DNA of 61,582 nucleotides from contig JAITFS010000243.1 of NCBI GenBank assembly GCA_031281195.1, positions 1 through 61,582 of the forward strand. The letters are read 5' to 3'. Below, one piece after another: positions 1 through 61,582 of this stretch. Under the pieces are notes generated by a model, which was not told where the DNA came from, made no database searches, and saw only the letters and a program-made list of their open reading frames with translations. Made by a program: the position numbers and the translations under genes. Source of the stretch: Oscillospiraceae bacterium. GTDB lineage: Bacteria > Bacillota > Clostridia > Oscillospirales > Oscillospiraceae. How positions within the stretch are numbered: the stretch's first letter is position 1; every line of letters starts with the position of its first letter.

Positions 1-773
1 TCTCTATAATCGACAAGCGTTGCTGACACTGAATCTTTATTATCATAATGTAGCTTCATTTCACTTTTTTTATCAGACAGAGCATAGTCGTGTATGATAA
101 TATTTTTATTAAGCTCAGCAGTTTTTACTAAATAATTTTCACGTGTACATTGTACAGGCTCAAATGAGTGTGACACACCGGCTTTTGCACTAACGACAGC
201 CGCAAACCAGCCCATATTAGCACCTGCATCAATAACTATATCACTTTCGTTTAATCTAACATTTTTATACTCATAAGGGCCCTCACGCCAAAGTGATTGC
301 GGTAATGTACCAAGGAGACTAAAAAGCCTAATATAAAGGTCTTCACCATATTCTTCAATAGCATAAGGCAGTAGTATATCCCAAGCATCCGATATATGAT
401 TTATTAACTCTGCATCGGTTAGAGGTTTGGGTAACCGGATTTGTTTGCATGTAATATAATCACCGGATAATAACGCAACTTTTGCGTAATTTATTATACA
501 GTTATGAACATTTTTAATAAGATTTGCTTTACTTTTTGGCATTAATGTCAGTGGTAATATTTGTTGGAGTTTTCGTGCTTTAATATAGTTATCATCGTAT
601 GTTTTAAGGAAGATATTTATATACCAGTCGAGCCAGTAATTATCAGCTTTTTCATTAGTTGGTTTTGTTCTAATTTCATCAACTAATTCTCTGCGTGAAT
701 AGATTTTCTGTATCTCTTCTTTTAGTTTTATAGATTTTTTCCCGGTTAATCTATTGGATATTTGTTTTATCAT
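1..773 (-). CDS. FkbM-family SAM-dependent methyltransferase; C-terminus runs off the window start
   Basis: Absent from the ORF track because it is truncated. My translation from the ATG (complement of 771-773) reads MIKQISNRLTGKKSIKLKEE... and contains VIDAGANMGWFAAVVSAKAGVSHSFEP, the FkbM/Methyltransf_21-type G-x-G motif. A strong SD (AAGGAG) lies 6 nt upstream. Confidence 0.65.
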   Translation of the reverse strand, partial: MIKQISNRLTGKKSIKLKEEIQKIYSRRELVDEIRTKPTNEKADNYWLDWYINIFLKTYDDNYIKARKLQQILPLTLMPKSKANLIKNVHNCIINYAKVALLSGDYITCKQIRLPKPLTDAELINHISDAWDILLPYAIEEYGEDLYIRLFSLLGTLPQSLWREGPYEYKNVRLNESDIVIDAGANMGWFAAVVSAKAGVSHSFEPVQCTRENYLVKTAELNKNIIIHDYALSDKKSEMKLHYDNKDSVSATLVDYR

Positions 774-792
774 AATAAACTCCTTTTCTAGG

Positions 793-3330
793 TTAATCAA
801 GTTCATATATTTTTAATGATGTAATAAATATAGGCTCATTTAAACCATGAGAAACAATCTTAAAATACTGATTTCCATTTAATAAATCATTACTTCCAGA
901 GAATAGTAAATATTCTGTATTATAAATACCTGCGTCGAATGCTTCCTCCCACAAATTACCGTTTACACTATCAAACAGAGCCAAATATGCACTCCCATCT
1001 TCAGGTAATTCGAAAGAGAGTTCAATGACAGCTAAATAAAACATATTTGGTTGAATTAAAAGACTTTCACTATATGCTTCTATCCCACTAAGTGATGCCG
1101 GTATTTCGATGTCTTTTATTTCTAATATTGGTGTCCGTGAAACAGGAGCAGGGGTACCTTGTTCGATATTGGGTTTTAATAAGAATTTATTTCCATCATT
1201 CCAAATAATTGAATAGCTCCTGTTAAACAACAGAGTTTTAGCTAATGAACTTGTAAACCATCTAGCATAAAAACCACTATGGATATCCATAAAGATTTTC
1301 AATTCCGTGTTGTCCAGTAATTGGTTTTGCAATCTATCAAAATCTTTAACTAATAATAGTTCAGTGGCAGATGGTGCATAGTTTGCAGTTCTTTTTTCAA
1401 GTAACATTACATAATATGCATAGTGTGCTATAGTGGTGATTACAAATAATTCTTCATCATTATCAATAAATGGTTTGACAGAACTAACCCAACTGTCATC
1501 TGTTATTCTTGTTTGAGGGATATCGCGTTTAGTTAATCTATTTACTATATTGATAAGGGGTCTAGTGATTTTCACTAAATTATCATCTACAACATCAGTA
1601 TATGGTACATTGCGCGCTATAGCTCTAGCTACTTTATCATAATTAAACATTAGACTAAATGGTTGCAAAAACAATAAAAATGCTAGAACAATGAACATTC
1701 CATTTTTTTTGTTTTTTACATACGAAAAAGAAGTGCCAAAAAGCTCTTGTGAATTATCCAAAATCAACGCGAGTACTATATAAGGAAATGTTAGGATTCT
1801 TACAAAAGTATAATCATTGGTGAGTCCTAGATAAAATGTAAAACCTCCCACACCAACAACTGATAAATAAAATAACAAAACATATTTAATATCATAATTC
1901 ATTAATCCGGTTCTAGTTTTGTGTAAGTAGTTCATAGAAATAACTATACCTATCACGAAAATTGCAGCAACTAGTATCCAAGGACGTAAAAATGGCATTG
2001 GCAACATCATAAATCCCATAGAAACAAAGGTTTTTTGATAAGTTGTTATTTCAGCTATATTAACAAAAAGTTCACTGCGAAAATATGTTATAGTTTGAAT
2101 AAGAATAATAAAAACAATTGGTACACCAAGCAGAAACGCAACAGGTTTCACTATATGTAAACGTTTGTTTGCCAGATATGATATAACTGAGTTAAATACT
2201 AAGCCTATAAGGCAAGCTAAAAAAACAATTATACCTGCATCTAAGTTCCAAACCAGTCCTAAAACACAAGCTATAAAAAGTAAAGAAAAGTATAATAATT
2301 CTTTCTTTTTATTAAAGTTTCTTATAAAATAAATAAAAAGTAAACTGACAATTGAGGGGAATAAAAATCTATGAGGAAAATGTTGGTACGAATAATCAGT
2401 ATTATAATAATCAAAATAAATGTAAATTTGTGTAAAATATATCACATTCACAAAAATCAACAATGCGAGTATCTTGTTTTTAATCAGTAATAGTAATATT
2501 TTCAGGTTTACCAGATTTATAACTAAAATCAAAGCACACATTACTATAGACACATTTTGCACACTCAGTCCAATAACCTTAAATATCGGTACCAATAAAT
2601 ATGGATAAAATCCATATTGGTTAGCGAAACCTTCGGTAAACAGTGTTCTGCCATAAAATACATCAGCAATTGGTGCTGTATAAGCACAAAAATGCACATT
2701 TAAAGCATACGCATCTTGATGTGCCAGTAAAGGCATAGTTGAAGCACATACAATTAGAAATCCACTAATACTGATAAGTGATATAAAAGCTGCTTTATTA
2801 AATATCTTTTTATTATATCTATAGAAAAGTGTTATGAAGTAAAAAGCAATAAACGTAATGAGTATGTTCGCACCACTTTGGATGATAGTTGCATCAAGGT
2901 AAATAAAATCAACAATCCAAAAACATACAAAAATAAAAATAGCTGCAAGTACCCACGATATTTTAATCATTTCTTCTTCAAACATAATTAAAAATCGTTT
3001 AAGTTTAGAATGTTTATTTGATGTGGTTTTATCTGAAAATACTGGAACTACAGGAATTAAAAATGCTACAAAAACTGCTAAAATTGATATAACAATATAT
3101 AAAAATGTTTCTCTGTACTGTAATGAATATACAAAAGAGTGAAACTCCGGTAATAAAGTGTTTATAACATTTGTATTTTCAGTTGGTTCTATCCTCTGCA
3201 TTATCAATACAATCATCGTAAATATAGAAAATAAAACAAAAATGCAGAATATAATCTGTGTTCTCAGTAAATACCAACCTTCATCTATATTATTTTCATT
3301 TAATTTTTCATCATTTGTTTGGTTTACCAT
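793..3330 (-). CDS. Large polytopic membrane protein (N-terminal ~560 aa with many TM helices) plus a ~280-aa C-terminal soluble beta-rich domain; candidate outward-facing glycosyltransferase/polymerase, family not recognised
   Basis: 845-aa ORF. Long hydrophobic runs span aa 20-560. The C-terminal part is hydrophilic and ends in a jelly-roll-like stretch (YLAVIELSFELPEDGSAYLALFDSVNGNLWEEAFD...). A GGGG SD-like element precedes the ATG. Confidence 0.5.
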   Translation of the reverse strand: MVNQTNDEKLNENNIDEGWYLLRTQIIFCIFVLFSIFTMIVLIMQRIEPTENTNVINTLLPEFHSFVYSLQYRETFLYIVISILAVFVAFLIPVVPVFSDKTTSNKHSKLKRFLIMFEEEMIKISWVLAAIFIFVCFWIVDFIYLDATIIQSGANILITFIAFYFITLFYRYNKKIFNKAAFISLISISGFLIVCASTMPLLAHQDAYALNVHFCAYTAPIADVFYGRTLFTEGFANQYGFYPYLLVPIFKVIGLSVQNVSIVMCALILVINLVNLKILLLLIKNKILALLIFVNVIYFTQIYIYFDYYNTDYSYQHFPHRFLFPSIVSLLFIYFIRNFNKKKELLYFSLLFIACVLGLVWNLDAGIIVFLACLIGLVFNSVISYLANKRLHIVKPVAFLLGVPIVFIILIQTITYFRSELFVNIAEITTYQKTFVSMGFMMLPMPFLRPWILVAAIFVIGIVISMNYLHKTRTGLMNYDIKYVLLFYLSVVGVGGFTFYLGLTNDYTFVRILTFPYIVLALILDNSQELFGTSFSYVKNKKNGMFIVLAFLLFLQPFSLMFNYDKVARAIARNVPYTDVVDDNLVKITRPLINIVNRLTKRDIPQTRITDDSWVSSVKPFIDNDEELFVITTIAHYAYYVMLLEKRTANYAPSATELLLVKDFDRLQNQLLDNTELKIFMDIHSGFYARWFTSSLAKTLLFNRSYSIIWNDGNKFLLKPNIEQGTPAPVSRTPILEIKDIEIPASLSGIEAYSESLLIQPNMFYLAVIELSFELPEDGSAYLALFDSVNGNLWEEAFDAGIYNTEYLLFSGSNDLLNGNQYFKIVSHGLNEPIFITSLKIYELD

Positions 3331-3401
3331 TTGTTACCCCAATTACATTTTAATTATCTTATCGTAACATGACCTAAGATAGCTTGTACAAATTGAACCG
3401 C

Positions 3402-3431
3402 TTGCATATAGATTGTAAAACATGTTATATT
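3402..3431 (+). promoter_or_regulatory. Candidate sigma-A promoter for the 3509 gene: -35 TTGCAT (3402-3407), 18-nt spacer, extended -10 TGtTATATT (3423-3431)
   Basis: Hexamers read directly in the 178-bp divergent intergenic region. Weak call. Confidence 0.3.
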
Positions 3432-3508
3432 ACAATAACATACTTGTGTTGATATATCAATTAATAACTATTCACAATGATAATGAAGACTACTGAGGTT
3501 TTATCACA

Positions 3509-5323
3509 ATGTCTGTTGAAAACACATCTCACAAAACAAAACAAAACAAAACCTACCTCGCTCTCACTGCTGACACAGAGTATTGGGACTTAGAAGCAGA
3601 TAAAATTCTATTTCTCGGAAATTGGTGCAAAACATATCAAAATAAACATATTATTGATAGTTTAAACTACGAAGTAATGCCGTCACCTTGGGAAAATACC
3701 GAAGATATGGATATATCTCGCAAAAAAGCTTATAGTTCATATAAAAATCTCATACCTCATTTAGCTGACTTTATGAACAAGTTGCACAACATGAACGAAA
3801 CGACCAAATATTGGGAGATTATACTTGGTTGGTGGTTTCTTAATTTTATGTCAATTATGTATTACCGTTATTGCTTCATTAAAAATTTTAAAGAGTTAGA
3901 TATAGAAACATACACAACGCTAAAAGATGAAAGCGATTACTATACAACTCATGATTGTGCCGAATTTATTGCAGTAGTTTTTCATAATGATAAATTTGTA
4001 GATGATTTTAATATGGATATATTTTCTATTTTATTATCAGAAATAAAAACTAATACCACAATTAACAGAAATCAACCAGTTTATCCTAATAGTTATAATA
4101 AAACTTACGTACGATATGAGTACAAATTGCCAATAGGAAAAAAAATTAAAGAAAGCCTTTTTAATGTTGCAAATAATGTTACAAAAATAATCTTTAAAAG
4201 CCCAATTCTCTTAACATATACATATTTCCCGGTATCATCATTTCTTTTTCTCACAAAAAATGGAAAACGAGAAATAGTGTTTAATAAAAATAGAAAAAAT
4301 GCTCCAATAATAAATGCTAATAAAGAAAAAAGATTGAATCTAAATATAGAGTTTAATAATGCTAATGAATTTGAAACAATAATAATGAAGATAATAACCA
4401 AATTTATTCCAACAGCTTATATTGAAGGATTTCATGAACTGCAAAAATTATCAAAGCGTTGTTATCCAAATAGCTATAAACATATTATCTCGTCAACCGG
4501 TTGGTATGCCTATGATTTATTTTGTGTTTTTGTCGCAAATGCACAGAGCAATGGTAGTAATTTAATATCCATACAACATGGGGGGTATATGCTGACGAAA
4601 GATATATTGTGGCCAAATCATGAGTTAAATATCGTTGATTATTTATATACTTGGGGGTGGAGTATTGATTATAGTGATGCAATTATTAAAAAAGGTGCTA
4701 TAAGCAAATTAAACAATAGTGTTAGCTTAATGCAGAATAGAGAGAAAATCCTTTTCTTAAACTCCGCAGTTCCTCGTTATTGTACAGATTTTCGATATAA
4801 CAGTTTATTTCATGACATTTATTATGAAGATCAAATTATTTTTGTAAAAAATCTAAATACTAATGTATTTAATAGCTTAAAGGTTCGTCCTTATGGAAAT
4901 ATGAATAATGCAATCGACCGATATACTGATGAGTTTCCAAATATAAAGATTGAAAAAATATGGGAACCACATTTGCAAGTTAGTTTATCAGAAACTAGAC
5001 TATTAATAATAGATCACTTAGCCAGTACATCTGCGTGTGAAGCAATTGCACTAAATGTTCCAACTATTTTCTTCTGGCGTCCTGTGTTTGATGATTTTAC
5101 TGATATTTCAAAACCAATATATGATAAACTAAGAGAAGTCCAAATATTTTTTGACTCACCGGAATCTGCAGCTTCTTACATCAATGAAATCTACGATAAT
5201 ATTGAAGATTGGTGGTTAGAGCCAAAACGTCAAGAAGCTATCGACGCTTTTCGTAACACATTTGCATATTTACCGGAAGATTCAGACAAATGGTGGCTTG
5301 ATGAGTTGTTAAGCTTAGTTTAA
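3509..5323 (+). CDS. Uncharacterised soluble 604-aa protein; possibly a LIC12162-family (TIGR04331-like) putative transferase of glycan loci
   Basis: The N-terminus YLALTADTEYWDLEADKILFLGNWCK resembles my memory of that family's start (..ILFLGEWC..). GAGG SD lies 10 nt upstream. No TM segments. The family assignment is from memory only. Confidence 0.4.
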   Translation: MSVENTSHKTKQNKTYLALTADTEYWDLEADKILFLGNWCKTYQNKHIIDSLNYEVMPSPWENTEDMDISRKKAYSSYKNLIPHLADFMNKLHNMNETTKYWEIILGWWFLNFMSIMYYRYCFIKNFKELDIETYTTLKDESDYYTTHDCAEFIAVVFHNDKFVDDFNMDIFSILLSEIKTNTTINRNQPVYPNSYNKTYVRYEYKLPIGKKIKESLFNVANNVTKIIFKSPILLTYTYFPVSSFLFLTKNGKREIVFNKNRKNAPIINANKEKRLNLNIEFNNANEFETIIMKIITKFIPTAYIEGFHELQKLSKRCYPNSYKHIISSTGWYAYDLFCVFVANAQSNGSNLISIQHGGYMLTKDILWPNHELNIVDYLYTWGWSIDYSDAIIKKGAISKLNNSVSLMQNREKILFLNSAVPRYCTDFRYNSLFHDIYYEDQIIFVKNLNTNVFNSLKVRPYGNMNNAIDRYTDEFPNIKIEKIWEPHLQVSLSETRLLIIDHLASTSACEAIALNVPTIFFWRPVFDDFTDISKPIYDKLREVQIFFDSPESAASYINEIYDNIEDWWLEPKRQEAIDAFRNTFAYLPEDSDKWWLDELLSLV

Positions 5324-6292
5324 TTATCGACCAATCAACTTTTTTATTACTCTTGGTAAAAACAAAATAATTCGTCCGATTTTATACGCAGTTGAATCTC
5401 TATATCTGCTTACTTGATTTTCGTAAAAACTTTGCTTTAGTTTACTATCATACCGTCCTTTAAGTAGATGTTTTGTATGATTATATTTTACCGGACTCTC
5501 TATTGCAGCTTGATACCATAAATACGATAACATAGCATAATCATCACTTGAGTTCCATGGTTTTATACCTCCTGCATAATGAATTATAACAGGATTGTTT
5601 AGTGCATCCTCTATATCATCTGGTGAATATATTAGTTCTAGTTCTTTTTTATTTACCACTTGATAAAAATAAATATTGTATTTCAAAGGCAAGTGATAAA
5701 TTCTATCATAACAAATTTTATTTAATATATCTTGATCTGGATAAAAATATCCTTTATCTAATAATTCCACAAATCTTGGTGTTATATTTTCATCTCTAAT
5801 AACCTTGAGGTTCATAATAATCACACCGGAATTAACATACTGCTTCCATGTAGGTAGTTTTATAACTTTAAAACGCTCTTTACCGTTGATGTCTCTAATC
5901 CCGGCAATTATGTTATCTCCAATATCAATATTCCACATCTGCGTTAAATCATCTAATACGACAATATCCACATCAAGATGTATACATTTATCAAGATTTG
6001 GAAATAAATCTGCTGCTATTAAGCGAAAATTACAATCAGTAGTAAAATGCTGCCCTGCTGTTGAATTATCTAGAACAGTACCAATCTCCACATATTCTAT
6101 GATTGTACCAATATATTGTTTTACTAAACTATCAAAACTTTCCAGTACAGTACTTGAGAACTTCTCTCGAATAATTATATAAATATGGTAATAAGTATCC
6201 TTAGCTTTAGAACGCAATAAGGAATAAATCGCTACGCATGCGTTCATAGCATAATTTTCATCAAAAGACATTATTATTGGTATTGTGTTCAT
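5324..6292 (-). CDS. GT8-family retaining glycosyltransferase, paralogue 1 (most divergent copy)
   Basis: IPIIMSFDENYA, DxD = DVD, NSGVIIMNL, DQDILN, HYAGGIKPW; C-terminal amphipathic YKIGRIILFLPRVIKKLI. Confidence 0.8.
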   Translation of the reverse strand: MNTIPIIMSFDENYAMNACVAIYSLLRSKAKDTYYHIYIIIREKFSSTVLESFDSLVKQYIGTIIEYVEIGTVLDNSTAGQHFTTDCNFRLIAADLFPNLDKCIHLDVDIVVLDDLTQMWNIDIGDNIIAGIRDINGKERFKVIKLPTWKQYVNSGVIIMNLKVIRDENITPRFVELLDKGYFYPDQDILNKICYDRIYHLPLKYNIYFYQVVNKKELELIYSPDDIEDALNNPVIIHYAGGIKPWNSSDDYAMLSYLWYQAAIESPVKYNHTKHLLKGRYDSKLKQSFYENQVSRYRDSTAYKIGRIILFLPRVIKKLIGR

Positions 6293-6300
6293 TTTCTAAT

Positions 6301-7272
6301 CTACTCCATATTATTTAGAATAAGTTTCTTAATCAATTTAGGTAAGAATGTTATTATTTGACCTATTCGATATTCAATTGAGACTCTATAATCTATAGTT
6401 ATTTTTATGAGTTCTGCGTTTTTATAACCTTTTAACATATTTATGCTGTGATCATAATGATAGGGACTTTTAAGTGCAGTACGATACCACAAGCAAAGTA
6501 ATTGAACTCTATCATCGTTAGTATCCCAAGGTTTTACAAAAGCCGGATAATGTATAATAACAGGGTTATTTAATGCTTCCTCAACTTCATTTTTTGGAAA
6601 TAGTTTACTTAATATATTTTTATCTACAACACGAAAGAAATATATATTATATTTTAACGGTAACAACAATATACGATTATAACAAACTTTATTTAGTACG
6701 TCTTGATCTACATATTTATATCCTTCAGTTATTAACTCCAGGAGTTTTGGTATTAGTTTTTCATCGCGTATTGCTCTTAAATTGATAATTAACACTCCTG
6801 AACTAATATATTGATTTGGTGTTGGTAGTTTTAATTTTTTATACTGTTCCTTCCCACCTGATATATTCTTAACACCTGCGATGACATTATTTCCTATATC
6901 ATATTCCCATAGCTCGGTTAAATCTGCACACACTATAAGATCAACATCAATGTATAAGCATTTATCCAGCTTAAACAAAAGCTCTGGTATTAATAAACGA
7001 AAATACGCTGCTACAGAATAATGACTACCTATAACAGCAATATCCATCTTATCACCAATAATAATAAAATCAATCTTTGTACCTGGATATTGTTCAACAA
7101 GTTTATCAAATCTTTCTACAACATCGATTGGTACATTAGAATGTACGAGAAAATAAAAAGAATACTGTGTATCTTCTGCTTTTGAACGTAATACTGAGTA
7201 TGCAGTTACACAAGCCGGCATTGCATAATTTTCATCAAAAGACATTACTATTGGTATTTTGTCCATTTTCAT
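6301..7272 (-). CDS. GT8-family glycosyltransferase, paralogue 2
   Basis: IPIVMSFDENYAMPACV, DVD, SSGVLIINL, DQDVLN, HYPAFVKPW, YRIGQIITFLPKLIKKLI. Confidence 0.8.
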   Translation of the reverse strand: MKMDKIPIVMSFDENYAMPACVTAYSVLRSKAEDTQYSFYFLVHSNVPIDVVERFDKLVEQYPGTKIDFIIIGDKMDIAVIGSHYSVAAYFRLLIPELLFKLDKCLYIDVDLIVCADLTELWEYDIGNNVIAGVKNISGGKEQYKKLKLPTPNQYISSGVLIINLRAIRDEKLIPKLLELITEGYKYVDQDVLNKVCYNRILLLPLKYNIYFFRVVDKNILSKLFPKNEVEEALNNPVIIHYPAFVKPWDTNDDRVQLLCLWYRTALKSPYHYDHSINMLKGYKNAELIKITIDYRVSIEYRIGQIITFLPKLIKKLILNNME

Positions 7273-7275
7273 ATA

Positions 7276-8244
7276 TTAACCACTCCGTTGTTTTATGAGT
7301 TTCTTTAATATTTCCGGTATAAACGTTATTATTTGTCCAATTTTATATTCGATTGTATTCCTATAATCCTGTATTTTTATTAGCTCTTTATTCTTACGAC
7401 CAATTAACATATTTTTTGAGTGGTCATAATGATAAGGACTTTTTAATGCAGTGCGATACCACAAGTTGAGAAGAAAAACCCTGTCATCACTGATTTTCCA
7501 TGGTTTTAAATGTATTAAATAATGTATAACTACCGGATTTCTTAATGCGTCTTCAACATCATCAAGTGGATATGCTTTTTCTAACTTGTTTTTAACAATT
7601 ACATAATCGAAGGGTATATTAAACTTTAATGGAATAAATGTAATACGATTATAACACACTATATTCAAAACATCCTGATCCACATGTTTATAACCTTTTG
7701 TAACGAGTTCTAAGAATCTTAGTGTTAATTTTTCGTCTCGTATAATTTTCAGATTCATAATAAGCACCGCAGCGCTTATGTATTGGTCTGGTGTAGGTAA
7801 TTCTAATGTTTTAAACCTTTTTTTATCAAGTTTTTCTTCCTTAACACCTGCTATTAAATTATTGCCAATATCAATGTTCCACAAGCTTGTTAAATCAGTG
7901 CATAACATAACATCAACGTCAAGGTATAGGCACTTGTCCAACATAGGTAATAGTTCTGGTATTAGTAAACGAAAATATGTTTCTATTGAAAAATAACTGT
8001 TAATGACCGCATTATCCAATCTGTCTCCAACTATAACAAACTCAAACTCTGTATTAGGGTATTGTAATATGAGTTTGTCAAACTTTACTGTTACTTCGTC
8101 TGGCATATTAGAACGTACAAAAAAATAAAACTTATATTGCGTATCTTCTTCTTTTGAACGCAGTGCTGAATAAACTGCTACACATGCTGGCATTGCATAA
8201 TTTTCATCAAAAGACATTACAATTGGTATTTTGTCTATTTTCAT
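7276..8244 (-). CDS. GT8-family glycosyltransferase, paralogue 3
   Basis: IPIVMSFDENYAMPACV, DVD, DQDVLN, HYLIHLKPW. The 3' end is nearly identical to paralogue 4. Confidence 0.8.
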   Translation of the reverse strand: MKIDKIPIVMSFDENYAMPACVAVYSALRSKEEDTQYKFYFFVRSNMPDEVTVKFDKLILQYPNTEFEFVIVGDRLDNAVINSYFSIETYFRLLIPELLPMLDKCLYLDVDVMLCTDLTSLWNIDIGNNLIAGVKEEKLDKKRFKTLELPTPDQYISAAVLIMNLKIIRDEKLTLRFLELVTKGYKHVDQDVLNIVCYNRITFIPLKFNIPFDYVIVKNKLEKAYPLDDVEDALRNPVVIHYLIHLKPWKISDDRVFLLNLWYRTALKSPYHYDHSKNMLIGRKNKELIKIQDYRNTIEYKIGQIITFIPEILKKLIKQRSG

Positions 8245-8247
8245 ATA

Positions 8248-9210
8248 TTAACCACTCCGTTGTTTTATGAGTTTCTTTAATATTCCCGGTATAAACGTTA
8301 TTATTTGTCCAATTTTATATTCAACTGTATTCCTATAATCCCAAATTTTTATAAGCTCTTCATTTTTGCGACCAATCAACATATTTTTTGAGTGGTCATA
8401 ATGATAAGGACTTTTTAATGCAGTGCGATACCATAAGTTGAGAAGCAAAACCCTGTCATCACTGGTTTTCCATGGCTTTAAATGTGTCACAAAATGAATT
8501 ACTTTCGGGTTTCTCAGTGCATCTTCAACTTCATCAAAAAGAAATAATTTTTCCAATTTACCCTTAGCTATTGCTTGAAGGTATGATATATTGTATTTTA
8601 ACGGTAACAATACTATACGATTATAACAAACTCTGTTTAAGATATCTTGGTCAACATACTTATACTCTTTTGTAACAAGTTCCAGAAGTTTTGGTGCTAG
8701 TTTTTCATCTCGTATTACCTTAAGATTAATTATCATTACTCCTGAGTTTACATACTGATCCGGTTTTGGTATCTCTAACTCTTTACATCGTTTTTTATCA
8801 AATTCTATTTCTTTAACACCGGCTATTATATTGTTTCCTATATTATAATTCCAAAGCTCGGTTAAATCATTACAAATAATTAAATCACAATCAAGATATA
8901 AACACTTATCTAACATTGGTAAAAGTTCTGGTATTAGTAAACGAAAATATGCTTCAATAGAATAACAATCTCTTATTTTTATTTTATTAAACTTATCACC
9001 AACTATAACAAACTCTATCTCTGTGCCCGGGTATTGTTCTATTAGTTTATTAAACTTTTCAATAACTTCTATAGGCATTCTTGAACGTACTAAAAAATAA
9101 AAAGCATATTGTGTGCTTTCTTCTTTTGAGCGTAATACTGAGTAAGAGGTTACACACGCAGGTTTTGCATAGTTCTCATTAAAAGACATTACAATTGGTA
9201 TTTTGTTCAT
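8248..9210 (-). CDS. GT8-family glycosyltransferase, paralogue 4
   Basis: IPIVMSFNENYAKPACV, DCD, NSGVMIINL, DQDILN, HFVTHLKPW. Confidence 0.8.
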   Translation of the reverse strand: MNKIPIVMSFNENYAKPACVTSYSVLRSKEESTQYAFYFLVRSRMPIEVIEKFNKLIEQYPGTEIEFVIVGDKFNKIKIRDCYSIEAYFRLLIPELLPMLDKCLYLDCDLIICNDLTELWNYNIGNNIIAGVKEIEFDKKRCKELEIPKPDQYVNSGVMIINLKVIRDEKLAPKLLELVTKEYKYVDQDILNRVCYNRIVLLPLKYNISYLQAIAKGKLEKLFLFDEVEDALRNPKVIHFVTHLKPWKTSDDRVLLLNLWYRTALKSPYHYDHSKNMLIGRKNEELIKIWDYRNTVEYKIGQIITFIPGILKKLIKQRSG

Positions 9211-9211
9211 C

Positions 9212-10126
9212 TTATTTTTTCCACAACTTCATAATTGATCTAGGAATATATGTAACTACACTTCCAATTTTATAAGCTGTAGTGTCTCTGCCGTCTTCAA
9301 CTTGTTGTATCAGAGTATCATCATAACGCCATTTTAACATGTGTTTATTATGATCATGATTATAAGGACTTTCATACGCTGCTTGATACCATAAAAACAA
9401 TAATATAGCAAAATCACTATGAATCTTCCATGGTTTTTCTTTTCCTTTATATTGTACTATAGTTGGATTTTTTAATGCATCTTCTATATCAAATGGGGGA
9501 AAATATGCATCTAATAATTTTTTCCTAGTTATAACACTATAAACCATATTATATTTTAAAGGTAGAAGTTTTACTCGATTGTAACAAACTTTATTTAAAA
9601 TATCTTGTTCAGTGGTTTTTTTTCTTTTTGTAAAAAGCTCCAGATACTGTGCTACTAGCTTCTCTTCTCTTATTAGCTTAAGGTTCATCAGAAGAACCCC
9701 TGTTTCTATATATTGATCAGAAGTTGGTAAGCCTAACGTCTTATACCGTTTTTTACTGATTTCAATATCTTTAACGCCTGCAATAAAATTGTTTCCAATT
9801 TCTATATCCCATAAGTCTGTTAAATCATCACATACAATTATATCAAAATCAAGATACAAACACTTGTCTAATCCCGGGATTATATCAGCTATCTGTAATT
9901 TATTGTAGTTTTCAGAAATTACAATATACTCTATTTGAGTTTCCGGGTATAACTCTGTTAATTCGTTAAATTTCTCAATATTGTTTTCTGACATTTTAGA
10001 TTTTACCAAAAAATAAAATGTATACTGAGTACTACTTGCTTTTGTTTGTAAAGCTGAGTATGCCGCTACACAAGCAGGCATAGCATTATTCTCTTCAAAT
10101 CCCATAACAATCGGTATTTTGTTCAT
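9212..10126 (-). CDS. GT8-like paralogue 5, degenerate (internal ~14-aa deletion; metal-ligand His replaced by Gln)
   Basis: Start moved to MNKIPIVMGF (ATG complement at 10124-10126) with a GGAGA SD 7 nt upstream. It retains DFD and EQDILN. It lacks the ..AYFRLLIPELLP.. block and reads VQYKGKEKPW where the others read H(Y/F)....KPW. Confidence 0.7.
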   Translation of the reverse strand: MNKIPIVMGFEENNAMPACVAAYSALQTKASSTQYTFYFLVKSKMSENNIEKFNELTELYPETQIEYIVISENYNKLQIADIIPGLDKCLYLDFDIIVCDDLTDLWDIEIGNNFIAGVKDIEISKKRYKTLGLPTSDQYIETGVLLMNLKLIREEKLVAQYLELFTKRKKTTEQDILNKVCYNRVKLLPLKYNMVYSVITRKKLLDAYFPPFDIEDALKNPTIVQYKGKEKPWKIHSDFAILLFLWYQAAYESPYNHDHNKHMLKWRYDDTLIQQVEDGRDTTAYKIGSVVTYIPRSIMKLWKK

Positions 10127-10153
10127 ATTTATATCTCCAAACATGACTATATT

Positions 10154-11107
10154 TTATTTTTTTATCAACTTCTTTAACAACTTCGGTAAAAATGTTATTA
10201 TTTGCCCTATTTTATATTCTATTGTGCTTCTATACTCCCATGTTTTTATGATTGTTTTGTTTCTCCGTTTATTCAATGTATACATTGAATGGTCATAATG
10301 ATAAGGACTTTTCAATGCAACACGATACCATAATACGAATAACAAAACTCTGTCATCGCTGGTGTTCCAAGGTTTCTTTTTATCTAAATAGTGTATTATT
10401 ACTGGTTTTTTTGATACATCTTCAACTTTATCTAATAGAGATATTTTTTCTATCTTATTCTTAGCCATTGAATAACTAAAAAACATATTATATTTTAAAG
10501 GTAAAAATAGTATACGGTCATAACAGACTATATTCAAGATATCTTGATCTACATATCTATAACCTTTAGTAATTAATTCCAGAAACTTTGGAGTAAGATT
10601 TTCATCTCGTATTATCTTAAGATTAATTATCATCACTCCTGAGTTTATGTACTGATCCGATGAAGGTAATTCTAGCTCTTTATATCTTTTTTTATCAAGT
10701 AATTCTTCTTTAACACCCGCTATTATATTATTGCCAATGTCTATACTCCACAAACTTGCTAAATCAGTACATACCATAACGTCAACATCAAGGTATAGAC
10801 ACTTGTCCAACATAGGTAATAGTTCTGGTATTAGTAAACGAAAATATGCTTCTCTAGGATAATAATCATTTATAGCTGCAGTATCTAATCTATCACCAAT
10901 AATAACAAACTCAATCTTAGTGTCATGATATTGTTCTACTAATTTATCAAATTTTTCAACAACTTCAAAGGGCATACATGAGCGTACTAAAAAATAAAAA
11001 GCATACTGTGTGTTTTCCGCTTTTGAACGTAATGCTGAGTAAGCTGTTACACAAGCAGGCATTGCATAGTTTTCATCAAAAGACATAACGATTGGTATTC
11101 TGCTCAT
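10154..11107 (-). CDS. GT8-family glycosyltransferase, paralogue 6
   Basis: IPIVMSFDENYAMPACV, DVD, NSGVMIINL, DQDILN, HYLDKKKPW. Confidence 0.8.
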   Translation of the reverse strand: MSRIPIVMSFDENYAMPACVTAYSALRSKAENTQYAFYFLVRSCMPFEVVEKFDKLVEQYHDTKIEFVIIGDRLDTAAINDYYPREAYFRLLIPELLPMLDKCLYLDVDVMVCTDLASLWSIDIGNNIIAGVKEELLDKKRYKELELPSSDQYINSGVMIINLKIIRDENLTPKFLELITKGYRYVDQDILNIVCYDRILFLPLKYNMFFSYSMAKNKIEKISLLDKVEDVSKKPVIIHYLDKKKPWNTSDDRVLLFVLWYRVALKSPYHYDHSMYTLNKRRNKTIIKTWEYRSTIEYKIGQIITFLPKLLKKLIKK

Positions 11108-12069
11108 TTTAATCCTTTAAATAACTTCATTAATACTCTTGGTATAAAAGTAATTATACTTCCAATTTTATAAGACAATGTATTTCTAGCATCACTCGCT
11201 GTTTGTATTAATGTGTTATCATGACGACCAATTAGTATATTTTGAGCAATATGGTCGTATTGATATGGACTCTCAAGTGCTGCTTGATACCACAAATGTA
11301 ATAAAAAAGCGTAATCATCATGTATATTCCATGGTTTTTCTCTGCCTATATAATGGATTATTACAGGATTACTTATCGCGTCTTCAATTTCACTTTGTAA
11401 GTAATTAGTTTTTAGCAATTTGTTATTTGTGATTTCACATAATGGTATATTATACTTTAAAGGAAGGTATTTAATACGTTTATTACATTCTTTGTTTAAT
11501 ATATCTTGGTCATGGTATTCGTAACCTTGTGTAACAAGTTTTAGAAATCTTGATGTTAGGTTCTCGTCTCTAATAGCTTTAAGATTAAATATCAATACTC
11601 CTGCGCTTATATATTGATCCGGTGAAGAGATTCCAACTGCTCTATATCGTTTTTTACCACATTCTTTATTTTTCACACCGGCTAATAAGTTATTTCCTAT
11701 TTCATAATTCCATAGCTCTGTTAAATCATCACAAATAATTAAATCAACATCAAGATATAAGCATTTATCTAATTTAGGGAATAGCTCAGGTATCAATAAG
11801 CGGTAATATGATTCTTTTGATATATGTCTGCTGATAAATGCATCATCTAATCTTTCTCCAACTATAGCAAACTCAATCTCAGTACCGGGATACAGTTCAA
11901 CAAATTTATCAAATTTTTCAATCACATCAATTGGCATACTAGTACGTACCAAAAAATAGAAAGCATATAGTGTTTTCTCTTTTTTTGACCTTAAAGCAGA
12001 ATACACAGTAACGCATGCCGGCATTGCATATTTTTCATCAAAAGCCATAACAATTGGTATTATGCCCAT
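11104..12069 (-). CDS. GT8-family glycosyltransferase, paralogue 7 (first gene of the array)
   Basis: IPIVMAFDEKYAMPACV, DVD, DQDILN, HYIGREKPW. Start set at MGIIPIV (12067-12069) because the longer track ORF would begin upstream of the predicted promoter and transcription start. Confidence 0.75.
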   Translation of the reverse strand: MGIIPIVMAFDEKYAMPACVTVYSALRSKKEKTLYAFYFLVRTSMPIDVIEKFDKFVELYPGTEIEFAIVGERLDDAFISRHISKESYYRLLIPELFPKLDKCLYLDVDLIICDDLTELWNYEIGNNLLAGVKNKECGKKRYRAVGISSPDQYISAGVLIFNLKAIRDENLTSRFLKLVTQGYEYHDQDILNKECNKRIKYLPLKYNIPLCEITNNKLLKTNYLQSEIEDAISNPVIIHYIGREKPWNIHDDYAFLLHLWYQAALESPYQYDHIAQNILIGRHDNTLIQTASDARNTLSYKIGSIITFIPRVLMKLFKGLK

Positions 12070-12088
12070 AAAACTTTCCATTTCACAA

Positions 12089-12117
12089 TAGACTTTATCA
12101 GAGTATAGCATTATAAT
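12089..12117 (+). promoter_or_regulatory. Candidate promoter of the plus-strand GT2/ABC operon: -35 TAGACT (12089-12094), 17 nt, -10 TATAAT (12112-12117)
   Basis: Read directly. It sits 45 nt upstream of the TTG start at 12163. Confidence 0.4.
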
Positions 12118-12131
12118 GTAATTTGTGTCAA
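12102..12131 (-). promoter_or_regulatory. Candidate promoter of the GT8 operon: -35 TTGACA (complement of 12126-12131), 18-nt spacer, extended -10 TGcTATACT (complement of 12102-12110)
   Basis: Read directly on the reverse complement. It interdigitates with the plus-strand promoter. Confidence 0.5.
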
Positions 12132-12162
12132 TGTCATAAAACTAATATCGGTAGGTGATAAA

Positions 12163-13212
12163 TTGAAAAAAGAATGGAATAGTGTTTTGAGTAATCAAAT
12201 CAGTTTTAGTATAATTGTTCCAGTGTATAATACTGAGAAATATATTGAGCAGTGCATTAACAGTGTACTTTCACAACGATATAGTAATTATGAATTAATT
12301 CTGATTGATGATGGTTCTACAGATCAATCTGGTAATATTTGTAAAAAATATAGTAATAAAAATAACAATATTCATTATCACTATAAAAATAACGGTGGAC
12401 CCTCCAGTGCTCGTAATGTTGGTCTTGATAACGCTACCGGTGATTATATCCTATTTCTTGACAGTGATGATAGGATGTATGAAGAACTCCTTATAAATTT
12501 GAATGATATTGTGGCAAAAGATAAATACGATATTTACTTAGGTTCATATACAAATTACAGTGAGTATCATAATCAATATGATCAAAACAACCTGTCTTAC
12601 AGTAGTGATATATATATATATGGTACTCCTCAAGATGTTTTACACAATATTTTCTTTAACAATAGTGTCTTTTTTTCTATATGGCGTTATGTTTTTAAAA
12701 AAAGCTTAATAAAACAAAATAATATTGTTTTTGATGAGACACTCTATTGTGCAGAAGATGGTGATTTCATAATTAATAATCTACTATCTGCAAAATCATT
12801 CGGAGTAGCAGATATACCCTTTTGTTATTATTCAACCGGACGAACTGGTTCAATAATAACTACAAATAGTTTGCGAGCAATCAAAAGTCTACTCGAATTT
12901 ACTCCTAAGTGGTATTTGTATTTTCATGAGATATATTTAACAACTTATAGTGATAAGTCACTAGATTTGATTGTATATTTTGCAAATTATTTTCTTGATA
13001 CAATTATATCTTCCGGGAGTTTAGAAAGAAAAGATAGAAAAAAGTTGAAAAATACTGTTAAGCTTAATAGTTTTATGTTAAAAAATGTTAAAGGTAACAG
13101 AACATCAATCTTTATATGCAGAATATTAGGATATGTAAATTCCTCTTATATACTATATAATATTGATAGAATAGGTTCTAAAATAATCAGAAACATAAGA
13201 AGATTAATATAG
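12163..13212 (+). CDS. GT2-family glycosyltransferase (paralogue A)
   Basis: FSIIVPVYNTEKYIEQCINSVLSQ, ELILIDDGSTDQSG, GGPSSARNVGLDNATGDYILFLDSDD. TTG start with AGGTGA SD. Confidence 0.85.
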   Translation: MKKEWNSVLSNQISFSIIVPVYNTEKYIEQCINSVLSQRYSNYELILIDDGSTDQSGNICKKYSNKNNNIHYHYKNNGGPSSARNVGLDNATGDYILFLDSDDRMYEELLINLNDIVAKDKYDIYLGSYTNYSEYHNQYDQNNLSYSSDIYIYGTPQDVLHNIFFNNSVFFSIWRYVFKKSLIKQNNIVFDETLYCAEDGDFIINNLLSAKSFGVADIPFCYYSTGRTGSIITTNSLRAIKSLLEFTPKWYLYFHEIYLTTYSDKSLDLIVYFANYFLDTIISSGSLERKDRKKLKNTVKLNSFMLKNVKGNRTSIFICRILGYVNSSYILYNIDRIGSKIIRNIRRLI

Positions 13213-13251
13213 AAAATACTACAATTTAGTTTATGCAATTGGAGATTCGAC

Positions 13252-14901
13252 GTGAAAGCTTTAAAAATCGGTATCTTAATACGTGATATAGATAAACTAG
13301 ATAATTGGGAGTATAGAATTCTTAAACATATTATAGAACATCCAAATCTAGAGTTATCATTATTTATAAAAGATGGACGAGATAAAAAACGTTCTTTTAA
13401 GACTCGTGTAAGAAACGATTTGTTCACAATTAAAGTATTTGCTAATGCATTATGGAAAATACAAATGAAGCTTGAGTCAACTATATATAGAAAAAAGCTA
13501 ACCGTTAATGCTGATGAAATAATAGAAAAGACAAAAAGCATAGAAACAATTTATCTTTTTCCTGAACGAAAAGGATTCTTGGATATTTTTTCAAAGGACG
13601 ATGCAGAAATTGTTAATGAGTATAATCTTGATATAATTCTGCGACACGAGTTTGGTATAATACGTGGAGATATCTTACATGCTTCAAAATACGGTATTTG
13701 GAGCTACCACCACGCTGACAATGCGATAAACCGTGGACTCCCTGCTGGTTTCTGGGAAATTGTAAATAATGAACCATGCTGTGGTGTTACACTTCAACAA
13801 TTAACTCCTGAGCTTGACGGAGGGCTGATCATAGACAAAGCCTGGTTTAATTGGCACTGGGCATTTACAAAAAATAATAACATGTTGCTTGAAAAATCTG
13901 TTGTGCTGCTATTTAAAAATATTGATATGTTACTTAAACACGGAAAAATAGAAATAATAAAATCATTGACATATTACAATAAACTCTATAAAAAACCAAA
14001 TCTGAAATATATGATATTTTATATGCTTAAGTTTTACTATAATACATTAAAACATATAGTTAACTCATTATTACCGTCAAAAGCTATGGGTCGGTGGACA
14101 TTGTTTTTTGGAAAAGGAATCTTTCTTGAATCTGTTTTGTTTAGATTAAAACCAGTTTTAATACCAAAAAAAGTATTTTGGGCAGACCCATTTTTATATG
14201 AATATGATAATCAGCTTTATGTGTTTTTTGAAAATTTCTCATATAAAACAAAAAGAGGTAAAATCTCAGTTGGTAAGGTTGTAGAGAGTAATAAAAATAA
14301 CTATTCGGTAGTTGATATTCAAGATGTTCTTGATTTTGATTACCATTTATCTTATCCACAAGTTGTAAATGAAGATGGTCAGATATTCCTAATACCTGAA
14401 ACAAACCAAAACAAACGACTTGAAGTATATCAATGTTTAAGCTTTCCCGATAAATGGGAACTATATTCTACAGCGTTTGAAGGAGAAAAAGTAGTTGATA
14501 CAACTTATTTTTGTGATAAAAACAATGATAGATGGCTATTTATTAATAAAGGTTGGGCAGATGAGGCTGAATTACATATATATAAAATCGATAATTTAAA
14601 ACTTAATAGTATAATACCACATGAACAAAATCCTGTTCTTATAGATTGTAGAAAAGGTAGAAATGGTGGAGAGATTTTTAAGTATGACAATGAGTATTAT
14701 CGACCCAGTCAAATAATCACCCATGGTATATATGGAAAAGGTTTGCAAATTAATAAAATAAAAAAATTAACACTATGGGATTTTGAAGATGAACCGGTAA
14801 TAACTATCGAACCCAATTTTTCAAAAAAATTAATGGGTATGCACCACTTACATCAATATGGCAATAATTTCACTTTTGACGCTAATTTTAAGAGACTATG
14901 A
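13252..14901 (+). CDS. Two-domain protein: N-terminal formyltransferase-fold-like domain plus a C-terminal beta-rich domain (possibly GINT1-N-like); function unknown
   Basis: GIWSYHHADNAINRGLPAGFWEIVNNEPCCGVTLQQLTPELDGGLIID matches the H..(x)RG..P..W...G....G.T.....LD.G pattern of the Fmt/PurN fold, but without the canonical N-x-H-x-SLLP. The C-terminal half begins FWADPFLYEYDNQLYVFFENFSY. GTG start with GGAGA SD. Confidence 0.45.
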   Translation: MKALKIGILIRDIDKLDNWEYRILKHIIEHPNLELSLFIKDGRDKKRSFKTRVRNDLFTIKVFANALWKIQMKLESTIYRKKLTVNADEIIEKTKSIETIYLFPERKGFLDIFSKDDAEIVNEYNLDIILRHEFGIIRGDILHASKYGIWSYHHADNAINRGLPAGFWEIVNNEPCCGVTLQQLTPELDGGLIIDKAWFNWHWAFTKNNNMLLEKSVVLLFKNIDMLLKHGKIEIIKSLTYYNKLYKKPNLKYMIFYMLKFYYNTLKHIVNSLLPSKAMGRWTLFFGKGIFLESVLFRLKPVLIPKKVFWADPFLYEYDNQLYVFFENFSYKTKRGKISVGKVVESNKNNYSVVDIQDVLDFDYHLSYPQVVNEDGQIFLIPETNQNKRLEVYQCLSFPDKWELYSTAFEGEKVVDTTYFCDKNNDRWLFINKGWADEAELHIYKIDNLKLNSIIPHEQNPVLIDCRKGRNGGEIFKYDNEYYRPSQIITHGIYGKGLQINKIKKLTLWDFEDEPVITIEPNFSKKLMGMHHLHQYGNNFTFDANFKRL

Positions 14902-14916
14902 AAGGAATACGTATAA

Positions 14917-15945
14917 TTGAACCAACAAATTAAATTCAGTATAATTGTACCGGTTTACAACACTCAAAAATATATTAAGCGATGTATTCAAAGTGTAATA
15001 TCACAACAATACGATAACTATGAGCTAATATTAATAAATGATGGTTCAATAGATGATTCTGGTATTATCTGTGAACAATATTCTAGCAAATACGACAATA
15101 TTACATACTTTTTCAAAGATAATGGTGGTCCTGCTAGTGCTCGTAATGTTGGTCTGGATAACGCCACCGGAGATTATCTCTTATTCCTTGACAGTGATGA
15201 TCGAATGTGTGAAGATTTACTTTATAAATTAAATGATATAATCTCTGAAGAGAAGTGTGATATTTACTTTGGTATGTCAATATATTATTATGAACATAAT
15301 AATATGCTTGTACCGGACAAACAAAATTATAACAACGAGATATTAAAAAATGGTTCATCTATTGATGTTTTGCATGACATTCTACACCATAACATTTTAT
15401 TTTTATCTGTTTGGCGACACACATTTAAACGAAACTTTATTGAAGAGAATAATATAAGATTTGATGAAACACTCATTGGTCCAGAAGATGGTGACTTTGT
15501 AATTAACACTACATTATCAGCAAAAACTTATGGTTCTGCTATGATACCATTTTGTTATTACACCGATCAAAGAGAGAACTCGATAGTTTCGTTACAAAGG
15601 TATGTTACAATAAAAAGTTATTTCTTACTATCAATCAAATGGTATTTATATGTTAAGAAATTACAACCGGTTACTAACAATGACAGTTCTCTTTACCTAA
15701 TAAGTTACTTCGCGAATTCCTTTCTAGATGCTATCGCATCCTCGGGACGTTTAAAAAAAGTAGATAGAGAGAAGTTAAAAGAGCTTATCATTGAGCATGA
15801 GTTTATTATGAAAGATGTAAAAGGGATTAATAAAAAAGTATCGCTTTCTATTTATAGAACTCTCAGATACATTAACGCAGCACCAATTCTCAGATTTTTA
15901 TATAGAGTTAATTCAAAGATAAAAAACACATTTAAGAAAACATAA
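14917..15945 (+). CDS. GT2-family glycosyltransferase (paralogue B of 12163..13212)
   Basis: FSIIVPVYNTQKYIKRCIQSVISQ, ELILINDGSIDDSG, GGPASARNVGLDNATGDYLLFLDSDD. TTG start. Confidence 0.85.
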   Translation: MNQQIKFSIIVPVYNTQKYIKRCIQSVISQQYDNYELILINDGSIDDSGIICEQYSSKYDNITYFFKDNGGPASARNVGLDNATGDYLLFLDSDDRMCEDLLYKLNDIISEEKCDIYFGMSIYYYEHNNMLVPDKQNYNNEILKNGSSIDVLHDILHHNILFLSVWRHTFKRNFIEENNIRFDETLIGPEDGDFVINTTLSAKTYGSAMIPFCYYTDQRENSIVSLQRYVTIKSYFLLSIKWYLYVKKLQPVTNNDSSLYLISYFANSFLDAIASSGRLKKVDREKLKELIIEHEFIMKDVKGINKKVSLSIYRTLRYINAAPILRFLYRVNSKIKNTFKKT

Positions 15946-15954
15946 GGTATCTAT

Positions 15955-17679
15955 ATGCAGACATTATTAAAACTAAATCGTATATTTAGCAAAAAAACAA
16001 AAATCAAGCTTTGTATATTGCTTATAGCTATTATTATTGGTGCTGTGTTTGAGATGTTAGCTCTCGCTGTTATATCTCCATTCATTTCAATTATAATGGA
16101 TAGTGATATGATACATACAAATGAATTTACAGATTTAATTTTCAATAGGTTTGGTTTTTCTAACACTAACTCATTTCTCGCTTTTCTTGCTTTTATACTC
16201 GTATTTATATATGCCATTCGTAGTATATACCTATATTTATTAACAAAAGTGCAATCATTTTTTATTGCAAGAAGGCAATCTGAACTTTCGGTTATGCTAT
16301 TAGATAAAATTCAGAAATATCCATACTTATATCATGTTGGCAAAAATATTGCTGAGTTACAGCGGATAGTACTTGTTGATGTCCTTGGGGCATCACACTT
16401 AACATCTAGTTTATTACAACTGTTAACGGATTTCTTCATGATATTTTTCATTGTTATTTTTCTGCTCATACTCTCACCAATTATGACATTATGTGTTTTG
16501 CTTTTAGCTGGAATTTGCGTGTTTCTGTACTTTGTTGTATATCGCCGTATAATGGTTAGTCTTGGCAAAAAAAATAGAATCGCTTATATAGAAATGACAA
16601 AAAGTGTCAATCAAGCACTAGGAAGTGTAAAAGAAATAAAAGTACTGCAACGAGAAAGTTATTTTCTTAAAATATTTAAAAAGAATAGTGATATAAATGC
16701 AACAACACATGCAAATAATACATTAATATCATCGATACCAAATTTGATGATTGAAGCAGTGTGCTTTGGTGGTACTTTTTTAATACTCGGGATTTTATTT
16801 ATTACTGGTGTTGATATATCAAGAATAATACCGGAACTAAGTATGTTTGTAATCGCAGCATTTAGATTATTACCTGCGATTGTACGTATAACAGCAAGGT
16901 TTAATAGTATTATATATCAACGACCTGCAGTTGATGGTTTATATAAGACATTATTCGAAGATGATAGCTTTGTATCAACACATAAATATGATATAACACA
17001 GTCAGGTGATATTACAAATGATATAAATATCTATGATATTACCTTTCAATATCCAAATACACTTGAACCTGTATTAAAAGATGTCTCTTTAGTTATACCT
17101 GAGAACAAATCAATAGCATTAATTGGTACAACAGGTGCAGGAAAGACAACACTGGCAGACATAACACTAGGGATTTATTCACCTAGTACAGGATATATTT
17201 CTTACAAAGGTATGTATAGCACTGTAGATGAAAATTGGAGTAGAAGCTTTGGATATATTCCCCAACAAATTTATCTACTGGATGAAACAATACAAGAAAA
17301 TGTAGCATTTGGAATTGATGAAGATGAAATAGATAAAGCAAAAGTGTGGAAAGCCTTAGAGCAAGCTCAAGTAGCTGATTTTGTTCGTTCTTTACCTGAT
17401 GGTTTAAATACCTATGTCGGTGACAGAGGTATACGCTTATCAGGTGGACAACGACAAAGAATCGGTATAGCTCGTGCATTATATGATGATCCACCAATAC
17501 TTATACTTGATGAAGCCACATCATCTCTAGATGATGATACAGAAGCTGCTGTTATGGAAGCTATCACAGGTTTTCATGGTAAAAAAACAATGCTCATCAT
17601 AGCACATCGTTTAAGTACCATAGAGCATTGTGATATTGTTTACAGAGTTGAAGATAAAAAAGTAGTCAGAGAACGATAA
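15955..17679 (+). CDS. Fused TMD-NBD ABC exporter, PglK/WlaB/MsbA-like (candidate lipid-linked glycan flippase/exporter)
   Basis: Six N-terminal TM helices. Walker A GTTGAGKTT, signature LSGGQRQRIGIARAL, Walker B ILILDEATSSLD, H-loop IIAHRL. The N-terminal layout (K-rich start, ..FEMLALAVISPFISIIMD.., ..AAFRLLPAIVRI..) parallels PglK as I remember it. Confidence 0.8.
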   Translation: MQTLLKLNRIFSKKTKIKLCILLIAIIIGAVFEMLALAVISPFISIIMDSDMIHTNEFTDLIFNRFGFSNTNSFLAFLAFILVFIYAIRSIYLYLLTKVQSFFIARRQSELSVMLLDKIQKYPYLYHVGKNIAELQRIVLVDVLGASHLTSSLLQLLTDFFMIFFIVIFLLILSPIMTLCVLLLAGICVFLYFVVYRRIMVSLGKKNRIAYIEMTKSVNQALGSVKEIKVLQRESYFLKIFKKNSDINATTHANNTLISSIPNLMIEAVCFGGTFLILGILFITGVDISRIIPELSMFVIAAFRLLPAIVRITARFNSIIYQRPAVDGLYKTLFEDDSFVSTHKYDITQSGDITNDINIYDITFQYPNTLEPVLKDVSLVIPENKSIALIGTTGAGKTTLADITLGIYSPSTGYISYKGMYSTVDENWSRSFGYIPQQIYLLDETIQENVAFGIDEDEIDKAKVWKALEQAQVADFVRSLPDGLNTYVGDRGIRLSGGQRQRIGIARALYDDPPILILDEATSSLDDDTEAAVMEAITGFHGKKTMLIIAHRLSTIEHCDIVYRVEDKKVVRER

Positions 17680-17708
17680 ACTTCGCACTAATGTCAAATA
17701 TACACCAA

Positions 17709-18830
17709 TTACGATAATAAATCTTTTAAGGCATTTACATAAATAGGAGTATGGTATTTTTCCAAAAACCGTTCTCTTATTCTTTTATCAAATTGTAGAT
17801 ATGGTTTGTTGTTAGCATATTCATTTATAGTTGATATAAACTGCTCTTTAGAATTGCAACGATATACATTATCAAGTCCACCCACATCATATCCTTCTAG
17901 TGCCTCATTTGTGGCAATAATGGGTTTGCCGTACATTAAAGCTTCAGTTGTTTTTAGTTTCATTCCATTACCTATCAATATAGGCATTACAACAACGTCT
18001 GTTTCATAATAATATTTAGACACATCATCAACCGAACCTATAACATGCACATTTGAGCTGTTTAGTTTTTTAGCAAATTTTTCAAAATCTCTACCAACAA
18101 TAGTTAGCTCAGCATCTACATGCGACATTATCTTTTTCACAAACCAGGTAACTCCATGTAGATTGTACGGAAACAATGAACCCACAAAAAGAAGTTGTAG
18201 TTTTCCTGTTTTCTCAATCCTGTTTATTAATCTATTTGCATCAAAACTATCCTCCATAGTTGCAGGTATAAGTAAATCACAATCACGTTCATAGTGCTTT
18301 CTAATACTTAATGCATCACGTTTTCCAAGAGTAATAATTTTATCTGCGTTTTTTACAGCTAATGATTCATTTCGTAAAAATGCGTGCCTAAGCAAAAGTG
18401 TATATGGACGAACACGTATTTGATCTTTGACAAAATCTCCAAAAACTACATGAATGAATAGGACTTGCATTAATTCTTTTGGTAAACGCTCTTGGAGTGT
18501 CCCCATCATAGAAAAATCTATAAAAACAATCTCGCAACCTAGTGTTTTTATATGGTCTAATACATCATTTTCAATACTTTTTGGAAACTGCAATCTATTA
18601 TTTAATGAATTTCTTAATATATCTAACTTACTTCTTCTTGAATAAAATATAGTTGTGTTCTTTTGCTTTGGATAATTTAGTGATTCTTTTTCTTTTGATA
18701 TAATCACTAAATGAATATTATCTTCACCAAAAGCTTCTTGCAATAGTCTATAGTTTTTCCAACATCCAATAGGGCCTCCAGAGTTTAACGGACCAAGAAT
18801 ATCATCAGGTGTTATGTATACTATTTTCAT
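17709..18830 (-). CDS. GT4-family (GT-B) glycosyltransferase
   Basis: MKIVYITPDD start (ATG complement at 18828-18830). The C-terminal half has LLFVGSLFPYNLHG and ...KLKTTEALMYGKPIIATNEALEG. Confidence 0.75.
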   Translation of the reverse strand: MKIVYITPDDILGPLNSGGPIGCWKNYRLLQEAFGEDNIHLVIISKEKESLNYPKQKNTTIFYSRRSKLDILRNSLNNRLQFPKSIENDVLDHIKTLGCEIVFIDFSMMGTLQERLPKELMQVLFIHVVFGDFVKDQIRVRPYTLLLRHAFLRNESLAVKNADKIITLGKRDALSIRKHYERDCDLLIPATMEDSFDANRLINRIEKTGKLQLLFVGSLFPYNLHGVTWFVKKIMSHVDAELTIVGRDFEKFAKKLNSSNVHVIGSVDDVSKYYYETDVVVMPILIGNGMKLKTTEALMYGKPIIATNEALEGYDVGGLDNVYRCNSKEQFISTINEYANNKPYLQFDKRIRERFLEKYHTPIYVNALKDLLS

Positions 18831-18841
18831 ACTTTCTTTAA

Positions 18842-19555
18842 TTACTCCTTTATAAATACACAACAATAATCTTGCGGTAATCGTTTCTTTGTAAAATCAA
18901 TTTTATTAAATAACCATCCAAAAAGTAAAACAATATTCATTAACAAAAAGCCAAATGGACGAAGTAATATAAATCGTGTGGAATAATAAATCATATAAGC
19001 AATCTCTGTTGCAACAAAAGAAGCAAAACCACCTGTTGTTTTAGTAACAGCAATCTTAAATCCTGCATTTTCTGCTAAGTATTGTAATCCGTATGTTGTA
19101 TAACGGTAAAAATCTCTTGGCTGTTCGTGAAGATGATATAAAAATGGAACTGACAGTAATAATACACCACCATTATCTAAGATTCTATACACTTCATCAA
19201 ACGCTTTTTGTGGTTCCTCCAGATGCTCTAAAACACTTGTGCTTAGTGCTGAGTTAAAACTATTGTCTGCTACAGGTATTGAGTAAGCATCCGCAAAAAT
19301 ATCTACATTGTCTTTATTATGAAACATTTCATTATGATCTGCACCAACATGCTCTATGATATAAGGTGCAAACAACTTTTCATAAGGTTTTGTACCACAA
19401 CCTATGTCTATTAAGCGACCACTTGCATACTCTTTTGCATAAGAAGCCAATACTTTAATACTCATATTCCCCGATAACCATGCAGGATGTGTTATTTTTA
19501 TATACCCGTTTTTACTGCGTTTTGATCCTTCTTGAACTTTTTCTTTATTGCTCAT
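18842..19555 (-). CDS. Class I SAM-dependent methyltransferase with C-terminal membrane anchor
   Basis: LIDIGCGTKPY motif I, VLEHLEEP, GGVLLLSVPF. The hydrophobic tail FASFVATEIAYMIYY...LLMNIVLLFGWLF follows. Confidence 0.75.
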   Translation of the reverse strand: MSNKEKVQEGSKRSKNGYIKITHPAWLSGNMSIKVLASYAKEYASGRLIDIGCGTKPYEKLFAPYIIEHVGADHNEMFHNKDNVDIFADAYSIPVADNSFNSALSTSVLEHLEEPQKAFDEVYRILDNGGVLLLSVPFLYHLHEQPRDFYRYTTYGLQYLAENAGFKIAVTKTTGGFASFVATEIAYMIYYSTRFILLRPFGFLLMNIVLLFGWLFNKIDFTKKRLPQDYCCVFIKE

Positions 19556-20834
19556 TTTTCACTGTTTCTTTCTCTTTGATAATATCGTTGATTACTTTAC
19601 TGTACTTCACTGCTATATTTTCCCACGAAAGTTCTTTTGCCCATTCTACACCATTGTTACCTAATCTTTTTCGTTCCTCTTTGTTTGTAACTAATTCATA
19701 TAAAGCCTTTGCTAACTTTTCACTATTTCTATCTTCAACAATATAAGCTGTTTCATTTTCTACAAAAGACATCGTGTGTTTTGTGGTTACTATTGGCACA
19801 CCACTAGCACTGGCTTCTATATTTGCTGTTAAAAATCCGTCTCGATCACCATTTTTTGCTACAACTGATGGAGTACAAAAAATATCGCAAGATGCATACA
19901 TCACTCTTAGATTTTCGTGTGAAGTGTGTCCAAGAAATTTCACTCTATCTTTTAGATTAAATAAAGCTACATGTTCTTCAAGCGATTTTTTTAGTGGTCC
20001 ATCACCTACTATAACTAGTTTAGCATCAGTATCATATAGAATTTTTTCTTTCATTGCATTTATAAGATATAAAGCACCTTTTTTCTCTGTTAATCTACCA
20101 ACATGTAGAATAATTGTGCCATATTCATTAAAATTATCTTTATAGTATTCATTTACTTTATTTTTTGGAGAAAACTTTTTCACATCACAACCCATTGATA
20201 TTACTTCGATTTTTTCTTTTGTTAATGTGTCATCAGGTTTTATAATCGAATATAGTTTTTCTCTCATAGAATTTGATACAATAATAATTTTTTCTGTTCT
20301 TTTTAATATTCTCTTTTTTATACTTGTATTGATTGGGTCATTTAACCCCCATATATCATTACCAAGTCCAGAAACCAAAAACGGTGGGTTATTTTTTTTA
20401 TAGAATAATTGTTGAATTGCTCCTTGTGGCATAAACCAATGTGCATTTACACAACTATAATCATTCTCTTTTAATTGTTTTTTTATTGCTCTGTATAAAC
20501 CAAGAAGTAAAAATGGTGCTAAAAGTACTCTAATTGGTTTTTCTTTTATACGCGGTATTATTGCTCCGGGATAAGCTAATGTTTCCATCTTTCTGGTTGG
20601 TGCATATCTATATCGAACAACTTTTATATTACCAATTTCTGTTGTTATAACTTCATCCAGTAGTGCGTTAGGATCAGCAGGAACTAACACAGTAATTTCA
20701 AAATATTTTGATAAATACATAGCTAAGTCATAAATAAACATAGGCTCACTATCCCCGGAAAACCGTGGGAAAGTTGAAGCTGTAATCAAGAGATTTTTCT
20801 TATCATTTAAGTTTTCTGTTAAACTCAACATCAT
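19545..20834 (-). CDS. GT4-family glycosyltransferase
   Basis: HVGRLTEKKGALYLINAMK, LVIVGDGPLK, DGFLTANIEASASGVPIVTT (E-x7-E region). Confidence 0.8.
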   Translation of the reverse strand: MMLSLTENLNDKKNLLITASTFPRFSGDSEPMFIYDLAMYLSKYFEITVLVPADPNALLDEVITTEIGNIKVVRYRYAPTRKMETLAYPGAIIPRIKEKPIRVLLAPFLLLGLYRAIKKQLKENDYSCVNAHWFMPQGAIQQLFYKKNNPPFLVSGLGNDIWGLNDPINTSIKKRILKRTEKIIIVSNSMREKLYSIIKPDDTLTKEKIEVISMGCDVKKFSPKNKVNEYYKDNFNEYGTIILHVGRLTEKKGALYLINAMKEKILYDTDAKLVIVGDGPLKKSLEEHVALFNLKDRVKFLGHTSHENLRVMYASCDIFCTPSVVAKNGDRDGFLTANIEASASGVPIVTTKHTMSFVENETAYIVEDRNSEKLAKALYELVTNKEERKRLGNNGVEWAKELSWENIAVKYSKVINDIIKEKETVKNEQ

Positions 20835-21613
20835 ATACCTTTTCTCACAATAAACACATTGTTAGGTGATAGTGGCTGTAATATTTTATATAAAAATCCT
20901 GCACGTTTTGTACTTTTTTTACATTTCAATTTTATAGTATTTTCTTTTGTAGAGTATACATCCGGATATGCGATTATATCAGCAGTATACTCGTCATATT
21001 GAAAACCAATTTGTTTTATTATACGTTTAAACTTGAAGTAATTTATTAATAATATATCTTCTTGATATCTTTTAATTAATTTTAATAACAAAAAGAACAG
21101 ATGATTAGGTAACCAATGCAAAAACCACACTCCGGTATGTGCTTCCATTGGAAACAAACGATTTGGTGCATTAATGTAAGCACAACCATCACTTTTTAAC
21201 ACTCGATATATTTCATGTAATTGTATCTTTTGATCATTGTAACTAGATAAATGCTCAATAACATTATTATATATGACTATATCAAAACTATCATCACCAA
21301 AAGGTAGAGTTATATCTGTTAGTTTAATAAAATTTGATAGTTCGATTGATGGGATTTGAACATCACAACTTGCCACATTGTTTCCATAATTTTGCAAGAA
21401 CTGTGATATTTCACCATTTCCACAACCTACATCTAATATATTCATGTTACTTAACTCTAAATCCATACTAACAGTAAGTACACTTTTAATTAACCTTGCT
21501 TTTTCTATACGTGATAATGTTGAAGCATATCCACTATCCAGATAACTCTTTGCATCTCTCTGTTTTCTGTTACTAGAAAAAAAATACTTGGTTTTTATTA
21601 ATACTTTTTTCAT
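20831..21613 (-). CDS. Class I SAM-dependent methyltransferase
   Basis: ILDVGCGNGEISQFL, FDIVIYNNVIEHL, LKSDGCAYINAPN. Has ATGA overlaps with both neighbours. Confidence 0.75.
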   Translation of the reverse strand: MKKVLIKTKYFFSSNRKQRDAKSYLDSGYASTLSRIEKARLIKSVLTVSMDLELSNMNILDVGCGNGEISQFLQNYGNNVASCDVQIPSIELSNFIKLTDITLPFGDDSFDIVIYNNVIEHLSSYNDQKIQLHEIYRVLKSDGCAYINAPNRLFPMEAHTGVWFLHWLPNHLFFLLLKLIKRYQEDILLINYFKFKRIIKQIGFQYDEYTADIIAYPDVYSTKENTIKLKCKKSTKRAGFLYKILQPLSPNNVFIVRKGI

Positions 21614-23118
21614 TGTTTCATAAACCTAAACTTCCCTGTTCCTATAGAGTGTATAACAAAATAAATAGCTAGTGGTACTATTTGAATTAGCATACGTTCA
21701 AATGAACCACCATAACCTTCTCTAAAATAACCACCAGCCATAAATGCTCCTAATAAGGAAATAGGTAAAAATGTTGTTAACGAAAATCGTAACATAGTTG
21801 ATTCAGATTTTCGTTTTATGAACAATAGTATTATTATTATTAAGACAATAATTAATAGTAATGAAAATCCCCATGATGACTGCCATTGTGACTCTCTCTG
21901 GAATATAATAGTTTCAACTAAAGTCATACTTCTATGTATCATCCATCTTGGTGGTACTTTTTCATCAATATAATATAAGACTATCCATAAGGCTGCTTCT
22001 GTTATATATATCATATACCTTATAATATATGCGACTATTTTTATTTTATAAAGCCATTTTAATACAATTCCAATCACAACGACAGTTAAACCAATTAGAA
22101 CATGATATAAAGTAGGTGTTTCTAAATTGAAATTATATCCTCTACTTGCAGCGAGAAGATAATCTCTATAGTCAAGATATAATATATATCCATAATACAT
22201 AGCAACTGTTGCACCATATATAATTAGTATTAATTTTTTTTGATTAATTGTTACAGTATCTTTAGCTGCTATAAAAGGTATAATCATAAAAGCAACAATC
22301 AAAAATGATTCAGGACGAGTTACAATCATAGCAGATAAACATAGTGCCATCAGTATAAAATAAGCATTTTTATTTTCATTCTTTCTACTCATCACGATTG
22401 AACCACAAGCAGCAATCATTAATGCAAGTGCTGCAACAAGTAGATGTCCATTTATATAGAATAAATGAAAGACAAACCTATTTACGGTAATTAAAAGTAA
22501 TCCTCCGGCTAACATTAATAATATAGTTTTTTTCTTGGAAACAAAATCACTTACACTGTATTTAATGAACCACATTAATGATAAAACTGTTGATGTACCA
22601 AGTAACATAAAAACAGAACGCAAATAATACTCTCCTGTTATTTGTGCCGGGATAAAGATGATAGGTACACCTAACATACGATATATAAACCACCAACTAT
22701 GATAGCTTTCTACAGCATCAGCATAAAGCATTTTACTAAAAAAGATATATTGGAGTGAATCAGAGTGCCACTTTACCCAAACACCAAATTCAAACAATAG
22801 GAACACAACAATAATAATAAAAGTTATCATCATAACAGCATAAAAGCAAAAACTTTTTATTTCGTCTCTAATTACTATTTTTAATTTCTTTCGGATTAAT
22901 ATTGCTTTAATAATTGGATAAACATAAAACACAGATATTGTTATATACGGATTGTTTGGTATTGGTGAAATGATTTGCAATGTACCTACTACTATTTGAA
23001 GTGCAAGCCCGACTACGATACCCATAGCCATAGCTGCAAATCCTTTGATTCCAAGTGAATACAAAAAAACGTATCCACCGATGAAAATTAATATCATAAA
23101 TAACATTTCAACAATCAT
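21610..23118 (-). CDS. Polytopic membrane protein, ~12+ TM, family not recognised (copy 1; paralogue of 24674..26176)
   Basis: 502 aa, hydrophobic throughout. Motifs shared with copy 2: MIVE.., W..DS..Y, GVPII..PAQI.GE.YLR.VF.LLG, AGGLLL.T.NRFV...FYINGHL..AALAL, TR.ES, RMLIQIVPLAI. Confidence 0.5.
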   Translation of the reverse strand: MIVEMLFMILIFIGGYVFLYSLGIKGFAAMAMGIVVGLALQIVVGTLQIISPIPNNPYITISVFYVYPIIKAILIRKKLKIVIRDEIKSFCFYAVMMITFIIIVVFLLFEFGVWVKWHSDSLQYIFFSKMLYADAVESYHSWWFIYRMLGVPIIFIPAQITGEYYLRSVFMLLGTSTVLSLMWFIKYSVSDFVSKKKTILLMLAGGLLLITVNRFVFHLFYINGHLLVAALALMIAACGSIVMSRKNENKNAYFILMALCLSAMIVTRPESFLIVAFMIIPFIAAKDTVTINQKKLILIIYGATVAMYYGYILYLDYRDYLLAASRGYNFNLETPTLYHVLIGLTVVVIGIVLKWLYKIKIVAYIIRYMIYITEAALWIVLYYIDEKVPPRWMIHRSMTLVETIIFQRESQWQSSWGFSLLLIIVLIIIILLFIKRKSESTMLRFSLTTFLPISLLGAFMAGGYFREGYGGSFERMLIQIVPLAIYFVIHSIGTGKFRFMKQ

Positions 23119-23675
23119 CGTCTCAGCATCTCTATTCTTTCATACATATAATCCGGCAGTAAAGATGTATCTATAAAAATAACTATATAACCATGCCACC
23201 AAAGTGTTATAAACTCAGTTGCTTGTGTGTGTTCACTATTTAAAGCAATACGATGTCTTGAATCTTCATAAGTTGGTGGTATGATATATGGAGTTGGATC
23301 AAAATCATCAAGAAAACTATGAGGGTCATATTCCAACCATTCAAATGATTTTATATTACCAAGAAACACAAAATACCTAAATGGGTTAATCCATTCTCCT
23401 AAATGTAATCCATGCGGAGGGGTAATAAGATTTGCATTATCACTAACCTTACCCAAATCATAAGCATATTCATGGCGTGATCTATGTACCGGTACTTCCC
23501 AAAAAGCAATTTCATAGATATCCATATCTGAAGGGTATCTATAGAATGCTTTAAATCTCAAAGGAGCACGGTTATCCATCTCTTGGAATTCTAAAACATT
23601 TATTAATACAACAGCAAAGACTAATATAATAAGAACATTTTGTACTGTAAAAAGTGATATAAACTTTTTCAACAT
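23115..23675 (-). CDS. Single-pass membrane protein with ~150-aa predicted extracytoplasmic domain, family not recognised; homologous to the C-terminus of the 847-aa protein
   Basis: 186 aa. N-terminal TM is VLIILVFAVVLINVL. Motifs DIYEIAFWEVPVH, FLGNIKSFEWLEYD and EFITLWWHGYIVIFIDTSLL align with 26182..26712. Confidence 0.5.
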   Translation of the reverse strand: MLKKFISLFTVQNVLIILVFAVVLINVLEFQEMDNRAPLRFKAFYRYPSDMDIYEIAFWEVPVHRSRHEYAYDLGKVSDNANLITPPHGLHLGEWINPFRYFVFLGNIKSFEWLEYDPHSFLDDFDPTPYIIPPTYEDSRHRIALNSEHTQATEFITLWWHGYIVIFIDTSLLPDYMYERIEMLRR

Positions 23676-23681
23676 ATTATA

Positions 23682-24656
23682 TTACCTTTTCTTGTTTGTA
23701 TCAGTGTTCTTATCAACACATTCACATTCCATTTTACGCACTCTGTATTGCACATCCTCAATCATCTTTCGATTTGCTGCTGCTACATCAGCTTGTAATC
23801 CCGCTATAATAAGCTGCACACCTACCATAATAAGCATTGCCGCAAGCACCAGAGATGGTATATTCCCACCGCCACCACCTAAATGCGACAAAATAAACCA
23901 ACGTACTATAAATCCAACTCCAACCAATGATACTGCTGTACCTAAATACATAAAAAACTTTAGAGGTCTATACATCATAACTGAACGAACAATAACTGTC
24001 GCTGAGCGTTGTATATATCCCCACATACTTTTAAACAGCCGTGATTTTCTAAGCTCAGGATTTGTACGTACCGGCACGCTCGTTATAGAAATACGATTAT
24101 TACCTGCTTGGATAATTGTCTCTAACGTGTAAGTATACATATTATGTACATTTATTCTCAAAGCTGCTTCACGCGAATATGCACGAAATCCACTTGGAGC
24201 ATCTGGAATTTTTGTTCCGGATGCTATACGTACCACAAGTGAACCTAAACGTTGTAAACGTTTTTTCACAAACGAAAAATGCTTAGTTTTATCAATTGGT
24301 CGCTCACCAATTACAATATCTGCTTGCTCTTTAAGAATTGGTTCTATAAGCTTCTCAATATCTGCAGCGTTATATTGATTGTCAGCATCAGTATTTACAA
24401 TTATATCTGCTCCAAGCTTTAAGCAAGCGTCAACACCTGTAATAAATGCACGGGCAAGCCCTGAGTTCATTTTTAGTTTTACTATATGATGAACACCACA
24501 CTCACGTGCTATAAGAGCAGTATTATCCGTACTACCATCATCAATAATTAAATACTCAATCTCATCAATGCCTTTTACAGAACGTGGTAAATCAGCTACT
24601 GTAACGGGTAGAGTTTTTTCTTCATTATAGCATGGTATTTGTATTAAAAGCTTCAC
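23682..24656 (-). CDS. GT2 polyprenyl-phosphate glycosyltransferase (GtrB/CsbB/ArnC/DPM1-like) with two C-terminal TM helices
   Basis: IQIPCYNEEKTL, YLIIDDGSTDNT, VNTDADNQY. C-terminal TMs are FFMYLGTAVSLVGVGFIVRWFIL and IPSLVLAAMLIMVGVQLIIAGL. GTG start. Confidence 0.8.
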   Translation of the reverse strand: MKLLIQIPCYNEEKTLPVTVADLPRSVKGIDEIEYLIIDDGSTDNTALIARECGVHHIVKLKMNSGLARAFITGVDACLKLGADIIVNTDADNQYNAADIEKLIEPILKEQADIVIGERPIDKTKHFSFVKKRLQRLGSLVVRIASGTKIPDAPSGFRAYSREAALRINVHNMYTYTLETIIQAGNNRISITSVPVRTNPELRKSRLFKSMWGYIQRSATVIVRSVMMYRPLKFFMYLGTAVSLVGVGFIVRWFILSHLGGGGGNIPSLVLAAMLIMVGVQLIIAGLQADVAAANRKMIEDVQYRVRKMECECVDKNTDTNKKR

Positions 24657-24673
24657 GTGTCTACTAGCCTCTC

Positions 24674-26176
24674 TTATGCATCGTCAATCTGATTATACAC
24701 TATTTTCTTTATTTTTTCAATGTATAACACACATCTCTCCTTAGTAAATCTAAAATCACCTAATCCAATGGACATTACGATAAATAATATAGCAAGCGGT
24801 ACAATTTGAATTAACATTCTATTCATTGAATCTCCAAATCCAACTCTATAAGGACTCTCTCTTAAATGCGCTAATATAAACATAAATGGTAGAAACGTTG
24901 TAACCGGAAAGCGAAGTATTGCCATGTTTTTTGGTCGTTTTATTAACAAAAGAACAGAAATAGTCAAGCATATTAGTATTACAAATGACCAACCCCACGC
25001 ACCATCTCCTAATATAATGTTATGGTATATTGATTCCAGAGTGGTATTAATTATATATCGATTTTGGTATGAGAGTATTATCAGTGTATACCATAATAAT
25101 AATTCTGAAATTATAACAATATTAGTAACAACAAATTTTATTACTTTTAACTTAATTAAGAATTTTAATAAAATTGCGAGAAATGTTAGTAGAATACCAA
25201 ATAAAACATAGGAAAAAACCAAGCTGTTTATTCCGTTATCTAATAATAAAAGAATAAAAGAATGGCATATAACCGCTGATACCCCAAGTGATAATAATAT
25301 AGCACTTTTGTACTTCCATGATAAAATTTTAGCAGCAAGTATCGGTAATACTGCAAGTGCGGCAACTAAAATTGATTCTGATCTTGTTAATACTAATGCA
25401 GGTATAGCTACTATTATTATTGCCAATAAACGTTTTTTGCTTTTATTATCATCAGATACCATAAACCAAGCGCAACCCGATATCACAAGAGCAAGTGCAG
25501 CACAAAACAGATGTCCATTTATATAAAAACTATTCCAAACAAACCTGTTATTTGTTAATAATAACAGTCCCCCTGCAAATACTAAAAACCACATAGTTTT
25601 CTTTGATACTCGTTTTTTTAGTCCTTGATATATAAAACACATCAATGTCGTAAATGTTGCAATACCAAGAAGTGGGAATACTGCACGCAAATAAACTTCA
25701 CCAACTATCTGTGCCGGGCTATGTATAATAGGTACTCCGAACATTCTTTTTGTCAAAAGGTCTTCTGAGAGTAACTCTAATCTGTTTTCATACATAATTT
25801 GACTGGACAATAAGTACCGCATTGAATCATAACTCCATTTAACGAAACCTTCATTAAAAAGTAATGTAACAGTAATAGTTACAACAGCAATTGAAACTGC
25901 TATGTATGTTAGTAATCTTATAAAACTGATTGATGTTATGCCTTTGATACATGTATAAATTAACAACAGAAACGGTAACAAAAAGGTTAATCCAACAGTA
26001 ATTACAGCATTGTATGGTACATTAATCATTATCAATACGGTGCCAATAATTACTTGTATTGCAAGTCCCATGATAAAACCAAGAGAAATAGCAGCAACCC
26101 CTCGTATACCCATTGTGTACACAAAAGCAAAACCACCAAGCAATATTAAACTTAAACAAATTAGTTCAACTATCAT
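24674..26176 (-). CDS. Polytopic membrane protein, family not recognised (copy 2; paralogue of 21610..23118)
   Basis: 500 aa. Shares the motif set listed for copy 1. Confidence 0.5.
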   Translation of the reverse strand: MIVELICLSLILLGGFAFVYTMGIRGVAAISLGFIMGLAIQVIIGTVLIMINVPYNAVITVGLTFLLPFLLLIYTCIKGITSISFIRLLTYIAVSIAVVTITVTLLFNEGFVKWSYDSMRYLLSSQIMYENRLELLSEDLLTKRMFGVPIIHSPAQIVGEVYLRAVFPLLGIATFTTLMCFIYQGLKKRVSKKTMWFLVFAGGLLLLTNNRFVWNSFYINGHLFCAALALVISGCAWFMVSDDNKSKKRLLAIIIVAIPALVLTRSESILVAALAVLPILAAKILSWKYKSAILLSLGVSAVICHSFILLLLDNGINSLVFSYVLFGILLTFLAILLKFLIKLKVIKFVVTNIVIISELLLWYTLIILSYQNRYIINTTLESIYHNIILGDGAWGWSFVILICLTISVLLLIKRPKNMAILRFPVTTFLPFMFILAHLRESPYRVGFGDSMNRMLIQIVPLAILFIVMSIGLGDFRFTKERCVLYIEKIKKIVYNQIDDA

Positions 26177-26181
26177 TTAAC

Positions 26182-28725
26182 TTATCTCCTGAGCTCGCGT
26201 ATCACATCTTTAGTTAGTAGAGTAATATCAATAATCAGTGTAACCTCATCATATTGTTCAATTAATAAAAACTCTTTCGCTTTGTCATGTTCAGCACTCA
26301 TCAGTATTCTATACTGCCTATCTTGTGGTATGTCTTCATTTCCAATTACTGTATAAAGTCTTATATCTAAATCATCCGGTAAAATACTAACATCATAATT
26401 TAACCTTTCAATACTGCTAATATTCCCGAAAAACAATATAACCTCCGGCATAAGGTATGATAAATAATAATCATCCGGTATAATAAGCACAGCGTTATTA
26501 CTGACAGTTCCTAATGCCTCTGCCATTCCGTAATAGAATTTGTGCCCAGGTGATTCAGAAAAAACTATTTCATAAATATCTGATGTATCATAGTTATATA
26601 ACGCTCTGTATCTTTCCCATATAATATTATCTATGCTTCTAAATTGAATAATATTGATTAGAATAGCCAATAAAAGCATAACTGCAAAAACCATTTTAAT
26701 ATTAACAAAGCTCTGTATACCTTGTTTTTTATTTGTTGGTTCTGCATTAGATATGTATGGTTTCTCGCCAAGATTAATACTTAGTAATTCTAAAGCTAAA
26801 CCTCTCTCATCTTTGCTTAACTCTCCAAGCCACTTATCTGAACCTTCCGTGTTTGAATATAAAATTATCATAGAGGTTTTTATGTTTTCTAGGTTTTTAT
26901 CAATTTGGTGTTTAGTTCCGGCAGAGTATTCTCTGTTTTCTACAAAAGTATTGATATCTCTATACGCAATTAGATAACCTCTAAGCTTCTGTATGTTACC
27001 TTCGCCGGTTGTAGTTGAACCGGAGCGTATCCTTCTGATATAAAACGTTTCTTTAAGATGCGAAACTCTATCTGCTTGCATAATACATAGAAATGTAAAA
27101 AGATCGTCTTCGTGGAAAACACCCTCACAGAAGCTAATATGACATTTTTTAATATAATCTGTACTAATTAACAACATACATGGTGAGCATCTGTATTCAT
27201 CGTTAACCATCATAGCGGTAAACATATTAGGACCATTATCAACAGCACTATAATCAAATGCTCTTATATAGTAATTGTCAGAAATTCTTCTATTGTTTTC
27301 GTATTGTAACTCTTTATCGTAAATAATTTCTGAATCAAAAGATACAATATCAAGATTATTTTCTACAGAATAATTATACGTTTTCTCAAGAGCATTAGGC
27401 TTTAACATATCATCACTATCAATAAAATATATGTATTTTCCTTTAGCTGCTCTTATTCCTTTGTTACGTGCTGCTCCTTGTCCCCGGTTTTCTTGAGAAA
27501 TAACCACAAAACGATTATCGTTAGCTGCATATTCATTTAGTATTACCAATGAATCATCTGTTGAACCATCGTTTATGCAAATTATCTCTATATCATGAAG
27601 TGTTTGATTTACAATACTATCAAGGCACTCACGTAAGTATTTTTCTGTATTATAAACCGGGATAATCACACTAACTGCAACTCTTTTCCCAGTTTTATTT
27701 TCTGCCAGGTAAGTTACAGTTTCATCAACTTTTTCAAGTAATGCACGCATTAATACTTTGTCATCATCGTTATAATTAGTGTACCTTAGGTTAAGCCTAT
27801 CCGCACAAAATGATACATCAAGCGGGCCATATATTAAAAGCTTATCTCCAAGTGAAATAATAATATCCTCAAGCTCTTTTTCACTTGTTAATATTCTCTC
27901 ACCTGATATGTTAGCATCCAGTAACATTGCATACTCAATCGAGTATTTTTTCATTTTTGTTGTAGATACCTCACCGGTTGCTTTTATTTCATTAAACAAT
28001 CTACCCAGTTGAAAGGCGTCGAGTGCATCTCTGGGATATGGCTCTGATGAATGCCACTTGTTTATCCAATTTACAATGCCTTTTCTTTCAACTTGCTTTT
28101 TGCTTCTGATTGGAAAATGAGCAAATACTAACTTATCACAAATTTCTGATTTTATGCTTTGCTTTTTATTTGGATAAATCAAAAAGTGTGTTCCATCAAC
28201 AACTGTTGCTTTTTTATCTACAATTAAATATTTACTAATGATAACTTTTTTATGCCGCTCGTATTTATCAGGGTTTTCCATCTCCGGATTTCTATAATGT
28301 GTGAAATTATTTGGCATAAACCCTAATTTAATATCAGGTTCATGCTCATACACATAAGTTCTCCATATCGCTTGATATTCCACGTCTTCTTGCATTTTCT
28401 CAAGTGTTTCCCGCGGGTTAATCCCATCAATATGATATAAGAATTCATCTGTATCTAAAGGTATTACCAGGTCTGCATTATACTTATTTGCTGCGATTTT
28501 TATAAGTTCTTTTTTTGCAATCTCATAATTTTTATCTTCATCATCTTCAAAATAGATAGAAAGTCCTTCATATATTAGTTTTGTCAGTATTTCACGGGTA
28601 TTATCGCTGCTTTTGTGGTTTTCATACACAAGCATAATATCACAAAAAGATAAAGTGTAACGACAAAAAGACTCAACAATATCAGCTTCATTTTTTATTG
28701 CAACTGTTGCCACAATCTTTTTCAT
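26182..28725 (-). CDS. Multidomain protein: N-terminal GT-A (Glyco_tranf_2_4-like) + classical GT2 + one TM + C-terminal ectodomain homologous to 23115..23675
   Basis: VATVAIKNEADIVESF...PLDTDEFL; VSVIIPVYNTEKYLRECLDSIVNQ..ICINDGSTDDS..YIYFIDSDD; TM MVFAVMLLLAILINIIQF (about 26643-26702); then DIYEIVFSESPGH...IDITLLTKDVIRELRR. Confidence 0.7.
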   Translation of the reverse strand: MKKIVATVAIKNEADIVESFCRYTLSFCDIMLVYENHKSSDNTREILTKLIYEGLSIYFEDDEDKNYEIAKKELIKIAANKYNADLVIPLDTDEFLYHIDGINPRETLEKMQEDVEYQAIWRTYVYEHEPDIKLGFMPNNFTHYRNPEMENPDKYERHKKVIISKYLIVDKKATVVDGTHFLIYPNKKQSIKSEICDKLVFAHFPIRSKKQVERKGIVNWINKWHSSEPYPRDALDAFQLGRLFNEIKATGEVSTTKMKKYSIEYAMLLDANISGERILTSEKELEDIIISLGDKLLIYGPLDVSFCADRLNLRYTNYNDDDKVLMRALLEKVDETVTYLAENKTGKRVAVSVIIPVYNTEKYLRECLDSIVNQTLHDIEIICINDGSTDDSLVILNEYAANDNRFVVISQENRGQGAARNKGIRAAKGKYIYFIDSDDMLKPNALEKTYNYSVENNLDIVSFDSEIIYDKELQYENNRRISDNYYIRAFDYSAVDNGPNMFTAMMVNDEYRCSPCMLLISTDYIKKCHISFCEGVFHEDDLFTFLCIMQADRVSHLKETFYIRRIRSGSTTTGEGNIQKLRGYLIAYRDINTFVENREYSAGTKHQIDKNLENIKTSMIILYSNTEGSDKWLGELSKDERGLALELLSINLGEKPYISNAEPTNKKQGIQSFVNIKMVFAVMLLLAILINIIQFRSIDNIIWERYRALYNYDTSDIYEIVFSESPGHKFYYGMAEALGTVSNNAVLIIPDDYYLSYLMPEVILFFGNISSIERLNYDVSILPDDLDIRLYTVIGNEDIPQDRQYRILMSAEHDKAKEFLLIEQYDEVTLIIDITLLTKDVIRELRR

Positions 28726-31700
28726 CTGTTATTCCTCGACTCTAATACCGCATCCGCTGTTGCTTGCAAAAAAGCATATCCATATTTTCGATCCGGTTCT
28801 AAATGTGCACCTTCTGCCCACTCATTCCACGCGTTAATAAAAACAAATCTGTTACCACTGTCAAAGTTTTTCTCAGCATCCTTAATTATATCACTAAGCC
28901 ACTCTTTATAAAGTTTTGGAGAAACATCAAATATATGCAAATCATCTATACGTCTTGCAGAATTGTCAAATGTTGGGATTATCCCCCTGTACATCAAATC
29001 TCTACCATCAGTTCTATATAGTTTTCTTCTCACATACTCTTCCATATCGTAAATATAACACATACTTTTACCATTTGCAGATAAAATCTCTTTTCGTAAG
29101 TCCTCAATTATATGATTACCAATATCATGCGGTGCTTGGGCTATTGCACCGTCTAAGTTATATATTAGTGGATTTAACTCACTATTATCAGTACCAATTA
29201 TGTGTATTTCTCCTATTTCATTTTTTCTGCAATAATCACGCCATATATCAATTGTTTTGTTTATATCAGGCATAAATCCCGGATTATTTACAGAAATTAT
29301 AGGTTTTCCATTAACTCTGATGTATCTTTTATCAGAAAAATAGCTCGATACCTCTTTTATAAATGCTAAATCGTCTTCTTCAGAATATGTTTGTTCAAGC
29401 AAAACATTATCCTCTGAGGAGTCCCATATCCTTGTCCAACTGTGATTCGCCCAATTTACACAAAATGGGAAATCTAAGTCCTTTTTTGCGTTTAAATAGT
29501 TTTCAAATGGTTTTTCCAGCAACCTCTTACCTTTAAACCAGTAAAAATGGAACATAAATCCATATATACCATAATTTTTTGCGAGTTTTACTTGCTCCTT
29601 CATCACATTTATATCAGATAAATCATAAAAAGTCTCCAACGGTAAGTGTGGTTGATAATGGCCGGGAAAATGCGGTACTGCTTTTGTTACATTAGTCCAC
29701 TCTGTAAAGCCCTTACCCCACCATTTATCGTTTTCCGGAATAGTATGAAACTGCGTTAGATAACAAGCTATTGGTTTCACATCTTCATTAGAAAAAGTAA
29801 TGTTATTTTCTTTATATTCTACGAAATCTTTACTTTTTTTACCTGCTTGGAATACAGTATCCACGTAATCTTTATATTCATTTATTTCCGGTGTTTTTAT
29901 GTTTTCTTGCTGCTTTCTTATTCTTATCGCTTCTTGATAACATTCAAGCGTTAGTATAGCTGTTTTCTCCCATGAAAACTCGTTTATTGCACGTTCTTTA
30001 CCTTTTTTACCTAAGTTATCTCGTAGTTTTTTATCATTTTGTAGAGTTTTCATTTTTTCATATATATCGTCAATGTTATGTGGGTCAACGTAGAGCACAG
30101 TATCTCCACCAACCTCAGGCATTGACGTTGTATTACTTGTGATGACCGCTGCACCAAGTGACATTGCTTCTAAAATAGGAAGCCCAAAACCCTCATACAA
30201 GGACGGATATACCACAGCATAACAAGCTTTATACAATGTTGCTAACTGACTTTCTGTTACATATCCTAATAAACGTAAGTTTTTTCCAATATTTGCAGCT
30301 TCTATCTCCTTGTGTATTTCTTCGGTTAACCATCCTTCTTTTCCGGCAATATATAATGGGAAGGTTTCTCCTTCGTTATGGAGTTTTATGTATGCACGAA
30401 TGAGTGCTGTTATATTTTTGCGTGGTTCTAGTGTTCCGACAAAAAGCCAAAATGGTTTATCAACATTTATAACAAGTGATTTTAGTTCATTTTTTATATC
30501 AATTGATTCTAAAAGTTTTTTACGATATGACAGTGGAATAACATGTACTTTTTCTGCTTTTATATGTGGGAAATGTTTTAGAAATGTATTTTTTGTATGC
30601 TCTGATATTGCGATAAACATATCGGCATTTTGTGAAGCACTATTTATTGCAGACATGCAGTTTTTTACTGTAATATCAATATGTGTTTCCGGGATTTCTA
30701 AAAATGATAAATCGTATAATGTATACACCTTTGCTGCACTTGGATGGTCTAAAAACTCGTTACGTGCAGAATGTACAATATCCGGAATCCTTTTTTCATT
30801 ATTCATAGCATTGTATTGACGATAAATATTCTGTGGTGCAATCGAATTCATCGCTTCTAATAGCTGAGAAATATACTGTTCAATACCGGTTGATTTAAAC
30901 CCTTCGATTTCATTTATGTCAATTTCTACTACCAAATTATCAGAATCATCAACAAAATCACTATCATCAAACTCATCAATCCACTTAACAAATCCAAGCC
31001 TTCGCCCGAGCTTTAACCATCGTGAATTTTTTATATGATTAGCTATATTTATACGATTACTATTCGCTTTTTTGTCTAGTTCACAAATTGCTTCTGTTTC
31101 TATCATCTCTACTTTTTCATTAGATTTAATAGCTTCAAACACAGTTTTGCATCGTTTATTAAAAGACTCAACAGTGTAATTCTCAGCTTTTTTTATAGCT
31201 TGTTTTGCCATTTTAACTCTTTGTTTTTCATCGTTTATTAATATACATGTTTTTTTGATACATTCACTTTCGTTATTCCAAAGATAACCATCTATACCAT
31301 CATCAACAATCTCAGGCTGTCCACCTTTGTTTATCACAACCGGTACAGCACCATTACTCATAGCTTCAACAGTGGTAATTCCAAAGTGTTCTGCCTTATA
31401 TGGTTCGATATTTATATCCTCATCATATCCTGTTGCATGCCAAAAGATTTTTGCTTTTTCAAAAAGTGAGGTTATTTCTTCTGTTTTGGCATTTGTGTGA
31501 ATAAATACAGGGTAACTGTCAGCCAGCGTTTTTATCTCATCAACGTATAAAATATCAGATGGATTATCACTTACACCACCTGCTAAATGCAGCTCATAAT
31601 CTTTTAGCTTCTTTATGTTTTTTATGAAAATCCTAACAAGCTCAAGTTGTTTTTTACAATGTCCACCTGCGAAAAATCTACCTACACTTAGTATTATATT

Positions 31701-33026
31701 TTCTTTTTTAGCTTCATCATAATTTTCAACAGCTTCTTGTTTCTTAAAAACCGGTGGATAAATGATTTTGTACTCTAGTTTTTCTCCCCAGTATTTAATT
31801 AACCAGTCTCTTGAAAACTCTGAAATTGGTATGAACATATCATAACTATCTATAAATTGTTCATCTGCTAGGCTGCTCACACCATCACTCGGTTTTGGCG
31901 GAAACATGCAGATATAGACATTCTTTTTTGCTTTTCCTTGCTGTTTACTAAGAAACATAAAGTTTATAAACAGGTCATATTCTGCGGTTTTATCTGTTAT
32001 TGCTTGATTACTCCCGTGCATCTCTTCGAATGTTTCTTTTTTATCTATATCAATTTTTACTATTTTTGTACGATTAAGGTGTAAATCAAATCGTTTTGTT
32101 AATTTCTCTAAAATTCTATCTTCATCGTTATTAAACTCATCGTATAAGAATTTGTTTGTTAATATGTCAATCTCAGCATCGGGGTAAAATTCTTCAAGAA
32201 ACTGACACAAATACCCCATATATTTTTCACCACCGCCAAGCACATACAGTGATGGATTATATATGAGTATTTTTTTTACTCTTTTTTTCGTAAAAAGACT
32301 TTTATCTTCTTCATATATCTTATATAACTCCGGCTCTTGATAATATCCTCGTGTGATTCCCTCATAATGAATGAACTCAACCTTTGGCTGCATCATAATG
32401 GATAAACCGGCAGCTTTTAGTTTCAAACAAAAATCCACATCACCGTAAAATGTTCGATATTGTTCATCCATATAACCAACTTGCTCATAAACACTTCTTC
32501 GGCTCATTAAACACGCGCCGGTAACCCATGTTACTTCATGTACTCTTCTTTGATTTTCCTGCGAATACCATGTGTCCTTTGGCATACCTGCATTTATATG
32601 CCCTGAATACGGTTCCTCATCTGATACAAAACCTCCTGCATGTTGAATGGTATTATCAGGGAAATACAAAGTACACCCAACCGCTCCAACATCTTTGTTT
32701 TTTGCCACCCCAATCATCAACTCGAGCCAGTTTGGAGTAAGTAGTTTTGTATCGTTATTAAGTTGAACAATATATTCAGAGCTACAGTTTTTTACAGCGA
32801 AGTTGATAATTTTCTGGTAATTAAACTCAATTTCCTTATACTCCAGAATACGGATGTTCTTATGCTTTTTTAGTGTCTCGTAATAAGCGAATGTCTCTTT
32901 TTCTGTACTATTATTCTCAACAATAACAATCTCATACCTCTTGTATGTTGTCAGCTCAAGAACTGACTCAATACAAGTCTTTAAATACGAAATTTTATCC
33001 TTATTAAGAACTATAATAGAAACCAT
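28722..33026 (-). CDS. 1434-aa four-domain glycosyltransferase: GT2 + GT4 + GT4 + WbsX/GH99-like C-terminal domain
   Basis: GT2: VSIIVLNKD..YEIVIVENNSTE..QLNNDT..DVDFCLK. GT4-1: GRFFAGGHCKKQ..EHFGITTVEAMSNGAVPVV. GT4-2: VGTLEPRKNI..YEGFGLPILEAMSLGAAVITSN. WbsX-like (about 28725-29775): IACYLTQFHTIPENDKWWGKGFTEWTNV...FINAWNEWAEGAHLEP. Confidence 0.75.
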   Translation of the reverse strand: MVSIIVLNKDKISYLKTCIESVLELTTYKRYEIVIVENNSTEKETFAYYETLKKHKNIRILEYKEIEFNYQKIINFAVKNCSSEYIVQLNNDTKLLTPNWLELMIGVAKNKDVGAVGCTLYFPDNTIQHAGGFVSDEEPYSGHINAGMPKDTWYSQENQRRVHEVTWVTGACLMSRRSVYEQVGYMDEQYRTFYGDVDFCLKLKAAGLSIMMQPKVEFIHYEGITRGYYQEPELYKIYEEDKSLFTKKRVKKILIYNPSLYVLGGGEKYMGYLCQFLEEFYPDAEIDILTNKFLYDEFNNDEDRILEKLTKRFDLHLNRTKIVKIDIDKKETFEEMHGSNQAITDKTAEYDLFINFMFLSKQQGKAKKNVYICMFPPKPSDGVSSLADEQFIDSYDMFIPISEFSRDWLIKYWGEKLEYKIIYPPVFKKQEAVENYDEAKKENIILSVGRFFAGGHCKKQLELVRIFIKNIKKLKDYELHLAGGVSDNPSDILYVDEIKTLADSYPVFIHTNAKTEEITSLFEKAKIFWHATGYDEDINIEPYKAEHFGITTVEAMSNGAVPVVINKGGQPEIVDDGIDGYLWNNESECIKKTCILINDEKQRVKMAKQAIKKAENYTVESFNKRCKTVFEAIKSNEKVEMIETEAICELDKKANSNRINIANHIKNSRWLKLGRRLGFVKWIDEFDDSDFVDDSDNLVVEIDINEIEGFKSTGIEQYISQLLEAMNSIAPQNIYRQYNAMNNEKRIPDIVHSARNEFLDHPSAAKVYTLYDLSFLEIPETHIDITVKNCMSAINSASQNADMFIAISEHTKNTFLKHFPHIKAEKVHVIPLSYRKKLLESIDIKNELKSLVINVDKPFWLFVGTLEPRKNITALIRAYIKLHNEGETFPLYIAGKEGWLTEEIHKEIEAANIGKNLRLLGYVTESQLATLYKACYAVVYPSLYEGFGLPILEAMSLGAAVITSNTTSMPEVGGDTVLYVDPHNIDDIYEKMKTLQNDKKLRDNLGKKGKERAINEFSWEKTAILTLECYQEAIRIRKQQENIKTPEINEYKDYVDTVFQAGKKSKDFVEYKENNITFSNEDVKPIACYLTQFHTIPENDKWWGKGFTEWTNVTKAVPHFPGHYQPHLPLETFYDLSDINVMKEQVKLAKNYGIYGFMFHFYWFKGKRLLEKPFENYLNAKKDLDFPFCVNWANHSWTRIWDSSEDNVLLEQTYSEEDDLAFIKEVSSYFSDKRYIRVNGKPIISVNNPGFMPDINKTIDIWRDYCRKNEIGEIHIIGTDNSELNPLIYNLDGAIAQAPHDIGNHIIEDLRKEILSANGKSMCYIYDMEEYVRRKLYRTDGRDLMYRGIIPTFDNSARRIDDLHIFDVSPKLYKEWLSDIIKDAEKNFDSGNRFVFINAWNEWAEGAHLEPDRKYGYAFLQATADAVLESRNNR

Positions 33027-34079
33027 TTAGTTGTCCTTATGATAGTCGTGAACTCTACCGTCTTCGCGTTCAGTTAGTTTTGCTACCACATCACGAATTT
33101 TGTGTGTTTGATCACGGTGACATATAAGCAGAGCATCTTCCATGTCTACAACAACAATATCCGACACACCAATTAGTGTTATAGCTTTATCTTTTTCCGC
33201 ATAAACAATGTTGTTGGTACAGTTCATCATTATCTCTGAACCAAACTGGACATTGCCTGCACTATCACGTTTTGCATGTTGTTTTTCAAAAAATGTGTTA
33301 AATGTGCCAAAATCGCTCCAACCTGCATCTAGTGGAACACAATACACATTGTCCATTCTTTCAATTAACCCATAATCCACCGATATTGAAGGTGTTTTGC
33401 TAAAGGTTTCTTCTACATCAGATGTTCTAAATGCCTCGTAAACCTCCGGACTGTAGTTCATAACAGCTTCTTCAAACAACTCTGATTGAAATACAAATAT
33501 ACCACTGTTCCATAAGTAACCCTCATTTACATATTTTACAGCAGTATCATGGTTTGGTTTTTCTTTAAACTCCATAACCTCAAAACCACCCTGCAAAGGA
33601 TTTCCAAGCCTAATATATCCATAATCTGTTACAGGCTTATCAGGTTTAATTCCAAAAGTCACAAAACCTTTAGTTGCAAGGTTTACCGAAGCTTTTACGG
33701 CATCAGCTAATGCTTGTGGGTTGTCTACTATATGGTCTGATGAAAAGACTGCGCATATATCATCACCTTTTTCCCGTATTGTTTGCACTGCGAACATAAT
33801 AGCAGGAAGTGTGTTCTTAGCTTCCGGCTCAAAGAGGATTTGTTCCTCCGGTACCGTTACATTCATTTCTGCAAGTTGTTTGTTTATTAGTTTTGAGTAG
33901 TTCTCACTTGTAACTAAGTATATATCGCTTTGGTCACCTATAAGTAAGCACCTTGCGATAGTGTCCTGAAATACTGATTTTTCTCTACCTGCGAGCTTCA
34001 TAAATTGCTTAGGGTAATTTGTTCTGCTTAAGGGCCAAAGCCTTGTGCCGGAACCACCTGCCATAACTATAAGTTTCAT
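33027..34079 (-). CDS. manC: Mannose-1-phosphate guanylyltransferase (GDP-mannose pyrophosphorylase), short form without isomerase domain
   Basis: MKLIVMAGGSGTRLWPLSRTNYPKQF signature N-terminus; 350 aa. Confidence 0.8.
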   Translation of the reverse strand: MKLIVMAGGSGTRLWPLSRTNYPKQFMKLAGREKSVFQDTIARCLLIGDQSDIYLVTSENYSKLINKQLAEMNVTVPEEQILFEPEAKNTLPAIMFAVQTIREKGDDICAVFSSDHIVDNPQALADAVKASVNLATKGFVTFGIKPDKPVTDYGYIRLGNPLQGGFEVMEFKEKPNHDTAVKYVNEGYLWNSGIFVFQSELFEEAVMNYSPEVYEAFRTSDVEETFSKTPSISVDYGLIERMDNVYCVPLDAGWSDFGTFNTFFEKQHAKRDSAGNVQFGSEIMMNCTNNIVYAEKDKAITLIGVSDIVVVDMEDALLICHRDQTHKIRDVVAKLTEREDGRVHDYHKDN

Positions 34080-34140
34080 TGCTAACTTCCTTTCTAATAA
34101 TATATTTCAAAATCTATGGATTACCACGTCGCAAACCTAA

Positions 34141-36054
34141 TTAACTTGGTTTATTCCTAGTAACTATTTTCTTTAATCCCGGTCTTCTGTGTTTTATGTG
34201 TTCTTTAAGTGCAAACTTCATCATCGACATTAATTTATAATCATTAAATTGAGCATACATATAGTTTAAAGTAGCATTTAATTCTTCTTTTTCATTAAAT
34301 AACACATTTTTTTCAGCAATTAACTCTTGGGTTTCACCGTACAGTCGTTCATTTTCCTTAACATAAGGTTCTATACGATTATTTACACTTGTTTCTACCC
34401 GTGAAGAAATCAAACTAAACATATTATAACGTGCCGTTAGCTTTTCTTTATTAACCGGAGTGTTTAAGATTTCATCAAAAAACATCTCCATCTCAGTAAC
34501 AGGTCTATCTATTATATCATCATAAGTAGTAATAACATCTGTAAATGATTCAACATTATCTATAATCGTTGGGATTTCATTAAAAGTATCAAAAAAGATC
34601 ATACTTTCTTTATGCTTTTCAAAGAGTTTAAATAGCTCTCTACTTAATTCATTATTATTTAATATGACTTTTTTATGGTTTTTAAACGCTACAACAATAG
34701 GCAGTCCAAACCCTTCATAAAGGCTCGGAAATACCACAGCTACACAGTTTTTATATAGATAGCTCACAAAGTCGTCATCCAGATAACCACTGCTATATCC
34801 ATAGACATTATCTTTTATATATTCGTTATCTCCATAACCCAATACAATATAATTGTTTTCTGTATTTGCAACAGCTTCAATTGCTTCATTTAAAGCCTTG
34901 TGTTTATAAGAGTTGCCAACAATTAAGAAATACTCATCAAACGGTAGCTCATAATCATCTTTTTTAGGATCTTCCAACATAGATGTTATATAAATTGTTT
35001 TATATTTTATACTATCCTCTTTAAGCTCTTTTGTTTTAAAATACGCTTGGAAATCCTTAGCAGAAAAATCACTGATGAAAATAATCCCGTCACTAAGCTT
35101 TATACCAAGCTCTATATCACCTGTTCCGTCAACCGCTACATGCTCATCAACCCTGACAATAATAATATCAAGTATTGACTGAACAATCTTCAAACAATGC
35201 TTATTTAATGTCACTTGATGCTCATAAAACATAAGCTGATTTGGTGCGTAACCAAGATGAAACTTCCCTTCAAGTGTATCAGGGTAATAGATATTATCAT
35301 ATTTTTCTGAAAACCTAAAAAACTCGTCAGCTTCACGTGTTATGTAGAGGAATATTTCATATTTCTCACAAAATAAACGTGTAAATGCTTCAAAATGTGT
35401 AGTTAAATACTCCGATGTACCGCAATATTTAACTGGCATCGCCATACAATCAAACAATATTCTTTTCTTGGGATAATAGTCTTTATCTATTAATTTTAAG
35501 AACCTCACACATGGGTTTTCACCATATAACTCAAAGCGTTTTTCCTTTTTAAGCCAATATCCGGCATATCGAGATAGAAACAATTCTGTATCGTTTTCGT
35601 TTGTTTCATTACATATCTCTTCATTTTTGTACGAATACATCGCGTGATGTGCTACCACTGTTGAAAATCCATAGACATTTATCCTGCAATAAAAATCTAA
35701 AAGAGCCATGTTTAAGCTCTCGTAAGTTTCATCTAAAAACCCCAATTTATCAATAACAGAGCGTTTGATTAAAATACAATCTGCTTTAACATCTATTGTT
35801 ATTGAGTATCTCGGTAAATATTCGTTTGCGGTTTTTATAAGACTCTTTTTATTCTCTATCACCTGTCCGACAGCTATAGCATGTTTTTCTGTTATATCAA
35901 GTGTTGATTTTAGCTTTTCTACTGCTTCATTATGTAAAATTACATCTTCGTTTATTAATAAAAGATCAGACATTGGTTCTTCAAGAAACCGGGTTGCGAC
36001 CTCTTGCATTAACATTTTGGGTGTTGTTAAGATGTTAACAGTTATTTTTAACAT
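34141..36054 (-). CDS. Glycosyltransferase: truncated/vestigial GT2-like N-domain + GT4 domain + C-terminal coiled coil and basic amphipathic tail
   Basis: The N-terminal 145 aa match only the distal half of a GT2 fold (LLLINEDVIL...CILIKRSVIDKLGFLDETY...DFYCRI). GT4: YEGFGLPIVVAFKNHKKVI. The last ~100 aa are heptad-like (ENERLYGETQELIAEKNVLFNEKEELNATLNYMYAQF) followed by KHRRPGLKKIVTRNK. Confidence 0.65.
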   Translation of the reverse strand: MLKITVNILTTPKMLMQEVATRFLEEPMSDLLLINEDVILHNEAVEKLKSTLDITEKHAIAVGQVIENKKSLIKTANEYLPRYSITIDVKADCILIKRSVIDKLGFLDETYESLNMALLDFYCRINVYGFSTVVAHHAMYSYKNEEICNETNENDTELFLSRYAGYWLKKEKRFELYGENPCVRFLKLIDKDYYPKKRILFDCMAMPVKYCGTSEYLTTHFEAFTRLFCEKYEIFLYITREADEFFRFSEKYDNIYYPDTLEGKFHLGYAPNQLMFYEHQVTLNKHCLKIVQSILDIIIVRVDEHVAVDGTGDIELGIKLSDGIIFISDFSAKDFQAYFKTKELKEDSIKYKTIYITSMLEDPKKDDYELPFDEYFLIVGNSYKHKALNEAIEAVANTENNYIVLGYGDNEYIKDNVYGYSSGYLDDDFVSYLYKNCVAVVFPSLYEGFGLPIVVAFKNHKKVILNNNELSRELFKLFEKHKESMIFFDTFNEIPTIIDNVESFTDVITTYDDIIDRPVTEMEMFFDEILNTPVNKEKLTARYNMFSLISSRVETSVNNRIEPYVKENERLYGETQELIAEKNVLFNEKEELNATLNYMYAQFNDYKLMSMMKFALKEHIKHRRPGLKKIVTRNKPS

Positions 36055-37865
36055 TCCGAAAAGTCCTCGTGTTTTAAGGTTAAGTTTGGATTATAGTAGG
36101 GGTCACCTGCCTCAATTTCCTTTAACCACAATGATTGGTATAAATCAATCTCACTTTTAAATCTTGCTTTCTTTTCTTCGGTGTCCTCATATCCGCGCGA
36201 TTTTGATTCATGATGATACATCTCGGCATACGGAGTAAACACAATTAAATACCCGGCTTTTCGTATTCGTTGACACAAATCTACATCATTAAATGCTACC
36301 ACAAAACGCTCGTCAAGTCCACCCAGTTCATCAAAAAGTGCTTTTGGTATCATCATACATGCAGCAGTAACGGCAGATAAGTTTTGAGCATAAATTAATC
36401 TGTTCATATATCCGTAAGCATCACGCTTAAAGTATTTGTGTGCATGCCCTCCAACACCACCAACACCAAGTATCACTCCGGCGTGCTGAATTGTATCGTC
36501 AGGATAATAAAGCTTTGCACCCACAGCTCCAACGTCAGGACGCTGTGCGTACATTAACATTTCTTGCATCCAGTCTGCTGAAATTATCTCAATGTCATTG
36601 TTTAATAAAAGTAAATACTCACCATTTGCAAAACCTGCACCATAATTATTTATAGCTGAAAAATTAAAAATTCCATTCCAAAATACAACCCTAATATTAT
36701 CTTTATTTTCGATGCTTTTATAGTATTCATAGGTTTCGTTATTTTCACTGTTATTTTCTACAATAATAATCTCATAATTTTTATATGTACTTAATGTTTT
36801 AATCGATTTTAAGCATTTGTCTAAAATATCTATATGGTCTTTGTTTGGGATTATTATTGAAATACATGGCTCTCCGTTTATCTCGTATTTTATACGGTGT
36901 GTATTGGCAAGTGGACTGTCTTCAACAGTTCCGGCAAGTCCAACACGCTCCAAATGGTCAACAATAGCTCTTTTACCTGCCAGATGTGTGTATCCTTTAG
37001 ATTCCGGATCAGCAGCAGTTGATGCTTTATGTGCACGCCAATAGTATAAAATCTTTGGAATATGTACAATTTTATCAGCTTGTTCTGTTAATCGTAGAAT
37101 CAAGTCATGGTCTTGCGCACCATCATAGTCTCTACGAAAACGTCCCGTTTTTTCCAGTAGAGATGCTTTAAAAACTGTTAAATGACAAATATAATTTATT
37201 GCACGTAGATTATCAGGTGCAAAATCTTGCTTATAATGTGGTTGAAACGCATCACTGATAGTCTCATTAAATGTGTTTTCATCTGTGTAGATAAAATCAG
37301 CATCAAATCTTTCAATCACTGCAGCAGCTTCATATAACGCGGATTGATGTAAAATATCATCATGGTCTAAAAGTGCAATATAATTCCCGGTCGCCATTTC
37401 TAAGCATTTGTTTGAATTGCCGGATATACCTTCATTTTTATCAAATCTGCGATACTCGATACGTTTATCTTTTTTTATGTATTTCTCACAAATTATTTGC
37501 ACCTTTGTATTATCAGCATCACTTCCATCACCCAAGCACAGTTGCCAAGTCTGAAATGTTTGTGCAATAACAGATTTTATCATATCTTCAAGATATTTTT
37601 CATGCGTATTATATAGAGGAACAATTATGCTGAATCTTATATCCGCATCAAACTTTCGCTTTTGTTGCTTGCGAAGTCTGCGAGGGTTGTATTCATACTT
37701 TTTCTTTGCTTTTTGATAAACCTTTGTTTGTTTAACTTTTTTTACACACTTTCGCCAGGTTGCAGAAAATCCAAGATTTTTTACATTACTAAAACCCTTC
37801 CACAACAAACGCAGCGGAGGTACTTTCATACATATCTTTTTCAGAGTTTGTTTCATTTTCTCCAT
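36048..37865 (-). CDS. Tandem double-GT2 glycosyltransferase
   Basis: Domain 1: FSIIVPLYNTHEKYLEDMIKSVIAQT..LGDGSD..ALLDHDD. Domain 2: ISIIIPNKDHIDILDKCLKSI..YEIIIVENNSEN..LLLNNDIEI..DVDLCQR. Domain 2 is paralogous to the GT2 domain of the 1434-aa protein. Confidence 0.8.
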   Translation of the reverse strand: MEKMKQTLKKICMKVPPLRLLWKGFSNVKNLGFSATWRKCVKKVKQTKVYQKAKKKYEYNPRRLRKQQKRKFDADIRFSIIVPLYNTHEKYLEDMIKSVIAQTFQTWQLCLGDGSDADNTKVQIICEKYIKKDKRIEYRRFDKNEGISGNSNKCLEMATGNYIALLDHDDILHQSALYEAAAVIERFDADFIYTDENTFNETISDAFQPHYKQDFAPDNLRAINYICHLTVFKASLLEKTGRFRRDYDGAQDHDLILRLTEQADKIVHIPKILYYWRAHKASTAADPESKGYTHLAGKRAIVDHLERVGLAGTVEDSPLANTHRIKYEINGEPCISIIIPNKDHIDILDKCLKSIKTLSTYKNYEIIIVENNSENNETYEYYKSIENKDNIRVVFWNGIFNFSAINNYGAGFANGEYLLLLNNDIEIISADWMQEMLMYAQRPDVGAVGAKLYYPDDTIQHAGVILGVGGVGGHAHKYFKRDAYGYMNRLIYAQNLSAVTAACMMIPKALFDELGGLDERFVVAFNDVDLCQRIRKAGYLIVFTPYAEMYHHESKSRGYEDTEEKKARFKSEIDLYQSLWLKEIEAGDPYYNPNLTLKHEDFSEC

Positions 37866-38965
37866 ACTCTTTGATTTATTATTTCTGTATAACTTTGTAT
37901 AATCCCTGTTACTTTTACAGAAACATTTGTATCAATATAATCGTTTACAGGTGCTGTCGCTCTTGGTTTTACAACTATATCAATTGACTGTAGCAATGAC
38001 TCGGTACTAATACCACCAAGTATAAACCTGCCTTTATCCATAGCCTCCGGTCTTTCTGTACTGGTACGAATACAAACAGCAGGAAAGTCCATATATGCAG
38101 TTTCCTCAGGAAGTGTACCACTATCACTAACTACACAAAACGCATTTTTTTGCAGCTTATTATATGGGAAAAACCCAAACGGCTCCATACTACGCACATT
38201 TTTATGAAATACAAAGCTACGTACTTTAATGATATTTGCACTTCTTGGGTGTGTTGAGTAAATCACAGGCATATTATACTGTTCTGCTACGATATTTATC
38301 GCATTCATCAGTGATAAAAAGTTCTTTTCATTATCAATATTTTCTTCTCTATGTGCAGAAAGTAAGATGAATTTATTTTTTTCTAAATTAAGTTCATCTA
38401 AAATATTGCTGTTATCTATAGCTTCCATGTGTACCTTTAGTACCTCTGTCATAGGTGAACCGATTACAAAAGTGTACTCGGGAGGTTTACCTTCAGCAAG
38501 CAAATTACGCCGTGCATGCTCCGAATAGCATAGATTTACATCACTTGTATGGTCAACAATACGGCGGTTTACTTCCTCAGGAAGATTCTCATCAAAGCAG
38601 CGATTTCCGGCTTCTACATGGAAAATCGGGATTTTTAACCGTTTTGCAGATATTGCAGAAAGTGCCGAGTTGGTATCACCCAAAATTAGCACTGCATCAG
38701 GTTTTATATCTTGTAATAATGTATAAGAACGGCTTATGATATTTCCAAGAGACTCACCTAAATTACCACCTGCCACATCTAAATAATGATCCGGTTTTGA
38801 TAAACCAAGCTCCTCAAAAAACACCTGATTTAACTTATAATCATAGTTTTGACCTGTGTGAGTTAATATATGCTCAAAATCAATTTCACATAACTTTATA
38901 ATTTCAGAAAGCCTTATAATTTCAGGTCTTGTACCTAATATCGTCATAACCTTAAGCTTTTTCAT
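37853..38965 (-). CDS. fnlC: UDP-N-acetylglucosamine 2-epimerase family, FnlC/CapG type (UDP-L-FucNAc pathway step 3)
   Basis: MKKLKVMTILGTRPEIIRLS start (ATG complement at 38963-38965, GGAGA SD). Has the non-hydrolysing 2-epimerase pattern and sits directly after fnlA and fnlB. Confidence 0.75.
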   Translation of the reverse strand: MKKLKVMTILGTRPEIIRLSEIIKLCEIDFEHILTHTGQNYDYKLNQVFFEELGLSKPDHYLDVAGGNLGESLGNIISRSYTLLQDIKPDAVLILGDTNSALSAISAKRLKIPIFHVEAGNRCFDENLPEEVNRRIVDHTSDVNLCYSEHARRNLLAEGKPPEYTFVIGSPMTEVLKVHMEAIDNSNILDELNLEKNKFILLSAHREENIDNEKNFLSLMNAINIVAEQYNMPVIYSTHPRSANIIKVRSFVFHKNVRSMEPFGFFPYNKLQKNAFCVVSDSGTLPEETAYMDFPAVCIRTSTERPEAMDKGRFILGGISTESLLQSIDIVVKPRATAPVNDYIDTNVSVKVTGIIQSYTEIINQRVWRK

Positions 38966-39016
38966 AAGTTTTCTCCTTTTTCCTCGCAATGACAGTTCTT
39001 GTTGGTAATCTCTGTT

Positions 39017-40111
39017 TTATACTTTTTCGAAAAATGTATCCGGTTTGTCTTTATTTAATAGCTCATTTACCCATATAACTGTTACCATATCAACATCACC
39101 GGTGTTTGTAAAGTTGTGTGTATATCCGGGAGGTATATCAACAACCTCCATTTTATCAGCACTTACGGGGTACTCTATAATGTCGGATGTATTTATCCTC
39201 CGCAGCCTGACTATACCTTTACCGTTTACAACTAAAAACTTTTCGCTCTTTGTATCGTGCCAATGATCACCTCTTGTGATACCCGGTTTTGTGGTGCTTA
39301 CCGACACCTGCCCATGTTTTGGCAAATGTAAAACCTCTGTAAAACTACCCCGCTCATCCTCATGCATTGTTAAATGATACGACAGCTTATCCTCCGGTAA
39401 AAATGATATATATGTTGCGTAGAGCTTCTTTGTTAATAAATCACTCATATCTGCAATGTTTAATATATCCTCTTTTGAAGCAAAATCGGAAATCTTTGCT
39501 GCGAGTTGACCTAATGTGATTTTATATAAAGGTTCTATGCTCTGTAGTTTTCGTTCTTTTATTGTTTTTAATATTAAATCAACCACATCATCAACATAAC
39601 ATAATGTCAGCTCATAATTTGGATCACGGATTTCAATCGGAATATCTCTTGCGATATTATAACAAAAGGTTGCAACAACGGTGTTGTAATTAGGTTGACT
39701 CCATTTTCCAAATAACCCCGGGAATCGATATATAAAAACATCATTACCTGTGCTTTTTTGATAATCTATAAGTGCTTTCTCAGCCATCTCTTTGCTGTTT
39801 GCGTACTCACTACCATTACCAATCTGTGTTGTTGATGAGAAAATGATTGGTGCTTTTGAATTATGCAGATTTACGAGTTTAATTAACTCCTCAGTAAGCT
39901 CTAAGTTGCCGGTATAGAACTCTGACTCAGCTTTTGGTCTGTTTACTCCTGCCAGATGTATGATAACATCAGCATTTTTAACATAATCTGCTAATGTTTT
40001 TTTATCACAAAATAAATCATAAGATAACACATCTCCAATGTTCTCTGCATTTATTCGTGCTATAAGATTTCTACCCAGAAATCCATCCGACCCCGTAACC
40101 AGTAATTTCAA
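39017..40111 (-). CDS. fnlB: FnlB/CapF-type bifunctional reductase/epimerase (SDR domain + C-terminal cupin)
   Basis: MKLLVTGSDGFLGRNL Rossmann start. 364 aa with a cupin-like tail (GDHWHDTKSEKFLVVNGKG...). Size and architecture match CapF. Confidence 0.75.
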   Translation of the reverse strand: MKLLVTGSDGFLGRNLIARINAENIGDVLSYDLFCDKKTLADYVKNADVIIHLAGVNRPKAESEFYTGNLELTEELIKLVNLHNSKAPIIFSSTTQIGNGSEYANSKEMAEKALIDYQKSTGNDVFIYRFPGLFGKWSQPNYNTVVATFCYNIARDIPIEIRDPNYELTLCYVDDVVDLILKTIKERKLQSIEPLYKITLGQLAAKISDFASKEDILNIADMSDLLTKKLYATYISFLPEDKLSYHLTMHEDERGSFTEVLHLPKHGQVSVSTTKPGITRGDHWHDTKSEKFLVVNGKGIVRLRRINTSDIIEYPVSADKMEVVDIPPGYTHNFTNTGDVDMVTVIWVNELLNKDKPDTFFEKV

Positions 40112-40112
40112 A

Positions 40113-41144
40113 TTAATACCCTTCTCCTGCTTTACCTGTTTCTAATGCATTTTGAATATAATCTAATGATAATAATAATTCTTTTAACTCATCAATTTTC
40201 AAACGCTTTGTATTGTGCGATGTGTAATCCTCTTTTGGTATTTCTTTTTCTAAACCTGATGCAAAATAATTTGCATAGTTAAGATCTCTTGCATCTATTG
40301 GTACCATGTAATAATCTTCAAATTCAACAGCTTTTGCTAGCTCTTCACGAGTTAACAAAGATTCATAAAGTTTTTCACCATGTCTTGTGCCGATTATGCG
40401 AGGTTTTTTATCACCACCGAATATATCACTAACAGCTATCGCCAAATCTTCAATTGTACTTGCCGGTGCTTTTTGTATAAAAAGCTCTCCACCTTTCGCT
40501 TCATTAAACGCAAACAAAACAAGGTCTATAGCATCATCAAGTGACATCATAAAGCGTGTCATACTTGGGTCTGTTACGGTGAGCTGATTTCCTGCACTTA
40601 TCTGATTTATAAAGAGTGGTATAACAGAACCTCTCGAACACATAACATTTCCATATCTGGTAACACATATCACGGTTTTTGATTCACCCGGTGCACGAGC
40701 TTTAGAAACTGCGATTTTTTCCATAAGTGCTTTTGACATACCCATTGCATTTATCGGGTACACAGCTTTATCAGTGGACAAGCATATAACCTTCTCAACA
40801 TCGTGCTCAATCGCAGCTTCCAGCACGTTTTCTGTGCCGATTATGTTAGTTTGCACTGCTTCCAGCGGAAAAAACTCACATGACGGTACTTGCTTTAATG
40901 CCGCTGCTTGAAATACATAGTCCACACCCTTCATAACCTTATGAACACTTTTTGGGTCACGCACATCACCAACATAAAACCTTATTTTGTCATTTGCATA
41001 AATGTTCCGCATATCATCTTGTTTTTTTTCATCACGGCTAAAAATGCGTATTTCTCCAATATCTGTATTTAAAAAGCGTCGTAATGCCGCATTTCCAAAG
41101 GAACCTGTCCCTCCTGTTATGAGCAGTGTTTTGTTTTTAAACAT
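40113..41144 (-). CDS. fnlA: UDP-GlcNAc 4,6-dehydratase/5-epimerase, FnlA/CapE type
   Basis: LLITGGTGSFGNA..IRIFSRDEKKQDDMR..GDVRD..AAALKQVPSCEFFPLEAVQTNIIGTENVL..ICLSTDKAVYPINAMGMSKALMEK is near-colinear with S. aureus CapE as I recall it. Confidence 0.85.
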   Translation of the reverse strand: MFKNKTLLITGGTGSFGNAALRRFLNTDIGEIRIFSRDEKKQDDMRNIYANDKIRFYVGDVRDPKSVHKVMKGVDYVFQAAALKQVPSCEFFPLEAVQTNIIGTENVLEAAIEHDVEKVICLSTDKAVYPINAMGMSKALMEKIAVSKARAPGESKTVICVTRYGNVMCSRGSVIPLFINQISAGNQLTVTDPSMTRFMMSLDDAIDLVLFAFNEAKGGELFIQKAPASTIEDLAIAVSDIFGGDKKPRIIGTRHGEKLYESLLTREELAKAVEFEDYYMVPIDARDLNYANYFASGLEKEIPKEDYTSHNTKRLKIDELKELLLSLDYIQNALETGKAGEGY

Positions 41145-41146
41145 GG

Positions 41147-41530
41147 TTAATCCTCTTTTCTAAGACTTTGTTCATTTGCATCTTTAACATTTTGCTGTGA
41201 TATTTCAAACTCATAAATTGCTATATTTTGCGTTAGTTTCCTTAATTGGTCAGATAAACTTGACACAACAACAGTCAGACTAATACAGATACATGCTAAA
41301 AACGCTATACATATTAAAAACAACGTGTTTACAGGTGTATCTATACCTAGTAAATATGATATTTTATCAAGCAAAGGCGGGAAAATGCATAAAACTGCTA
41401 TGCCAATTAAAGCAACAATCCATATCAAACAATATTTTAATTCAAGTTTTTGTTTTCGTAATAAAATTATAAAAAACACAAACATTATAACTATTACTAC
41501 TAACATTAAGATACGAAGTCCAAGTAACAC
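41147..41530 (-). CDS. Small 4-TM membrane protein, DUF2304/GacJ-like partner of the upstream GT2
   Basis: 127 aa. LRKQKLELKYCLIWIVALIGIAVLCIFPPLLDKISYLLGIDTPVNTLF fits the DUF2304 pattern. It lies immediately downstream of a soluble DPM1-like GT2, as in gacI-gacJ. Confidence 0.65.
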   Translation of the reverse strand: MLLGLRILMLVVIVIMFVFFIILLRKQKLELKYCLIWIVALIGIAVLCIFPPLLDKISYLLGIDTPVNTLFLICIAFLACICISLTVVVSSLSDQLRKLTQNIAIYEFEISQQNVKDANEQSLRKED

Positions 41531-41545
41531 TGTTTTACTCCTTCA

Positions 41546-42250
41546 TCAGTTATTTAATGGCGGGTATTCTCTTAATGAGGTTATTATTATCCCAATCGAT
41601 ACCTTAAACATATAATAAACAGACTTTGATGGTGATATTGACGATACTCCACCTTGTCTTTCTCGCATTGTAACAGGTATTTCCTTAACAATCAGTTTGT
41701 TTTTTAACGCAAGCATATTACTCTCCGGTTCAGGATAATCCTTGGCATAATAATTATCAAAAAGTATCATACCCTTACGGTTTATTGCTCTAAATCCGCT
41801 TGTTGCATCAGTAATACGTTTCCCGCTTAAACAAAAAATGAGCGTTTTGAAGAACCTAATTCCAAATCTACGCATAACTGATGATTGAAATCCTTTATTA
41901 TCAATAAATCTGGAGCCAATAACCATGTCGGCATCACCTTTTATTATGGGTTCTATCAAATTGTCAATCCAAGACGGATCATGCTGACCATCACCATCAA
42001 CTTGAATAGCTATATCATACCCATTTTGCAAAGCATAACGATACCCCGTTTGAACAGCGCCGCCGATACCTAGATTTAATGGTAAATCTATATGCGGGAT
42101 ATTGTTCAAGGTCATAATATCCTTACTACTATCAGTGCTGCAATCGTTAATAACAATCACATCACAGGTAGTTTTCTCGCATATTTCACGATACAAGGTC
42201 AATATTGTTTCGCTTTCGTTATAACAAGGCACAATTATTAGTGTTTTCAT
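41546..42250 (-). CDS. GT2 polyprenyl-phosphate sugar synthase without TM tail, GacI-like
   Basis: MKTLIIVPCYNESETI, VIVINDCSTDSS, IQVDGDGQHDP, ATSGFRA; 234 aa. Confidence 0.7.
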   Translation of the reverse strand: MKTLIIVPCYNESETILTLYREICEKTTCDVIVINDCSTDSSKDIMTLNNIPHIDLPLNLGIGGAVQTGYRYALQNGYDIAIQVDGDGQHDPSWIDNLIEPIIKGDADMVIGSRFIDNKGFQSSVMRRFGIRFFKTLIFCLSGKRITDATSGFRAINRKGMILFDNYYAKDYPEPESNMLALKNKLIVKEIPVTMRERQGGVSSISPSKSVYYMFKVSIGIIITSLREYPPLNN

Positions 42251-42264
42251 ATTATTTCACCATT

Positions 42265-43644
42265 CTAGCAGTTTAATATATCATTGTACAGTTTATCTTG
42301 CATTTCACTAATGATATGATTAGCTATAGCGACCTGTTTAGCGTTATTTGCCATTTGCTGTCTATACTCAGAATCAAAAATATGTTTTTTCAACATTTTT
42401 GTTATAAGTAGTTCATCTTCAGATGTAATGCACAAAGCAGCATCATTATCAACCAAGTACTGTATTGATGCTACTTTTTGTGGTCCAATAGCTAGTATAC
42501 AGCGATTGCTCATCATATATTCAGGTATTTTTGTTGATATTGATAATCTTGTGGTTTTAATACTTCTTCGGTCAAATGCTTCTACGTGAACTAAGACATT
42601 ACTGCTTAATATCTTCTGCTCTAATTCACTTGCATTTAATGACCCTTTAAATTTCACATTAGGATATTTCGAGAACTCTTTTAATATTTCCTTTGATGGT
42701 GTTAATGAGCAGTAAATCTCTAAATTTGCTTTTAATCCTTCTTTTTCGAGCATTCTAAGACAAGCACCAATTTTACACAATACCTTCCAACGATTACTAT
42801 GAACAGAACCTGCATAAAGAAATCGTAAAATTCCATCATCTGCTATAGTTTCCACAGGATTTTGAACTTCTTTTATACCATTTGTTATTATGTCGATATT
42901 ATTTTTCTTGTATTTTTCAGAAATCTCGTCGCGCATAACAGAGCTAATTACAAATAATTTCTCTGCTTTATTAATGATTTTGCTAAGCCATCTCATATAA
43001 CGAATATGGTTTATCCATGCAGATGGAGAAATACGTGAACGTACAAAAGTGTAGTCATCTGTCATAAATAAAAATATACGAGCATTAAAGCGCTGTTGAA
43101 TCCATAATGTTATTTTATAGAAAAATGAGTAGTTACTCCCTAAGATGAAAATTACTTCGGGGTTATATGTATCCAACCATTTAATAAACTCCGGTGACAT
43201 CCATTTACTTTGTCGCCATGCTACTTCTCTGGCAAGCTCAAGAACCGGCATCCTTTTCTCTAGACCTTTATATATTAATTTATGGACACCTTTTATTTCG
43301 TCGGCATTTTCATATTCTACAGTTTTTTTTGTTGTATTTGTCTTATTTATTTCAACACCTGTTGCAGTTTTAAACCTAATATTTGCTTCTAATATATCGT
43401 AGTCAGTTATTCTATAATACTCATAACAAACATCAAAATCCGGAATTTCATTAAAAATGTAAAACTGTGCTAATTGATCAGACTGCCAGTTACGAAATAA
43501 CGATGACAGTGTTTTCCCAACATTTTTTGTTTCACTAAATGCCAAATGCGATAAAACTAATACTTTTGTTTTTTTATCTTTTTCTATATTCATATTATCA
43601 TTTTTTGTCATATCTATCATAAATAACTTCACCAATTTCTTCAA
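42265..43644 (-). CDS. Putative GT-B fold glycosyltransferase (family uncertain)
   Basis: 459-aa ORF. The C-terminal half has a Rossmann-like pattern (RFLYAGSVHSNRW...STKIPEYMMSNRCILAIGP). Start is ambiguous: TTG at 43644, or ATG at 43620 which has a GGTGA SD. Confidence 0.45.
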   Translation of the reverse strand: MKKLVKLFMIDMTKNDNMNIEKDKKTKVLVLSHLAFSETKNVGKTLSSLFRNWQSDQLAQFYIFNEIPDFDVCYEYYRITDYDILEANIRFKTATGVEINKTNTTKKTVEYENADEIKGVHKLIYKGLEKRMPVLELAREVAWRQSKWMSPEFIKWLDTYNPEVIFILGSNYSFFYKITLWIQQRFNARIFLFMTDDYTFVRSRISPSAWINHIRYMRWLSKIINKAEKLFVISSVMRDEISEKYKKNNIDIITNGIKEVQNPVETIADDGILRFLYAGSVHSNRWKVLCKIGACLRMLEKEGLKANLEIYCSLTPSKEILKEFSKYPNVKFKGSLNASELEQKILSSNVLVHVEAFDRRSIKTTRLSISTKIPEYMMSNRCILAIGPQKVASIQYLVDNDAALCITSEDELLITKMLKKHIFDSEYRQQMANNAKQVAIANHIISEMQDKLYNDILNC

Positions 43645-45642
43645 CTAGTTATTATAACACACCATATATATGAACGCACCATCTTCTGCATAAATCAGTT
43701 CTAACTTTCCACCATAATCATCAAGTGGATATGGTGTATGTATATATTTTAATCCAACAATCTCGAAATCATCTATCGATAATACTAATCCAATATGATC
43801 ATGACTATAGTATTCGAATCTTGTGGGTTCTGTTGTAATGAATGCTATAACATGTGCGTATCTGTTATAAATATCTTCATACATCCGCTCCGGATCTAAT
43901 CTATGCCAGAGTTCCAAATTCGGATAAAAATTCGTCGAGTTAATTGTTGAAGCTCCTGATGCAACTAGAAATCCTTGACCCTCAAACATCAGAGAAATCC
44001 ATTTCTCATCAGTATCATTAGCTAACTCTTGAATCTTTATTGACAATGGCTTCTCGTAAATAACATCTAAACCTTTCATTACAGGATTTATTGTCAGCCA
44101 CGTTGCAAGTGATAAACAAACTAAATAAGCAGCGGCTGTTTTAAATATATACTTATTCTTCTTTAAATCGAACATACTGTATAAAACAACTATGAATCCG
44201 ACGAATTGTATAAAGAAAAATATTGTACTTATCGGTACTGTAAACGTTTTTTCATTAAAGAATAAAGCGGAAAATGTAAAAAATGCAGCAACAATAATTG
44301 CTAATTGAAGAGTTTTTATACTAAAAGTACAACCGGAATTATTCTTAACTTTTTCATCATTAGCAAACCCTGACAATGCATATAAGAACATTATTACTTG
44401 TATGAAAATAAAAATATCTAAAACACGTCTTGACATAGAATATGCCATTAATGTGATTTTAGAAAGCCACTCCGGCCATCCAAGGTAAATATAAGAACCC
44501 AATATTCCTGATATTATTATTAGTATTAAACTTAGAGAATCTACCTTTTTTTTCCTAATCATATAAAAAATAGAAAGTATAACCGGTAAAGGGAATAATG
44601 TGTAAAATCCACCAAACTCAGTTATATTTAAATGCGCTTCGTAAATCACTGTGCGAAAATATGACATCGGAGCAAAAACAGCACCATTCATTGCTCTGTT
44701 AATAAATTGACTTAAAGTAATGCCCCCGCCGGTTTCTAGTCTGGCTGCCGGATATACAGTATTTGACATAGTGCTTATATAGTCTGCAGACCCTTTTATA
44801 TAGGCTGTTACAATAACAATAATCAGAACAACTGATAAGCTTAATATACCCCAATCAACAATTTTTAGTTGTTTAATCTTATTGCGGTTTTCTATAATAA
44901 TCCATATTAATAGTCCTAAATATAAGTACCCTGCCGGTACTTGCCACGCAGGATAAACAGGTAATATAAATTGTGAGAAAAATACAGTTATTCCTAAAGA
45001 TAAGAGCAGCTTCTTAATCTTACTCTTTGTAGAAATAAAGTAGTAAAAGCATACTATTGAACCTAATCCTGCTGTTATGAAAGGTACATAAGCCCACCAT
45101 TGAACAAATGGTGAAAGGGCTATAACTGACGCTCCAATCACAGCAACTGTTCTATTGCCTTTAGTGATTATATATATAAACTCAAATGCTACCATTATTG
45201 TTGTAAATAATGTACCAACCCACCTCGCACTTAAACCATATTCAACTCCCAGTATAAAAAAGAAATTAAAAGGGTATGCCAGAGTCGCTATACTAATATA
45301 GATAAAAAATGGCATGTTTTCAGTTGCCCCACCACGTAAGATTTCGTTAATCTCACCATACGGTGATGCTCCAAACTGAGCAGAAAGAAATGAAGGTGTA
45401 ACAACTAACCATTCATCACTGGTGCGAGGGTTTCTAAGCATACCAAATAATGGTGACATATTATCTGTAGTTATATTTGGTTGAATCAAGTCATTAAATA
45501 CACCAATTGATGAGAAATGAATCTTGTTAACCACAAGCAATATAAACACCAAAATAGCTACGATATATCTATATTTAAATAAAGCATCATAAACTATATA
45601 TCTCTTATTTAGTATTGTTTTACATTTACTATCAGACATCAT
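43645..45642 (-). CDS. Polytopic membrane protein (665 aa) with C-terminal soluble domain; GT-C-like candidate
   Basis: More than 12 hydrophobic segments. An acidic first-loop motif PRTSDEWLV is present. The C-terminal ~170 aa are hydrophilic. Confidence 0.45.
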   Translation of the reverse strand: MMSDSKCKTILNKRYIVYDALFKYRYIVAILVFILLVVNKIHFSSIGVFNDLIQPNITTDNMSPLFGMLRNPRTSDEWLVVTPSFLSAQFGASPYGEINEILRGGATENMPFFIYISIATLAYPFNFFFILGVEYGLSARWVGTLFTTIMVAFEFIYIITKGNRTVAVIGASVIALSPFVQWWAYVPFITAGLGSIVCFYYFISTKSKIKKLLLSLGITVFFSQFILPVYPAWQVPAGYLYLGLLIWIIIENRNKIKQLKIVDWGILSLSVVLIIVIVTAYIKGSADYISTMSNTVYPAARLETGGGITLSQFINRAMNGAVFAPMSYFRTVIYEAHLNITEFGGFYTLFPLPVILSIFYMIRKKKVDSLSLILIIISGILGSYIYLGWPEWLSKITLMAYSMSRRVLDIFIFIQVIMFLYALSGFANDEKVKNNSGCTFSIKTLQLAIIVAAFFTFSALFFNEKTFTVPISTIFFFIQFVGFIVVLYSMFDLKKNKYIFKTAAAYLVCLSLATWLTINPVMKGLDVIYEKPLSIKIQELANDTDEKWISLMFEGQGFLVASGASTINSTNFYPNLELWHRLDPERMYEDIYNRYAHVIAFITTEPTRFEYYSHDHIGLVLSIDDFEIVGLKYIHTPYPLDDYGGKLELIYAEDGAFIYMVCYNN

Positions 45643-46562
45643 ATTTTTCCTATAATAAACATTAAACGAAGAGTTATTTCATCAAAAAGTTTACCTCTAA
45701 ATCTTTTTGGATAAAAAGCTCTCCGAAAAGCATTTTTTATGTTGTATTTACTGCTTATAAACCATCTGAGTATTTTTTTGTTTTCTAAACAAAGGTCCTC
45801 ACCATAAATCTCATTTATCATATTCCATTTATCTACATACTTAAATGAATCATTTATAAGGAAATTCTTAACTCTCCATAAGAATATCTTAATAAAACTC
45901 TCATCGGTTACAGAGACATTTTTTCCGTGTCTTCTATACTTGGCAGATATATAATTGCCATCATAAACTACATTTCCTAAAGCTGTGCCTAATATCAAAA
46001 ACAAATAATCATGAGGAAATAATACCTCAGGTGATACTCGCAAGAACAATAATTTCATTGGCTCATTAATAACGCATGTAAATCCATACGCAAAGAAATT
46101 AACTAAAGAATTAATAAATGTTAAATCAATATCTATCGGTTTCTTATGAGATAGAAATTTCATTTCACCATCATAATAATCATAATTACAAAAATAAAGC
46201 GCAGGTACATCCTGCTTCATGTTATTTAACGCATTAACAGCTTTTTCTATTTTATCCGGCATCCATATATCATCTTGATCACCAAAAGAGTAATAATCAT
46301 ACCCTTTTGTATTTTTCGCCAGCCAGTTTACACTACGCCAAACTCCTATGTTCTTGTCCTCAACAAGGTTGATTTTTCCCTGTTTCTCATAATTTCGTAA
46401 TATATCAAGAGAACCATCTGTAGAACCATCATCTCGCACAAATATATCAATGTTTTTATATGTTTGAGCAAAGATGCTCTCAAACTGGTCAGCAATATAC
46501 TTTTCACCATTATATGTTGATATAAGAATTGCAACTTTTTTTTGCTCCATCATCATCACCAA
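45639..46562 (-). CDS. GT2-family glycosyltransferase (rhamnosyltransferase-like subgroup)
   Basis: VAILISTYNGEKYIADQFESIFAQT, VRDDGSTDGS, FGDQDDIW. Confidence 0.75.
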   Translation of the reverse strand: MVMMMEQKKVAILISTYNGEKYIADQFESIFAQTYKNIDIFVRDDGSTDGSLDILRNYEKQGKINLVEDKNIGVWRSVNWLAKNTKGYDYYSFGDQDDIWMPDKIEKAVNALNNMKQDVPALYFCNYDYYDGEMKFLSHKKPIDIDLTFINSLVNFFAYGFTCVINEPMKLLFLRVSPEVLFPHDYLFLILGTALGNVVYDGNYISAKYRRHGKNVSVTDESFIKIFLWRVKNFLINDSFKYVDKWNMINEIYGEDLCLENKKILRWFISSKYNIKNAFRRAFYPKRFRGKLFDEITLRLMFIIGKI

Positions 46563-48010
46563 TCGTTATATGATATAACTGTTTGCTCAACTACATAAAA
46601 AATAATACGAACTATTAAGGTTGTATATCCAACCAGAATAAAATTTCTATAAAATCTAACAGTAAAAACTACAATGTTGTTTTTGAACATCAACAGTATA
46701 AGAGGCAATACCGGTAAAAAATAACGACCCTGTACACCTAAGATTATATTTCTAAAATCACTTGTCCATCCTAAAAACATAGCAAGCATACAAAGCCCAA
46801 TAATAATAACAGAAATAAATGCATAAGTAAATCGTTCCGGTATGGTCGGTTGCCATTCATCTTTTTTACCATAAAATAAACTGATAATAAGGAATAGAAC
46901 AATAATAAATATGTAATATTTTGGAATTAACATAGTAAGACCACTAAGATAATGTCCAAAAATACCATAAAAATACATATCTCCATAATGTCGTAATGTA
47001 TTTATAAATATCCTAATAGTTTCTATCGGATATGTGATAATAAATGAGGTGGTGTAGTTAGTATGACCTTCCCAATTTAAACCGTCGCCGGATATACTCA
47101 TAACCTCTCTGCTAAAATATAAAAACACCAATACTACCGAAGTAACAATAATTCCGACCATTGTTAATCCTTTTCGTTTATTTTCCTTAATCCATGCTAA
47201 CATGACAAAAATTAATAATAGTAATAACGGTAAGTATACCGCTTTAAACGTTGCCATTAGTATTGCTAAAATAAGTAATACTATAAAATCCCTCCATCTA
47301 AATGTTTTCATTTCATGAACAATACTTATAGCATATACTATAAATAGTGTAGACACTCCTAAAATAAACGTATCATACGAAAATGAAGCAGCAAGCTGTA
47401 ATGTCATAGGTAATAGTGCAATAATGAAAAATGGTAGTCTAAATGCTTTTAATCTTTTTATAGAAAAGAACACACATAACATATAAAATAAAAGATTAAA
47501 AAACCTGCCAAAGTAAAAAACACCAAGAAAACTTAGGTTTAAAAGTCTTGCAATTGCGATACCTATAGCTTGCGGTAAATAGCTCAGCGGATAATGTAGA
47601 CCTGCTATTGATGAAATATCATAAGTTTCTGCTGTACCTTCAAGTCTAAACACACCTTCACTCATCAATCTTAAATATGCATCCGGATCGTTTTCATGGC
47701 TTGTTAAACCCCGGTAGTCAAAATGTCTAACATCAGCCAACATGGGATTATCATCAAAAATTAAATAACCTGATAAAGCATACGAAGAAGTATAATGTAT
47801 CATTTCATCAGGTGGCGACAATGGGGTGATAACAAACATCATAATTGTCCCCAGCATAAGTGCTGTGACTAAGAAAATATATTCAAGTTTAACCTTGCAA
47901 ATTAACAATACAACTAGTGTAATAACAGCTGCAATAAGCATAAACAAAATGTATAGTTTAAATACATTTAATTGCTCTAAGTTATTACTAAACTCTTGTA
48001 GATTTATCAC
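46556..48010 (-). CDS. Polytopic membrane protein (484 aa), DUF2142-like / GT-C-like candidate
   Basis: 12+ TM segments. PLSPPDEMIHY follows TM1, and PDE..H is how I remember DUF2142. The family call is from memory. Confidence 0.45.
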   Translation of the reverse strand: MINLQEFSNNLEQLNVFKLYILFMLIAAVITLVVLLICKVKLEYIFLVTALMLGTIMMFVITPLSPPDEMIHYTSSYALSGYLIFDDNPMLADVRHFDYRGLTSHENDPDAYLRLMSEGVFRLEGTAETYDISSIAGLHYPLSYLPQAIGIAIARLLNLSFLGVFYFGRFFNLLFYMLCVFFSIKRLKAFRLPFFIIALLPMTLQLAASFSYDTFILGVSTLFIVYAISIVHEMKTFRWRDFIVLLILAILMATFKAVYLPLLLLLIFVMLAWIKENKRKGLTMVGIIVTSVVLVFLYFSREVMSISGDGLNWEGHTNYTTSFIITYPIETIRIFINTLRHYGDMYFYGIFGHYLSGLTMLIPKYYIFIIVLFLIISLFYGKKDEWQPTIPERFTYAFISVIIIGLCMLAMFLGWTSDFRNIILGVQGRYFLPVLPLILLMFKNNIVVFTVRFYRNFILVGYTTLIVRIIFYVVEQTVISYNDW

Positions 48011-48026
48011 AATTTAATTTACAACC

Positions 48027-49244
48027 TCATACTGCTAAAATAAACTCAACCAGTTTATCCATGTTTTTATTTCTTTCAAAATGCTCAAAGTAATACTTTT
48101 CAGCATTTTCGCTCATATTTTTTCGCTTTTCTAAACTAGTATTATATAGTTTTATAACCATATCTGCAAATCCTTCACTATCCTCTGCATCAACCACAAA
48201 TCCTGCTCCTGAATCGTGAATAATTTGCTGCACCTCACCATCCATAGCCAGTACGAGAGGTTTTCCTGCGGCATAATATGAAAACACTTTTGCCGGTATA
48301 GCACAATCTAACATCTCACTTTTTGAAAGACACGCAAAAAGTCCATCTGCTATATAACTATACTTTGCGATTTCTTCCATTGGCACATGTCCAACAAATG
48401 TAAAACAATCACTTAATCCTTTTTGCTCAACCTGTTTTTCCAGCTCTAATCTTGACATACCATCACCGACAATAATCCAGTTAATATCAGAATAACCATC
48501 GTTTTTTAGCTTATCGGCAGCAAAAACAACAGTATCAAAAGACTGTGCAGGGCTTATATTTCCCGCATACACTATGTTAAATCTATTGCTAAACTGTGCT
48601 ATAAGCTTTTCATCAGGTACAGTATTTTCATAAAGCTTTTCGCAAAAATGTGGGATGTAAGTTATCTTATTATCATCCTTGTTAGTTCTGTTCTTTAAAA
48701 TTTCAAGGAGCTTTTTAGAGTTAGCAATAATTTTATCCGCTTTGCGGTAATGCCACAAGGATACACGATAAGCGATACTTCTAAGAAGCTTATTTTTTAC
48801 ATTTAACACTGTATACAGATTTTCTGGCCACAAATCGAGAACATACATTATGGTTTCAATTTTTTTAATTCTTCCAAGCATAATCCCTGTAACTGTCATT
48901 AAAACAGGTGATGTTTGGTACATAAATATCTTGTCATATTTTTGTTTCATTAAATATGGTAAAGAAAATAAACTAAAAAATGGAAAAGAGATATAGTTAA
49001 AAAATATTCTGATATTTGAGTTTTTACCGCGTTTGATTTCTATACATCTGCGGATTTTTATATTCCCTTTTTGTTGACGTCGATTTTTGTTCCAGCCATA
49101 TCCATCATAAAAATATCCCTTTGGGTAATTTGGTATACCACATAGGACATCTACTTCAAAATCACGTTCAACAAGACCATCGCATATATCGTTTATGCGA
49201 AAGCTCTCCGGCCAAAAGTGCTGACTTACAACTAATATACGCAT
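48027..49244 (-). CDS. GT4 glycosyltransferase, WbuB/WcaI-like (candidate L-FucNAc transferase)
   Basis: MRILVVSQHFWPESFRINDICDGL N-terminus is typical of WbuB/WcaI-type enzymes, which commonly accompany fnlABC. Confidence 0.6.
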   Translation of the reverse strand: MRILVVSQHFWPESFRINDICDGLVERDFEVDVLCGIPNYPKGYFYDGYGWNKNRRQQKGNIKIRRCIEIKRGKNSNIRIFFNYISFPFFSLFSLPYLMKQKYDKIFMYQTSPVLMTVTGIMLGRIKKIETIMYVLDLWPENLYTVLNVKNKLLRSIAYRVSLWHYRKADKIIANSKKLLEILKNRTNKDDNKITYIPHFCEKLYENTVPDEKLIAQFSNRFNIVYAGNISPAQSFDTVVFAADKLKNDGYSDINWIIVGDGMSRLELEKQVEQKGLSDCFTFVGHVPMEEIAKYSYIADGLFACLSKSEMLDCAIPAKVFSYYAAGKPLVLAMDGEVQQIIHDSGAGFVVDAEDSEGFADMVIKLYNTSLEKRKNMSENAEKYYFEHFERNKNMDKLVEFILAV

Positions 49245-49312
49245 TATTTACAACCTATTTTTCACTTATTCTACACTATGAATGGCATTACTTGTATATT
49301 GTTAAATAATTT

Positions 49313-51115
49313 TTATCCCCACACCCCTGAATGTGCATAAAAAACATCCGGTATATCAGATAATTCTGTAATATACAGTATTTCGTGTAGCTCTATTGAC
49401 TCTCCAAATACTGTAAATGGTATGTTATATTCTCCAAAGAGAATAGGAACTTCATAGTTTTCTGCTCGAATTTTTGCTAAAACATCAATAGCCGATGTGT
49501 TTGTCCAATTTTCATAATAATAATTAATTATATTACGAACATCACCATTCCAAGCAGGGTTGTAAGAAACAATTGCAGAACCATCAGCATACGGAGGTTT
49601 TACCATTAATATTGGATTATACGTTTGAGTAGGCCAAAAGTTTCCGAAATTACGTTGCATTAACTCAAAGTTATGTATGTAATGAACATGCTCAACCCAC
49701 ATTTCCGGAGAAAAAAACGTTCCATGGTCAGCAACGAGTATAATTAAACTATTATCATAAACATCAAGCTCATGCATAACATTAAATAAACGTTCAAGCT
49801 GATTAAAAAAGAAGTACATTTCATTTATGTATAACTCCTCTGAGATTCCATGCCATGAAAAGGTGTTAACATCTGTATTGATTTCGCCATCTCTGGAAAC
49901 AAGTACAGGAGTATGTGTACCATAATTCCAAAAATACATTAACTTTTTTTCATCGTTCCCTAGCCTGAGATTGTCGATTAGAGCCTCAGTTATTGCTATG
50001 CTCTCTTTAGTGTCATCCACTACAAGCGCAAACTCTGTATCTAACCAAGCACCGGATTCTACTACTTCATTTTCTGTAATAAACCTAGATAAAAAACCTA
50101 AAAATGGTACTCGCATCCAATATCCGGTAAGCCTCGCAACTGATGCTGTTGCGACTGTGTTATATAGTGTTAATTCTACCTCTGGAGAAACTCTACCGAC
50201 ATAAGGGAACTCACCATTTGTTGTAGTTTCAAATAATCTGCCTAATAAATTAACTCTGAAACCAACCTCTTGCATATCTGACATAAAGGAATTTGGTAAT
50301 GAATGTGGATTTTGATCTTCCCATAACAAATCATCAGATGGGTAAAAAACACCGGATTGAATAGCATTATTGTTAAAACGTGTAAATGGAAATGATGAAA
50401 ATGCTCTAGTAAACATAGTAAAACCATTAAAGGTTTCATAAAAATGCGGATTTTCCATAAATGTCCGTTCAACCAACGAACCTTGTGTCATATCTAAAAC
50501 GATAACTACTATATTTTGCTCCGTACTAAATGCTGTTACCGATTCAAAAGCTTCTTTGTTAAGCTCTGAGTTTATGTTATTGCTCATATTAAACATTGTA
50601 TTAGCGTTAGTAATTACAGAAAAAACTGAAAATAGTGCAATAGGGATAATTAAAAAACGTAATTGTTTTCTAAATAAAATCATCAACCCAATTATTAGCA
50701 GATAAAAAGCTCCGTTGCGTGCAAGTGGCCATAAACTGTCAGTAATTCTTATCAACTGCTCTCTGCCATCTAACATTCCTGCACTCATAGGGAATATAAA
50801 AGCATTAATAAAAATTAGAATAACAGCAGCTGATAAGATAACCTCAAGATACTTATAATGCGTTCGTAATAAAAACACAATTGTGCTAAATACTAATGAT
50901 ATAGCCAGTGTTACCAACGCTATTGGGATTAGCATATTAAGTTGAAATACTTCACCTGCTGCTATAGCAATTATTAGTGGGCAACATATCAATACAATAA
51001 CAAAAATCGTATATACAGTTATGGAACTGTGTGCAAATTGCAGACCACGCTTTTGATCAAAAGTATCAGTTGCCATTATATTTCTAAAAAATTTTTTAAC
51101 TTTTTCTTTAAACAC
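49313..51115 (-). CDS. Membrane-anchored alkaline-phosphatase-superfamily transferase (LtaS/GacH/EptA-like phospho-alcohol transferase)
   Basis: About 5 N-terminal TM helices, then NIVVIVLDMTQG and SLIILVADHGT (metal-ligand D / DHG motifs of the sulfatase/AP fold). GTG start with GGAGGA SD. Confidence 0.6.
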   Translation of the reverse strand: MFKEKVKKFFRNIMATDTFDQKRGLQFAHSSITVYTIFVIVLICCPLIIAIAAGEVFQLNMLIPIALVTLAISLVFSTIVFLLRTHYKYLEVILSAAVILIFINAFIFPMSAGMLDGREQLIRITDSLWPLARNGAFYLLIIGLMILFRKQLRFLIIPIALFSVFSVITNANTMFNMSNNINSELNKEAFESVTAFSTEQNIVVIVLDMTQGSLVERTFMENPHFYETFNGFTMFTRAFSSFPFTRFNNNAIQSGVFYPSDDLLWEDQNPHSLPNSFMSDMQEVGFRVNLLGRLFETTTNGEFPYVGRVSPEVELTLYNTVATASVARLTGYWMRVPFLGFLSRFITENEVVESGAWLDTEFALVVDDTKESIAITEALIDNLRLGNDEKKLMYFWNYGTHTPVLVSRDGEINTDVNTFSWHGISEELYINEMYFFFNQLERLFNVMHELDVYDNSLIILVADHGTFFSPEMWVEHVHYIHNFELMQRNFGNFWPTQTYNPILMVKPPYADGSAIVSYNPAWNGDVRNIINYYYENWTNTSAIDVLAKIRAENYEVPILFGEYNIPFTVFGESIELHEILYITELSDIPDVFYAHSGVWG

Positions 51116-51137
51116 CAGGATTTCCTCCGCTTTTTAT

Positions 51138-51166
51138 ATTATAACATAAAACTACATATATTGCAT
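51138..51166 (-). promoter_or_regulatory. Candidate promoter of the 33-kb minus-strand block: extended -10 TGtTATAAT (complement of 51138-51146), 17-nt spacer, weak -35 ATGCAA (complement of 51161-51166)
   Basis: Read directly on the reverse complement. The predicted start lies ~18 nt upstream of the GTG at 51115. Confidence 0.5.
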
Positions 51167-51189
51167 TTTCTTAATTTTTTGCGTATAAT
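51161..51189 (+). promoter_or_regulatory. Promoter of the small-membrane-protein / YidC::TagF operon: -35 TTGCAT (51161-51166), 17 nt, -10 TATAAT (51184-51189)
   Basis: Near-consensus hexamers with optimal spacing, read directly. Confidence 0.6.
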
Positions 51190-51264
51190 TAAGCTAATGT
51201 CAGTTTGAAACACCTCACTATAGGCTTAGGTGAAAACAATTACAGTATAAAAAGGGGAATTGTT

Positions 51265-51552
51265 TTGAAAATTTTTAAATACATAGCATATATTTTTATG
51301 TTTACTCTTACATTTATGTTATTAACAACAAAAGCTCACGCATATATAGATCCTGCAACAACTGCAATGCTTACGCAGATATTAGCAGGTGTACTTATTA
51401 CTCTGGGTGTAGTTTTTGGAGTTTTTCGTCAGAAAATAATAATGTTTTTTAAGAATATAAGTGTTAAGCGTACAAAGAAAAAGATAGAACGTGAAAATGC
51501 AAAAACACAAAACAAACCAAAAAATGATACAGGAGAAAAGGATACTAAGTAG
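51265..51552 (+). CDS. Small membrane protein (signal-like TM + second TM, Lys-rich tail), unknown function
   Basis: Start moved to the in-frame TTG at 51265, with AAGGGGA SD 7 nt upstream. Sequence: (M)KIFKYIAYIFMFTLTFMLLTTKAHAYIDPATTAMLTQILAGVLITLGVVF... Its stop overlaps the GTG of the next gene (TAGTG). Confidence 0.5.
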   Translation: MKIFKYIAYIFMFTLTFMLLTTKAHAYIDPATTAMLTQILAGVLITLGVVFGVFRQKIIMFFKNISVKRTKKKIERENAKTQNKPKNDTGEKDTK

Positions 51553-53435
51553 TGAACATTATTGATTTAGTATTTGGCTCATTTTTTGGATTTTTGATGC
51601 GTCTTTGCTATGATATAACTAACAATTTCGGGTGGTCAATAGTGATATTTTCAGTATTGATTAAGCTTGTTTTGTTTCCAATTTCTTTGATTTCGCAAAA
51701 AAACTCAATTATCATGGTAAAAATCAAACCAATGCTAAATGACCTGCAAGCACGTTATGCAAGTGAACCTGATGTATTACTGCAAGAGCAAAAAGCATTG
51801 TTTAAAAAAGAAAAATACAGTGCAATTAAAGCATTATTACCCTTACTTGTTCAAATCCCGATAATTATTGGGGTTATTAGTGTTGTAAACAATCCGGTGA
51901 GGCATCTCGGGGAGAATGTAAATGCAGATTTCTTTGGCGTTGATATGTTTGCTATGCCTGAGAATCTTTTTATCCCTGCGCTGGCAATAATTTCAACAAT
52001 TCTGTTATGTGTTATACAAAATACCTTTAATGTTATATCAAAAGAGCAAGGTTTTTTTGGTAAATGGGGGGTTATGCTGTTATTAACAGTTTTTACCGGG
52101 TGGTTTGTATTTGTTGTACCAACAGGAGTAGGGCTTTACTGGACATATAGCAACTTAACAGGAATTCTTGTTTTAGCAGTATGTAATATAATCTATAATC
52201 CAAAAAAGTACATAGATTACGAACACCGTACTATAAAACCAAAGCTTACCAAAGTAGAGAAAGAGGAAAAGCGTAGAATACGAAAAATCGAAAAAGAACG
52301 TGAAAAAGCTGATATGCAACGTTTTTTTAGTGTTGAGAAGGAAGTTGTTTTCTTTTCTGAATCAAAAGGATTTATAAAATATTTCGAGCGTTTTATAGAC
52401 TATATAATTAACAACTCTGATATAACAGTTCATTATTTAACAGCAGATATAAATGACCCTGTTCTGGAGTTAAATAAATCTCAGTTTGAAGCGTATTATT
52501 GCTCGGACAAAGGGCTTATCACAACATTTATGAAAATGGATGCAGCTATTGTTGTTATGACGCTGGCTGACCTTAATGTTTATCATTATAAACGCTCTAT
52601 AGTACGTAAGGATATTGAATATATATATATTGATCATGGGTTGGGTAGTTGTAATCTTTTGCTGCGAAAAGGTGCTTTAAATCATTATGATACGATTTTT
52701 TGTAATTGTAAGGAATATAACGAGGAAATACGAGCAACAGAAAGTGTTTATAACCTTAAAGAAAAAAATCTTGTTAATGTTGGATTTGGGCTTTTAGATA
52801 CACTAATTGAAAAATATGAAAAAGAAAAAAGTGATAAATTAGAAACAGATAAACCTTATGTATTAATAGCTCCTTCGTGGCAAAGGGATAATATAATAGA
52901 GATTTGTTTATCTCCGATTTTGGATGCTATAAGTAAACTTGATGTAAAGATAGTTTTACGGCCACATCCTGAGTTTGTTAAACGTTTTGTTGGAAAAATG
53001 CAATCATTATATTCTCAATACAGTGATTTAATAAAAACGGGAGTGCTTGATATACAAACTGATTTTTCATCAAACTCAACTGTATACAATGCCGACTTAG
53101 TTATAACTGATTGGTCGAGCATAGCTGTGGAATATTCACTGACTACAAAAAAACCAACACTTTTTATCAACACTCCGATGAAAATAATGAACCCCGAGTG
53201 GCAAAAAATAGATGTAGAACCAATGGATTTTACGATACGAAATATTATTGGGATTTCGTTAGATATTGATAAACTTGATGATGTAGCATCTATAACTCAA
53301 AAGCTGCTTGATAGTAAAGATACTTACAAAGCAGCTATTGAAGATTATATGTCGGAACATTTATATAATGTTGGTACAACCGCAAGCGTTGGCGGAGGTT
53401 ATATTATTGATCGAGTTCTTTCCTTGCGTCCTTAA
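51552..53435 (+). CDS. Fusion protein: YidC/Oxa1-type membrane insertase domain + TagB/TagF-type CDP-alcohol (glycerophospho)transferase domain
   Basis: YidC part: NFGWSIVIFSVLIKLVLFPISL, KPMLNDLQARY, LLPLLVQIPIIIG, GVGLYWTYSNLTGIL. Basic linker: KEEKRRIRKIEKEREK. TagF part: YVLIAPSWQRDN, VLRPHPEF, DLVITDWSSIAVEYSLTTKKPTLFI. Confidence 0.7.
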   Translation: MNIIDLVFGSFFGFLMRLCYDITNNFGWSIVIFSVLIKLVLFPISLISQKNSIIMVKIKPMLNDLQARYASEPDVLLQEQKALFKKEKYSAIKALLPLLVQIPIIIGVISVVNNPVRHLGENVNADFFGVDMFAMPENLFIPALAIISTILLCVIQNTFNVISKEQGFFGKWGVMLLLTVFTGWFVFVVPTGVGLYWTYSNLTGILVLAVCNIIYNPKKYIDYEHRTIKPKLTKVEKEEKRRIRKIEKEREKADMQRFFSVEKEVVFFSESKGFIKYFERFIDYIINNSDITVHYLTADINDPVLELNKSQFEAYYCSDKGLITTFMKMDAAIVVMTLADLNVYHYKRSIVRKDIEYIYIDHGLGSCNLLLRKGALNHYDTIFCNCKEYNEEIRATESVYNLKEKNLVNVGFGLLDTLIEKYEKEKSDKLETDKPYVLIAPSWQRDNIIEICLSPILDAISKLDVKIVLRPHPEFVKRFVGKMQSLYSQYSDLIKTGVLDIQTDFSSNSTVYNADLVITDWSSIAVEYSLTTKKPTLFINTPMKIMNPEWQKIDVEPMDFTIRNIIGISLDIDKLDDVASITQKLLDSKDTYKAAIEDYMSEHLYNVGTTASVGGGYIIDRVLSLRP

Positions 53436-54963
53436 AGAAGCTGAAAACGATTAACAAAATTACAAGTCCTATTGGAAATGCTGCTATAATTGCTACACTT
53501 TGTAAGCTTTGTAATGCACTGTTTGAGAAGATTAGTCCAATCGGGAGGAGAATGAGTAGTACTGCCCAGAAAGCACGTACTTTTTTGTTTGGTTCTTCGC
53601 CCGGTTCAAGTTTTTTATGTGAATAACATGAGATAACCATAGTTAGTGCATCGAATGTTGTTGCATAAAAGATTATCATGTTTATTACCAGTATTATTAA
53701 TGCTAACGAGGGTAGTGGTAAGGTTTCGAATATCCTGATAACAACAGCGGAAATAGCTTCCGGTGTCCAGTCAGAGTTTGCTATTGCACCTGCTGAATCC
53801 AGACCATGTTTCATTTGTTGGCTAAGCCCATAGTTTCCAAGTATTATAAAGGATGTAAATGTTCCTGCAAGCCCCCAGCAATAAGCACCAAGAACGGTAT
53901 TTTTTAACGTTCTGCCTTTACTAATCATTCCGATAAAGAACGGAGTTGCTATACACCAAGCCATCCAGTATGCCCAGTAGAAAATTGTCCAGCTTTGCAC
54001 AAATCCTGTTCCTGCCTCCCAACCTGACTCTCTTAGCGGATCGGTGCGTGTAGCAAGCCCGATGAAGTTTTGAATCAGATTTCCTATCGATTCGACACCG
54101 GTTTCGATAATGTAACGAGTTTCGCCACCTAAGAATAGGAAGTAGAATAAAAACGCAAAAAACAGATAGACTGAAAAGCTCGCTAGCTTTGATATACCAC
54201 CCATGCCTGTGAGGACTGCTATTGTGTATACAATTGCGATGAGTAGCAGGATACATATAGTAAGTCCGTTGGAAACACTAATACCAAATACATGAGCTAA
54301 AGCACCTGCAAGCAGTGGTGTAGCCAGTGAAAAAGTTGTTGCTGTGCCTGCGATTAATGAGAAAATTGCAACCATGTCAATGATTCTACCGAGTATTCCA
54401 TCAACTTTATTACCAAGTATCGGGCGGCATGCTTCAGAAAACTTTTGTTTTGATCTTCCGCGTACATGCAGCATGAAACCAAATGCTGCCGCTAATACTA
54501 TGTAAAATGACCATGCTATCGGACCCCAATGAAAAAGTGGAAATGTTGGTGACCATAGCTGCATTTCACCCATTGATTCTACGTATGGTTCTGTAGCGTA
54601 CATCGCCCACTCACTAAGTGAGTAAAACAGAATGTCTGCTGCCATTGTTGCTGTAAAAATCATTGCACCCCAAGCAAATGGTTTGTATTGTGGTTTCTCG
54701 TCAGCAGCACCAAGCTTAATTTTCCCATAACGGGAAAACGCTATATACATGGTTGCTCCAAATGCAAACAGACCCATCAATATATAATAGATACCGATGT
54801 CATTTCCAAGCACTGACCGTATTTCGCCAAGCATGTTTTCAGAGCCGTCAGGAAACATTACAAATACTATTGCCAGCACTAAAACACCAATTAGTGGAAT
54901 AATAATTGAAATCCAATCAATTTCACCACCATTCTTTTTCTTTTCTACACTTTCTTTACTCAT
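53404..54963 (-). CDS. BCCT-family transporter (betaine/carnitine/choline)
   Basis: Contains the BCCT signature WTIFYWAYWMAWCIATPFFIGMISKGRT; 519 aa, 12 TM. Confidence 0.85.
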   Translation of the reverse strand: MSKESVEKKKNGGEIDWISIIIPLIGVLVLAIVFVMFPDGSENMLGEIRSVLGNDIGIYYILMGLFAFGATMYIAFSRYGKIKLGAADEKPQYKPFAWGAMIFTATMAADILFYSLSEWAMYATEPYVESMGEMQLWSPTFPLFHWGPIAWSFYIVLAAAFGFMLHVRGRSKQKFSEACRPILGNKVDGILGRIIDMVAIFSLIAGTATTFSLATPLLAGALAHVFGISVSNGLTICILLLIAIVYTIAVLTGMGGISKLASFSVYLFFAFLFYFLFLGGETRYIIETGVESIGNLIQNFIGLATRTDPLRESGWEAGTGFVQSWTIFYWAYWMAWCIATPFFIGMISKGRTLKNTVLGAYCWGLAGTFTSFIILGNYGLSQQMKHGLDSAGAIANSDWTPEAISAVVIRIFETLPLPSLALIILVINMIIFYATTFDALTMVISCYSHKKLEPGEEPNKKVRAFWAVLLILLPIGLIFSNSALQSLQSVAIIAAFPIGLVILLIVFSFFKDARKELDQ

Positions 54964-55005
54964 TACTTAAATCCTCTCCATTTTTTGTTATTAACCTTGC
55001 TATTT

Positions 55006-56790
55006 TTATGCTAATCTTTGCTTCACAATGTTGAAATAATCCTTTGCATATCTATATTGCCAAAGCGAATATTCGCCAAAATCGATACCGAAATCACTTT
55101 TATATTCGCACCAGTTACTCCATAAAAGCCCGCACATAGCAACATAAGCATAGATTTTTGTTCTGGTTTCATCAGAGCATTTATCATCGAAATAGCTATC
55201 TATTAGTGCATCAACATGTTGCTTTTCATACATTGAATAGACAGCAAACATAGCAATGTCGACGTGTGGGTCTTGCATTGCAGAGTATTCCCAATCTATT
55301 AGTTTTATCTGAGTGGTTTTGTTGTTTTCTATAAAAATGAAGTTGTCAGGAACAGCATCTATATGGGTAAGTGTCCATTTTGTATTTAATGATTTGATAT
55401 ATTCCTGCAAGCTTAGAATATTACCTTTTGTTTCATTATAATCGCGAAAACATGAAAAATCTCTAAGCCATAAGCTTTCGTAGTACTCGATTCGCTCAAA
55501 TATATCAAATGTGTGGTCAACACTTAGATTCATGTTATGAAAATCTTTTAGCTTTTTCATACAGGCTTTTACATCGGTGCTGTTTAACGGGTCACAAACT
55601 CTTGCGTTATCAATAAACATCGTGATTTTATATCCTGTTTTCGGGTCAATGTATATAACATTATCGCAAAGTCCAAGTGGTTCAATGATTTTGTAAACAA
55701 TGTACTCCTGCTTTCTGTCTATCATCAAGTCTGTACCTTCACCCGGAATACGCATAATATATTTTGTATTGTCATGTACAAATGTAAATGAGTGATTTGT
55801 CATACCAATTTTAATAGGTTTTATATCATGAATTTTATCCTCAGAAACATTAAATATTTTTGCAATAGTTTTCATAATCTTACTATTAGAAGAAGTATTG
55901 TAGGAGGTGTCAAATTGGCGTAGCTCTTCAAGATTTTCAAACTCGTGTACATTATCAGTTTGTTTATTCGCAATCATTGTTATAGTTTTTATATAATCTT
56001 TTAGTATTTGCTCCCAATACAAATCATCTGTACCGGGGCGATTGTAGTATTCATCAAGTTTTGTGCGGAAAAATGTTGATAAAGTATCATCAAAGTACGC
56101 AGGGCCAATTAGTACCCACGAGTTTTGCCCGCCAATTGATATTGATTTTATTTTGTCTGATGCACTTAAAGAAACACACCACTCGTTTGTTGCACCCTCT
56201 GCATAAATGCTTGAATACCAACTATATGGCTCATAGATATTAAAAATATTATCTCGAATCCAAAAATCAGACATCAACACATAAGTATTACCAAGTTTTT
56301 CACGAATGATATGTAAACTGCTTAGATTATTTTTTGTTGCATACTCTGGGTTAAATACCAATGTTACATCATACTTATCTATTAGATAATCAAATGCTTC
56401 TTTTTTATAACCAACCACAATGGTTATATCTCTAATTGAACGGGCGTGTAAATGCTCGATTTGTCGCTCTATCATCGGTTGACCGTATACCTCGAGCAAA
56501 CCTTTTGGAACATCATACGTAAGCGGTACAAAACGTGAACCAAAACCGGCAGCAAGTATTATTGCATTTTTTACTTTATAATCACCAAGAAAAGCAAGTC
56601 CCTTTTCGTTTACAATCCACTTTTTATCGTTTAACAAACAACGCTTGATATATTGCTTTGCTTGACATTCGCTGATGATATTATTAACTAATCCCAATGA
56701 AAGCATAGTTGCTGACGCTACCTCACGCTGGGTTGCTTCCGGATAGCTAAGTAGGTATCTGCACACTAAAACTATATGCTCGTTTTTCAT
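55006..56790 (-). CDS. Tripartite fusion: N-terminal winged-HTH-like segment + LicC-type CTP:phosphocholine cytidylyltransferase + LicA-type choline kinase
   Basis: AIILAAGFGSRFVPLTYDVPKGLLEVYGQPMIERQIEHL...IVVGYKKEAFDYLIDKYDVTLVFNPEYATKNNLSSL is colinear with pneumococcal LicC. The kinase part has LTHIDAVPDNFIF and LIDWEYSAMQDPHVDIA. The first ~70 aa resemble an HTH (TQREVASATMLSLGLVNNIISE). Confidence 0.8.
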   Translation of the reverse strand: MKNEHIVLVCRYLLSYPEATQREVASATMLSLGLVNNIISECQAKQYIKRCLLNDKKWIVNEKGLAFLGDYKVKNAIILAAGFGSRFVPLTYDVPKGLLEVYGQPMIERQIEHLHARSIRDITIVVGYKKEAFDYLIDKYDVTLVFNPEYATKNNLSSLHIIREKLGNTYVLMSDFWIRDNIFNIYEPYSWYSSIYAEGATNEWCVSLSASDKIKSISIGGQNSWVLIGPAYFDDTLSTFFRTKLDEYYNRPGTDDLYWEQILKDYIKTITMIANKQTDNVHEFENLEELRQFDTSYNTSSNSKIMKTIAKIFNVSEDKIHDIKPIKIGMTNHSFTFVHDNTKYIMRIPGEGTDLMIDRKQEYIVYKIIEPLGLCDNVIYIDPKTGYKITMFIDNARVCDPLNSTDVKACMKKLKDFHNMNLSVDHTFDIFERIEYYESLWLRDFSCFRDYNETKGNILSLQEYIKSLNTKWTLTHIDAVPDNFIFIENNKTTQIKLIDWEYSAMQDPHVDIAMFAVYSMYEKQHVDALIDSYFDDKCSDETRTKIYAYVAMCGLLWSNWCEYKSDFGIDFGEYSLWQYRYAKDYFNIVKQRLA

Positions 56791-56833
56791 GATTTGTATA
56801 CAACCTCTCTATTGCATGATGTTCAATATGAAG

Positions 56834-56862
56834 ACAATAGCATAATTTTTGAACACTGTCAA
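56834..56862 (-). promoter_or_regulatory. Candidate promoter of the licC/licA-BCCT operon: -35 TTGACA (complement of 56857-56862), 17 nt, extended -10 TGcTATTGT (complement of 56834-56842)
   Basis: Read directly on the reverse complement. Confidence 0.5.
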
Positions 56863-56887
56863 GAAAAATTTTTGTTTTTCATAGCTA

Positions 56888-56915
56888 TTGTTTTACTTAA
56901 CATTTATGGTATACT
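56888..56915 (+). promoter_or_regulatory. Candidate promoter of the GtrA-family gene: -35 TTGTTT (56888-56893), 16 nt, extended -10 TGgTATACT (56907-56915); predicts a leaderless mRNA
   Basis: The -10 ends 6 nt before the ATG at 56922, and no SD lies between them. Confidence 0.35.
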
Positions 56916-56921
56916 TCAAAA

Positions 56922-57323
56922 ATGAAAACTATCAAAAAATTATTGTCAAATCCTAACATTGTACAAATCATCAAGTTTTGTTTTGTTGGTGTACTTAACA
57001 CTGCTGTTTATTATATTGTTTATCTTTTATTATTGAAAATTGGTTTTAACTATGCAGTAGCTGCAACAGTTGGAACACTCGCCGGAATTATAAACAGTTA
57101 TCTGTTTAACAAATTTTTTACATTTAAATCCAAAAAAAAATCAATTGCTGAGATTATTAAGTTTTGTATAGTTTACTTAATTCAATTTTTAAGTAATCTT
57201 TTAGTTATCTATATATGTGTAAACTTTATTGGTTTATCCGAAGAATTAGCAGGTATACCACCGGTTTTCACAGGAATGATTATAAGCTTTTTAGGACACA
57301 AGTTCTGGAGCTTTAAGAAGTAA
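56922..57323 (+). CDS. GtrA-family protein (polyprenyl-phosphate-sugar flippase family)
   Basis: 133 aa, 4 TM. IIKFCFVGVLNTAVYYIVYLLL and GHKFWSFKK are classic GtrA-family ends. Confidence 0.8.
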   Translation: MKTIKKLLSNPNIVQIIKFCFVGVLNTAVYYIVYLLLLKIGFNYAVAATVGTLAGIINSYLFNKFFTFKSKKKSIAEIIKFCIVYLIQFLSNLLVIYICVNFIGLSEELAGIPPVFTGMIISFLGHKFWSFKK

Positions 57324-57357
57324 TGTATTAAAGTTGGTTTCTTTTAATCAAAAATTA

Positions 57358-57397
57358 AGTACCTCCTGTCAAAGAGACGGGAGGTACTATTAGTTTT
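57358..57397. terminator. Bidirectional rho-independent terminator between convergent genes
   Basis: 13-bp stem AGTACCTCCTGTC / GACGGGAGGTACT (one G-T position), loop AAAGA. A T-run follows on the plus strand (TAGTTTT) and an A-run precedes it (a T5 run for the minus transcript). Confidence 0.6.
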
Positions 57398-57403
57398 ACA
57401 AAG

Positions 57404-58552
57404 TTAACCGTGATTTCTTAAATACATGTGGAATATATTTTCTGCATTGTTCCTTCGTATGTTCAAACTGTTAAATGATATTCTACCTTCATTAATCCCT
57501 GTATTAAATGGAGAGTTAAGTCGAGCTTCAAGAACCCCGGGGTCAAGAATATTGTTTGTATCTCCAAATCCTGCCGATGGACGTAGGTTCATTGAACAAA
57601 ACAGTTCTGCATAAGACCTGGCTCCTTCCGGACCTGTTGTATGCGTTGGATGATTTACAAATTGCATATAATTACGTTCTGATGTATGCTGCAGCTCATA
57701 AAACATGTAATTAATCTGAACAAAAAGCACGTGGTCAAGAAAATCAATCGGGTGGATATGACGTGGATTTGTACAAACCCCGTCTAGGTGTTTATTCATC
57801 TCTGCTTCAAAGGCTTCTCTTGATATTCCATTCGCCCACATATAGTTCTCTACTAAAGTTCGACGTCCAAATGACCATTGCATAAGTCCGATACCAATTC
57901 TAGTTGATACCTCTTGCTGGAATGGACAAAGTGTACTTCCTGCTTCAGATTGTAAATTACCAATTATCCCTGCTATATGAGCAGGACGATCAGAAATACC
58001 GGGAAAATGTGCTCTTACCATGTGATTCCAAACTCTGACTATCATTGTATCACCTGCTAATGTATTTGCAGGTGGTGGAACTGTACCAACATTTATTCCA
58101 TACGATTCACAAATCTCACCAAATTCCACTGAGTTAATAAACCCAACAAAAACATCATATCTTGACATATTTGTTTTCATTCTTTCCAGCCATGCGTTCC
58201 AACCAAATGCTTCAGGTTTACGCCCTAAAATAGCTCTGTACAATATTTCTAAATATTGCTCATTAGAAAGATTTCTATTAAGAAACTCTGTACTATAAAA
58301 GAACCCATGTGCCATACGAGCTCCATCAGTTTCTCCTCTTTTAAGTCTATTAGTCCACTCACCAAACCCATACGCTTCAGGTCTACGTTCTAAAACAAGT
58401 AAATAAAGTCTTTCAACAAATCCATTAATACCAGCTTCATTAATATGTACCTCGTCTTCTTGTGCATAGCCCACAAAACCATTAATTGCAAACGAAAATA
58501 CCATAGTAATCAAAATTAATATCGATATGATTGATTTTTTTAATCTCTTCAT
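57404..58552 (-). CDS. Secreted protein: signal peptide + two DUF4214 repeats + C-terminal phage-tail-lysozyme-like (Phage_lysozyme2-type) domain
   Basis: Start set at MKRLKKSIISILILITMVFSFAING (ATG complement at 58550-58552). DUF4214 repeats: VERLYLLVLERRPEAYGFGEWTNRL and LEILYRAILGRKPEAFGWNAWLERM. Lysozyme-like part: IAGIIGNLQSEAG...GIGLMQWSFGRR. Confidence 0.6.
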   Translation of the reverse strand: MKRLKKSIISILILITMVFSFAINGFVGYAQEDEVHINEAGINGFVERLYLLVLERRPEAYGFGEWTNRLKRGETDGARMAHGFFYSTEFLNRNLSNEQYLEILYRAILGRKPEAFGWNAWLERMKTNMSRYDVFVGFINSVEFGEICESYGINVGTVPPPANTLAGDTMIVRVWNHMVRAHFPGISDRPAHIAGIIGNLQSEAGSTLCPFQQEVSTRIGIGLMQWSFGRRTLVENYMWANGISREAFEAEMNKHLDGVCTNPRHIHPIDFLDHVLFVQINYMFYELQHTSERNYMQFVNHPTHTTGPEGARSYAELFCSMNLRPSAGFGDTNNILDPGVLEARLNSPFNTGINEGRISFNSLNIRRNNAENIFHMYLRNHG

Positions 58553-58583
58553 AAAACCCTGCCTTTCTTTACACCGGTAAGGA

Positions 58584-58612
58584 ATTATAGCATTTGTTAC
58601 AACAAATGTCAA
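58584..58612 (-). promoter_or_regulatory. Consensus sigma-A promoter of the lysozyme-like gene: -35 TTGACA (complement of 58607-58612), 17 nt, -10 TATAAT (complement of 58584-58589)
   Basis: Both hexamers are perfect with optimal spacing, read directly. This places the track's 20-codon N-terminal extension outside the transcript. Confidence 0.65.
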
Positions 58613-58644
58613 GTGTTTACAAATATTTTACAATTTGTAAACAC
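58591..58644. promoter_or_regulatory. Operator-like palindromes: CATTTGTT-AC-AACAAATG (58591-58608, inside the promoter spacer) and GTGTTTACAAAT-N8-ATTTGTAAACAC (58613-58644, abutting the -35)
   Basis: Perfect inverted repeats read directly. They share an ATTTGT core, and a further TTTGTAAA copy lies at about 58653. Confidence 0.45.
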
Positions 58645-58883
58645 TTCTAAAGTTTGTAAAAAATATTTTTCATACCTATTACAACTTTAAACGTTAAAAT
58701 ATACATATTTTTGTAGATATCTGTAACTCTCTTGTGTAAACAAGTATGGTTTTTCTACATTTTGTAACTCTTTTGTTGATGAGAAACGTGTATAGACAAG
58801 ATAGAATATTCTCTATATTCTAATATACAAATTAATTAGAGATTTTATCCACGGTTTAACTAATATAAGGAGCTGATCCAATC

Positions 58884-59948
58884 ATGAAAAAGGAAAAAGT
58901 AATTATTACATTCGTTTTAATTCCAATATTACTTTTTATATCATTAACTCGTAGTGGTGCAATAAATGAAGATGATGTAATTATTTATGAAGCAGAAATG
59001 TTTTCTGTATCATCAATGCCACTTAATCGTGTAATTTTTTCATCTACAACAAATATTGAGGAATTAAAATATGATGGAATTGCATCTTATGAAGATCAAC
59101 TTTTAGGATTATCAAATGAAATAAAACCTGTCATAGAAATAAGCAATACAACAAATAATCTTTGGGAGCTTAGTGTAAGCTATTCCGATTTCTTAGTAAA
59201 TGGTGTTGTTGACAATCATTTACGATTTGCTTATCTGGATTTTGAAAGTGATATAAATGATAGCATTGATAATTCTCATATTATTTTTGAGCCTAATACA
59301 TCTCAACTAATTCACACATCAACTAGTAATAATATAGTGTATAGTATTGCTTGGGATAATGAGAGTGGTGATTTAATAAAACTTCATCTCCCTGCATATA
59401 GACATGATTTAAAAGATAAAGAAATCTCTAGCACAATTACATGGCAAATTGAGCTTACTCCAAGCTCTGGTGAGACTTCACATATTTGGGGTGAATGGAA
59501 TAATCATATACGAAGCTGCATTTTTTGTGATTTTCTTGATTCACATATTCCAACATGGTCAAGTTTTCATCAAAATGCTACCCAATGCTGGCAAATCTGT
59601 ACATATCCGGAATGTCCTGCTGAACAAAACAGAGGAAATCACACATGGGGTGGTTGGTCATCTATTAGTTCTACACAGCATCGTAGGCATTGCACAAAAT
59701 GTGGAGCGAGTGGGGATACACAAAATCATAGTTTTTCATGGCACTTTACAAGTTATACTAATGCAACACATCAACACAGGTGCGGTGGTTGTGGATTTAA
59801 TAATTCCGGAGAAGTTGGTTGCTCACGCGGTCCTTACAGTCATGACTATGCTAATGGTAATTGTATTAGTTACTGTACTGTATGCCCCGGGCATCAGCGC
59901 ACCGGTCAATGTTTAATGATTGCCGGCGTTTGTAGAAGATTTGGATAA
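58884..59948 (+). CDS. Secreted surface protein: signal peptide + WxL-like domain + C-terminal Cys/His/Trp-rich repeat region
   Basis: Signal peptide KVIITFVLIPILLFISL. WxL-type motifs: NNLWELSVSYSDF and SSTITWQIELTPS. These are followed by four or five H-x-W-x-x-W...H...C-x-x-C(G) repeats. AAGGAG SD. Confidence 0.5.
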   Translation: MKKEKVIITFVLIPILLFISLTRSGAINEDDVIIYEAEMFSVSSMPLNRVIFSSTTNIEELKYDGIASYEDQLLGLSNEIKPVIEISNTTNNLWELSVSYSDFLVNGVVDNHLRFAYLDFESDINDSIDNSHIIFEPNTSQLIHTSTSNNIVYSIAWDNESGDLIKLHLPAYRHDLKDKEISSTITWQIELTPSSGETSHIWGEWNNHIRSCIFCDFLDSHIPTWSSFHQNATQCWQICTYPECPAEQNRGNHTWGGWSSISSTQHRRHCTKCGASGDTQNHSFSWHFTSYTNATHQHRCGGCGFNNSGEVGCSRGPYSHDYANGNCISYCTVCPGHQRTGQCLMIAGVCRRFG

Positions 59949-60842
59949 CTACATATTATCTAATTGATTGATAAACCTCTCTAATGCATCTTGCCAAGTA
60001 GGTAATCTTGTAAATCCATTTTCATCAAGACTAGATTTAGATAATCTTGAATTCTTGGGACGAACCGCTTTAGTTGGGTATTCTTCTGTTGATATTGGAT
60101 TAATCTTGCAAATTTTGACATCATAGTTTTTACTATTATCAGCTACATTCGCATTGTTAATTTGCATTATCTCAGTAGCAAACTCTGCCCATGAGCAAAA
60201 CCCTTCGTTTGTAGCGTGATATTCACCATATTTTTCAGAAAAAATCATATCGCACAGAAGCTTTGCCAAATCTACAGTATATGTTGGACTACCGATTTGA
60301 TCAGCTACAACATTAATCTCATCTCTTGTTTCAGATAGCTTTAACATAGTTTTCACAAAGTTGTTTCCGGTTATACCAAAAACCCACGATATTCTTACTA
60401 TGTAATACTTCTCCAGACTTTCTATAACAACTTTTTCACCCGCAAGCTTACTTTTCCCATAAACAGATATAGGAATTTTTGGTGAATCTATCTCATAAGG
60501 CACATCACCTTTTCCATCAAAAACATAATCAGTGCTAATGTAAATCATCTCAGCACCAATTTCTTGACATAACTTTACAATATTTTCTGTACCAACAACA
60601 TTAACTTTATAACATAACTCCGGTTCATCCTCTGCTTTATCTACAGCAGTATATGCAGCGCAGTGAATTACAGATTGAATATCATACTTACCATTTATTT
60701 CAATAAAATAGTTTTTGATTTCTACTTCATCTGTTATGTCAACATCCGCAATATCTATACCAATATGTGGTATATTTCTTTTCTCTAACTCACGAACAAC
60801 ATCTGTTCCTAATTGTCCTGCGGCTCCTGTTACTATTATCAT
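59949..60842 (-). CDS. rmlD: dTDP-4-dehydrorhamnose reductase
   Basis: [43 protein letters not shown]; 297 aa. ATGA overlap with rmlB. Confidence 0.85.
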
Positions 60843-61582
60843 CTGTTTTTATACATCTTATCGTAATATTTTTGATACTCTCCATCGAGAATGTTTTGCC
60901 ACCAGCTTTTATTATCAATATACCACTTAATTGTTTCTTTAAGTCCATCTTCAAACTTAGTTTCCGGTAACCAGCCAAGTTCATTACTTATTTTTGTCGG
61001 GTCTATGGCATAACGCATATCGTGACCCGGTCGGTCAGTGACATAGTTAATAAGAGATTCCGGTTTTCCAAGCTCGTGTAGTATTGCTTTTACAACTTCA
61101 AGATTTGTTCTCTCGTTATGTCCGCCAATGTTATACACCTCACCAACTGTTCCGTTACGAACAATCAAATCCACAGCTCGACAATGATCTACAACATATA
61201 ACCAGTCACGTACATTTTCACCCTTTCCGTATACAGGCAACGGTTTGTCATGCATAGCATTAATAATCATTAGTGGTATAAGCTTTTCCGGAAAGTGATA
61301 AGGGCCATAGTTATTGCTGCAACGTGATATTGTAATTGGCATTTTATATGTGCGTGCATAAGCACCACATAATAAATCCGCTCCTGCTTTTGAAGCTGAG
61401 TATGGACTTGATGTATGTATCGGTGTTAACTCTGTAAATAACAAGTCCGGTCTATCTAGCGGTAAATCACCATAAACCTCATCGGTTGATACTTGATGAT
61501 ATCTACTCACACCAAACTCTCTTGAAGCATCAAGCAAAACTTGTGTTCCGATGATATTTGTTGTTAGAAAAACACCGGGATT
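60839..61582 (-). CDS. rmlB: dTDP-glucose 4,6-dehydratase; N-terminus runs off the window end
   Basis: The reading frame stays open to 61582 (..[40 protein letters not shown]..). [11 protein letters not shown] and [14 protein letters not shown] are present. The track's Met at 61537 is internal. Confidence 0.85.

Follow-up and report, generated by a model that had tools for sequence, protein, structure and literature searches.

A duplicated membrane-protein gene pair in an Oscillospiraceae contig: a candidate two-subunit GT-C-like glycosyltransferase

The window, that is, the whole stretch of DNA that was analysed, comprises 61,582 nt of the forward strand of contig JAITFS010000243.1 from an Oscillospiraceae bacterium (GCA_031281195.1). 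A conserved gene pair occurs in it twice. Each copy encodes a membrane protein with 15 predicted helices, together with a small domain that is anchored in the membrane and assigned to the outer face, and a 324-aa GT2 enzyme stands between the two pairs. The features concerned, with the evidence for each, are the following:

21610..23118, minus strand: polytopic subunit of copy 1 (P0001, 502 aa); ORF, paralogy, and AF2 model
23115..23675, minus strand: small partner of copy 1 (P0014, 186 aa); ORF and homologues upstream of polytopic genes
23682..24656, minus strand: polyprenyl-phosphate sugar synthase-type GT2 (324 aa) with two C-terminal TM helices; Pfam, NCBIfam, and PDB
24674..26176, minus strand: polytopic subunit of copy 2 (P0002, 500 aa); ORF and paralogy
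26182..26706, minus strand: partner ectodomain of copy 2 with its TM anchor, residues 674-847 of an 847-aa protein
26707..28725, minus strand: cytoplasmic part of the 847-aa protein; two GT-A-type Pfam domains
56922..57323, plus strand: GtrA-family small membrane protein (133 aa); PF04138 GtrA_DPMS_TM, E 2.6e-28

The two polytopic proteins share 37% identity across their full length (E 8e-101), in agreement with a preliminary description of this DNA, which had taken them for paralogues and whose minus-strand ORFs were all found at the coordinates given; the motifs listed there (W..DS..Y, FYINGH, TR(P/S)E, and RMLIQIVPLAI) are present, and several of them are invariant throughout the family alignments. 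The invariant residues of P0001 in these alignments are G15, D120, H225, R268, S472, and R475; D120 (codon 22759-22761) is invariant in 73 sequences, and P0002 keeps all of the invariant residues checked (D117, H222, R265, S450, and R453). Based on alternating K+R counts, P0001 has approximately 15 predicted TM helices with the N-terminus outside and the C-terminus inside, and about 15 long helices are also found in the AF2 models (pLDDT 83-85). Under this predicted topology, most of the invariant or near-invariant polar residues of the family are located in outer loops. One such loop, residues 113-168 of P0001 (56 residues, three short helices), carries D120 at its start and follows the fourth predicted helix, not the first.

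In the small partner P0014, a TM anchor at the N-terminus (about residues 11-36) precedes an alpha/beta ectodomain of approximately 150 aa, which ends in an (I/V)(D/E)xSLL motif. Within the anchor, Asn26 (codon 23598-23600) and Phe30 are invariant, the former in all 33 partner sequences, and its equivalent in copy 2 is residue 691 of the 847-aa protein (codon 26653-26655). The homology of the two TM-anchored ectodomains, also claimed previously, was confirmed by an alignment of P0014 with residues 674-847 of the 847-aa protein (26185-26706; 35% identity, E 2e-21), and the copy 2 ectodomain scores 194 bits with the small-partner HMM. The ectodomain is otherwise poorly conserved, with a mean column identity of 23%.

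The strongest regularity is the pairing itself. Among the 29 other loci, which represent at least eight phyla, 26 have a small-partner HMM match directly ahead of the polytopic gene; an absence of such neighbourhood in other genomes, which would have refuted the preliminary description, was thus not observed. With the window included, 30 adjacent pairs were found in 27 loci; the distance from the stop of the small gene to the start of the polytopic gene is between -11 and +5 nt in 29 of them, and 18 show a 4-nt stop/start overlap. The ATGA overlap noted earlier for copy 1, in which the P0014 stop overlaps the polytopic start, is real, and in copy 2 the stop of the 847-aa protein is located 5 nt ahead of the P0002 start. 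The two partners also co-diverge (Mantel r 0.70, a value reached in none of 2000 permutations), the pair is duplicated in three further loci (L003, L010, and L027), and in two family members, P0122 and P0107, the polytopic part, a TM helix, and the ectodomain are naturally fused into one chain (hhalign probability 99.0% and 98.2%, respectively).

It could still be argued that the small protein is a mere accessory transcribed along with the polytopic gene, for example an assembly chaperone or an unrelated binder of a secreted polymer, and that it is no stoichiometric subunit of the GT-C-like polytopic enzyme, which would act by itself. Direct interaction data are lacking, the predicted interface was not inspected, the ectodomain is little conserved, and no partner could be detected with the small-partner HMM in three divergent or partial polytopic loci (L028-L030). 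However, the near-universal stop/start overlaps, the co-divergence, the two natural fusions, the invariant TM-helix Asn, and a pTM that stayed at 0.89 when the partner was appended all argue for a closer relationship, which makes this explanation very unlikely.

The polytopic family comprises 1163 representatives at 50% identity, 330 of which have E<=1e-30, and it extends over Actinomycetota, Alphaproteobacteria, Chloroflexia, Saccharibacteria, Bacillota, Planctomycetes, Deinococcota, and at least one archaeon, a Woesearchaeote. A check of co-occurrence across Firmicutes had been proposed; the partners are indeed neighbours across genomes, but the pair is no speciality of Firmicutes, as Bacillota account for only one of the 23 polytopic loci found among GTDB species-representative genomes.

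Neither partner could be placed in a named family, as the preliminary description had anticipated. No match was obtained in Pfam, NCBIfam, or PDB sequences for P0001, P0002, or P0014, a profile of 73 polytopic sequences found nothing in PDB at E<=10, and no WWDYG-type or other known motif was detected in the polytopic protein. Nor did any Pfam match in the window proteins or the 73 polytopic members point to a characterised family (for example Wzy_C, O-antigen ligase, or EpsG), an outcome that would have refuted the preliminary description. The only weak sequence links, all to membrane glycosyltransferase families, were sub-threshold matches to DUF6541 (two of 73 members, best 1.1e-5), WsfD (9e-4), and YfhO (0.057). 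Comparison by hhalign with the window's own DUF2142 and DUF7657 proteins gave probabilities below 1%, and no profile-level link to curated GT-C families or PDB chains was found.

The GT-C superfamily consists of polytopic integral membrane proteins with 7-13 or more TM helices, which use a polyprenyl-phosphate-linked sugar as donor on the non-cytoplasmic face; with approximately 15 helices, the polytopic subunit satisfies this helix count. A hallmark of the superfamily is a conserved catalytic Asp or Glu, carried on short juxtamembrane helices in the extracytoplasmic loop that follows the first TM helix of the core. The AF2 model of P0001 (pLDDT 83, pTM 0.89), compared with PDB by Foldseek, retrieved AglB (twice) and ArnT as the top three matches with a probability of at least 0.97, and all lower ranks had a probability of 0.15 or less. 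A pseudo-fusion of the polytopic protein and its partner, an artificial single chain whose ectodomain is covered by only nine sequences, was modelled with similar confidence (pLDDT 85, pTM 0.89), and its top six matches were all GT-C enzymes (STT3A, AglB, STT3A, ArnT twice, and EmbA; probability 0.84-1.0), with AftA, ALG12, and ALG3 also being retrieved. Appending the partner improved the best E to 2.5e-3 and lengthened the alignment from approximately 400 to 590 columns. The likeness is weak, with TM-scores of 0.23-0.36 by query length and up to 0.44 by target length, rmsd values of 10-16 A, and E values from 2.5e-3 to 1. Thus, the structure search suggested in the preliminary description places the polytopic protein nearest to GT-C enzymes only, albeit weakly, as no other credible neighbours than AglB, STT3A, ArnT, EmbA, AftA, ALG12, and ALG3 were found (probability 0.5-1.0). 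Because the conserved Asp follows the fourth helix, the protein can be fitted to the GT-C core only if three additional helices at the N-terminus and an N-out topology are assumed, and equating the fourth helix with GT-C TM1 is itself an inference. On the basis of these models, P0001 may be regarded as a candidate catalytic subunit with a GT-C-like fold.

Such weak scores leave room for the view that the polytopic protein is not a glycosyltransferase at all but a transporter, a flippase, or an enzyme that attaches a non-sugar group to surface polymers, with the ectodomain as adaptor, its GT-C likeness being a generic helical-bundle artefact. TM-scores of just about 0.3, lower Foldseek ranks filled by MFS and other transporters, the missing sequence link to curated GT-C families, and the fact that a GtrB-like GT2 or an identifiable flippase is not present at every locus would fit this view. 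It is nevertheless unlikely, since none of the transporter matches exceeds the low probability given above for ranks below the top three, far from that of the six best GT-C matches; in addition, the invariant outer-loop Asp, His, and Arg agree better with an outer-face active site than with a transport path, and the candidate flippase, where present, is encoded by a separate gene.

The GT2 enzyme between the pairs (PF00535, E 2.8e-26) has its best NCBIfam matches to AglJ (2e-31), PpgS (3e-20), ArnC (5e-15), and PgfS (3.5e-12), which are near full length yet remain under the equivalog cut-offs. In PDB it matches DPMS (5mlz, 6e-13), ArnC (9hwj/9bhc/8vxh, 9e-12), and GtrB (5ekp, 1e-7) over residues 1-292, through the C-terminal TM helices; its previous assignment to the GtrB/CsbB/ArnC type is therefore well founded, and the enzyme is predicted from this homology to make an Und-P-sugar donor. 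Orthologues with 50-55% identity adjoin the pair in two other loci (L006 and L007). Of 30 sources, 17 have a strong match to the same GT2 profile (at least 330 bits) no more than 6 kb from the pair, whereas no GtrB-like GT2 was found within this distance in the remaining 13.

The cytoplasmic part of the 847-aa protein does contain the two GT-A domains described previously, identified by Pfam as Glyco_tranf_2_4 (residues 11-97) and Glycos_transf_2 (residues 352-489). The latter resembles chain-building GT-A enzymes (chondroitin synthase, GalT1, and TarP/TarS-like proteins); these, and not Und-P-sugar synthases, are its closest solved relatives. The fusion of this protein to the ectodomain had been offered as Rosetta-stone evidence. 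The fusion exists, but the evidence is weak, as it was seen only in the window and in none of the 29 other loci, and its GT2 is of the chain-building type; the natural fusions P0122 and P0107 provide the stronger Rosetta stone.

The GtrA-type protein reported at 56922 was verified by its PF04138 match, and on this sequence evidence it is a candidate Und-P-sugar flippase. Its gene is approximately 32 kb away from the pairs, so that a link to them is only plausible, and it is encoded on the opposite strand. Candidate flippases are close to the pair in 11 loci. LPG_synthase_TM-like genes lie within 6 kb of it in 10 loci outside the window; no such gene was found in the window itself. The LPG_synthase_TM family has been predicted to act as a glycosylation flippase and neighbours GT-C-like and AglD-like genes (PMC5898192). 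The pair resides in glycopolymer loci, where ABC transporters, pyruvyl transferases, and TagF-like and GT4 genes are its neighbours, and the cluster around the pairs in the window contains GT2, GT4, GT8, and WbsX genes.

This setting would also suit a polymerase or ligase of lipid-linked glycans, either a processive GT-C type like Emb/Aft or a Wzy/WaaL-like enzyme with repeat units on Und-PP as its substrate, in which the ectodomain controls chain length or acceptor choice. Conserved outer-loop Arg and His residues, as observed here, are also typical of Wzy and WaaL, EmbA and AftA are among the structural matches, and the pair occurs in polymer-assembly loci, one of which (L004) has a Wzy_C gene nearby as well. 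On the other hand, Wzy_C, O-antigen ligase, and EpsG were matched by none of the 73 members, no WaaL, RodA, or Wzy chain appeared among the top 50 Foldseek matches, the commonest companion is a synthase of Und-P-monosaccharides, the donor source of decorating GT-C enzymes, and several loci use ABC-transporter pathways that need no outer-face polymerase. This explanation is unlikely, and "transferase" is better supported than "polymerase".

The preliminary inference that the ectodomain and the polytopic protein form a two-subunit outward-facing transferase or polymerase is supported by the strict pairing, the weak GT-C likeness, and the frequent GT2 companion. We consider it probable (roughly 0.6) that each pair is a split, two-subunit, GT-C-like outward-facing glycosyltransferase fed by Und-P-sugar within a three-component route. 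This function is inferred from fold, topology, and neighbourhood, without biochemical or genetic evidence. In such a route, the GtrB/ArnC-type GT2 (23682-24656) would load a sugar from its nucleotide-sugar onto undecaprenyl phosphate at the cytoplasmic face; homology establishes the type of this enzyme, and the sugar is not assigned. A flippase, possibly the GtrA protein here and LPG_synthase_TM/MprF-flippase-like neighbours in other taxa, would carry the Und-P-sugar to the outer leaflet. To judge from fold, topology, and conservation, the 15-helix subunit may then bind the lipid-linked donor in an outer-face pocket of invariant residues, with D120 as candidate catalytic base or metal ligand and R147, H225, R268, R466, S472, and R475 as candidate phosphate and sugar ligands, and pass the sugar to a cell-wall glycopolymer built by the surrounding cluster. 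Finally, it is inferred from the strict pairing, stop/start overlaps, co-divergence, natural fusions, and fused model that the TM helix of the small subunit packs with its invariant Asn against the polytopic subunit; the ectodomain would lie over the outer face and supply acceptor binding and/or stabilisation, as an in-trans match of the C-terminal periplasmic domain of ArnT, PglB, AglB, and STT3. Since two diverged pairs flank one donor synthase, both probably transfer the same sugar but differ in the site, the linkage, or the polymer that receives it.

Three-component systems include Gtr of Shigella and Salmonella, CsbB/YfhO of B. subtilis, lactococcal Csd, streptococcal GacI-L and SccN/M, and the GT136 system of Citrobacter (PMC8035078, PMC11127046). 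In common with Gtr-type systems, the window has a GT2 synthase with C-terminal TM helices beside a large polytopic protein with a conserved acidic residue in a predicted outer loop, a GtrA-family protein in the genome, and a location inside a surface-glycopolymer locus, and one synthase can serve several outer-face transferases. In contrast, the polytopic protein is outside the catalogued GT-C families (PMT_2, YfhO, DUF2142, GtrII, and others), the candidate flippase in many taxa is of the LPG_synthase_TM type instead of GtrA, and the polytopic protein is accompanied by a separately encoded single-pass ectodomain partner. To our knowledge, and from literature searches, no such partner has been described for Gtr-type systems.

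ArnT, PglB, AglB, and STT3 carry a C-terminal soluble extracytoplasmic domain in cis. AglB, STT3A, and ArnT are the best structural matches, their alignments lengthen once the partner is appended, and the order of TM core and outer-face domain is the same as in the natural fusions; here, however, a second polypeptide with a TM anchor of its own provides the outer-face domain, three additional predicted helices with the N-terminus out stand before the core, TM-scores are low (0.27-0.36), and sequence similarity is absent. Another comparison is offered by GPI-mannosyltransferase I, in which the GT-C enzyme Gpi14/PIG-M requires the single-pass protein Pbn1/PIG-X and the TM helix of the latter packs against the former (PMC12653191). 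It combines a GT-C using a polyprenyl-type phosphate-sugar donor with an essential single-pass partner whose soluble domain is on the non-cytoplasmic face, an arrangement like the one proposed for the pair. Gpi14/Pbn1 is eukaryotic and acts in the ER, though, and Pbn1/PIG-X is a type I protein with its anchor at the C-terminus; the small partner in the window, anchored at the N-terminus, is type II. No sequence relationship to PIG-M/PIG-X was detected, neither partner having any Pfam match, and the likeness is an architectural analogy only. In archaea, Makarova et al. (2015) described neighbourhoods of arCOG00899 (MprF-flippase-like), arCOG00563 (distantly PMT/STT3-like), and AglD-like GT2 genes (PMC5898192). 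A GT2 synthase, a putative flippase of the LPG_synthase_TM type, and a GT-C-like polytopic protein are combined in the same way in 10 related loci, and the Woesearchaeote locus (L019) has the GT2-small-polytopic part without an LPG_synthase_TM-like match; a partner ectodomain was not described for the archaeal neighbourhoods (PMC5898192).

Most likely, the pair represents a previously uncatalogued two-subunit variant of the known three-component glycosylation scheme. A bolder and more tentative possibility, to which we give somewhat less than even odds, is an obligate heterodimeric GT-C-type enzyme with a composite donor or acceptor site, in which the type II subunit provides the invariant intramembrane Asn and the ectodomain. 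If true, PIG-M/PIG-X would have its first counterpart in prokaryotes, and the pair would found a new CAZy glycosyltransferase family together with a new family of accessory subunits, with members in Bacillota, Actinomycetota, CPR bacteria, and DPANN archaea alike.

All open reading frames (ORFs) named in the preliminary description were found on the minus strand at the coordinates claimed for them, and the duplication of a pair formed by a ~500-aa polytopic membrane protein and a small, membrane-anchored ectodomain partner is confirmed, far above chance. The two pairs and the GT2 enzyme between them are as follows.

21610-23118, minus strand: polytopic protein of copy 1 (502 aa)
23115-23675, minus strand: small partner of copy 1 (186 aa)
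23682-24656, minus strand: GT2 enzyme (324 aa)
24674-26176, minus strand: polytopic protein of copy 2 (500 aa)
26185-26706, minus strand: ectodomain of copy 2, residues 674-847 of an 847-aa protein

The two polytopic proteins are paralogous, with 37% identity end to end (E 8e-101), and the 186-aa protein is homologous to the C-terminus of the 847-aa protein (35% identity, E 2e-21). The ATGA overlap of the small and polytopic genes in copy 1 is real, and the corresponding spacer in copy 2 is 5 nt.

As had been supposed, neither the polytopic proteins nor the small one of 186 aa can be placed in a named family, since Pfam-A and NCBIfam gave no match even at permissive thresholds. Single-sequence searches found no PDB match for either partner, and a profile of 73 polytopic sequences retrieved no PDB chain at E<=10. 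When the 73 members were scanned singly against Pfam and NCBIfam, all matches were sub-threshold, and the meaningful ones were membrane glycosyltransferase families (DUF6541 in two members, best E 1.1e-5; YfhO, 0.057; WsfD, 9e-4). When tested for membership in the curated GT-C sequence families, the polytopic protein belonged to none of them. Kinship with the DUF2142, DUF7657/7654 and unassigned 600-aa polytopic proteins of the window was rejected by hhalign of the family profile. Literature searches revealed no description of this family; a paper on the Actinoplanes gsf cluster deals with a different, non-GT-C protein.

A word-index search with the polytopic protein detected only 13 relatives, and an exhaustive search of 1.84 billion representatives with a profile recovered 1163 at E<=1e-3, of which 330 reach E<=1e-30, and almost all are 470-510 aa long; none of the ten representatives checked had a Pfam domain. 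Among GTDB species-representative genomes, carriers were found in Actinomycetota (Salinibacterium, Homoserinimonas, Phytohabitans, Micromonosporaceae, Acidimicrobiia and Salsipaludibacter), Alphaproteobacteria (Hyphomicrobium, Methyloceanibacter and Glycocaulis), Saccharibacteria, Chloroflexia, Desulfobacteraceae, Trueperaceae, Planctomycetaceae, one Bacillota MAG and one Woesearchaeota archaeon. Because of this spread, in which Bacillota account for one MAG, the polytopic family is no Firmicute speciality. Six residues are invariant across the 73 sequences (G15, D120, H225, R268, S472 and R475, numbered as in the 502-aa protein) and twelve are nearly so (E4, R147, Y221, N223, E270, E374, W378, R444, R461, Y465, R466 and D471); those invariant residues that were checked are kept in both window copies.

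The small partner is much harder to detect by sequence. A word-index search with the 186-aa protein alone returned only itself and a 10-sequence profile only four proteins, and the family was recovered through synteny and local HMMs. The 24 members scanned had no Pfam match above threshold, and their alignment gave no usable match in the PDB. Each of the seven contexts inspected first has a gene for a 176-218-aa protein without Pfam match directly upstream of the polytopic gene, and these small proteins align with both window ectodomains. The expected co-occurrence of the two families as neighbours was borne out when HMMs of both were scanned against all ORFs of 30 loci and the window: of 29 distinct other loci, 26 have a partner-HMM match in the ORF that directly precedes the polytopic gene, the exceptions (L028-L030) being the most divergent or partial polytopic matches. 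The partner stop lies within -11 to +5 nt of the polytopic start in 29/30 pairs, and 18/30 show the 4-nt overlap, suggesting translational coupling. The only pair without a tight junction is that of Methyloceanibacter marginalis (L020, 1881-2246), in which the partner ORF, truncated to 121 aa, is separated from the polytopic gene by 232 nt; a frameshift or assembly error may be the cause. Pairwise distances of the two families co-vary (Mantel r 0.70, none of 2000 permutations as high), to which shared operon ancestry contributes. Two pairs were also found in three other loci, in tandem in L003 and L010 and divergently in L027.

Most tellingly, two natural fusions (the polytopic family members P0122 and P0107) run from the polytopic core through a TM helix into the ectodomain, and in hhalign the partner profile was matched by the C-terminal extension of each (probability 99.0%, E 7e-18 and probability 98.2%, E 5.5e-14, respectively). 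Overall sequence conservation of the partner is poor (mean column identity 23%); an Asn within its TM helix is invariant (33/33), followed by a Phe (31/33), and a Gly (G106) and a C-terminal (I/V)(D/E)xSLL motif are also conserved. That the partner is a mere accessory is very improbable in view of the natural fusions, the overlapping gene junctions and the invariant TM Asn.

With regard to fold, AF2 predicts for the 502-aa protein, with good confidence (pLDDT 83.1, pTM 0.89), about 15 long helices, with short helices in a 56-residue loop starting at D120. The three best Foldseek matches in the PDB were AglB (5gmy and 3waj) and ArnT (5ezm), with probability 0.97-1.0, and the remaining matches had probability <=0.15. 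The AglB and ArnT matches are weak by E-value (0.02-0.11) and TM-score (about 0.3). These low TM-scores to GT-C proteins leave room for a transporter or a non-sugar transferase whose GT-C resemblance would be spurious, which is nevertheless unlikely because transporter matches did not exceed probability 0.15.

A pseudo-fusion of the copy 1 proteins, with the domains arranged as in the natural fusions, was also modelled from a 19-row alignment (pLDDT 85.0, pTM 0.89; about 76-92 pLDDT in the ectodomain). Its six best Foldseek matches were all GT-C proteins, namely STT3A 8pn9 (E 2.5e-3), AglB 5gmy (2.9e-3), STT3A 8b6l, ArnT 5f15, ArnT 5ezm and EmbA, followed by AftA, ALG12 and ALG3 with probability 0.5-0.7, and the alignment length rose from ~400 columns for the core alone to ~590. 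These matches are consistent with a partner that takes over the position occupied in STT3, AglB or ArnT by the C-terminal soluble domain, an inference made without model coordinates or PAE. K+R counts over the 73-sequence alignment, with an average of 4.7 in the C-terminal tail, indicate an N-out, C-in topology, and the even-numbered loops with D120, R147, FYxNGH, TRPE and YRxGxGDSxNR are predicted to lie outside. A C-in terminus agrees with the natural fusions because in these the core is followed by the partner TM helix and then by an ectodomain outside. GT-C fold membership of the polytopic protein is likely, not proven.

The GT2 enzyme between the pairs had been assigned to the polyprenyl-phosphate sugar synthases, and database matches bear this out: its best NCBIfam matches were AglJ, PpgS, ArnC, haloarchaeal Dol-P-hexose transferase and PgfS, and its best PDB matches DPMS, ArnC and GtrB, near full length and with the TM region included. 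In L006 and L007 the immediate neighbour of the pair is an orthologue of this enzyme (50-55% identity over the full length), and L005 has a more distant one. Of 30 sources, 17 have a strong GT2-profile match (>=330 bits) <=6 kb from the pair, among them an archaeal locus with the order small, polytopic, GT2. This complete module, with overlapping gene junctions, is carried by a DPANN archaeon (Candidatus Woesearchaeota MAG; L019, 1490-4604), which implies inter-domain transfer or great age of the module. A polymerase or ligase has also been considered for the pair; it appears quite improbable, as no signal of the Wzy_C, EpsG or WaaL type was detected and the enzyme that usually accompanies the pair produces a monosaccharide donor.

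As for the flippase, the window ORF at 56922-57323 does belong to the GtrA family (PF04138, E 2.6e-28), and the window has no LPG_synthase_TM-like gene. Such genes (MprF-flippase-like) were found <=6 kb from the pair in ten loci.

L002, 9579-10577: LPG_synthase_TM-like gene
L005, 12136-13137: LPG_synthase_TM-like gene
L006, 4458-5411: LPG_synthase_TM-like gene
L007, 6898-7827: LPG_synthase_TM-like gene
L008, L010, L011, L013, L014 and L023: LPG_synthase_TM-like genes

They may serve as Und-P-sugar flippase in taxa without a nearby GtrA gene; in archaea, the LPG_synthase_TM family is a predicted glycosylation flippase encoded beside GT-C-like and AglD-like genes (PMC5898192). Three of these loci also have polysaccharide pyruvyl transferase genes beside the pair.

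L005, 9526-12161: pyruvyl transferase, paired with FrhB/FdhB-like gene
L006, 1709-3007: pyruvyl transferase
L007, 4577-6901: pyruvyl transferase, paired with FrhB/FdhB-like gene

This hints that the acceptor polymers in these organisms are pyruvylated secondary cell-wall polymers.

The two GT-A domains reported in the 847-aa protein are present (Glyco_tranf_2_4, residues 11-97; Glycos_transf_2, residues 352-489). Its GT2 domain is similar to enzymes that build chains (chondroitin synthase, 2.6e-34; GalT1, 9e-32; TarP/TarS-like) and is far less like GtrB, ArnC and DPMS (1e-6 to 1e-4). The fusion, which had been put forward as Rosetta-stone evidence, is real, but its functional weight is weak: a GT domain fused to the partner was present in no other sampled locus, so a local event is indicated. 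Long upstream ORFs in high-GC loci, considered as similar fusions, lack GT domains, and their length most likely results from over-extended ORF calls.

The surroundings are one large surface-glycopolymer locus with GT4 genes, methyltransferases, sugar-nucleotide enzymes, an ABC exporter and rmlB/rmlD, and the following features were recorded in the window.

793-3330, minus strand: 845-aa protein, no Pfam match at E<=1e-4
3509-5323, plus strand: 604-aa protein, no Pfam match at E<=1e-4
5324-12111, minus strand: seven tandem paralogues of ~310-335 aa, head to tail
28722-33026, minus strand: 1434-aa four-module protein (GT2+GT4+GT4+C-terminal WbsX), directly upstream of the 847-aa gene, stop/start overlapping
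43645-48010, minus strand: DUF2142 polytopic protein (484 aa), GT2 (307 aa) and DUF7657+DUF7654 protein (665 aa) in a row
49313-51115, minus strand: 600-aa protein, no Pfam match at E<=1e-4
51552-53435, plus strand: 627-aa protein, N-terminal YidC/60KD_IMP insertase domain and C-terminal TagF-like CDP-glycerol glycerophosphotransferase domain
53404-56790, minus strand: BCCT-family transporter beside fused nucleotidyltransferase and choline kinase (LicC/LicA-like)
57404-58612, minus strand: DUF4214 repeats and phage-tail-lysozyme-like domain, beside the GtrA gene

The tandem array, GT8 in the two members scanned (5324-6292 and 11104-12111), is unusually long and adjoins the glycopolymer locus. 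The 627-aa protein is an odd joining of a membrane insertase to a teichoic-acid-type polymerase. The DUF2142 row probably adds to this locus one or two more modules for extracytoplasmic glycosylation, the BCCT and LicC/LicA-like genes suggest phosphocholine decoration of the same wall polymers, and the DUF4214 protein may be a wall-polymer-binding hydrolase.

The earlier interpretation of the pair stands, the feature being real and conserved and its function inferred. The best overall explanation, to which a probability of about 0.6 is assigned, is that the 324-aa GT2, an enzyme type assigned by homology whose sugar has not been identified, makes an Und-P-sugar; a flippase would carry this donor to the outer leaflet, where a complex of polytopic core and single-pass partner would transfer the sugar to a wall polymer. 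The role of catalytic base is proposed for D120 and that of phosphate ligand for the invariant Arg and His residues, and the partner, anchored by its TM helix with the invariant Asn, would supply the acceptor-side domain in trans. Several GtrC-type enzymes can share one GtrA/GtrB pair, and because two diverged pairs flank one donor synthase here, one sugar transferred to two sites, linkages or acceptors is suggested.

We know of no described bacterial counterpart of the split core/partner architecture. Functionally, the pair and its GT2 resemble GtrABC and CsbB-YfhO-type three-component systems (PMC8035078, PMC11127046), and the nearest precedent for the split is eukaryotic Gpi14/PIG-M with Pbn1/PIG-X (PMC12653191), from which the pair differs in anchor orientation and in the absence of any sequence relationship. 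The pair is regarded as a new family of GT-C-like type whose ectodomain subunit is obligate and acts in trans, its function being inferred; it represents a clear, testable and broadly distributed annotation gap and no new principle. About a thousand sequence clusters, unnamed by the Pfam and NCBIfam pipelines, now form one family, accompanied in nearly all loci sampled by its own membrane-anchored partner.

Phage receptors, serotypes and immune recognition depend on how wall teichoic acids, rhamnose polysaccharides, O antigens and S-layer glycans are decorated outside the cytoplasm. To our knowledge, known outer-face transferases are single polypeptides of a handful of catalogued GT-C families. 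Three adjacent genes offer a small, tractable system for studying how GT-C enzymes recognise polymeric acceptors, in which the acceptor-side domain is naturally apart from the catalytic core. Mutation targets are defined (D120, H225, R268, S472 and R475 in the core; N26 in the partner), and many pairs of "hypothetical proteins" in glycan loci could be annotated, among them those of Actinomycetota, Alphaproteobacteria and CPR bacteria.

Follow-up and report, generated by a model that had tools for sequence, protein, structure and literature searches.

The window, i.e. the whole stretch of 61,582 nucleotides that was analysed, amounts to a large glycopolymer cluster, in which an ABC exporter, GtrA and DUF2142 are accompanied by numerous glycosyltransferases. 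The genes and features considered here are the following:

49313–51115, minus strand: LtaS-like membrane enzyme of the alkaline-phosphatase superfamily, 600 aa, recognised by family profile and divergent from the small-protein/fusion operon
51116–51264, unstranded: AT-rich intergenic region (from the sequence) from which the LtaS-like gene and the small-protein/fusion operon diverge
51265–51552, plus strand: small membrane protein, 95 aa, TTG start at 51265, preceded by AAAGGGGAA
51552–53435, plus strand: YidC–TagF fusion ORF, GTG start, 627 aa, open throughout
51552–52211, plus strand: YidC/Oxa1 domain of the fusion (residues 1–220; PF02096, TIGR03592, Foldseek 3WO6)
52212–52328, plus strand: Lys/Arg/Glu-rich linker (residues 221–259), one long helix in the AF2 model, predicted on the cytoplasmic side
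52329–53435, plus strand: TagF-like GT-B phosphotransferase domain (residues 260–627 and stop; PF04464, 43.1 bits)
53404–54963, minus strand: BCCT-family transporter, probable choline importer (PF02028, 420 bits)
55006–56790, minus strand: fusion of an HTH, a LicC-type nucleotidyltransferase and a LicA-type choline kinase, 594 aa (PF01633, PF00483, PF12804)

A preliminary description of this DNA had reported a YidC domain joined in-frame to a TagB/TagF-type phosphotransferase, and had proposed to confirm both by HMM search. Both Pfam matches lie on the one ORF, each above its curated cut-off: 60KD_IMP (PF02096) covers residues 26–208 (103.9 bits, cut-off 35) and Glyphos_transf (PF04464) residues 392–539 (cut-off 22.1). 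Every peptide landmark quoted at the time is present in the translation of ORF 51552–53435, and the TAGTG coupling is as described, with the stop TAG of the upstream ORF at 51550–51552 and the GTG of the fusion from 51552. The AF2 model of the fusion has a mean pLDDT of 89.4 and a pTM of 0.72.

The same architecture, for which a database search had been suggested, is found in nearly all of at least 120 listed homolog clusters (both Pfam domains, 40–71% identity to the fusion), and at least 598 species-representative genomes encode the fusion, including Roseburia inulinivorans and Lachnospira eligens. The TagF-like subfamily comprises 802 clusters at E<=1e-30. The fusion is thus no rarity: the family is widespread. 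It spans Bacillota and Actinomycetota, and the taxa with the module include cultured human-gut Lachnospiraceae (the two species just named), Oscillospiraceae and Coriobacteriia. In a literature search neither the YidC–TagF fusion nor its gene module was found described; going by that search, the gene module around the fusion is previously undescribed. The papers on phosphonates report, in the vicinity of aminoethylphosphonate (AEP) genes, LicD-like enzymes and “multiple sulfatases”; the YidC–TagF protein is not mentioned.

The YidC part begins with an amphipathic helix, continues with TM1, which bears K38, and the C1 hairpin, and ends with TM2–TM5. The AF2 helices (26–69, 73–86, 91–113, 140–159, 168–188 and 191–214) and Foldseek give a five-TM core with a cytoplasmic coiled-coil hairpin between TM1 and TM2; the Foldseek match to B. 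halodurans YidC2 (3WO6) has a TM-score of 0.75 on the target and an rmsd of 3.5 Å. A PDB profile search with this part matches exclusively YidC (5Y83 at 5.5e-18), and the NCBIfam model TIGR03592 (yidC_oxa1_cterm) scores 94.3 bits against a cut-off of 84.3. With this score and that of PF02096, the N-terminal 225 aa are YidC-like.

Among 28 family members K/R38, Q101, Q156, W172, W197 and N201 are invariant, N157 is kept in 26 and N160 in 27. The basic residue of TM1 had been noticed to be K rather than R; it is K38 in this protein, and of the 28 members 24 have K and 4 have R. Mean pairwise identity is 0.53 for the YidC part versus 0.55 for the enzyme part, with 0.53–0.60 in the TM helices and 0.56 in the C1 hairpin. 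Judged from these alignments the YidC part is under strong constraint, polar TM and groove residues included.

This part shares with YidC/Oxa1 proteins (3WO6; SpoIIIJ and MisCB of B. subtilis) the five-TM fold, the cytoplasmic C1 hairpin, the cytoplasmic C-terminus and a TM1 basic residue facing the hydrophilic groove. It differs from them by the absence of a lipoprotein signal or N-terminal TM, by the replacement of R by K in most members, by the 370-aa enzyme at its C-terminus and by a patchy distribution. All 17 NCBIfam equivalog models of housekeeping YidCs remain below their cut-offs (21–66 bits vs 276–1094), SpoIIIJ for instance with 51 bits for a cut-off of 377. In contrast to the housekeeping genes the fusion sits in an enzyme module and not beside rnpA/jag: neither gene was found in the window or among 88 fusion loci, each of which has a single YidC-type ORF.

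The linker, whose helix spans residues 234–259 in the AF2 model, has a mean pairwise identity of 0.42, the lowest of all segments except loops. Behind it, strands and helices alternate over residues 265–571 as in a GT-B fold, and Foldseek matches the C-terminal part to GT-B enzymes, with the TagF-like capsule polymerases 8QOY/8A0C among the top matches. The PF04464 match on the fusion covers 148 residues only (profile positions 145–292), whereas close relatives match positions 10–293 and 96–349, i.e. 10–349 of 367 overall. TagF enzymes have two conserved catalytic histidines, one per lobe. H362 (in DHG, nt 52635–52637) and H472 (in RPHPE, nt 52965–52967) are invariant in the 28 fused members and also in a set of 73 sequences including 72 stand-alone relatives (26–42% identity); the domain also bears the motifs APSWQ and TDWSS. 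A narrow profile of the C-domain family gave no match among PDB sequences, TagF entries included. A broader one, with the stand-alone relatives added, matches S. aureus TarL (8VA1, E=2.7e-8) and pairs APSW with APTF, RPHP with KMHP and TDWSG with SDYSS. H472 thereby aligns with the His of the TarL “KMHP”, while H362 lies outside the aligned stretch and is paired by position and lobe only. By these profiles the C-domain is a divergent PF04464 member, distant from the characterised TagF entries.

The small protein, for which a longer frame of 115 aa begins at 51205, has a signal-peptide-like N-terminus up to AHA, followed by YIDPATTAMLTQ, then by a TM helix and finally by a basic tail. An alignment of about 60 homologs gives the conserved motif AxA|YIDPxTTxYxIQ. 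Linkage was evaluated on 82 non-duplicate fusion loci, counting neighbours within 10 kb; ORFs were sorted by per-domain HMMs, single-linkage clustering having merged all of them via multi-domain proteins. Homologs of the small protein are found in 61 of the 82 loci and are adjacent to the fusion in 51. In about 25 loci the LtaS-like partner itself starts with this module, and the YIDP motif also occurs beside YidC-less TagF-like genes. The small protein is, on this genomic linkage, the third conserved component of the module.

The divergent LtaS-like gene at 49313–51115 is a key partner that the preliminary description had overlooked. Its product has an N-terminal multi-TM region (the first 200 residues are hydrophobic) and an extracytoplasmic catalytic domain. 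By itself it has no Pfam match and only a weak arylsulfatase one (Pfam/NCBIfam); a family profile of 18 LtaS-like partners, however, matches S. aureus LtaS (2W5Q) at 2.2e-13 as well as the LtaS of Listeria and B. subtilis, and relatives reach PF00884. D207, H400, D462 and H463 are invariant in the partners and T244 nearly so, which places the metal-binding Asp, the Thr/Ser nucleophile and the Asp-His pair of LtaS/EptA-type enzymes after the multi-TM region. An LtaS-like homolog is found no farther than 10 kb from the fusion in 61 of the 82 loci (directly adjacent in 40), and at least one of the two partners is present in 70. An HMM of the N-terminal TM part of the LtaS-like protein gave no matches among neighbourhood ORFs because this segment is too divergent. 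Promoter and terminator scans of 50950–53650 were no better than shuffles.

Enzymes of the LtaS, GacH and EptA type take glycerol-phosphate or phosphoethanolamine from a phospholipid of the membrane and add it to a surface polymer. The LtaS-like partner resembles them by its multi-TM N-terminus, by its extracytoplasmic alkaline-phosphatase-superfamily domain with Asp, Thr, His and Asp-His, and by LtaS enzymes being the best PDB matches of its family. Disparities nevertheless appear: the partners are only ~17–20% identical among themselves, they need or contain the extra YIDP-motif TM module, and their genes are linked to that of a CDP-dependent enzyme of the cytoplasm, a tie that LtaS, GacH and EptA lack. 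We predict that the LtaS-like enzyme is the outside transferase of the module.

On the other side of the fusion, the BCCT gene is convergent with it, the two 3' ends sharing 32 nt; BCCT genes occur at L001, L008, L011 and other fusion loci as well. From its domains, the LicC/LicA-type fusion at 55006–56790 is the CDP-choline supply. That CDP-choline is the sole CDP-alcohol pathway nearby, TagD being absent, had already been remarked and holds among the window ORFs of at least 120 aa, in which neither TagD/CTP_transf_like nor TarI nor TarJ was found. LicD (PF04991) likewise has no match on these ORFs, and it is not among the families common to at least two of 127 neighbouring ORFs in a Pfam scan; a LicD motif regex, used without a positive control, gave no matches in the neighbourhoods. 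The TagF-like domain is thus the sole candidate user of CDP-choline in the window, with no competing transferase. The lic locus of S. pneumoniae supplies surface phosphocholine by choline uptake, the LicA kinase and the LicC cytidylyltransferase. The present locus has the same uptake and activation steps, but LicD is neither in the window nor a recurrent neighbour of the fusion, and the fusion module implies an LtaS-like step outside the cell.

Of the 82 loci, 55 have a LicC and/or LicA homolog at most 10 kb from the fusion. The activation genes linked to the fusion are LicC/LicA/BCCT, CMP-aminoethylphosphonate genes and a nucleotidyltransferase-aminotransferase fusion: a donor census counts choline genes in 27 loci, AEP genes in 9 and the NTP-transferase-aminotransferase fusion in 16. 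Any head-group activation gene is present in 57 loci, the other 25 having none inside the flank retrieved. The linkage persists in unrelated surroundings, e.g. at L003 (43% identity) amid RecO, serine dehydratase and helicase genes; there and at L007 the module lies outside any polysaccharide cluster.

The CDP-glycerol chemistry implied by the term “TagB/TagF-type” is therefore not what the gene context favours; it points to CDP-choline, CMP-aminoethylphosphonate and related zwitterionic donors. With TagF, TarL (8VA1), 8A0C/8QOY and C. difficile FtaD the C-domain shares the GT-B fold, several motifs and, probably, the pair of conserved histidines, and a CDP-activated donor is expected. Unlike TagF and TarL it is linked to CDP-choline/CMP-AEP genes and not to TagD/TarIJ, and its subfamily is fused to YidC, to the small TM protein or to the LtaS-like enzyme. 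For surface tailoring, CMP-AEP is supplied by PntC-type enzymes (PMC6697681). In FtaD, a TagF-like enzyme, the donor is CDP-N-methylthreonine (10.64898/2026.02.12.704994); thus non-alditol zwitterionic donors do occur in the TagF-like family.

The components also occur as natural fusions. Among 149 representatives of the TagF-like subfamily, 8 are LtaS-like-YidC-TagF and 7 YidC-TagF-(small-)LtaS-like, i.e. the LtaS-like enzyme is fused to YidC-TagF in 15 representative clusters; 3 are small-TagF fusions (P0122, P0216, P0237) and one (P0121) unites YidC, TagF and a choline kinase in a single polypeptide. Small-LtaS-like fusions are also found. The uninterrupted LtaS-like-YidC-TagF ORF of L049 (1257 aa) has a coherent topology, the outside catalytic domain running into the outside N-terminal helix of YidC. 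On the other hand 95 of the 149 representatives are without a YidC domain, and YidC-less loci (L089–L092) keep the small protein and a sulfatase-like partner. As TagF-like, small and sulfatase-like proteins occur together without YidC, a YidC in cis is not needed for the chemistry, and translocation, if any, can presumably be achieved without it.

It had been proposed that the YidC fold was co-opted as a membrane dock for the phosphotransferase. Co-option stands, on indirect grounds: as all equivalog cut-offs failed and a dedicated module accompanies the fusion in 82 loci, this YidC probably serves the phosphotransferase and not housekeeping insertion. A pure dock is insufficient because some relatives have this enzyme anchored by a small protein with one TM, and because the YidC part is conserved like the catalytic part, with invariant polar groove residues.

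The explanation that we prefer, tentatively and at somewhat less than an even chance, is that the fusion is the inner-face subunit of a conserved membrane module predicted to place a head group, most likely phosphocholine, onto a surface glycopolymer. From the annotations, the BCCT transporter would import choline and the LicA/LicC fusion would make CDP-choline. With CDP-choline as donor and by means of its two invariant histidines, the cytoplasmic TagF-like domain would attach phosphocholine to a hydroxyl group on an acceptor bound to the membrane; this acceptor would probably be a lipid or a glycolipid. The YidC domain would keep the enzyme at the membrane, and its hydrophilic groove might hand the zwitterionic head group of the intermediate to the outer leaflet; this is the least certain step. 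By analogy with LtaS, GacH and EptA, the LtaS-like enzyme and the YIDP-motif TM protein would take the phospho-head group from the lipid donor, and the enzyme would then hand it over, outside the cell, to the final acceptor. Other genomes pair this machinery with activation genes for CMP-aminoethylphosphonate or for another amino-alcohol phosphate; given this variety the family would be, within the proposal, a general system of zwitterionic head-group decoration. The YidC-less modules, the 25 of 82 loci without an activation gene and the divergence of the C-domain count against this explanation.

In our view its most interesting form is the passage of the head group through the groove: the YidC/Oxa1 fold would have been recruited specifically to translocate a phospho-head group that is small and zwitterionic (phosphocholine, aminoethylphosphonate, phosphoethanolamine-like) and would be fixed between a cytoplasmic CDP-dependent synthase and an extracellular LtaS-like transferase, the head group riding on a lipid or on the YIDP-motif microprotein. 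We consider this possible but rather unlikely. It recalls MprF, a lysyl-phosphatidylglycerol synthase and flippase whose polytopic domain moves the modified lipid outward. The likeness is one of logic only, a cytoplasmic head-group enzyme fused to a polytopic membrane domain; the two are not homologous, in terms of function their domains come in the opposite order, and transport by the YidC domain is only proposed. Scrambling of glycerophospholipids is reported for E. coli YidC in vitro and for B. subtilis MisCB in silico (10.1101/2023.09.01.555937). Passage of the head group through the groove would be consistent with this scrambling. The general view is that lipids of the phosphatidylcholine type cross bacterial membranes with no protein devoted to the task, which counts against translocation by the YidC groove.

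Surface phosphocholine and aminoethylphosphonate are recognised by host innate immunity (C-reactive protein, natural anti-phosphocholine antibodies), and to our knowledge the LicD route is the only well-known bacterial way to surface phosphocholine. If our explanation is true, the module is a second, widespread and LicD-independent route in abundant gut Clostridia; if passage through the groove is true, it is the first natural insertase groove serving envelope-lipid or glycopolymer traffic instead of protein insertion. A YidC under strong selection between an inner-face synthase and an outer-face transferase may also inform the claim that YidC/Oxa1 proteins move lipids. The module is found in cultured gut Lachnospiraceae, Oscillospiraceae and Coriobacteriia and is therefore genetically testable.

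The best surviving alternative, which we judge a serious one if on the unlikely side, is that YidC is a structural part only, anchoring the fusion in the membrane and docking the small protein and the LtaS-like enzyme, and that its groove passes nothing. The TagF-like domain would then act in the manner of LicD on a lipid-linked glycan precursor in the cytoplasm, the cluster's own transporter would export this precursor and the LtaS-like enzyme would perform a separate outside step. TagF/TagB enzymes do work on lipid-linked polymers at the inner membrane face; the window cluster has its exporter and numerous glycosyltransferases, besides GtrA and DUF2142; the enzyme occurs without YidC, and also with a small TM anchor; and fusions in every order suggest a single physical complex. 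But an identity of 53–60% in the TM helices, with invariant polar groove residues, is unexpected for a passive anchor across Bacillota and Actinomycetota. The module is also present away from polysaccharide clusters (L003, L007), and LtaS/EptA/GacH-type enzymes need a lipid donor, which a mere platform does not supply.

It is improbable that YidC is instead a dedicated insertase for the small protein with its signal peptide, for the polytopic, N-out LtaS-like enzyme or for both, the fusion merely co-localising assembly and activity. All YidC hallmarks are retained, including the C1 hairpin and the groove charge, the small protein resembles a classical YidC client (short, 1–2 TM, tiny translocated part), an S26 signal peptidase gene is present in 17 loci and, as pointed out in the preliminary description, the basic linker resembles the ribosome-binding tails of YidC2/Oxa1. 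YidC-less modules nevertheless cope using the housekeeping machinery, a 370-aa globular domain right behind the tail would probably block ribosome docking, and permanent client fusions such as LtaS-like-YidC-TagF misfit a catalytic insertase that releases its clients.

A YidC-anchored primase or polymerase of the classical TagB/TagF type, using CDP-glycerol or CDP-ribitol, is less probable still. PF04464 membership and the profile match to TarL 8VA1 agree with it, as does a TagD-like gene (CTP_transf_like, 147 aa) upstream at one Fibrobacter-labelled locus; however, TagD-like genes occur in only 2 of the 82 loci, LicC/LicA, AEP-pathway genes and the NTP-transferase-aminotransferase fusion are the activation genes that recur, a direct choline kinase fusion exists, the searched window ORFs are without TagD, TarI and TarJ, and the C-domain is remote from characterised TagF entries. 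An assembly artefact, i.e. a missed stop or frameshift merging two separate genes, is effectively refuted, since the two-domain architecture is conserved at full length in 120 of 120 listed homolog clusters (40–71% identity) and in at least 598 species-representative genomes, isolate genomes included, with an alignment unbroken across the linker and an AF2 model confident over the entire length.

In genome records the fusion homologs are labelled only “YidC” or “membrane protein insertase YidC”, a label that in hundreds of records conceals an enzyme.

All the peptide landmarks that the preliminary description quoted for a single open reading frame are present in the translation of the YidC-TagF fusion gene. 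The genes of the window concerned here are the following:

49313-51115 (-): polytopic 600-aa protein without Pfam match, LtaS-like partner, divergent from the fusion gene
51265-51552 (+): upstream ORF in its 95-aa version, from a TTG at 51265 behind the AAAGGGGAA stretch (small protein)
51552-53435 (+): YidC-TagF fusion gene, GTG start, 627 aa, no interruption
53404-54963 (-): BCCT transporter, convergent with the fusion gene
55006-56790 (-): HTH-LicC-LicA fusion, predicted CDP-choline maker

The TAG stop of the upstream ORF occupies 51550-51552, so the fusion GTG shares one base with it, in agreement with the TAGTG overlap reported initially. At the other end, the fusion and BCCT genes share 32 nt of their 3' ends (53404-53435). 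An HMM search places both proposed domains above their Pfam cut-offs: 60KD_IMP scores 103.9 bits over residues 26-208 (cut-off 35) and Glyphos_transf 43.1 bits over residues 392-539 (cut-off 22.1). The AF2 model (mean pLDDT 89.4, pTM 0.72, from an alignment of 28 family members) runs from five TM helices and a hairpin through a long charged helix (234-259) to a two-lobe domain of alternating strands and helices. In Foldseek comparisons its N-terminal part resembles B. halodurans YidC2 (3WO6; TM-score on target 0.75, rmsd 3.5 A) and its C-terminal part GT-B enzymes, with the TagF-like capsule polymerases 8QOY and 8A0C among the top matches.

In six distant homolog contexts the fusion is accompanied by a 550-730-aa membrane protein annotated "Sulfatase (weak)", usually overlapping the fusion stop codon, with LicC/LicA nearby and BCCT sometimes. 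The module is kept at locus L003 even though the surroundings there are unrelated to polysaccharides. We measured linkage with per-domain HMMs at 82 non-duplicate loci, at no more than 10 kb from the fusion. A small-protein homolog is found in 61 of the 82 (adjacent in 51), a sulfatase-like catalytic domain also in 61 (adjacent in 40), one or the other in 70, and LicC or LicA in 55. The best PDB matches of a profile of 18 partners are the LtaS of S. aureus, Listeria and B. subtilis (2W5Q, E=2.2e-13). This family, to which the gene at 49313-51115 belongs, keeps Asp, Thr, His and Asp-His, a set that we take to fit the metal and nucleophile pattern of the alkaline-phosphatase superfamily; in the window protein these are D207, T244, H400 and D462-H463.

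The small protein genuinely belongs to the module, as its third component. About 60 homologs align, with a signal-peptide-like N-terminus ending in AxA, a near-invariant AYIDP(A/S)TTxYxIQ, a TM helix and a basic tail. The gene is separate, either upstream or downstream of the fusion, and in about 25 loci the LtaS-like partner has the small-protein module as its first ~80 residues. In 17 loci, mostly of Lachnospiraceae, the fusion and small-protein genes have a gene for Peptidase_S26 (signal peptidase I) beside them (e.g. L075:12179-12670, -; others include L028, L033, L035, L037, L049, L060, L063, L066, L068, L070, L073, L074 and L077). This linkage would fit cleavage of the small protein between AxA and Y, a putative site in the conserved AxA-YIDP junction. 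At L061:11897-13012 (+), a YIDP-motif protein and a LicA-type kinase are apparently fused in 371 aa, as detected with our own HMMs only.

At E<=1e-30 the profile of the C-domain alone retrieved 802 clusters (clustered at 50% identity) from 1.84 billion representatives.

Table. Domain architectures in the best 149 of the 802 clusters, confirmed with Pfam
TagF-like alone (~360-400 aa, some fragments): 95/149
YidC-TagF: 35/149
LtaS-like-YidC-TagF: 8/149
YidC-TagF-small-LtaS-like: 4/149
YidC-TagF-LtaS-like: 3/149
small-TagF: 3/149
YidC-TagF-choline kinase (905 aa; P0121): 1/149

LtaS-like, YidC and TagF-like domains occur in single polypeptides in both orders (1168-1545 aa; P0128, P0130, P0133, P0129 and an ORF of locus L049). 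In the latter (L049:8123-11896, +; 1257 aa, no interruption) the extracytoplasmic catalytic domain passes directly into the helix with which the YidC part begins, a layout consistent with an N-out, C-in topology of YidC and with a TagF-like domain in the cytoplasm. Next to stand-alone TagF-like relatives (L089-L092) the same kinds of neighbour recur: a nucleotidyltransferase, a protein of 67-75 aa with AxAY(I/L)(D/E)P, and a membrane protein of the sulfatase-like type.

Choline-specific genes are present in 27 loci, and any activation gene in 57 (fetched flanks). In nine loci a ThDP decarboxylase and a fusion of cytidylyltransferase with PEP mutase lie beside the Lic genes or replace them, and eight loci have a class-V aminotransferase; taken together, they make up the 2-aminoethylphosphonate (AEP) pathway with nucleotide activation. 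CMP-AEP is made by such enzymes for surface tailoring (PMC6697681), and an inventory of phosphonate clusters lists "multiple sulfatases" alongside AEP genes in Selenomonas (PMC8942020). In 16 loci the YidC-TagF fusion adjoins a gene for a 600-620-aa protein in which a LicC-type nucleotidyltransferase is joined to a class I/II aminotransferase-fold domain (e.g. L075:8146-9957, L028:12802-14661, L079:11919-13727 and L015:8142-10001). The substrate that these proteins activate may be some amino-alcohol phosphate distinct from phosphocholine. In a Fibrobacter-labelled MAG (L006:1660-2778) a 147-aa CTP_transf_like protein (TagD/ECT-like) and a SAM methyltransferase precede the fusion and Lic genes are absent, which hints at yet another donor.

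Together with the LtaS-like enzyme and the small protein, the fusion probably forms a conserved module and acts in it as the CDP-choline-dependent phosphotransferase subunit. Choline would be imported and, as annotation suggests, converted to CDP-choline; the cytoplasmic TagF-like domain would move phosphocholine onto a hydroxyl of a membrane-bound acceptor; the YidC domain would keep the enzyme at the membrane while its groove might couple the intermediate to the outer face, the least certain step; and the LtaS-like enzyme with the YIDP module would pass the head group to a surface polymer, by analogy with LtaS, GacH and EptA. LtaS, GacH and EptA transfer head groups drawn from membrane phospholipids, and the module is like them in this logic; it resembles MprF (synthase plus flippase) in logic only and is distinct from the LicD route to phosphocholine on the cell surface. 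The relay as a whole is tentative, its chances being somewhat short of even.

The YidC part could instead be a mere scaffold and the TagF-like domain play a LicD-like cytoplasmic role. Many modules have no YidC, therefore a YidC in cis is unnecessary for the chemistry; LicD was found neither as a recurrent neighbour of the fusion nor among window ORFs of at least 120 aa. Across the family, mean pairwise identity is 0.53 for the YidC domain and 0.55 for the enzyme domain (TM helices 0.53-0.60, C1 hairpin 0.56, linker 0.42). Q101, Q156, W172, W197 and N201 do not vary and N157 and N160 hardly do; the basic residue of TM1, noted at the outset as K rather than R, is K in 24 members and R in 4. Such constraint across two phyla appears hard to reconcile with a passive anchor, a reading further strained because some relatives anchor the same enzyme by a single TM helix. 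We consider the scaffold rather unlikely. E. coli YidC scrambles glycerophospholipids in vitro, as B. subtilis MisCB does in simulations (10.1101/2023.09.01.555937). What the YidC part does is the most interesting question that the fusion raises.

A dedicated insertase serving its own module partners is improbable. The fusion passes TIGR03592, the NCBIfam YidC domain model (94.3 bits, cut-off 84.3), and the named homologs among the matches listed in a protein search are all labelled just "membrane protein insertase YidC". Every NCBIfam YidC equivalog model scores far under its own cut-off on the fusion, which belongs to the YidC/Oxa1 superfamily at domain level and is not a housekeeping-YidC equivalog.

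Still less probable is a classical teichoic-acid enzyme using CDP-glycerol or CDP-ribitol. The initial label "TagB/TagF-type" holds for the PF04464 domain, i.e. for TagF-like membership at domain level, but not for the CDP-glycerol/ribitol context that defines TagB/TagF function, replaced here by Lic/AEP genes. Two histidines, H362 (DHG) and H472 (RPHPE), are conserved without exception in 28 fused proteins and also in 72 stand-alone relatives that are 26-42% identical. A broad subfamily profile reaches S. aureus TarL (8VA1, E=2.7e-8) with APSW/APTF, RPHP/KMHP and TDWSG/SDYSS in register; the narrow C-domain profile matched no PDB entry, and the C-domain therefore branches off as a divergent part of PF04464. 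In C. difficile, the TagF-like enzyme FtaD uses CDP-N-methylthreonine (preprint, 10.64898/2026.02.12.704994), so zwitterionic non-alditol donors are within the reach of this family. A TagD-like gene occurs in two loci; among window ORFs of at least 120 aa there is no TagD-type cytidylyltransferase, as first noted, and the HTH-LicC-LicA fusion adjoins instead.

An artefact (frameshift or misassembly) joining two separate genes can be dismissed, given full-length homologs 40-71% identical among the 120 listed and at least 598 species, isolates included. The search of 5.8 billion proteins gave 460 matches, and nearly all of those 120 have both Pfam domains. The scan of one genome per species found the fusion in isolates (Roseburia inulinivorans DSM 16841, Lachnospira eligens, Bittarella massiliensis, Lachnospiraceae bacterium COE1, Eubacterium sp. 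AM49-13BH) and in numerous MAGs of Oscillospiraceae, Lachnospiraceae, Coriobacteriales, Eggerthellaceae and Bifidobacteriaceae; the closest among the matches listed are Oscillospiraceae MAGs (70% identity). The same architecture, which the preliminary description proposed to look for, is thus widespread. Neither fusion nor module is described in the literature searched, which covered few subscription journals, so earlier work may exist; familiar families are found here in an undescribed, widespread combination. Some module contigs (L039, L048, L049, L012) carry the bin labels Caulobacteraceae, Barnesiella, Paludibacteraceae or Fibrobacter; their proteins are 39-55% identical to Clostridia versions, and either mis-binning or horizontal transfer might explain the placement.

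The window consists of a very large glycopolymer locus, in which glycosyltransferases of the GT2, GT4 and GT8 families are numerous and are accompanied by sugar-nucleotide enzymes, an ABC exporter, DUF2142, GtrA and RmlB/RmlD. Seven tandem GT8 (Glyco_transf_8) paralogs of 310-335 aa lie head to tail at 5324-12111 (-), an unusually long array for a single glycan locus. Within the locus, 57404-58612 (-) encodes a protein of 402 aa that combines two DUF4214 repeats with a phage-tail-lysozyme domain. The 549-aa product of 13252-14901 (+) matches GINT1_N (114 bits), the N-terminal domain of the eukaryote-type glucosamine inositolphosphorylceramide transferase, unexpected in a bacterial glycan cluster.
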